Source: Tannockella kyphosi (GTDB lineage: Bacteria; Bacillota_I; Bacilli_A; Erysipelotrichales; Coprobacillaceae). From it: a stretch of 32,000 nt of DNA. This document shows, one piece after another, positions 1 through 32,000 of the stretch. The notes under the pieces were generated by a model. That model searched no databases, had not been told where the DNA came from, and saw nothing but the letters and a program-made list of their open reading frames with translations. The stretch covers positions 630,001 to 662,000 of the forward strand of contig NZ_CP088239.1 in assembly GCF_021054785.1 (NCBI RefSeq). Direction: 5' to 3'. The translations under genes were made by a program, and so were the position numbers. Every line of letters starts with the position of its first letter. Positions within the stretch are counted from its first letter, which is position 1.

Positions 1-1
1 T

Positions 2-979
2 TGTGGTGTAGAGCTAGACATTGTTGAAGATACTAATTGGTCTTGGCGTTATGAACCAGGGTTTACAACAACTACTACAACTCAATACGCTGATTATGTA
101 AGTGGTGATGAAGCAACAGACTTAGACTATGTTACACAAAACATTTATGAATTTGATATAACTGATGGAAAAGTAAGTATTAGTGTTTATACTACTGAAG
201 TTGACGAAACGGAAGTGACTTATGTTATTGCAAATGTAATAACGGAAGTAGACAACAGTTATCAAGTTCGTACTGTAACTTATGGAAATGTTCAAGCAGA
301 TATAAGTGATTATTTGGAGGGATTTAATGCTGGAAACTTTGTAAGTATTGATAATTTCATAACTGAAATGTCTGAACAAGGAGTTTATCCAGTGTTTGAT
401 ACAACATCGGTTATGAGTGAAGATTCTAGTGGAAACATTACACAAACAACTACAACTGAAACATCTGCTTATAAAATTATTGATTATGATGAAGAAATAG
501 TAGCAAGAATTGAAGGGGATAAAGTAGGAGATAATGATGGTATTCTTGAATTAGGAGAAGGATTATTGGGAACTTACCAAAATACTGATTTTGAAAAAGA
601 TAATTATATAAATTATGAATATGCATATTACTTAACACAATATACATTTGATTCTATTGCAACAGTAACAACTGCTAAAGATGGATCATCAGCTATGATT
701 TTAGTTACTAATAGTACTGATTATTTAGATAAAAACGAAAGTGATGATTATTCTGATTGGACAAGAATTGATACTGAGCAATATACATATGAAGATAACA
801 ATGGAAACTTTGATTTAGATTCAAGTAATACAACAACTATGTATGCACCTGTATCAGCAGTATACTTTGACATTAATGAAGTAGATATTGATGTATATAA
901 TACATTAATGAATGAATATTGGTTATCATATAGCGAATTAGCTCAAAACACATTTTATGAATTAAGTGATCCAAGATAA
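2..979 (+). CDS. Secreted/surface protein, C-terminal part (5' end lies outside the window); acidic, Thr/Asp/Asn/Tyr-rich, function unknown
   Basis: The frame is open from base 2, so the track start at 215 is an internal GTG. TAA at 977-979. The next gene follows 14 nt later behind a GGAGG RBS, so this is the first member of a co-oriented cluster. I recognise no nameable motif. Confidence 0.6.
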   Translation, partial: CGVELDIVEDTNWSWRYEPGFTTTTTTQYADYVSGDEATDLDYVTQNIYEFDITDGKVSISVYTTEVDETEVTYVIANVITEVDNSYQVRTVTYGNVQADISDYLEGFNAGNFVSIDNFITEMSEQGVYPVFDTTSVMSEDSSGNITQTTTTETSAYKIIDYDEEIVARIEGDKVGDNDGILELGEGLLGTYQNTDFEKDNYINYEYAYYLTQYTFDSIATVTTAKDGSSAMILVTNSTDYLDKNESDDYSDWTRIDTEQYTYEDNNGNFDLDSSNTTTMYAPVSAVYFDINEVDIDVYNTLMNEYWLSYSELAQNTFYELSDPR

Positions 980-993
980 TAGGAGGGGATACA

Positions 994-1779
994 ATGAAAA
1001 CAACTAATAAAATAAGAATGAAAATAATAGAAAAATTCTTTCATAAAAACAAAAAAACAATGATGTCCCTTTGTTTAATAGTAATGTTCTTGGTGAGTGC
1101 TATTGGCCTAACTATTGCATATAAAATAGGAGTTAGTGATGAAATTGAAAACAACTTTGAAACACCAACAATTGTTACTCCTATTGAAGAAGAATTTGAT
1201 GGAGTTGTTAAAGAAAGTGTAACAGCAAGCAATTCATCAGATAGTGATGTGGATGTTTATGTAAGATTAAAATTTGTTGTAAATACAATGGAAGTTATCT
1301 ATGGAGATAATGGATATCCTATTCTAATAGATGAGCTAGGAAATGAATATAGTACGACTATAAATGAAGATGGGGAAGTTGTAGTATCTGATGAAAATTA
1401 TGACTCAACAACAGCGAGTACTTTGACTTATAAAACAGGTGCTCTTGTAGCAACTACTAGTTCATTTGATGAAAATGGTTATCTTGCTAATCATGCTACA
1501 ACTATTACAAATGTATTTGATGTAGAAGGCTTAAATGATACTGATTGGATTAGTGATGGAGATGGTGTATATTATTACAAATATTCTTTAGCTCCAGGAG
1601 AAACTGCGAATACATTAGTTGAAAAAATTTATCAAGAAGTATTTTATGATGGAGTAGTAGTAACTTTGACAATTATTGTGGATAGTGTTCAAGTAGATGG
1701 TTTAGAAGATTCATGGCAAGATGTAAGTTTGACGACTGATAGTGATGATAATCCAGTTGTTTATTTAGATAAAGAGTAG
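994..1779 (+). CDS. Secreted protein with SipW-cognate (TasA/camelysin-class) type signal peptide
   Basis: GGAGG RBS at 983-987. The N-terminus has a basic stretch, one TM helix, then ...TIAYKIGVSDEIENNFETP. This matches the T-x-AY-x(8-10)-N-x-F signature of SipW-dependent signal peptides as I remember it. The mature part is acidic and beta-rich. Confidence 0.55.
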   Translation: MKTTNKIRMKIIEKFFHKNKKTMMSLCLIVMFLVSAIGLTIAYKIGVSDEIENNFETPTIVTPIEEEFDGVVKESVTASNSSDSDVDVYVRLKFVVNTMEVIYGDNGYPILIDELGNEYSTTINEDGEVVVSDENYDSTTASTLTYKTGALVATTSSFDENGYLANHATTITNVFDVEGLNDTDWISDGDGVYYYKYSLAPGETANTLVEKIYQEVFYDGVVVTLTIIVDSVQVDGLEDSWQDVSLTTDSDDNPVVYLDKE

Positions 1780-1790
1780 GAGGAAGAAAA

Positions 1791-2516
1791 ATGAAGCATA
1801 AAAAGGTTTGTTTAAGTGTTATAGTAACTATGATATTACTAGTTATTACTTCTACCTCTTCCTTTGGTTTAACTTCAACACCAGAAGTAATATTTGATAC
1901 TAGTAGTGGAATGTTTAGTTATAACAATGCAAAAGTAAGCAGTAGCACAGGATGTCCTGATTTATTTACTGATATAAAAGGGGTAATACCTGGAGACAGT
2001 TTGGAGCAAGTTATAGAGTTAACGGTTGAAAATATTGGTGATGAAACTGTTTATATTTATCTACGTTCAAAAGGAGAATCAGAAGATTATACAACTTTAA
2101 TGGAAAATGTGTTATTCACTGTTAGTTATGATGATCAAGAAATCACAGGTTTATTAGAAGATGGTGTTATGTTAGGTGTTTTTAGTGAAAATAAGACAAC
2201 AGAAATCACAATTGTTTTAGAAATATCCATGGATGTAGGAAACGAAATAGCAAGTTTACAGGGAGAAATAGATTGGGTATTTGTGGCAGAAATTATTGAA
2301 GATACTGAAGAAATAGTTCCTATTTCAGAAAATGGATCCGAAGAAGAGACTATTATTACTTCAGAAGATGAATCAGATGAAGAGATTAGTAGCATTTTAG
2401 ATATTCTAGAAACAGGAGATAATACAAATATTACTATTCTAGTACTCTTCTTAGCAACATCTGTTATTACAATTATTATATTTGCTAAAAAAGAATCTAA
2501 AGAGAAGCAAAAATAA
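1791..2516 (+). CDS. Cell-surface protein with Sec signal peptide, TasA-like PGD segment and LPXTG-like (ILETG) C-terminal sorting signal
   Basis: AGGAGG RBS. Signal peptide MKHKKVCLSVIVTMILLVITSTSSFG. VIPGDSLEQVIELTVENIGDETV resembles the TasA/camelysin core. The C-terminus ILETGD + 21 hydrophobic residues + KKESKEKQK has the tripartite architecture of a sortase substrate. Confidence 0.6.
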   Translation: MKHKKVCLSVIVTMILLVITSTSSFGLTSTPEVIFDTSSGMFSYNNAKVSSSTGCPDLFTDIKGVIPGDSLEQVIELTVENIGDETVYIYLRSKGESEDYTTLMENVLFTVSYDDQEITGLLEDGVMLGVFSENKTTEITIVLEISMDVGNEIASLQGEIDWVFVAEIIEDTEEIVPISENGSEEETIITSEDESDEEISSILDILETGDNTNITILVLFLATSVITIIIFAKKESKEKQK

Positions 2517-2571
2517 TAGATTTATAAGATGAATGATAAAAATTTTAATTTTCAATGATTGTTTGGGATGC

Positions 2572-2602
2572 AAAAGAACTTGAATCTAATTCAAGTTCTT
2601 TT
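2572..2602 (+). terminator. Rho-independent terminator of the surface-protein cluster
   Basis: AAAAGAACTTGAAT-cta-ATTCAAGTTCTTTT forms a perfect 14-bp stem with a T-run. Confidence 0.8.
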
Positions 2603-2703
2603 GGCGAGTTATGAAAAAAGATACAGAATGTAATGAAAAGAAGAGCAAACATTTTTTTCTTTTATAGAAAGTGATATAGTATAGAAAAGTAGGAGGGATG
2701 GAT

Positions 2704-3249
2704 ATGGAAATATCGATTTTATGGTTATTGTTTATTATGGCATATTTGATTGTCATTCAGATTTGCTTTTATTTTATTGTTCTAAAAAAAATAGGCAGAG
2801 AAAAAAGATGCTGTGAAAAAACAGTAGGTGTAGTCAAAAGAATGTCTAGTATTTACTATGGGGATGCACATACTGCAGTTGTAGAATATTTTGTAAATAA
2901 TAAAAAGTATAAAGTAGTTGGACCTAAGTTTTTGGGAGGAACATGTATTACTGTAAAAACACCTTCTCAAGATATAGAAACAGCTTTTGAATCAAATTTA
3001 ACATCCAAGGATAATCTACCATTATATGTTCATACCAAAATATATAAAAATTCAATAGCTTGTAAAACTTGTTCACCGATTCTTGAATTATTTCCAATAG
3101 GCTCAGATGTAGATGTATATTATAACCCTAATAAACCAAAGGAAGCATACGTACATCGATTTGAAGGTATTTCAAAAATAGTAGTGGGTATATTTGTAGG
3201 AGCAAATATGTTATTGCTAGTTTTTGCATTTATTTTATTTATATTATAA
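2704..3249 (+). CDS. DUF3592-like membrane protein (TM - beta-rich domain - TM)
   Basis: N- and C-terminal TM helices flank a soluble segment containing VVEYFVNNKKY...VDVYYNPNKPKEAY, typical of DUF3592 as I recall it. The AGGAGGG RBS at 2691-2697 is spaced correctly for the ATG at 2704. The track start at 2698 abuts the RBS. Confidence 0.55.
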   Translation: MEISILWLLFIMAYLIVIQICFYFIVLKKIGREKRCCEKTVGVVKRMSSIYYGDAHTAVVEYFVNNKKYKVVGPKFLGGTCITVKTPSQDIETAFESNLTSKDNLPLYVHTKIYKNSIACKTCSPILELFPIGSDVDVYYNPNKPKEAYVHRFEGISKIVVGIFVGANMLLLVFAFILFIL

Positions 3250-3296
3250 AGTTATAAATAACTTAAAAAAGAATATAAATTATTATAATTAGTATA

Positions 3297-3330
3297 TAAA
3301 AACAGATGAATCTCTATTCATCTGTTTTAG
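3297..3330. terminator. Bidirectional rho-independent terminator between convergent genes
   Basis: AACAGATGAAT-ctct-ATTCATCTGTT forms an 11-bp stem with an A-run upstream and a T-run downstream. Confidence 0.8.
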
Positions 3331-3365
3331 ATAAGAATTGTATTATTTTATCTTTTTAGGAAACA

Positions 3366-3578
3366 CTAACAATATCTAAAATATAGAATGACTGCTAGTA
3401 AAAGAAAAACAATAACATATGCCCCAAAAGAAGCTTTTTTACGTGGTCTAGGTGGGTGAGAAGAACCGTTATGATTCATATTATGATTATTTCTAGGTGG
3501 TGGTGTGTGACCTCTTCTTGGAGGGTGTCCGCCATGTCCACCTCTAGGACCTTTTCTTTCTTCGTTTTGATTCGCCAT
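3366..3578 (-). CDS. Tail-anchored microprotein (70 aa) with His/Pro/Gly/Arg-rich N-terminal region
   Basis: Strong RBS (AAAGGAGGA) 8 nt upstream of the ATG. The N-terminal 45 aa contain GPRGGHGGHPPRRGHTPPPRNNHNMNHNGSSHPPRPRKK. A single C-terminal TM helix follows (FGAYVIVFLLLAVILYF). The terminator at 3297-3330 lies downstream. Confidence 0.65.
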   Translation of the reverse strand: MANQNEERKGPRGGHGGHPPRRGHTPPPRNNHNMNHNGSSHPPRPRKKASFGAYVIVFLLLAVILYFRYC

Positions 3579-3766
3579 TTATAAATCCTCCTTTGTATTC
3601 TATTCTATGTCTATACAGTATCATAAATAACAACTATTTCTCAATCATATTTGATTAAAAAGTATAAATAACATAATTCTAAGACTTTTGTTTCACATTT
3701 ATTTATTGTTTTACCTCACAACTTTCACACATATTTATGTTAAATTAGATAGATACAAGGTAGGAG

Positions 3767-5329
3767 ATGACTAAATTGAAAAAATATGTATATATAGTAA
3801 TGAACATTCTATGTCTAGTAATTATTACTTTGACAGTTAGTTCTTTATTAAGTGATTTAATAACAAATCTACTATTTGATAGTTCTTCAGTAGAAGAAAG
3901 TTATACTTATAGTAGTAGCTCTAGTAGTGGAGGAAGTTCTAGTAGTAGCAGTAGTGACAGTAGTACAAATACGCAGACGTTAACATCATTTAGTGATGAG
4001 GATATTGCGGATATGTTTACAGATAGAGATTTAGACTATGATTATGACGAGAGTACTGCCACTTCTATTAGTTTAGATGATGAAACAATTACGATTAGTG
4101 AAGAAGGAGTATATATATTATCTGGTAGTATTAGTGATGGACAAGTTATTGTAGAGGCCTCAGATAGTGCAAAAATACAATTAGTATTGGATGGAGTTAC
4201 TATTAATTCTAGTTCATCTGCAGCAATATATGTTATTTTGGCAGATAAGGTTTTTATTACATTGGCTGATAATAGTGATAATACATTGTCTACAAGTGGA
4301 GAGTATGTTGACACGGATGATGAAGGTGTGGATGCTGTTGTTTATTCGAAGAGTGATATTACTTTTAATGGAACAGGGACGCTTACGATCAATGCTACTT
4401 ATGGTCATGGTATAGAAGCTAAGGATGATATTGCTTTTACAAGTGGAACCTATATTATTACTTCAAAGAATCATGGTATTAATGCAAATGATAGTATTCG
4501 TATCGTAAATGCTGATTTTACAATTGATAGTGGTAAAGATGGTATGCAGTGTGAAAACAGTGATGATACGTCGAAAGGTTATATTTATATTGCAAGTGGA
4601 ACATTTACGATTAATTCAGTAGCCGATTGTATGGATGCTTCTAGTTGTTTACAAATTGATGGAGGAGAATTTGATTTAACTGGTGGTAATGGATATGAGG
4701 GTGTTTTAAATTCAATTACAGTAGGTGAAGGATCAAGTGGTAGTGTAATGGCTACGGATACTTTAGAGTATAGTATGAAATGCATAAAAGCAGGAACTAT
4801 TATTTTTAATGATGGAATATTTAATCTTTCAGCTTATGAAGATACGATTCATTCTAATGGAGATTTAACAATGAATGGTGGAGAATTTTATATTGTAACA
4901 GGGGATGATGCTATTCATGCGGATTATGATTTAACGATTAATGATGCAATTATTGAAATTGAATATGGATATGAAGGTATTGAGGGAGATAATATTACAA
5001 TTAATGGAGGAACTATAAGTGTTATTGTACTTGATGATGGAATCAATGCTGGAAGTAGTTCAGGAACTTTAACGATTACTGGTGGAGACATTTATGTAGC
5101 TTGCCAAGGGGATGGTTTTGATTCAAACGGAGATTTTGAAATGACGGGTGGAAATGTAGTTCTTGATGTCAGTGCAATTTATACAGCTGGAGATAGCGAA
5201 ATCGATGTTACAGGTAGTGTAAGTTATACTGGTGGATCAATTGTGGATGAAAATGGAGATGAAGTTAGTACTTCTGGTAGTTCATCTAGTTCTTCTAGTC
5301 GATCATTTAGCGTTCCTTCAAGAAGATAA
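3767..5329 (+). CDS. Membrane-anchored beta-helix surface protein, Cthe_2159-type carbohydrate-binding family
   Basis: An N-terminal TM anchor is followed by a poly-Ser linker. Then come periodic segments: ITISEEGVYILSGSISDGQVIVEA...IQLVLDGVTINSSSSAAIYV...ADKVFITLADNSDNTLS...ITFNGTGTLTINATYGHGIEAKDDI. These are characteristic of the Cthe_2159 (PF14262) parallel beta-helix family as I remember it. Confidence 0.6.
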   Translation: MTKLKKYVYIVMNILCLVIITLTVSSLLSDLITNLLFDSSSVEESYTYSSSSSSGGSSSSSSSDSSTNTQTLTSFSDEDIADMFTDRDLDYDYDESTATSISLDDETITISEEGVYILSGSISDGQVIVEASDSAKIQLVLDGVTINSSSSAAIYVILADKVFITLADNSDNTLSTSGEYVDTDDEGVDAVVYSKSDITFNGTGTLTINATYGHGIEAKDDIAFTSGTYIITSKNHGINANDSIRIVNADFTIDSGKDGMQCENSDDTSKGYIYIASGTFTINSVADCMDASSCLQIDGGEFDLTGGNGYEGVLNSITVGEGSSGSVMATDTLEYSMKCIKAGTIIFNDGIFNLSAYEDTIHSNGDLTMNGGEFYIVTGDDAIHADYDLTINDAIIEIEYGYEGIEGDNITINGGTISVIVLDDGINAGSSSGTLTITGGDIYVACQGDGFDSNGDFEMTGGNVVLDVSAIYTAGDSEIDVTGSVSYTGGSIVDENGDEVSTSGSSSSSSSRSFSVPSRR

Positions 5330-5340
5330 AAATTAATTAA

Positions 5341-5369
5341 AAATGTCACTTTTTGTAGTGACATTTTTT
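5341..5369 (+). terminator. Rho-independent terminator, also the probable DNA target of the downstream group IIC intron
   Basis: AAATGTCACT-ttttgt-AGTGACATTT forms a perfect 10-bp stem followed by TTTTTT. The intron 5' GUGUG begins 2 nt after the T-run. Confidence 0.85.
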
Positions 5370-5886
5370 AAGTGTGCCAGGCATGGTATACATCTAAGTG
5401 GTGAAAGTCCACCGTGGGGGAATAGTCGCCAACCACTAGTCGAAGTCAAGGGTGTCCATCGTGAGGCGGAATCTGAAGGAAGAATTAGACAAAACTCTGG
5501 TCTTAGGAACACGAACTATATCAGGCAGGAGATAAGAGACAAGTGTGCTTAACAACACAAAATCTAACAGACTATGAAGTACTTATCTAATGTAAATATG
5601 GAAGATATATGGAGGGAAAGATGTATAGCCTTACCCTGGGAGGTCTCACAAGCGAGAAAGTAGTAACAACGAATTGTGAGAAGTCAGCCGAGGTCGTAGT
5701 AGTGAGGAAGTACCTGTAATGGGTATGGAGCAAAGGACTGAACAGATTTATCAGTTAAAGAACTGTCAAATTGCACCGGTATGTGTAACTCGAGGACAAG
5801 AGTGAAACTAGAATAGTGAGTAAACAAGAACGGAGGAAAGCTATAAGTCAACATACAGGAAACGAAAGGAAGGGAAGTAACGAAAT

Positions 5887-7176
5887 ATGGAAACAGAAAG
5901 AAATGAATTACTTAATCAACTGCTTAGTGAAGAAAATATGATAGAAGCATATAAGCAAGTCAAACGAAATAGAGGAGCTAGTGGAATAGATGGTATGGAA
6001 GTAACTGAGTTAAAGGAATACCTAGAAGAACACGGCGAAGAAATTAAAGAAGAGATAAGGACAAGGAGATATAAACCTAGTCCGGTAAGAAGGGTAGAAA
6101 TACCAAAAGAGAATGGTGGAGTAAGATTACTTGGAATACCAACAGTAAAAGATAGAATGGTACAACAAATGATAGTGCAAGTATTAACACCAATCTATGA
6201 ACCGATATTTAGTGAACATAGCTATGGGTTCAGACCGGGTAGAAACTGTGAAATGGCAATCATAAAAGTATTAGAGCACATGAATGAAGGATTGCATTGG
6301 ATAGTAGATATTGACTTAGAGAAATTCTTTGATAATGTTCACCATGATAAACTAATTCGACTAGTGAGTCAACAGGTAAAAGATGGTGATGTAATATCCC
6401 TAATTAGAAAATTCCTAAGAAGTGGAATCATGATTGATGACGAATATAAAGAATCAACAATCGGAACGCCACAGGGCGGAAATCTTAGTCCATTATTATC
6501 AAATATTATGCTTGATGTGTTGGATAAGGAATTAGAGGCAAGAGGACTTAATTTCGTAAGATATGCAGATGATGTGCAAATATTGGTAGGAAGTCAAAAA
6601 GCAGCAAATAGAGTAATAGAGAATGTGAGTAGGTACATAGAAAAGAAACTAGGATTAAAAGTAAATATGACAAAAAGCAAAGTCAACAAACCAGAGGGTA
6701 CAAAATACCTAGGGTTTGGATTTTACTATGATAAACTTCAAAAGACCTATAAAGCGAAACCACATAAACTTTCTGTAGAAAAACTGAAAAGAAAACTGAA
6801 GCAACTTACAAGCCGGAATTGGGGAGTGAGCATGGACTACAGACTACTAAAGATAAAGCAATTGATAGTAGGATGGGTCAACTACTTTAGAATAGCGAGT
6901 TTTAAGAAAGTGTGCAAACAAATAGATGCACATACACGGTTTAGACTTAGAATGTGCATATGGAAACGATGGAAAAGAATAGGTACAAAATACAGAGCAC
7001 TAATAAAACTAGGAGTAAACAAATATAAAGCATGGGAATGGGCGAATAGCAGAAAAGCATACGCACGAGTTGCCATGTCATATATCATGTGTAGAACGGT
7101 AACGAACGATAGACTAAAGAAAAGAGGTCTAGTATCACTACTAGACCAGTATCAGTTAAAACATATTTTAGTATAA
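5887..7176 (+). CDS. ltrA: Group II intron reverse transcriptase/maturase (no DNA endonuclease domain)
   Basis: RT blocks RRVEIPKENGGVRLLGIPTVKDRMVQQ, FSEHSYGFRPGRNCEMA, DIDLEKFFDNVHHD, TPQGGNLSPLLSNIML and the YADD box (FVRYADDVQILV). The X/maturase region contains GWVNYFRIAS. At 429 aa the C-terminus has no HNH motif. Confidence 0.95.
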   Translation: METERNELLNQLLSEENMIEAYKQVKRNRGASGIDGMEVTELKEYLEEHGEEIKEEIRTRRYKPSPVRRVEIPKENGGVRLLGIPTVKDRMVQQMIVQVLTPIYEPIFSEHSYGFRPGRNCEMAIIKVLEHMNEGLHWIVDIDLEKFFDNVHHDKLIRLVSQQVKDGDVISLIRKFLRSGIMIDDEYKESTIGTPQGGNLSPLLSNIMLDVLDKELEARGLNFVRYADDVQILVGSQKAANRVIENVSRYIEKKLGLKVNMTKSKVNKPEGTKYLGFGFYYDKLQKTYKAKPHKLSVEKLKRKLKQLTSRNWGVSMDYRLLKIKQLIVGWVNYFRIASFKKVCKQIDAHTRFRLRMCIWKRWKRIGTKYRALIKLGVNKYKAWEWANSRKAYARVAMSYIMCRTVTNDRLKKRGLVSLLDQYQLKHILV

Positions 7177-7182
7177 ATTTGA

Positions 7183-7253
7183 ACCGCCGTACACCGAACG
7201 GTACATACGGTGGTGTGAGAGGACGATAAATAAATTAATTATTTATCTCCTAC
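7183..7253 (+). ncRNA. Group II intron domains V and VI
   Basis: DV: ACCGCCGUA(C)-ACC-GAAC-GGU-AC-(A)UACGGUGGU. DVI: GAGGA(c)GAUAAAUAA-auuaa-UUAUUUAUC-UCCU-A*-C, with the unpaired A at 7252 as candidate branch point. Confidence 0.7.
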
Positions 7254-7285
7254 TCGATTCAAGAAGATACGTTTTTAAGACATTA

Positions 7286-7294
7286 TGCTATAAT
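7286..7294 (+). promoter_or_regulatory. Extended -10 promoter element (TGcTATAAT) for the GNAT gene
   Basis: TGCTATAAT lies 63 nt upstream of the ATG at 7357. No convincing -35 was found. Confidence 0.4.
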
Positions 7295-7356
7295 GAAGAA
7301 GTTACTAGAAAGATAGTAGTTTATTTTGTAGTGATAGGATGAATGGAGAATAACGA

Positions 7357-7869
7357 ATGATAATTAGACAAGAAGAATATAAAGACTTTGCTGAAATTAG
7401 AGAACTTGTTAAAAGTGCTTTTGAAAATGCAGAACATACAGATGGAAATGAGTATAAATTATTAGATCTATTAAGAAAAAGTGATGGTTTTATCAAAGAA
7501 CTTGCACTAGTTGCTGTAATGGATGATAAAATAATAGGTCATATTATGTTTACAAAAGTTAAGGTAAGAAAGCATATTGGTCTTGCATTAGCACCATTGT
7601 CCGTATTACCTGATAAACAAAAAAAGGGAGTGGGTCAGACTCTTATGAATGAAGCACATGCTATTGCTAAAGAATTAGGATATCCTTTTTCAATTGTATT
7701 AGGTGATGAAAATTATTATCCTAAAGTAGGATATCAAAAAGCAAGTTTGTTTAAAGTAGTAGCTCCTTTTGAAGTCCCAGAAGAAAATTATATGATATTA
7801 TTTTTAACAAAACAGAACTTTTTATTAGATGGTACAGTAGAATACGTAAAGGAAATGTTTGAACTATAA
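7357..7869 (+). CDS. GNAT family N-acetyltransferase (YhbS-like)
   Basis: The acetyl-CoA binding segment LSVLPDKQKKGVGQTLMNEA matches Q/R-x-x-G-x-G/A. The C-terminal GDENYYPKVGYQKAS is typical of YhbS-type GNATs. GGAG RBS. Confidence 0.8.
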   Translation: MIIRQEEYKDFAEIRELVKSAFENAEHTDGNEYKLLDLLRKSDGFIKELALVAVMDDKIIGHIMFTKVKVRKHIGLALAPLSVLPDKQKKGVGQTLMNEAHAIAKELGYPFSIVLGDENYYPKVGYQKASLFKVVAPFEVPEENYMILFLTKQNFLLDGTVEYVKEMFEL

Positions 7870-7872
7870 AAT

Positions 7873-7904
7873 AAAAAAGAGGTAACCCACAAGTTACCTC
7901 TTTT
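7873..7904. terminator. Bidirectional terminator between GNAT gene and putP
   Basis: AGAGGTAAC-ccacaa-GTTACCTCT, with an A-run on the 5' side and a T-run on the 3' side. Confidence 0.8.
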
Positions 7905-7906
7905 CA

Positions 7907-15452: not shown

Positions 15453-17480
15453 ATGAACAAAGATTATGAAATTTTATTTACACCAGCCAAAATTGGTAAC
15501 TGTGAGATTAAAAACAGATTCGTTATGGAACCTATGGAACCAACAAAAATATTAGATTGGACCATGACAAATAATGGGTTTCACACTGAGTCAAGACAAT
15601 TAATTTTAAATCGTGCAAAGGATGGTGTTGGTTTAATTATACCTGGGGCAGCATCAACTCATTCTTTGATGACGAAAGAATTTCTGGGTGATCACCCAGA
15701 AGTATTTGAAGGACTTCAAGAATTTATGGATGAAGTTCACTCTTATGGATCAAAGTTGTTTGTACAGTTAGCAGCTGGTTTTGGAAGAAACTTCCCATAT
15801 CCAGTGGATATGCAAATATTATCATTTATTCCTGATTTAGAGAGTTCAATCTCTACTGCTGATGCTGGTTTGCCAAATCGTTGGATTCCTGAACATTTAT
15901 CTACCCAAATGTCTGTAGAAACAATTCATAAAATTGTCGATGGATTTGCTAATGCTGCCTATCTATGTAAAATAAATGGGGTAGATGGTATTGATGTTCA
16001 TGCGGTTCATGAAGGGTATGTTATGGACCAATTTGCTACTTCACACACAAATCATAGAACAGATGAATATGGTGGTTCATTAGAAAATAGATTACGTTTT
16101 GCTTGTGATGTTGTAAAAGCAATCAAGCTAAAATGTGGTGATGATTTCCCAGTAATGTTACGATATTCTGTAGAAACAAAGACAAAAGATTTTGGAAAAG
16201 GGATTATACCTGCAGATCAGGATTCTATAGAAATTGGACGTACAATGGAAGAATCTAAAGAAGCTATTAGAATATTAAGTGAAGCTGGATATGATGCATT
16301 CAATGCTGATAATGGAACGTATGACTCATGGTATTATGCTCACCCTCCAGTATATATGCCCCCAAACTGTAACTTGAAAGAAACGATGGAAATTAAACCC
16401 TACACAGATAAACCTGTTATCTGTGCCGGTAGAATGGAATTAAAACAAGCTGCCGAAGCTATTGAAGGTGGTAACCTAGATTTTGTAGGAATTGCTCGCC
16501 AATTCTTAACAGATGAAAACTATCTTACAAAAATTAGAGAAGATATAGAAGAAGACATTAGACCTTGTATATCTTGTCATACTGGTTGTTTAGCATTTTC
16601 ACTATGGAAAGACTCAGGAGCAACAGGTCATATAGCAGGTAATTGTGCCTTAAATCCATATACTAATAATGAAGAAAAATATGAACTAAAGATAACAAAA
16701 GATCCTAAACATTTTGCTGTAGTAGGTGGAGGAATTGCAGGTATGGAGTTTGCACTACAGGCACTAAGACATGGACATAGTGTTGATTTATATGAAAAAA
16801 GTGATCGACTAGGTGGTGTATTTAATGAGGCAGCTTGCTTTAGTTTTAAAGGAAAAGCAAGAGAGTTGTTAAAATATTATGAGTGTCAAATCAAAAAATC
16901 ATCCGTTCATTTACATATGGCTACAGAAATAACAGATACCTGCTCACTAGAAGCAGATGAAATTATTATAGCAACAGGTAGCCTAGAGCCAAGAAGTATT
17001 CAAGTACCTGGTAGTGAATATGCAATGAATGCGGTTGAATTCCTAGCAAATGGAATGGATTGTGGTCAAAATGTAGTAATCATTGGTGGTGGTGAAACAG
17101 CTTGTGAATTAGCTTATGACTTAGCTATGTTAGGGAAAAAACCTGTTATTATAGAACAACAAGATGATATTATGAAAGCACCAGGGTCATCTATGGCAAA
17201 TACAAGTTATTTAAGAGATGCTTTTGAATACTATAAAGTACCAGTTTATCTAAGTGCGAATGTTCTAAGTATTGAAGAAAACGCAGTTGTAGTTAAAACA
17301 GAAACAGGCCAAGAAATAAAAATAGCAGCAGATAATACAGTAGTATCTATTGGATTTATAAGTGGTACAAAGATTAAAACGGAAACTAAATCTAATGTAC
17401 ATATTCTAGGAGATGCACATAAAGTTTCAAATCTATTAGATGCAGTGAAACAAGTAAATGATCTAATTCTTGAATTTTAA
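15453..17480 (+). CDS. Multidomain flavoenzyme of the 2-enoate reductase / 2,4-dienoyl-CoA reductase family (OYE-like FMN barrel + 4Fe-4S + FAD/NAD(P) domain)
   Basis: N-terminal OYE-type motifs LFTPAKIGNCEIKNRFVMEPM, HAVHEGYVMDQFAT...TDEYGGSLENRLRF. Cys cluster CISCHTGC...C. Dinucleotide fold VVGGGIAGME and a second one, IIGGGETACE. The ATG at 15453 lies behind a GGAGGGAG RBS; the track start at 15435 is a TTG. Confidence 0.8.
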   Translation: MNKDYEILFTPAKIGNCEIKNRFVMEPMEPTKILDWTMTNNGFHTESRQLILNRAKDGVGLIIPGAASTHSLMTKEFLGDHPEVFEGLQEFMDEVHSYGSKLFVQLAAGFGRNFPYPVDMQILSFIPDLESSISTADAGLPNRWIPEHLSTQMSVETIHKIVDGFANAAYLCKINGVDGIDVHAVHEGYVMDQFATSHTNHRTDEYGGSLENRLRFACDVVKAIKLKCGDDFPVMLRYSVETKTKDFGKGIIPADQDSIEIGRTMEESKEAIRILSEAGYDAFNADNGTYDSWYYAHPPVYMPPNCNLKETMEIKPYTDKPVICAGRMELKQAAEAIEGGNLDFVGIARQFLTDENYLTKIREDIEEDIRPCISCHTGCLAFSLWKDSGATGHIAGNCALNPYTNNEEKYELKITKDPKHFAVVGGGIAGMEFALQALRHGHSVDLYEKSDRLGGVFNEAACFSFKGKARELLKYYECQIKKSSVHLHMATEITDTCSLEADEIIIATGSLEPRSIQVPGSEYAMNAVEFLANGMDCGQNVVIIGGGETACELAYDLAMLGKKPVIIEQQDDIMKAPGSSMANTSYLRDAFEYYKVPVYLSANVLSIEENAVVVKTETGQEIKIAADNTVVSIGFISGTKIKTETKSNVHILGDAHKVSNLLDAVKQVNDLILEF

Positions 17481-17518
17481 TGAAAAACATTAATGTAAAC
17501 AAATAAAATTGATACATG

Positions 17519-17549
17519 ACCAAGTTGATTGATTTTGACTTGGTTTTTG
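17519..17549 (+). terminator. Rho-independent terminator
   Basis: ACCAAGT-tgattgattttg-ACTTGGT followed by TTTTGCTTTTT. Confidence 0.6.
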
Positions 17550-17923
17550 CTTTTTCTATTATATTCCATCATGTGGAATAGGTACTATTGGATATTGTTT
17601 TGAAACTTCTTTATTTAACAATTTAATCCTCATTTATAGATACTCATAAAAATAATAATCGAATGTATTATAAAAACTTATTCTAATTCTTAATATGTTT
17701 TAATTCAGGATATAAGGCCTTAAAATACTATTGTTCTTTTGATGTAGATTGTTTAGATCTATGTTATTATCATTGTGTTTTAAATATAACTCTCTTATCA
17801 TGGTTTCCACTGTCTAAATTATACTGAATTTGGTATAATTGAAACAAAGTAAGACATTATTGTTCTTTTGGATAAATATTAAAACAGTAAGAAGTATCTT
17901 AATGTAAATAAAAAGGGAGTACT

Positions 17924-18442
17924 ATGAAAGATAATTCTAATAAAAAATTTTGGGAACGTATTGCAAAACTATATACAGCTTTTCAAGAAAAAGGAAATAA
18001 AGACTTATATGTTTCTCTTTGTCAAAAAATAAAGCCCCAGATTAATGAAAATCAAGAAGTATTAGAGTTGGCATGTGGAACAGGACAACTTACAGTTTTT
18101 CTTGCAAATAGTTCTAAACATTGGATTGCTACAGATTTTTCAACAAAAATGGTCCTGGAAGCAAAGAAACGTTTTAATACAAAAAAAGTTTCTTATGAGA
18201 TTCAAGATGCTACCAAACTATCCTATGAAGATCATATGTTTGATGTTGTTTTAATAGCAAATGCTTTGCATATCATGCCTCAACCAGATGAAGCATTGAA
18301 AGAAATCCGACGGGTTTTAAAGCCTAATGGAATTCTAATAGCACCAACCTTTGTTTATGAAGCAGAAATCAATAAAGTTAGGTTATTGGTGATGGAAAAA
18401 ATTGGATTTAAAACATTTTATCAGTGGACATCAAAAGAATAG
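17924..18442 (+). CDS. Class I SAM-dependent methyltransferase, ended prematurely by an in-frame TAG (the reading frame continues to 18550)
   Basis: Motif I is VLELACGTG. Motif post-I is ATDFS, followed by FDVVLIANALHIMP. After the TAG at 18440-18442 the same frame reads EDFIKSYGFEIISNELLDEKPLPESILIGKIKKED*. This looks like the normal C-terminus of this family. Confidence 0.75.
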   Translation: MKDNSNKKFWERIAKLYTAFQEKGNKDLYVSLCQKIKPQINENQEVLELACGTGQLTVFLANSSKHWIATDFSTKMVLEAKKRFNTKKVSYEIQDATKLSYEDHMFDVVLIANALHIMPQPDEALKEIRRVLKPNGILIAPTFVYEAEINKVRLLVMEKIGFKTFYQWTSKE

Positions 18443-18668
18443 GAAGACTTTATTAAATCATACGGATTTGAAATCATCAGTAATGAACTTTTGGATGAAA
18501 AACCACTTCCAGAAAGTATTTTAATTGGTAAAATAAAAAAAGAAGATTGATATATTGTTGTCTTTCTCTTTTAAAAATATCTTGATTCATTGCAATCAAT
18601 ATAAATAATTATTTTGTAACAATAGAGTAGTCTATCATATCAAATAACAACACTAGAAAGGAAACAAT

Positions 18669-19280
18669 ATGACAAAATCATCTAAACAATTACTTGAAGA
18701 AAGTAAAAAAAGAAGAAGTTATAGAGAATTTTTATCACAACCAGTAGATATAGATATTATGAAAGACTGTATACTAACAGCAGGAACTGCTCCAAGTGGA
18801 GCAGATAAACAACCTTGGCATTTTGTTGTAGTAACAGATAATAAGACTAAAATAGAATTAAGGAAAAAGTGTGAAGAGGTTGAAAAAACTTTCTATGAAG
18901 AAAAAATAAGCAAGGAATGGCAAAAAGATTTAGATAAACTAAATGTAGATTATCAAAAACCATTCTTAACTCAAGCTCCATGTTTAATTGTTGTATTTAA
19001 AGAAATGTATATACTAAATGATAAAGGAGAAAAAGAAGTAAATTATTATCAAACGGAAAGTGTTGGAATTGCGATTGGTATGTTAATTAATGCTCTTAGA
19101 AATGCAGGATATTCCTCACTAACTTATACACCTTCACCAATGATGTTTCTAAGAGACTTTTTCAATAGACCCAAAGGAGAAACGCCTGTAATGATTTTAG
19201 CAGTAGGACAAGCAGACTTAAATTATCAATTACCAGAATTAAAAAAGAAAACGTTAGATGAAATAGCAACATTTATTTAA
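18669..19280 (+). CDS. Nitroreductase family protein
   Basis: The N-terminal KRRSYREF matches R-R-S-x-R-x-F. Also PSGADKQPWHFVVV and SVGIAIGMLINALRNAGY. The size of about 200 aa fits the family. Confidence 0.8.
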   Translation: MTKSSKQLLEESKKRRSYREFLSQPVDIDIMKDCILTAGTAPSGADKQPWHFVVVTDNKTKIELRKKCEEVEKTFYEEKISKEWQKDLDKLNVDYQKPFLTQAPCLIVVFKEMYILNDKGEKEVNYYQTESVGIAIGMLINALRNAGYSSLTYTPSPMMFLRDFFNRPKGETPVMILAVGQADLNYQLPELKKKTLDEIATFI

Positions 19281-19293
19281 GAATATAAATAAT

Positions 19294-19321
19294 AAAAAAG
19301 AACTGAAATCAGTTCTTTTTT
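19294..19321. terminator. Bidirectional terminator between nitroreductase and niaR
   Basis: AAAAAAGAACTG-aaat-CAGTTCTTTTTT. Confidence 0.8.
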
Positions 19322-19416
19322 GTTAGAAATAAATCTAATTAGTATGTGTATTTAGAATAAAATAGGAAAAGAGAAAGATAATTCGATATAATAAGATGGT
19401 TGAGTCTTTTAATGAC

Positions 19417-19962
19417 TTAATCGTTATTTTTTAAGAATCCTTTTTGTGATAATTCTAATTCAATTAAGTCAAGTAGTTTAATAGATGGTGCTTGGACTGT
19501 ATGATAATGACAATTATTTGTTATATTCTTTAATGGTACAAGTTCATTTTCTTTCATTTGAGATACAAAGTTATCAATATCTTTTGTTGTTGAAATATTT
19601 AATTGTGCAAAAAACTTACCATAAACCTCATGATCAACAAATACATCGAGTACCTTTCCTGATAGACTTACTATACAAGATAGTTCTTCGTATATTTCAA
19701 AATCATTGTGTTCAACCTTAAAAACACGAGTAAATACATCTTTATCATTACTAACTTTGTTTGATGCATCTTGAATAATATATCCTCTATTTGTTGAAAT
19801 AATATCATATTTATTTGCTCGCAATAAGGCAATGTCATTTACAATTACTTGTCTACTAACACCCATTTTTTTTGATATAGCTGTCCCGTTTAAAGGGGAA
19901 TTGCTTTCTTTTATCATGTTTAAAACTTTAATTCTTCTTTCTTCTCCATTTAATTCTTTCAT
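19417..19962 (-). CDS. niaR: NAD-biosynthesis transcriptional repressor NiaR (HTH_11 + 3H domain)
   Basis: The N-terminal wHTH is LNGTAISKKMGVSRQVIVNDIALLRANKYDIISTNRGY. The C-terminal 3H-type domain has conserved His (VEH, VDHEVYG, HYHTV). It is the last gene of the nadABC operon. Confidence 0.75.
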   Translation of the reverse strand: MKELNGEERRIKVLNMIKESNSPLNGTAISKKMGVSRQVIVNDIALLRANKYDIISTNRGYIIQDASNKVSNDKDVFTRVFKVEHNDFEIYEELSCIVSLSGKVLDVFVDHEVYGKFFAQLNISTTKDIDNFVSQMKENELVPLKNITNNCHYHTVQAPSIKLLDLIELELSQKGFLKNND

Positions 19963-19979
19963 ATAATTTCACCTTTTTA

Positions 19980-20843
19980 TTATATAACTTTCAAATTTTT
20001 TAATGATAAATCAAGTGCTGGTGCAAGATAAGTGATTGCTCCAGAAGAAATATAATCAACACCTATTGATATCAAATTGGAGATGTTTTCTTTTGTAACA
20101 TTCCCAGAACATTCTGTTTTCGCTCTATTGTCTATTATTGCAATCGCTTCTTTCATCATTTCAATGGACATATTATCAAGCATGATGATGTCTGCTCCAG
20201 CTTCTACTGCTTCTCTTACCATTTCTAGGGTTTCCACTTCCACTTCGATTTTACGTACAAATGGGGCATATTCTTTAGCGGCACTTACTGCATTTTTTAT
20301 TGATCCTGCAAAACTGATATGATTATCTTTTAACAAAATACCATCAGATAAATTATATCGATGATTATATCCACCACCAACTTTTACAGCATATTTTTCA
20401 AATATTCTCATATTTGGTGTAGTTTTTCTTGTATCTAACAGTTTTGTTTTACAATCAGGATGTTGTAAAAACATTTGTACTATGGAGTTAGTATAAGAAG
20501 CTATTCCACTCATACGTTGTAAATAATTTAACGCAACTCGTTCTCCAGACAATAATGCGCATACATTTCCATTTAATGTAGCAATAACATCTCCTGAATG
20601 AATAGCATCTCCATCTTTCACTGCAAAATCAATTTTGATATCATTGTCTAACAATTTAAAAACCCTCATAAAAACACTAAGTCCTGCAATAATACCATCT
20701 TCTTTACATATTAAATCAACAGAAGCCTTTGTTTTATCATCTTTTACAACAGCATTCGTTGTTATATCTTCACTGCTTATATCTTCTTTTAGTGCTAGAC
20801 GAAGTAATTCGTCTACCACTAAAATATTAGTAATATCGTTCAT
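19980..20843 (-). CDS. nadC: Nicotinate-nucleotide diphosphorylase (carboxylating) / quinolinate phosphoribosyltransferase
   Basis: GERVALNYLQRMSGIAS, LDTRKTTPNMR, KYAVKVGGGYNHRYNLSDGILLKDNH and IMLDNM are all NadC signatures. Confidence 0.9.
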   Translation of the reverse strand: MNDITNILVVDELLRLALKEDISSEDITTNAVVKDDKTKASVDLICKEDGIIAGLSVFMRVFKLLDNDIKIDFAVKDGDAIHSGDVIATLNGNVCALLSGERVALNYLQRMSGIASYTNSIVQMFLQHPDCKTKLLDTRKTTPNMRIFEKYAVKVGGGYNHRYNLSDGILLKDNHISFAGSIKNAVSAAKEYAPFVRKIEVEVETLEMVREAVEAGADIIMLDNMSIEMMKEAIAIIDNRAKTECSGNVTKENISNLISIGVDYISSGAITYLAPALDLSLKNLKVI

Positions 20844-22143
20844 TATTATTCTCCTTGTTATGTTTTATATCTTTATTTTTCAATATTAAATCAATGAGCA
20901 TTTTATTGTATCCATTTAATACTTCTTCTTTTATAGTATACTTTATTAAATCCAATTTGTTTACTATTTCCGTACTATTTTCGTAATTTTTTGTTATATC
21001 CTTGGCTAGTATTTTAGCAAAAACTAAACTTTCTAACAAAGAATTACTAGCAAGTCTATTTGCTCCATGGACTCCATTACAACACGTTTCACCAACAGCA
21101 TACAATCGTTCCATACTCGTTTTACTAACTGTATCTACAGCAACACCACCCATATAATAATGTTGTGCAGGAACAACGGGAATCGGTTCTTTTACAATAT
21201 CATATCCCTCCAATTTCATTTGATTATAGATATGTGTAAAATGATTCATAATCGTAAATTCATCAATATTTTCAAAAGATAACCATACAAAATCAGTATT
21301 ATCTTTTTTCATTTGTTGATAAACAGCCTTTGATACGATATCTCTTGGTAGTAATTCATCAACAAAACGCTCTTTATTTTTACCATACAAAATTCCACCT
21401 TCTCCTCGAACAGACTCTGAAATCAAAAAACGTCTTCCTTTTTTTTTAGAATAAAAAGTAGTAGGGTGAATTTGAACATAATCTAAATTCATTAGTTCTA
21501 TTTTATGATTGAAAGCAATAGCTAAAGCATCACCTGTAAGATGTTTATAATTTGTTGAATGTTGATACAAACCACCAATACCACCTGTGGCCCAAACTGT
21601 ATAATCAGCTTTGATTGATAATGTTTTTTGATTTTGATTACAAATAATACCTTTACATTCACCATTTTCACTTATAATATCAAGCATTGTTGTATCTTCA
21701 TATAAACTGATATTATCACAACTAGAAATAGCAGATAATAACTTTGATGTAATCTCTTTTCCTGTTATATCTTTATGAAATAAGATACGAGAATTAGAAT
21801 GAGCTCCCTCACAAGTATACTTTAATTCCCCATTCTCTTTTTCAAAATCAACACCTAAACTAGTAAGATCTTCAATCATTTCACGAGAATTCTTAATCAT
21901 TATTTCCACCGTTTTTTCATTATTTTCATAATGTCCAGCTTTTAAAGTATCTTCAAAAAAACTCTTATAATCATCTTCATCACGTAAAACACAAATTCCA
22001 CCTTGGGCTAAAAATGAATCACTTTCTTCTTTTTTTGTCTTACTTATGATAATGATTTGTTTATCTTTAGGCAAATTTAATGCAGTGAAAAGACCTGCAA
22101 CACCACATCCAACGATAATAATATTTGTATTAATAATAGACAT
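20827..22143 (-). CDS. nadB: L-aspartate oxidase
   Basis: FAD fold IIIVGCGVAGL, AQGGI, ATGGIGGLYQHSTN, HPT, RGEGGIL, and HYYMGGVAVD near the C-terminus. I prefer the ATG at 22143 because the GGGAGAG RBS lies 7 nt upstream. The track start at 22149 abuts the RBS. Confidence 0.88.
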   Translation of the reverse strand: MSIINTNIIIVGCGVAGLFTALNLPKDKQIIIISKTKKEESDSFLAQGGICVLRDEDDYKSFFEDTLKAGHYENNEKTVEIMIKNSREMIEDLTSLGVDFEKENGELKYTCEGAHSNSRILFHKDITGKEITSKLLSAISSCDNISLYEDTTMLDIISENGECKGIICNQNQKTLSIKADYTVWATGGIGGLYQHSTNYKHLTGDALAIAFNHKIELMNLDYVQIHPTTFYSKKKGRRFLISESVRGEGGILYGKNKERFVDELLPRDIVSKAVYQQMKKDNTDFVWLSFENIDEFTIMNHFTHIYNQMKLEGYDIVKEPIPVVPAQHYYMGGVAVDTVSKTSMERLYAVGETCCNGVHGANRLASNSLLESLVFAKILAKDITKNYENSTEIVNKLDLIKYTIKEEVLNGYNKMLIDLILKNKDIKHNKENNNERYY

Positions 22144-22170
22144 TTTCATTCTCTCCCTATATTTCGTTAT

Positions 22171-23076
22171 TTATTTTGCTAGATCAAGCATTTTTTCTAA
22201 AGGTTTTAGGGCATCTATTGCGATAACATCATCCACATTAACTTGGTAGTTATTATTTTTCAATGATGATAAAACACTATTTAAAGTAATTGATTTCATA
22301 TCAGGACAACTTTGTTGTTCACTAATAGTATGAAATATTTTATTAGGACTTTTTGATTTTAACTCATATAAAATACCTAGCTCTGTTGCAATTATAAATT
22401 CATTGCATGTTGATTTTTGAGAAAACTCAATAATTTGTGATGTACTCCCTATAAAATCAGCAAGTTCTAAAATATCTCCAGTACATTCAGGATGTGCTAA
22501 AACTAACGCTGATTTATATTTTGCTTTTGTTTTCATTAAATCAAAAGCATGGATAGCAGTATGTACATGACAATATCCTTTATTAAAAATAAAGTTTTTT
22601 TCTGGTATTTTAGATTGACAATATCTACCTAGATTTTCATCAGGAATAAATAATATATTTTTATTCGGGAGAGATTTTACTATTTTTATTGCATTAGAAG
22701 ATGTAACACAAACATCAGATACTGACTTTAATTCAACGGATGAATTTATGTAGCATACAACTGCTAAATCATCTTGTTCATTTTTGATTTTTTTAACATT
22801 TTCTACTGTTGCCATATGTGCCATAGGGCAATCAGCGTTCTTTTCTGGAAGTAGTACGATTTTATTTGGATTAACTATTTTAGCGCTTTCTCCCATAAAC
22901 TTAACACCACAAAATACAATTACATCGGCAGTACTTTCTTTTGCAATCTTAGCTAAATAATAGGAATCTCCTACATAATCTGCAATTTCTTGAACCTCAT
23001 CTGCTACATAATAATGTGCTAATATAATAGCGTTTCTTTCTTTTTTTAATTTAACAATTTCCTCTTTCAATCTCAT
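22171..23076 (-). CDS. nadA: Quinolinate synthase
   Basis: ILAHYY, VGDSY, FCGVKFMGESAKI, ADCPMA, VCYINS, AHPEC and IATELG, including the three-Cys pattern (CPMA, ...C..., CPDM) of NadA. Confidence 0.9.
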   Translation of the reverse strand: MRLKEEIVKLKKERNAIILAHYYVADEVQEIADYVGDSYYLAKIAKESTADVIVFCGVKFMGESAKIVNPNKIVLLPEKNADCPMAHMATVENVKKIKNEQDDLAVVCYINSSVELKSVSDVCVTSSNAIKIVKSLPNKNILFIPDENLGRYCQSKIPEKNFIFNKGYCHVHTAIHAFDLMKTKAKYKSALVLAHPECTGDILELADFIGSTSQIIEFSQKSTCNEFIIATELGILYELKSKSPNKIFHTISEQQSCPDMKSITLNSVLSSLKNNNYQVNVDDVIAIDALKPLEKMLDLAK

Positions 23077-23105
23077 AACTCCTTTATAATTTATTAGTTT
23101 GTATG

Positions 23106-23140
23106 ATTGTATTATATGTCATTACATCTGTCAAGACAGA
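23106..23140 (-). promoter_or_regulatory. nadA promoter (TTGACA-17-TACAAT) overlapped by a 14-bp palindrome, probable NiaR operator
   Basis: On the minus strand: TCTGTCTTGACAGA, a perfect inverted repeat TCTGTC/GACAGA at 23127-23140. It contains the -35 TTGACA (23129-23134). The -10 TACAAT is at 23106-23111. Confidence 0.6.
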
Positions 23141-23214
23141 AGTTTAAAAAGAATATTTAAAAAAACATATCTTTCAAACATTGATTGTTTGAAAGAATAT
23201 GCTTTTTGAAGTAA

Positions 23215-24141
23215 TTAAACGCTTTTATTATTGGTATCATTATATAGTTGAGGCTTTAAAGCAAGTTTGGAATAGTTTTTTATATGGTTATAGAAATTAG
23301 TCATTCCATCGCTTAATACTTTGCTTTTTTTCATCGTTAAAAATATTTTCCATTCAAAGCTATTATCTGGAAATGGTACGTATCTGACATCTTGATTCGT
23401 AAAAGATCTAGTATGAGCAGGTACTACAAAAAGAAAGTTATTGTTAATGGCAACTTCTCTTAAAGAGTTGAAATCATTTGATGCAATTTCTATTTGTGGT
23501 GAAAAACCACTTTTTTTACATACCCATTCAAAGTCATGACGAATATGAAACTGTGTACTAAATGTTGCAAATGACTGATCTCTAAGGTCATCCATTGTAA
23601 TATCTTTTTTTGTATATAACAAATGAGTAGGGGGGATGCATAAATAGATACCTTGTGTATAAATACATTCACCAATTACTTCATCACTATCTACTATTCC
23701 TGTTGTAACACAAAAATCATAGTCTCCTCGTAACATTTGTCGTTCTAAATAATAATCAGCACGATCATTATAATCAATTTTTATATAATCATGCTTTTTT
23801 TCGAAATCTTTTATCATATTAAAAGGTAGTGCAGAGATTACTCCAAAGGCCATCCCTAGATGAATAGTTTCTACGGGAATGTTATCTATATTAGAAAGAT
23901 GTTCTTTTAGAAAACTTCTTTTATCTAACATTGCGATACACTCCCCAAGGAAATAGATTCCACTCTTTGTAGGAGTTACCCCTTTTTTAGAACGGATAAA
24001 AAGCGTACAACCAAGTTCTTTTTCTAGTTCTTTAATTGTGTGTGAAATACCTTGTTGTGATATGTAGCTAACTTCTGCAGCACGATTAATACTTTTATAT
24101 TCGCAAACTAACACAAATAATTCCATTTGATGAAATGTCAT
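23215..24141 (-). CDS. LysR family transcriptional regulator
   Basis: The N-terminal HTH is MTFHQMELFVLVCEYKSINRAAEVSYISQQGISHTIKELEKELGCTLF. About 300 aa, and divergent from the reductase operon. Confidence 0.88.
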   Translation of the reverse strand: MTFHQMELFVLVCEYKSINRAAEVSYISQQGISHTIKELEKELGCTLFIRSKKGVTPTKSGIYFLGECIAMLDKRSFLKEHLSNIDNIPVETIHLGMAFGVISALPFNMIKDFEKKHDYIKIDYNDRADYYLERQMLRGDYDFCVTTGIVDSDEVIGECIYTQGIYLCIPPTHLLYTKKDITMDDLRDQSFATFSTQFHIRHDFEWVCKKSGFSPQIEIASNDFNSLREVAINNNFLFVVPAHTRSFTNQDVRYVPFPDNSFEWKIFLTMKKSKVLSDGMTNFYNHIKNYSKLALKPQLYNDTNNKSV

Positions 24142-24276
24142 ATATTTTCCTCCTGTTACAACTTTTTACTTGTATATCGTACAATGAAAGCGCTGTTATT
24201 GCAATATCAATTTATCTTGTATAATGAACTTGTAAAATAATTAACAAGGAAAATAAAAAAAAGAAGGAGAATTATT

Positions 24277-26223
24277 ATGGAAAACAAATTTTACCCAAAT
24301 TTAGCAAAATCAATTCAAATTGGTGATGTTACATTTAAAAATCGTATTTTAGGAGCACCTATGTCAAATCCTGAAATGGACACAGAAAGTCACATGAGAA
24401 GAGAAGACGTAGCCTTTCATGCAAATCGTGTAAAAGGTGGATTATCAAGTACTTGTATCGGTTTAGGGGTTGTGTCACCAGAAGGGCGTACACATACCAA
24501 AGAAGTTACATTATATGATGTTATGAGTTTACCATCATTAAAAGAATTTTCAAATGCAGTTCATCGTCATGGGGCACTAGCAGTTATGGAATTAACGCAT
24601 GGTGGTAAATATGCAAATGCACGTGGTCATGCTGGAGTTTCTGGTTCATCAATGGGGCCAAATGATGAGGTTGGTTCTCATGGAAATATGATTCATGCAA
24701 TGAATGATGAAGAAATACTTGCAGTTGCAGAAGAATTTGGAGAAGCAGCAAAACTTGTAAAAGAAGCAGGAATAGATATGATTTTATTACATGCAGGGCA
24801 TGGATGGTTATTGCACCAATTCATTTCTCCTGCTATGAATAAGAGAACAGATAAATGGGGTGGATCTTTAGAAAATCGTATGCGATTCACTTTACTAGTT
24901 ATTGAAAAAATTCGTGAAGCAGTTGGTCAAGGTTATCCAATTGAATTCCGTTATAGTGGTGCTGAGTTTGATGATGGTGGATACACAATTGAAGAAGGTG
25001 TTGAAATCGCAAAAGCAGTAGATGGGAAAGTTGATTTAATACATGTTTCAGCAGGTGTTCATGAAAATCCAGAAGTATTTGGGATTACCCATCCGTCGAT
25101 GTTTGTACCAGAAGGTTGTAATGTATTCTTAGCTGCTGAAGTGAAAAAACATGTAAAAACACCAGTTGCTACTTTAGGTGGTTTATCAGATATGGATATG
25201 ATGGAAGATATTATTGCATCAGGGAAAGCAGATATTGTTGAAGTTGCTAGACAGTCAATTTGTGATCCATATTTTGTAGAAAAAGCATTTTCAGGAAAAA
25301 GTGATGAAATCGTTTCTTGTTGTCGTTGCTTTACATGTTTCTATAATTATTTAACAAATAGAACATATGCTTGTGCATTTAATCCAGAAGTTGGAAATGA
25401 ACTTGCTTGTCAAAGTGCACCAGTTGCAGTAGAAAGTGCAAAGAAAGTTATTGTTATTGGTGGTGGACCTGGTGGTATGGAAGCCGCTTGTACTGCTGCA
25501 CAAAGAGGACATACTGTTAGTTTATATGAAAAATCTAGTTCATTGGGTGGACAATTACGATTTGAAGAACATATTCCATTCAAGAAAAATATGCATAAGT
25601 TTGTAAAAGTAATGGAAAAACGTTTAGAAGATACAGGGGTAGAAGTTCATTTAAATCATGCTCTTTGTGGCAAAGAAGTTGCAAATATGGATGCGGATGC
25701 AGTTATAGTTGCAGTAGGTGCATCTCCAATTGTACCTTCTATTGAAGGTATTGATAGTTCAAAAGTGGTTGGTTTAGATGTATTAACAAAAGCTAATCCA
25801 GAATTAGGAGAAAATGTTGTTATCTTAGGTGGAGGTCTAGTAGGGACTGAAGTTGCAATTTACTTAGATGGTCTTGGTAAAAATGTAACGATGATAGAAA
25901 TGAATGATGACTGGGCTACTGATTCTTACTTTATGCATAAAAATGCAATGGCTACTTATATCCGTAAAAGCAATATTAAAATCCATACATCATCAAAAGC
26001 GATTGCTATTAATGATGAAGGTTTAGTATGTGATACACCAGATGGTCAAGTAGTGTTTAGTGCTGATCATATCTTATTAGCTGCAGGTATGCGTCCAAAT
26101 ATTGCCCTTGCAAAAGAGTTCGAAAATACTGCTCCACGTGTTTTTGAAATTGGTGATGCTATTCGTACAGCTCGTGTTAGTGATGCTGTTTCTGATGGTT
26201 ACTATCGAGCGTTAGCAATTTAA
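24277..26223 (+). CDS. Second multidomain 2-enoate reductase / dienoyl-CoA reductase family flavoenzyme (paralog of 15453-17480)
   Basis: OYE-type motifs HAGHGWLLHQFISP...NKRTDKWGGSLENRMRF. Cys cluster CCRCFTC...C. Dinucleotide folds VIGGGPGGMEAA and ILGGGLVGTEVA. AGAAGGAG RBS. Confidence 0.8.
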   Translation: MENKFYPNLAKSIQIGDVTFKNRILGAPMSNPEMDTESHMRREDVAFHANRVKGGLSSTCIGLGVVSPEGRTHTKEVTLYDVMSLPSLKEFSNAVHRHGALAVMELTHGGKYANARGHAGVSGSSMGPNDEVGSHGNMIHAMNDEEILAVAEEFGEAAKLVKEAGIDMILLHAGHGWLLHQFISPAMNKRTDKWGGSLENRMRFTLLVIEKIREAVGQGYPIEFRYSGAEFDDGGYTIEEGVEIAKAVDGKVDLIHVSAGVHENPEVFGITHPSMFVPEGCNVFLAAEVKKHVKTPVATLGGLSDMDMMEDIIASGKADIVEVARQSICDPYFVEKAFSGKSDEIVSCCRCFTCFYNYLTNRTYACAFNPEVGNELACQSAPVAVESAKKVIVIGGGPGGMEAACTAAQRGHTVSLYEKSSSLGGQLRFEEHIPFKKNMHKFVKVMEKRLEDTGVEVHLNHALCGKEVANMDADAVIVAVGASPIVPSIEGIDSSKVVGLDVLTKANPELGENVVILGGGLVGTEVAIYLDGLGKNVTMIEMNDDWATDSYFMHKNAMATYIRKSNIKIHTSSKAIAINDEGLVCDTPDGQVVFSADHILLAAGMRPNIALAKEFENTAPRVFEIGDAIRTARVSDAVSDGYYRALAI

Positions 26224-26254
26224 TGCAATCATTATCAATGAAGGAGATACAAAT

Positions 26255-27406
26255 ATGTTAGAAACTAAAAAACCAAGCCGTATGGAGGTATTATACGGCT
26301 TCCTTATTTCTTTATTACTTGCAGTTGGTTTATATTTGTTTCTTACTACTATTTATCCAATAGTAGTAACAAATAATATCACTACTAGTTTTGGTGATAT
26401 TCAATTAGGAAGTATGGAGTATGTTATGATGGATATTTCTCAATTAACATTTCTTTTCTCTCCACTTTCTTGTACAATGATGATTCTTATCTCATTTTTT
26501 GCAGCATATTTAGAACGAATTGGTTCTAAATATATGGGAACTGGGGTAGATGGTAACGGACATATATTTACTGTTATGTTGGTTATGGCTATCGTAAGTG
26601 TAATACTAAGTGAGTTGCTTTATTCGAATACTTTATCTGAGTTTGGATTTATTCCAACACTAGCATCTTTCTTATTTTTCCATCATTTAGTTATGTTCTA
26701 TGGTGTAGATACTAAAAAGATACTATCTATCTTATTGGTAACAACTTTACTAGCTTCACCTATATGTTTGCTTGCGCGAATTTGGTTAGTTGATCCTTTA
26801 GGATTACCAATATTTATTAGTGTAACAGTAGGGGCAATTGGATTTATGCCAATCGCACATTTGATTTTTAAACTTATGCCCTGGATGACAAAGGCAGATT
26901 CTAAACCAGAAGTTAATAAACCTAAATATTCTCCTAATATATGGTTTATGAACCAATTATTTGGTGATATTGGTCAAACAGGTGTAAATGGTAGTTCCAT
27001 AGCTGCTCTTGGTTTAGTAGTATTTACTGTAATATCTTATCTATTAAATCCATTAAGTACGGGAGCTGGAGTAGGATTGTTTCCTATCACTATATTTGCT
27101 ATGATTGTCACAGGTGCATTAACTATCTTTATTTATTATCCATATTATAAAAGTCAACCAATACTATCATTTACCAGTATTCTAGTAGTAGCTGCAGTTA
27201 TGGTTACTTATCCTAGTTCATGGTTAATTGTAGTTTGTACCATCATATATGCAGCAATAGTACCTACACCAGTTACTGGATGGGTATTGAAAGTAAGTGG
27301 ATATAAAGGAGAATATTGCATATTCCCATTAATTATGATTGCCGTATCCACAGTAGCAATTCCTTGGTGTATGTTTGTAAAACTAGTCCTAGTAGCACTA
27401 ATTTAA
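26255..27406 (+). CDS. Polytopic membrane protein of unknown family (about 10 TM), co-transcribed with the reductase
   Basis: GAAGGAG RBS 31 nt after the reductase stop. Hydrophobic segments run throughout the protein. I recognise no transporter signature. Confidence 0.65.
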   Translation: MLETKKPSRMEVLYGFLISLLLAVGLYLFLTTIYPIVVTNNITTSFGDIQLGSMEYVMMDISQLTFLFSPLSCTMMILISFFAAYLERIGSKYMGTGVDGNGHIFTVMLVMAIVSVILSELLYSNTLSEFGFIPTLASFLFFHHLVMFYGVDTKKILSILLVTTLLASPICLLARIWLVDPLGLPIFISVTVGAIGFMPIAHLIFKLMPWMTKADSKPEVNKPKYSPNIWFMNQLFGDIGQTGVNGSSIAALGLVVFTVISYLLNPLSTGAGVGLFPITIFAMIVTGALTIFIYYPYYKSQPILSFTSILVVAAVMVTYPSSWLIVVCTIIYAAIVPTPVTGWVLKVSGYKGEYCIFPLIMIAVSTVAIPWCMFVKLVLVALI

Positions 27407-27450
27407 ATAAAGGTCTAAGTTTATTTACCAAATAGAATATTTTCTTAACA

Positions 27451-27501
27451 AAAAGCCTATTCACTATTACTTCAATAACGGAAGTTAGAAAATAGGCTTT
27501 T
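27451..27501 (+). terminator. Long-loop hairpin, probable terminator of the reductase operon
   Basis: AAAAGCCTATT ... AATAGGCTTTT forms an 11-bp stem. The 29-nt loop contains an inner ACTTC/GAAGT stem. A T-run follows. Confidence 0.45.
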
Positions 27502-27600
27502 GATTATGTATAAAAACAAATGAGAATAACTAATAAATTCTGAGATTATTAAAAAACATGCTATAATTATAAAAATATTTCTATAGTAGAAAGGGAAAAG

Positions 27601-28296
27601 ATGATGAAAACAATCGGTTTAATTGGAGGTATGAGTTGGGAAAGTACACTTTCTTATTATCAAATTATTAACGAAAAAACCAAAGAAATTTTGGGAGGGT
27701 TGCATTCTGCAAAGATCTTGCTATATAGCGTAGATTTTGCGGAAATTGAAGAATATCAATCAAAAGGGGAATGGGATAAAAGTGCAGAAGTACTATCAGA
27801 TATTGCTGTAAATCTTGAAAAAGCTGGTGCTGACTTTATTGTTATTTGTACTAATACAATGCATAAAGTAGTACCACAAATAGCAGATAAAATTAGTATT
27901 CCTATTATTCATATTGCTAAGACTACTGCAAAAGCAATAAAAAGAGAGAATCTTCATAAAATTGCTTTGCTTGGTACAAAGTATACAATGACTCAAGATT
28001 TCTATAAACAAAAATTGATTGATGAAGGTATTGAAGTAATCATACCTAATCAAGAAGATGTGGAAGTAGTTAATGATATTATTTATGGAGAATTATGTTT
28101 AGGAGAAATTAACCCCATTTCTAAACAAAAATATATTAATATAATTGATAAATTACAAAAACAAGGGGCCCAAGGAGTAATACTAGGATGTACTGAAATA
28201 GGATTGTTAATATCACAAGCTGATATTTCTTTGCCTGTTTTTGATACAACACTTATTCATGCTAAAGAAGTAGCCTCTATGGCAATAAATGAATAA
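27601..28296 (+). CDS. Aspartate/glutamate racemase family protein (aspartate racemase-like)
   Basis: IGLIGGMSWEST is present. The two catalytic-Cys motifs are IVICTNTMH and VILGCTEIG. About 230 aa. Confidence 0.8.
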   Translation: MMKTIGLIGGMSWESTLSYYQIINEKTKEILGGLHSAKILLYSVDFAEIEEYQSKGEWDKSAEVLSDIAVNLEKAGADFIVICTNTMHKVVPQIADKISIPIIHIAKTTAKAIKRENLHKIALLGTKYTMTQDFYKQKLIDEGIEVIIPNQEDVEVVNDIIYGELCLGEINPISKQKYINIIDKLQKQGAQGVILGCTEIGLLISQADISLPVFDTTLIHAKEVASMAINE

Positions 28297-28306
28297 TCGA
28301 TATATT

Positions 28307-28332
28307 AGATTAGATAACTTCTAATCTTTTTT
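28307..28332 (+). terminator. Rho-independent terminator of the racemase gene
   Basis: AGATTAGA-taact-TCTAATCT followed by TTTTT. Confidence 0.75.
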
Positions 28333-28377
28333 ATCGCTCATTTAAACGTAATACGAATGAAAAACACATGATCAAAA

Positions 28378-28460
28378 CATATCAAATAATTTAAAAATAA
28401 AAGTTTATAATAGAATATATCTTTATTTATGTAAATTTTACAGTAATGATAGTTATATTA
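28378..28460 (+). repeat. Left copy of ~83-bp direct repeat flanking the nitrogenase-like cassette
   Basis: CATATCAAATAATTTAAAAATAAAAGTTTATAATAGAATATATCTTTATTTATGTAAATTTTACAGTAATGATAGTTATATTA. It matches 31850-31932 with about 5 mismatches and includes a 45-nt perfect run. Confidence 0.85.
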
Positions 28461-28491
28461 TTAGCATTAAAATGTTATTTATATAATTCTC

Positions 28492-28520
28492 TTGACAAAA
28501 TTCATAATATTTTATACAAT
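28492..28520 (+). promoter_or_regulatory. Sigma-A type promoter of the marR / nitrogenase-like operon (TTGACA-17-TACAAT)
   Basis: The -35 TTGACA is at 28492-28497 and the -10 TACAAT at 28515-28520, with an exact 17-nt spacer. Confidence 0.65.
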
Positions 28521-28524
28521 TTCC

Positions 28525-28537
28525 TTAGCACTACTAA
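28525..28537 (+). promoter_or_regulatory. Operator palindrome copy 1 (TTAGCACTACTAA), probable MarR site at the transcription start
   Basis: It lies 5 nt downstream of the -10. The 17-mer TTAGyAsTACTAATTAA recurs at 28572-28588 (inverted) and at 29098-29114. Confidence 0.55.
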
Positions 28538-28575
28538 TTAAATATGGTGGCGCTAATTATTTAGAAACATTTTAA

Positions 28576-28588
28576 TTAGTACTACTAA
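28576..28588 (+). promoter_or_regulatory. Operator palindrome copy 2 (TTAGTACTACTAA) in the marR leader
   Basis: Perfect half-sites TTAGTA/TACTAA around one central base. It lies 15 nt upstream of the marR ATG and is preceded by TTAA. Confidence 0.55.
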
Positions 28589-28602
28589 GGTTTGGAGGTT
28601 AT

Positions 28603-29049
28603 ATGAAAAATTTAAAAAGTTTAGAAGAAAACCTGGATGAGTTGCAAAAAAGAATGCAAAAAATCAAAAAGGAAAACATGGCAGAAGAAAATTTTTTACA
28701 CTCTGGTGAGATGTCGTTAATTAAATTTATTGCCCATTATCATCATAGATTTGATAAAGCTCCTACACTTGTAAAGATAAGTCAAGTAATTGGTATTTCT
28801 GGTGCTACTGCCACGACACTAGCTGATAGGCTAATTAAAAAAGGTCTAATTGAAAAAAAATCATCACCAGATGATAAACGAGCAAAACTTTTGTCACTGA
28901 CACCAAAAGGAGAGGAGTATCTTATGTCTAATCGTACCAGACATAAAGAAATGTTATTGAAACTTACTTCATCTCTTGGCAAAGAGGATACAAAAGAACT
29001 CAATCGAATCATTGAAAAAATCAATGATCATCTAGAAAACGAAAAATAA
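28603..29049 (+). CDS. MarR family transcriptional regulator
   Basis: The wHTH and wing are LVKISQVIGISGATATTLADRLIKKGLIEKKSSPDDKRAKLLSLTPKGEEYL. GGAGG RBS. Confidence 0.85.
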   Translation: MKNLKSLEENLDELQKRMQKIKKENMAEENFLHSGEMSLIKFIAHYHHRFDKAPTLVKISQVIGISGATATTLADRLIKKGLIEKKSSPDDKRAKLLSLTPKGEEYLMSNRTRHKEMLLKLTSSLGKEDTKELNRIIEKINDHLENEK

Positions 29050-29097
29050 ATTTATATGTGCATCTATGTATGCACCTATATTTTACGAAAAAATTAG

Positions 29098-29110
29098 TTA
29101 GTACTACTAA
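29098..29110 (+). promoter_or_regulatory. Operator palindrome copy 3 (TTAGTACTACTAA) immediately upstream of the nifH-like gene
   Basis: It lies between the marR stop and the AAGGAGAG RBS. A weak TTTACG-17-TACTAA promoter could overlap it. Confidence 0.5.
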
Positions 29111-29129
29111 TTAAAAGGAGAGAATTAAT

Positions 29130-29897
29130 ATGAGAAAAATTGCAATTTATGGAAAAGGTGGTATTGGAAAATCTACTACTACCTCTAACTTATCAGTAGC
29201 ACTTGCATTAAAAGGATACAAGGTCATGCAAATAGGATGTGATCCGAAATCTGATTCAACCAAAAATCTTATGGGTGGTAAAATCATTCCATCTGTATTA
29301 GATAAAATAAAAGAAAAAGGTGATGATATTAGCCTTTGCGATGTTGTTTATAAAGGTTTTGGAGGGGTACTGTGTGTAGAGTCAGGTGGTCCTACTCCTG
29401 GTATTGGTTGTGCAGGCCGAGGAATAATATCAGCTTTTGAAAAGCTGGCAGAATTGGAAGCATTTGAAACATACCAACCAGACATTGTTATATATGATGT
29501 ACTAGGTGATGTTGTTTGTGGAGGCTTTGCAATGCCAATTCGTGATGGATATGCAAAAGAAGTTTTTATTGTATCAAGTGGTGAAATGATGGCACTTTAT
29601 GCAGCAGATAATATTTCTAGAGCAATCAAAAACTTTGAGAAACGTTCTTATGCAAAAGTTGGTGGACTTATCTTAAATTCTAAAAATATTGAAAATGAAC
29701 TTGAAATAGTAGAAAAAGCTTGCAAAGAAATAGGAACTGATATTGTGAAACAAATTCCAAGATGCGGTGATATTCAAACTGCTGAAAATGCTGGTGGTAC
29801 TGTTTTTGAGTTTACAAAAGAATCTATGATGATAGATGTTTATAATGATTTAGCAAATAAAATTCTAGAAAGAACAAGTGAAAATGAAGGAGAATAA
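29130..29897 (+). CDS. Nitrogenase iron protein-like ATPase (NifH/NflH/BchL superfamily)
   Basis: Walker A is [12 protein letters not shown]. Switch I is GCDPKSDST. The two 4Fe-4S ligand contexts are [16 protein letters not shown] and [16 protein letters not shown]. Also [13 protein letters not shown] and GGLILNS. The match to NifH is close over its whole length. Confidence 0.9.
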
Positions 29898-29898
29898 G

Positions 29899-30537
29899 AT
29901 GCGTAATATGAAAAAAATGATGCATGGAGATAAAGGGATTAATCGTTGTCCTCTATCTGGTGCAACGAAAGCTGTAATGATGGTCGATGGGGCAGCAATG
30001 CTAGTAATAGGTACAGAAGAATGTACCTATTACACTAAATCATCTTTAGAAATGAAAGGTGATAGTAGTAATTGCTTTTCTGTTGTATTAGATAAAAATG
30101 ATATAACTTTCGGTAGTCTTGATACTGTTAGTGAGGCTGTTTATGAACTGTTAGATGAATATAAACCAACTGCCTTGTTTTTAATTACAACATGTGTAGT
30201 TGAAATTATTGGTGATGATTTTACAGCACTTGCACTAGAAGCAAGTGCTAAATATAATTTGCCAGTAAAAGTTATTCAAACTAATCATTATAAAGGGAAA
30301 GATGATGAATATGGAATGGATTTAGTTTTTGATGCGGCAAAAGATTTAGGACAAAAGCCTCATAAGTTTAATAACATTACAAACATGATAGGCAATAAAA
30401 TAGGTAGTAAAGCGAATATGTCACGTTCTACTATGTCAGAAGAGGAAATGTTTCAAATGTTAAAAGCAAAAACAGGTGGAAGAATGTCAGACAAAGAAAT
30501 TCGTAAGAAAATACATTCTAAAATGGGAGGAAGATAA
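29899..30537 (+). CDS. Short (212 aa) NifD/K-like (nitrogenase component 1 type oxidoreductase) protein with three conserved-position Cys and a basic tail
   Basis: The ATG lies 1 nt after the nifH-like stop, behind a GAAGGAG RBS. Motifs are NRCPLSGA, LVIGTEECTYY and FLITTCVVEIIGDDF, which are the family's cluster-ligand contexts. The fold segment ends at about residue 150. A Lys/Arg/Met-rich tail follows. Confidence 0.75.
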   Translation: MRNMKKMMHGDKGINRCPLSGATKAVMMVDGAAMLVIGTEECTYYTKSSLEMKGDSSNCFSVVLDKNDITFGSLDTVSEAVYELLDEYKPTALFLITTCVVEIIGDDFTALALEASAKYNLPVKVIQTNHYKGKDDEYGMDLVFDAAKDLGQKPHKFNNITNMIGNKIGSKANMSRSTMSEEEMFQMLKAKTGGRMSDKEIRKKIHSKMGGR

Positions 30538-30538
30538 T

Positions 30539-31648
30539 ATGGCACTAACTAGATTTTTACCAACTCCATCAGATAGAATGGGGATTTTATGGTCACTTTT
30601 ACAAATGGAGGATGCTATTATCTTAGAATATGGCACAGAAGGGACAACTGCTTATGCAATGAAAATCAATATGATGATGGGAATGAATGTTCAAAACAAA
30701 CTCTTTGTCACTGGGTTAGATGAAAATAACGTAGTTATGGGTGATACAACAAATTTAGAGAAAAAGATTCTAGAACTTGACAAGAAATTTTCACCAAAAG
30801 CAATTTTTGTTATGGCATCTTCTGTTTCTTCTATGACAGGAACTGATGTGAAAGGAGTTTGTAAATATATGCAAGAGGAAGTAAATGCAAAGCTTGTCGT
30901 ATTTAGCCAAGGTGGATTTAATGGAGATTATAGTAGTGGACTACAAGCAAGTTATACTGATTTAATATCAAATTTTGCAATTTCTAGAATGAAAAAAGAA
31001 AATTGTTACAATATTTTAGGGGTTTTTGCAATGGACAAAAGTGCTAATGCAGATGTTTTAGAAATTGAAAAACAATTATCAAATAATTTTGGACTTCATA
31101 AGAATGCAGTGTTATCCTTAGAAACCAATCTTGAAAAAATTGAAACAATGTCAAAAGCTTTGGTAAATATTGTACTAAGTTATGAAGGATTAAAGGCAGC
31201 TGAGATTCTAAAAGAACGATTTGATATACCTTATATTTATGGACAGCCTATTGGTATAACAGCTACAAATAAGTGGCTAATAGATATTGCAAAAGCGATT
31301 AATATGGATTTTGAAATAACAAAAACAGAACAATCAAAACAACTAAATCGTAAAGTTTTAATTTATGCAAGCTATGATAAAGCACTTGCATTAAAACAGT
31401 ATATGGAAGAAAAAGGTTGTACTGTTTTAGATGTTGTTTGTACTCATAAAATTAAAAAACAAGATAGTATTCGATATATAAAGAATGAAAAAGAAAAGAT
31501 TGATTTGTTTAAGTTGACTAAGGATTCCATTGTTTTTGGAGATGATACTTTTTTAAAGTTTGCAGATAATAGTAATGTTAAAATTAGATTAACACAAAGT
31601 GAAAGTTTATTTGATTTACAATATTTAACTAAAATTTTTAAGTATTAG
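30539..31648 (+). CDS. NifD/K-like (nitrogenase component 1 type oxidoreductase) protein, 369 aa, lacking the canonical cluster cysteines
   Basis: The ATG lies 1 nt after the upstream stop, behind a GGGAGGAAG RBS. It has the same fold register as its partner, but motif 1 reads ILEYGTEGTTAY and motif 2 reads FVMASSVSSMTGTDV, with no Cys in either. Confidence 0.7.
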   Translation: MALTRFLPTPSDRMGILWSLLQMEDAIILEYGTEGTTAYAMKINMMMGMNVQNKLFVTGLDENNVVMGDTTNLEKKILELDKKFSPKAIFVMASSVSSMTGTDVKGVCKYMQEEVNAKLVVFSQGGFNGDYSSGLQASYTDLISNFAISRMKKENCYNILGVFAMDKSANADVLEIEKQLSNNFGLHKNAVLSLETNLEKIETMSKALVNIVLSYEGLKAAEILKERFDIPYIYGQPIGITATNKWLIDIAKAINMDFEITKTEQSKQLNRKVLIYASYDKALALKQYMEEKGCTVLDVVCTHKIKKQDSIRYIKNEKEKIDLFKLTKDSIVFGDDTFLKFADNSNVKIRLTQSESLFDLQYLTKIFKY

Positions 31649-31671
31649 TAGGTATAAGATACTTTATACAG

Positions 31672-31701
31672 AAGACTAGAATATATTTTCTAGTCTTTTT
31701 T
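31672..31701 (+). terminator. Rho-independent terminator of the nitrogenase-like operon
   Basis: AAGACTAGAA-tatatt-TTCTAGTCTT forms a perfect 10-bp stem running into TTTTTT. Confidence 0.85.
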
Positions 31702-31849
31702 AATACTTATCTTTAAAATAAAAAAGCAACATAATGCTACTTTGGAAGAATAAAAAAAGGATCATGAAGATAGTTAGTGATATCTTATTTAATAGTAGTT
31801 AAAAAATGAACACGTTAAGGTGGTTATATCTTACAATGATGAATTTATG

Positions 31850-31932
31850 CATAACAAATCATTTAAAAATAAAAGTTTCTAATAGAATATATCTTTATTT
31901 ATGTAAATTTTACAGTAATGATAGCTAAATTA
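31850..31932 (+). repeat. Right copy of ~83-bp direct repeat
   Basis: CATAACAAATCATTTAAAAATAAAAGTTTCTAATAGAATATATCTTTATTTATGTAAATTTTACAGTAATGATAGCTAAATTA. See 28378-28460. Confidence 0.85.
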
Positions 31933-31979
31933 TGCTATAGTTAACAAAAGATTATTTGGATAATGAAAGGTGGAAATAT

Positions 31980-32000
31980 ATGAAATGTCCTTATTGTGGT
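31980..32000 (+). CDS. 5' end of a zinc-ribbon protein gene (MKCPYCG...), possibly nrdR; runs off the window
   Basis: AAAGGTGGA RBS 7 nt upstream. An extended -10 TGcTATAGT is at 31933-31941. NrdR proteins typically begin MKCP-x-C, but only 7 codons are visible. Confidence 0.3.

Follow-up and report, generated by a model that had tools for sequence, protein, structure and literature searches.

Tannockella kyphosi, a bacterium from a fish gut, carries a NifH-like gene followed by two NifD/K-like genes in a region where neither nitrogen-fixation nor tetrapyrrole genes were identified. Which reaction could such a small nitrogenase-like enzyme carry out, and how did its genes reach this genome? 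We addressed these questions in a stretch of 32,000 nucleotides of contig NZ_CP088239.1 (positions 630,001 to 662,000), here called the window; coordinates below are those of the window.

Organization of the cassette

The genes form one transcription unit at 28475-31705, composed of a sigma-70 promoter, marR, nflH, nflD', nflK and a terminator. The features of the unit and its borders are the following:

28378..28461, + strand: left-hand member of a pair of 84-nt direct repeats around the cassette, 94% identical to 31850-31933
28475..31635, + strand: mobile unit, the segment common to cassettes of other genomes (blastn)
28492..28520, + strand: sigma-70-type promoter, TTGACA-17-TACAAT, 11/12 matches, the best site of the region
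28525..28537, unstranded: operator-like palindrome O1, TTAGCACTACTAA, directly 3' of the -10 hexamer
28576..28588, unstranded: operator-like palindrome O2, TTAGTACTACTAA, just 5' of the marR ribosome-binding site
28603..29049, + strand: marR, MarR-family winged-helix regulator, 148 aa; PF01047 and PF12802
29058..29075, + strand: hairpin and T-rich run between marR and nflH, a terminator-like site whose fold includes the hairpin
29098..29110, unstranded: operator-like palindrome O3, TTAGTACTACTAA, immediately 5' of the nflH ribosome-binding site
29130..29897, + strand: nflH, NifH-like ATP-dependent [4Fe-4S] reductase component, 255 aa; PF00142
29899..30537, + strand: nflD', 212 aa, NifD/NifE/BchN-type subunit reduced to domain I and carrying a basic helical tail; PF00148
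30539..31648, + strand: nflK, 369 aa, subunit of the BchB/NifN/NifK type with three domains and no cluster cysteines; PF00148
31670..31705, + strand: intrinsic terminator of the unit, a 12-bp stem followed by a U-run
31850..31933, + strand: right-hand member of the 84-nt repeat pair, lying 5' of the following gene (ATG at 31981)

A preliminary description of this DNA, made from the letters alone, had proposed a canonical NifH homologue, 1-nt gene spacings, a dedicated MarR regulator and the lack of nifB/E/N/V, bch/chl, cfb or marB-like genes, and all four points held. The nflH/nflD' and nflD'/nflK junctions (TAAgATG and TAAtATG) each leave a 1-nt spacing, consistent with translational coupling. 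No nifB/E/N/V, bch/chl, cfb or radical-SAM gene was present among the ORFs scanned with Pfam, namely those of the window of at least 100 aa except 122-445 (-), 22171-23076 (-) and 23215-24141 (-).

The promoter serves marR and probably also the whole unit; a TTGACA/TATAAT-like pair occupies the same position in the 9 Bacillota-type loci compared that carry the same short architecture (the short form). Three copies of the 13-bp palindrome TTAG(T/C)ACTACTAA occur in the window, all of them at the cassette (0.1 expected by chance), and its position is conserved across related short-form loci: L001/L009 have the same motif in the place of O3, and more distant loci show CTTAG-N5-CTAAG at the O1 position. 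With its winged-helix domain and the palindromes at its promoter, the marR product appears to be a MarR-family repressor with cognate, putative operators, and in 12 short-form loci the gene directly precedes those of the reductase. The hairpin that follows marR is a candidate weak terminator or attenuator; its arms, GTGCATC...GTATGCAC, are kept in L001, L007 and L008. The terminator at the end of the unit has a z-score of -3.7, and none of 200 shuffled sequences folded as well. As to the direct repeats, the two copies are 3472 nt apart, their 45-nt core has exactly these two occurrences in the window, where chance predicts 0, an Rfam search with the left copy gave no family match and the right copy includes a promoter-like site at 31909-31936.

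The Fe protein and its two partners

NflH belongs to the NifH/BchL/CfbC Fe-protein family, with 320 bits against PF00142 Fer4_NifH (cut-off 25). The P-loop (GKGGIGKS), switch I (CDPKSDST), switch II, the GCAGRG cysteine and the second cluster cysteine are all readable and align with those of C. pasteurianum NifH. NflH is 51% identical to the latter protein and to the Fe protein of PDB entry 9fmg, and 92-95% identical among the closest cassettes. Its NCBIfam scores stay below the curated cut-offs for CfbC, the best match (335.7 bits, cut-off 402), for nifH (332.8, cut-off 394) and for BchL (221, cut-off 345), and it is nearer to NifH (268 bits) than to BchL (157 bits).

The preliminary description had taken both remaining products for NifD/K-like proteins of the component-1 fold. 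This is correct for NflK, which has the full fold: it scores 191 bits against PF00148, and its model (pLDDT 92.4) is predicted to resemble most closely NifN, BchB (TM 0.83-0.84) and AnfK/NifK. NflD', however, is a single-domain remnant that covers only positions 1-161 of the 399 of PF00148 Oxidored_nitro (88.8 bits). Its model (pLDDT 82.6) can be superposed on domain I of NifE/NifD (about 140 residues, rmsd 2.4 Å), and from profile span and model it would end before the region of the cofactor ligands. This architecture is conserved in 41 D' protein clusters from three phyla; on the K side, about 34 short sequences exist. Rikenellaceae proteins join D' in frame to an N-terminal portion of K, evidence in favour of a physical D'-K complex; one of these copies seems to be truncated, a 322-aa D'-K fusion being followed by a gap.

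Cys17, Cys42 and Cys99 of NflD' are invariant in 41 homologues. In NflK, Ser11, Thr36 and Ser94 stand at the three cluster Cys positions; over an alignment of 114 K proteins Thr36 and Ser94 are invariant and Ser11, Asp12 and Cys108 nearly so. Thr36 aligns with the NifN cluster cysteine and occupies the position of NifN-Cys44 and BchB-Asp36. The cluster-cysteine pattern of D' plus K is 3+0, to judge from the alignments a ligand pattern unlike that of any characterized member of the superfamily.

Comparison with known systems

In nitrogenase proper (Nif/Vnf/Anf), NifD and NifK each contribute three P-cluster Cys, and Cys275 and His442 of NifD are the cofactor ligands. This identity was rejected because the nifH score and those of NflD' (nifD 36, nifK 36) and NflK (nifD 63, nifK 17) lie below the cut-offs (654 for nifD, 427 for nifK), K has Ser11/Thr36/Ser94, D' stops short of the Cys275/His442 region and no nifB/E/N was found among the window ORFs scanned. 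The cassette almost certainly does not fix N2, since there is no M-cluster site, no P-cluster and no NifB within the window.

DPOR (BchL with BchN/BchB) is alike in being two-component and ATP-driven, in carrying three Cys on the N/D-type subunit and a non-Cys residue on the B/K-type subunit at the NifK-Cys95 position, and in having neither M-cluster ligands nor NifB (for the cassette, within the window); BchB is also the best predicted structural fit of NflK. However, the BchB ligand Asp36 (3+Asp pattern) is replaced by Thr in NflK, the D-type subunit of the cassette is cut to domain I, NflK has no C-terminal extension and no chlorophyll pathway context exists at the cassette. DPOR/COR (Group V) was therefore rejected on Thr36 and on the sub-cut-off scores for BchL, BchN (40.5 bits, cut-off 420) and BchB (83.5 bits, cut-off 490). 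NifEN provides the top NCBIfam (nifE) and PDB (NifE, NifEN fusion) sequence matches of D' and K, and likewise has an interface [4Fe-4S] cluster (predicted for the cassette) with three Cys on the E/D side. Yet the nifE scores of 61 and 95 bits are far under the 505-bit cut-off, NifN supplies a fourth Cys (3+1 pattern) where NflK has Thr36, D' lacks the domains of the L-cluster site and there is no nif context.

DPOR, COR and CfbCD are tetrapyrrole reductases using simple [4Fe-4S] clusters. CfbCD (Group IV-B) shares with the cassette this chemistry (predicted for the cassette), compactness, the lack of NifB (for the cassette, within the window) and, in CfbC, the top match of NflH, but CfbD is a homodimer instead of two unlike subunits and no other cfb genes exist within the window; we rejected it because NflH stays under the CfbC cut-off and the CfbD (TIGR03282) scores of 37.6 and 33.7 are below 268. 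Scores far under the curated cut-offs thus agree with the separation from nitrogenase, DPOR/COR and CfbCD made in the preliminary description. Group VI NFL of Elusimicrobia, as Meheust et al. are said to have reported in 2020, have an Fe protein about 40% identical to NifH. They resemble the cassette in very divergent D/K proteins, variable cluster cysteines, no NifB (for the cassette, within the window) and a proposed tetrapyrrole-type substrate, but hosts and architecture differ, and NflH scores near the nifH and CfbC cut-offs. Group VI was rejected, by description, on the 51% identity of NflH to NifH; while its context includes many radical-SAM genes (10.1101/765248), no radical-SAM neighbour was found in the window or the short-form loci examined.

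MarBHDK and IsrBHDK are also nitrogenase-like enzymes with substrates that are neither nitrogen nor tetrapyrrole, and to the likeness of NflH with the Fe protein of 9fmg may be added that some cassette relatives adjoin sulfatases. In Mar, which depends on MarB, a full P-cluster (3+3 Cys) is accompanied by an L-like cluster; Isr, which acts on isethionate, shows a 1+3 pattern (one Cys in IsrD, three in IsrK) and requires the adjacent radical-SAM IsrB (PMC11423573, PMC13474568). It is predicted to carry a [4Fe-4S] cluster only (PMC13474568), and the isr locus has a sulfonate-transporter context (PMC11423573). [quoted passage not shown] Isethionate reductase (Isr, Group IV-F; IsrDK compared by its published description) was rejected for its opposite pattern, the cassette having 3 Cys in D' and 0 in K, and neither an IsrB-like gene nor a sulfonate transporter was found among the window ORFs scanned. 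The cluster ligands thus separate the cassette from both enzymes.

Pseudo-nifH (T3 nifH) genes are NifH homologues of Clostridia and animal guts without annotated nifD/K and unlinked to diazotrophy (Mise et al. 2021, PMC8597730). It is plausible that the cassette and its parent family belong to this pool. The class was defined by the absence of nifDK alone, and divergent D/K partners, an importer-linked operon, a truncated D and a mobile MarR cassette are not described there (PMC8597730).

Selection and mobility

All four genes are under strong purifying selection, with dN/dS of 0.06-0.12 for marR, 0.03-0.05 for nflH, 0.04-0.12 for nflD' (0.06-0.17 in its tail) and 0.12-0.19 for nflK at dS of about 0.5-1.2. 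Since the whole range is 0.03-0.19, none of them is decaying, including the D/K-like genes that the preliminary description had allowed might be decayed fragments.

Horizontal insertion, which it had suggested as well, is evident: the cassette was acquired horizontally and is mobile as a unit. By blastn the T. kyphosi segment shows about 80-82% identity over about 3.15 kb with L001/L009, L007 and L008, the homology being limited to 28475-31635 and the flanks unrelated, and the proteins are 76-94% identical between Erysipelotrichaceae and Lachnospiraceae hosts. The L001 cassette sits in a prophage, between TerL (terminase) and portal, and that of Chakrabartyella piscis (L008), the second cultured isolate with T. 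kyphosi, in an ICE-like region flanked by relaxase and DUF3852. With its own promoter and terminator, its unrelated flanks and its TerL-portal or ICE sites, the cassette has the properties of a phage moron or mobile cargo. Other fish-gut MAGs also carry the approximately 3.2-kb segment, relaxase/MobC adjoin L152 and some cassettes neighbour restriction-modification or AbiEii-like (AAA_21) ATPase genes. A MATE exporter is present in some cassettes. Searches of IMG/VR yielded no cassette copy and those of GenBank phages none of the cassette's type, and D' and K matched no PADLOC or PHROG family.

A parent family in gut Clostridia

Longer relatives of these genes form operons of the order AraC / NifH / IsdE-like binding protein / FecCD / ABC / D (≈430) / K (≈410) / BilS-like flavodoxin, and are abundant in metagenomes of human gut and rumen. 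Their K-type subunits start with M-S/A-L-T-R-F-L-P..SDRMG and have Thr36 and Ser94. The cassette shares with this importer-linked family the K start motif, a three-Cys D and an Fe protein 73% identical to that of the long form; the importer and the flavodoxin are absent from the window, which makes it a derived sub-type. The short-K clade was monophyletic in 59/60 NJ bootstraps, the long forms being its sister and outgroup, and the basal short form, L152, retains FecCD and binding-protein genes. By these sequence relationships the short form is a streamlined offshoot of a large importer-linked family of gut Clostridia. The reductase had been described as stand-alone and without tetrapyrrole context, which is true of the window but not of the parent operons with their FecCD importers and IsdE-like and BilS-like proteins.

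The importer linkage (FecCD/Peripla_BP_2/ABC) is constant, down to members 27-30% identical. IsdE (heme) was the best curated family for 33/33 long-form binding proteins and BilS for 29/29 long-form flavodoxins, all below the curated cut-offs, so that these matches point to nearest named relatives only. Their sequence similarity to proteins that bind siderophores is about as good as to those that bind heme, as far as the binding proteins are concerned.

Proposed function and alternatives

We consider the cassette an intact, selected and mobile unit for a minimal two-component nitrogenase-like reductase, and give a probability of roughly 0.55 to this reading with the mechanism and substrate class proposed here. 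Without ligand, MarR would bind the three 13-bp palindromes, two at its own promoter and one before nflH, and silence the unit; they would be freed when MarR takes up a small molecule, probably the substrate itself or a related compound. The NifH-like dimer would then pass, driven by ATP, a low-potential electron from its own [4Fe-4S] cluster to a second one at the D'-K interface, to which the single-domain D' would contribute its three cysteines and the K side a non-cysteine ligand or an open site. From there the electron would reach an organic substrate bound mainly by K, and we infer that the outcome is the ATP-powered reduction of a small molecule.

Because the parent operon couples the enzyme to a FecCD-type importer, the substrate would by analogy most likely be a planar metal chelate or a tetrapyrrole/bilin-type compound, which in the fish-gut habitat could be heme or an algal pigment derivative. 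The IsdE and BilS matches of the long forms hint at the same class, as do the simple clusters of the tetrapyrrole reductases DPOR, COR and CfbCD, though Isr with its predicted [4Fe-4S] cluster acts on isethionate. Against a tetrapyrrole, neither an importer nor a nearby tetrapyrrole gene accompanies the window cassette. Moreover, D domains II/III and the K C-terminus, parts of the substrate pocket by analogy with DPOR, were lost, so the substrate may have changed. Detoxification of any xenobiotic would fit the MATE exporter of some cassettes.

A bolder version, which we regard as doubtful, places catalysis itself at the D'-K three-Cys [4Fe-4S] cluster: as D is cut down to the domain that holds this cluster, its iron would be open or oxygen-ligated and form the active site of a phage- and ICE-borne minimal reductase. 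Such an enzyme would give gut bacteria a transferable means of reducing, with ATP, dietary compounds beyond the reach of ordinary flavoenzymes, for example algal pigments, bilins or other xenobiotics.

The alkyl sulfatase neighbours of four Gram-negative loci point in a direction other than tetrapyrroles. The same enzyme and regulation could be directed at an organosulfur compound, or at a sulfate ester, of the algal diet, by reductive C-S or C-O cleavage like Mar/Isr or by acting on the sulfatase product, and we find this unlikely. MBL-type alkyl sulfatase genes (PF00753 + PF14863) adjoin the short form in L012, L015, L066 and L153, in L012 within the same operon and ahead of a PF00884 sulfatase gene, and divergently from the intergenic region bearing the MarR operator in L015 and L066; no sulfur-metabolism neighbours exist, however, in the window or the other Bacillota cassettes, and the regulator is of MarR type. 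The characterized non-tetrapyrrole NFL enzymes, Mar and Isr, do act in sulfur metabolism, and Isr probably with [4Fe-4S] only (PMC13474568, PMC11423573), but no radical-SAM MarB/IsrB partner occurs in the window or the short-form loci examined and the Cys pattern is 3+0 instead of 3+3 or 1+3 (PMC11423573). Sulfated algal material is plentiful in the K. sydneyanus hindgut (PMC11333855). Nevertheless, the parent family is tied to FecCD/Peripla_BP_2 importers and not to isr-type sulfonate/taurine ABC-transporter genes.

The same importer link is central to a further alternative, quite unlikely in our view, in which an ATP-driven one-electron reductase frees the metal from an imported chelate of very low potential, for instance a ferric catecholate siderophore, leaving ring or ligand unreduced; the short form would be a simplified version for which the interface cluster suffices. 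Among solved structures the binding protein matches best the siderophore binders YfiY, FeuA, FatB and CeuE, although IsdE is its top curated family throughout. The co-encoded electron donor is a flavodoxin, Btr is among the best matches of the AraC-type regulator, several loci have heavy-metal P-type ATPase genes downstream and the loss of D domains II/III would be tolerable in a pure electron-transfer role. Yet 61 long-form operons show no upstream enrichment of Fur-box-like sites (mean best 11.2/19 against 11.4 in shuffles, none reaching 14 of 19), and the window cassette is MarR-regulated without an importer. We know of no precedent for a metal-release reductase in the nitrogenase superfamily.

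It is highly improbable that no working reductase exists, and that the genes are a decaying long-form remnant or were co-opted for Fe-S handling, regulation or phage/host conflict: the loss of two of three D domains, a K without cluster cysteines, the prophage, ICE and defence-island neighbours and the one apparently truncated Rikenellaceae copy would agree with this, but they are outweighed by purifying selection on all four genes and the D' tail, a short architecture kept across three phyla, intact motifs in a closely conserved Fe protein, 1-nt junctions with own promoter, operators and terminator, and no PADLOC or PHROG family for D' or K.

Implications

Uncharacterized clades were named in a 2026 review as the main challenge of the nitrogenase-superfamily field (PMC13474568), in which only a handful of functions are established. 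The reductase proposed here, with a one-domain D and a cysteine-free K, tests which parts of the architecture ATP-driven low-potential reduction really needs. The cassette is tractable, as it occurs in two cultured isolates, has a MarR switch for finding the inducer and is of a size suited to heterologous expression. Carriage by a prophage and an ICE-like element would be unusual for the superfamily; if the phage-borne reductase is real, it would be the first case of a phage carrying nitrogenase-family auxiliary metabolic genes, and a catalytic interface cluster, if true, would mean a new catalytic architecture and a new substrate. Solving the short form would also help to explain many of the pseudo-nifH genes that distort diazotroph surveys.

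Gene content and architecture of the cassette

The window is AT-rich (G+C 25-39% per 1-kb window). K, the product of the third reductase gene, matches at 100% identity a "nitrogenase component 1" from Tannockella kyphosi, a member of the Erysipelotrichaceae that was isolated from the hindgut of Kyphosus sydneyanus, a fish that feeds on seaweed (PMC11333855). The cassette genes are the following.

28603-29049: marR, just upstream of the nifH-like gene
29130-29897: nifH-like gene for the Fe protein (Pfam Fer4_NifH, 320 bits)
29899-30537: second gene, D', 212 aa (Pfam Oxidored_nitro, 88.8 bits), its ATG 1 base past the nifH stop
30539-31648: third gene, K, 369 aa (Pfam Oxidored_nitro, 191 bits), starting 1 base past the D' stop

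The preliminary description had reported three reductase genes with 1-nt spacings, a canonical NifH homolog and a MarR gene, and each of these was recovered. The Fe protein carries the full motif set, with P-loop, switch I, switch II and both cluster cysteines, and by these motifs it is an intact NifH-type ATPase. The reported lack of a nitrogen-fixation or tetrapyrrole context also held, as nif accessory, bch/chl, cfb and radical-SAM genes were not found by Pfam among the window ORFs of at least 100 aa, a scan that covered all of these except 122-445, 22171-23076 and 23215-24141, all three on the minus strand.

Concerning the two proteins described as having the component-1 fold, both match Oxidored_nitro and K has the full fold, but D' is not a full D/K subunit: it is a single domain. 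Its Pfam match is confined to positions 1-161 of a 399-position profile, and its structural model (pLDDT 82.6) superposes at 2.4 Å on ~140 residues of NifE/NifD, only about a quarter of these proteins. Three cysteines of D', Cys17, Cys42 and Cys99, do not vary among 41 homologues; in alignments they correspond to the three P-cluster/[4Fe-4S] cysteines of NifD/NifE/BchN. The C-terminal tail is variable and basic, and in the window copy it is confidently predicted as two helices. The model of K (pLDDT 92.4) contains all three domains of the fold, and its closest structures are the beta-type subunits NifN and BchB (TM 0.83-0.84), AnfK and NifK. K lacks the cluster cysteines; Ser11, Thr36 and Ser94 occupy the three positions, with Thr36 aligned to the single NifN cluster cysteine at the position of Asp36 in BchB. 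Among 114 family members Thr36 and Ser94 never vary, and conservation of Ser11, Asp12 and Cys108 is 90% or higher. The D'-K pair is shown, as a prediction, to have the capacity for a single interface cluster held by three cysteines.

A short D of this kind (158-249 aa) was seen in 41 protein clusters. In Rikenellaceae metagenome-assembled genomes (MAGs) the D' reading frame continues into the N-terminal part of K, a fusion that supports a D'-K complex by a Rosetta-stone type of argument. The fused proteins (P0183, P0282, P0292 and locus L153 5171-6139) are 317-322 aa long and comprise D' plus the first ~150 residues of K, with an AraC gene in place of marR upstream; the fusion may represent either an additional step of reduction or a copy in decay.

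Decay of the window genes was the outcome that the preliminary description had named against itself, with the D/K-like genes as unconserved fragments. This was rejected by the recurrence of the short D and by the dN/dS values between the window cassette and those of L001, L007 and L008, which were 0.06-0.12 for marR, 0.03-0.05 for the Fe protein, 0.04-0.12 for D' (0.06-0.17 for its tail alone) and 0.12-0.19 for K, at dS of ~0.5-1.2 (reductase genes) and as high as ~1.8 (marR). All four cassette genes are under selection.

Comparison with known nitrogenase-like systems

Membership in characterised families was tested against curated NCBIfam models, and all those listed below were missed by wide margins.

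Scores of the cassette proteins against curated NCBIfam models
CfbC: 335.7 bits (cut-off 402)
nifH: 332.8 bits (cut-off 394)
nifE, with D': 61 bits (cut-off 505)
nifE, with K: 95 bits (cut-off 505)
CfbD: 37.6 and 33.7 bits (cut-off 268)
BchN: 40.5 bits (cut-off 420)
BchB: 83.5 bits (cut-off 490)

The Fe protein shares 51% identity with C. pasteurianum NifH and an equal 51% with the Fe protein in structure 9fmg, a methylthio-alkane reductase (Mar); it is nearer to NifH than to BchL (268 versus 157 bits). It is also more NifH-like than the Group VI Fe proteins, which show ~40% identity to NifH (10.1101/765248; PMC13474568). The distribution of cluster cysteines between the D-type and K-type subunits, 3 + 0 in the cassette, differs from that of every characterised member: 3 + 3 in nitrogenase and Mar, 3 + 1 in NifEN, 3 + Asp in DPOR and 1 + 3 in isethionate reductase, Isr (PMC11423573, PMC13474568). 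Mar and Isr moreover require a radical-SAM partner, whereas none was present for the cassette among the window ORFs scanned. By model scores and cysteine patterns, the cassette would stand outside the known clades, as had been proposed.

Promoter, candidate operators and terminator

The best promoter of the region, TTGACA-17-TACAAT at 28492-28520 (11 of 12 positions matching), is directly followed by the palindrome TTAGCACTACTAA. A second copy, TTAGTACTACTAA, lies ahead of the marR ribosome-binding site, and a third is located just ahead of the nifH-like ribosome-binding site, after a hairpin with a T-run placed 3' of marR (29058-29075). With up to one mismatch allowed, the motif occurs only at these three sites in 32 kb (0.1 expected by chance). 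The closest cassettes keep the positions of promoter, operators and hairpin, and more distant ones show CTTAG-N5-CTAAG at the equivalent sites. A strong terminator (z = -3.7) ends the unit at 31670-31705. This layout is the one expected of a MarR repressor that controls its own gene and gates the reductase genes, with MarR binding and a ligand both predicted, and the repressor-gated character attributed to the cassette agrees with it.

Mobility of the cassette

BLASTn homology to other genomes was confined to window positions 28475-31635 (~80-82% identity to L001/L009, to L007 and to L008), and the flanks are unrelated between genomes. In L001 the cassette is located in an HK97-type prophage, between the large terminase and the portal gene. 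In the complete genome of Chakrabartyella piscis (Lachnospiraceae; L008) it is flanked by a MobA/VirD2 relaxase, DUF6809, DUF3852 and a SpaA-repeat surface protein, a setting that is ICE-like. Elsewhere it adjoins a type I restriction-modification system (L002) or AbiEii-like (AAA_21) ATPase genes (L007), and the short form L152 adjoins relaxase and MobC genes. The cassette is thus shown to be mobile, and the horizontal acquisition suggested earlier is borne out by these limits and contexts. Small DUF6809 proteins were seen near the cassette in L001 (4019-4288, just before TerL) and as two copies directly upstream of it in C. piscis (7127-7753).

All of the nearest copies come from K. sydneyanus isolates or "FM_" MAGs (PMC11333855), and between an Erysipelotrichaceae host and a Lachnospiraceae host the Fe protein is 92-94% and K 76% identical. 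These findings point to transfer between members of that gut community.

The cassette lies between two copies of an 84-nt direct repeat (94% identical):

28378-28461: left copy
31850-31933: right copy, with a promoter-like site for the downstream gene

There is no recombinase between the two copies, and the repeat has no Rfam match and no exact copy in the metagenome collection. The pair is consistent with a putative insertion of the cassette into the intergenic stretch that precedes the next gene and has a racemase gene on its other side.

Phage carriage beyond L001 appears rare. A K-profile scan of IMG/VR found no relative, and GenBank phages gave nothing convincing, with one weak match (22% identity) in MT836848. 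This 8497-nt scaffold from human faeces (MT836848.1, L070), labelled "UNVERIFIED: Bacteriophage sp.", carries co-oriented ORFs of 253, 417, 380, 394, 340 and 263 aa, only the 380-aa ORF being matched (by K), and their sizes fit an H-D-K-SBP-FecCD-ABC operon. It was rejected as a case of phage carriage: it looks like another importer-linked operon and is probably bacterial DNA, because phage genes are not evident. A defence system or known phage family was likewise rejected, as D' and K have no PADLOC or PHROG family match.

An importer-linked parent family

At E < 1e-30 the K family comprises 105 clusters (50% identity). Its dominant gene order, drawn from 62 genome loci and 80 metagenome loci, is AraC (divergent), NifH-like, Peripla_BP_2, FecCD, ABC ATPase, D (~430 aa), K (~410 aa) and flavodoxin. 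We call this operon the long form (L004, L016-L067, L072-L150; e.g. L016 4018-11863). Its hosts are Clostridia, Lachnospiraceae, Oscillospiraceae and others from human gut, rumen and bird gut, and family members at only 27-30% identity are still importer-linked. Searching JGI/ENA metagenomes with the D' profile returned no further short forms (80 of 80 loci were long forms).

The short-type K was monophyletic in 59 of 60 neighbour-joining bootstraps, with long forms as sister and outgroup. The basal short form L152 retains downstream FecCD and binding-protein genes; D was therefore truncated first. The more derived cassettes, that of the window among them, are marked by MarR control and by loss of importer and flavodoxin. 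The description of the cassette as stand-alone holds for the window, where importer and flavodoxin partners are absent, but the gene-neighbourhood survey shows it to be a derived member of a large importer-linked family and not an orphan. Our full-text literature search returned no functional or descriptive report of either the importer-linked family or the MarR cassette; the nearest published concept is the "pseudo-nifH" of Clostridia (PMC8597730).

The IsdE-like binding protein of the long form is sometimes doubled (~620-650 aa). DUF6110 and a heavy-metal P1B-type ATPase repeatedly lie downstream of the long-form K/flavodoxin genes (L023, L047, L060, L067, L090, L094, L098), which hints that a metal is handled or released; FeoAB, considered for the pair beside the long form, was rejected, the genes being DUF6110 and a heavy-metal P-type ATPase.

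Other features of the window

A group II intron occupies 5455-7176: Rfam domains D1-D4 lie at 5455-5738, and the ORF behind them (5887-7176) encodes reverse-transcriptase and maturase domains. On the minus strand, 9679-14283 resembles a portion of a conjugative or prophage-like element, ~15 kb away from the cassette; amid ORFs without Pfam match, it encodes a T4SS coupling protein (TraG/VirD4-like, 12029-13456) and a member of the Clp protease family.

Two FadH/OYE-type Fe-S flavoenzymes (15435-17480 and 24277-26223) have BaiCD and the long-form bilirubin reductase as best curated matches, below cut-offs. Just upstream of each is an opposite-strand regulator gene (a TetR C-terminal-domain protein at 14742-15299 and the ORF 23215-24141, which fell outside the Pfam scan). 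Paralogues lie beside the short-form cassette in L011 (3034-4348 and 12807-14789), and this co-occurrence may be due to chance.

Function and substrate

In an ATP-driven step the Fe protein would pass electrons to a [4Fe-4S] cluster where D' and K meet, and from this cluster they would go on to an organic substrate. Judged from the predicted cluster sites, N2 reduction would be excluded, because those of the M-cluster and the P-cluster are absent.

As for the substrate, the evidence is indirect. The best curated family was IsdE (heme) for 33 of 33 long-form binding proteins and BilS for 29 of 29 long-form flavodoxins, all below cut-off. BilS is a partner of bilirubin reductase. The [4Fe-4S]-only relatives with solved chemistry are DPOR, COR and CfbCD, and their substrates are tetrapyrroles. 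Isr is also predicted to be [4Fe-4S]-only, with isethionate as its substrate (PMC13474568). Because of the IsdE and BilS matches and the tetrapyrrole-reducing relatives, we tentatively favour a planar chelate or a tetrapyrrole/bilin-type molecule, a possible rather than a probable assignment within the overall explanation.

An organosulfur compound or sulfate ester is suggested instead by the precedent of Mar and Isr and by the MBL-type alkyl sulfatases (Lactamase_B + Alkyl_sulf_dimr) that adjoin short forms L012, L015, L066 and L153. These sulfatase genes are at 6391-9454, 1663-3051, 6634-8022 and 868-2262, respectively, in MAGs labelled Akkermansia and Rikenellaceae; in L012 the gene has the same orientation as the cassette, and a PF00884 sulfatase comes after it. 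One-electron reduction of ferric siderophores is suggested by the importer type and the flavodoxin of the long form, but Fur-box-like sites were not enriched upstream of 61 long-form operons, and iron (Fur) regulation of the parent operon was rejected for this reason. Detoxification of any xenobiotic fits the MATE exporter and MarR found in some cassettes, the exporters lying beside short forms L002 and L014.

If the substrate is of the planar chelate or tetrapyrrole/bilin type, it could in the fish-gut habitat be heme or algal pigment derivatives. The cassette, a predicted reductase system, is unusual in architecture and experimentally tractable.
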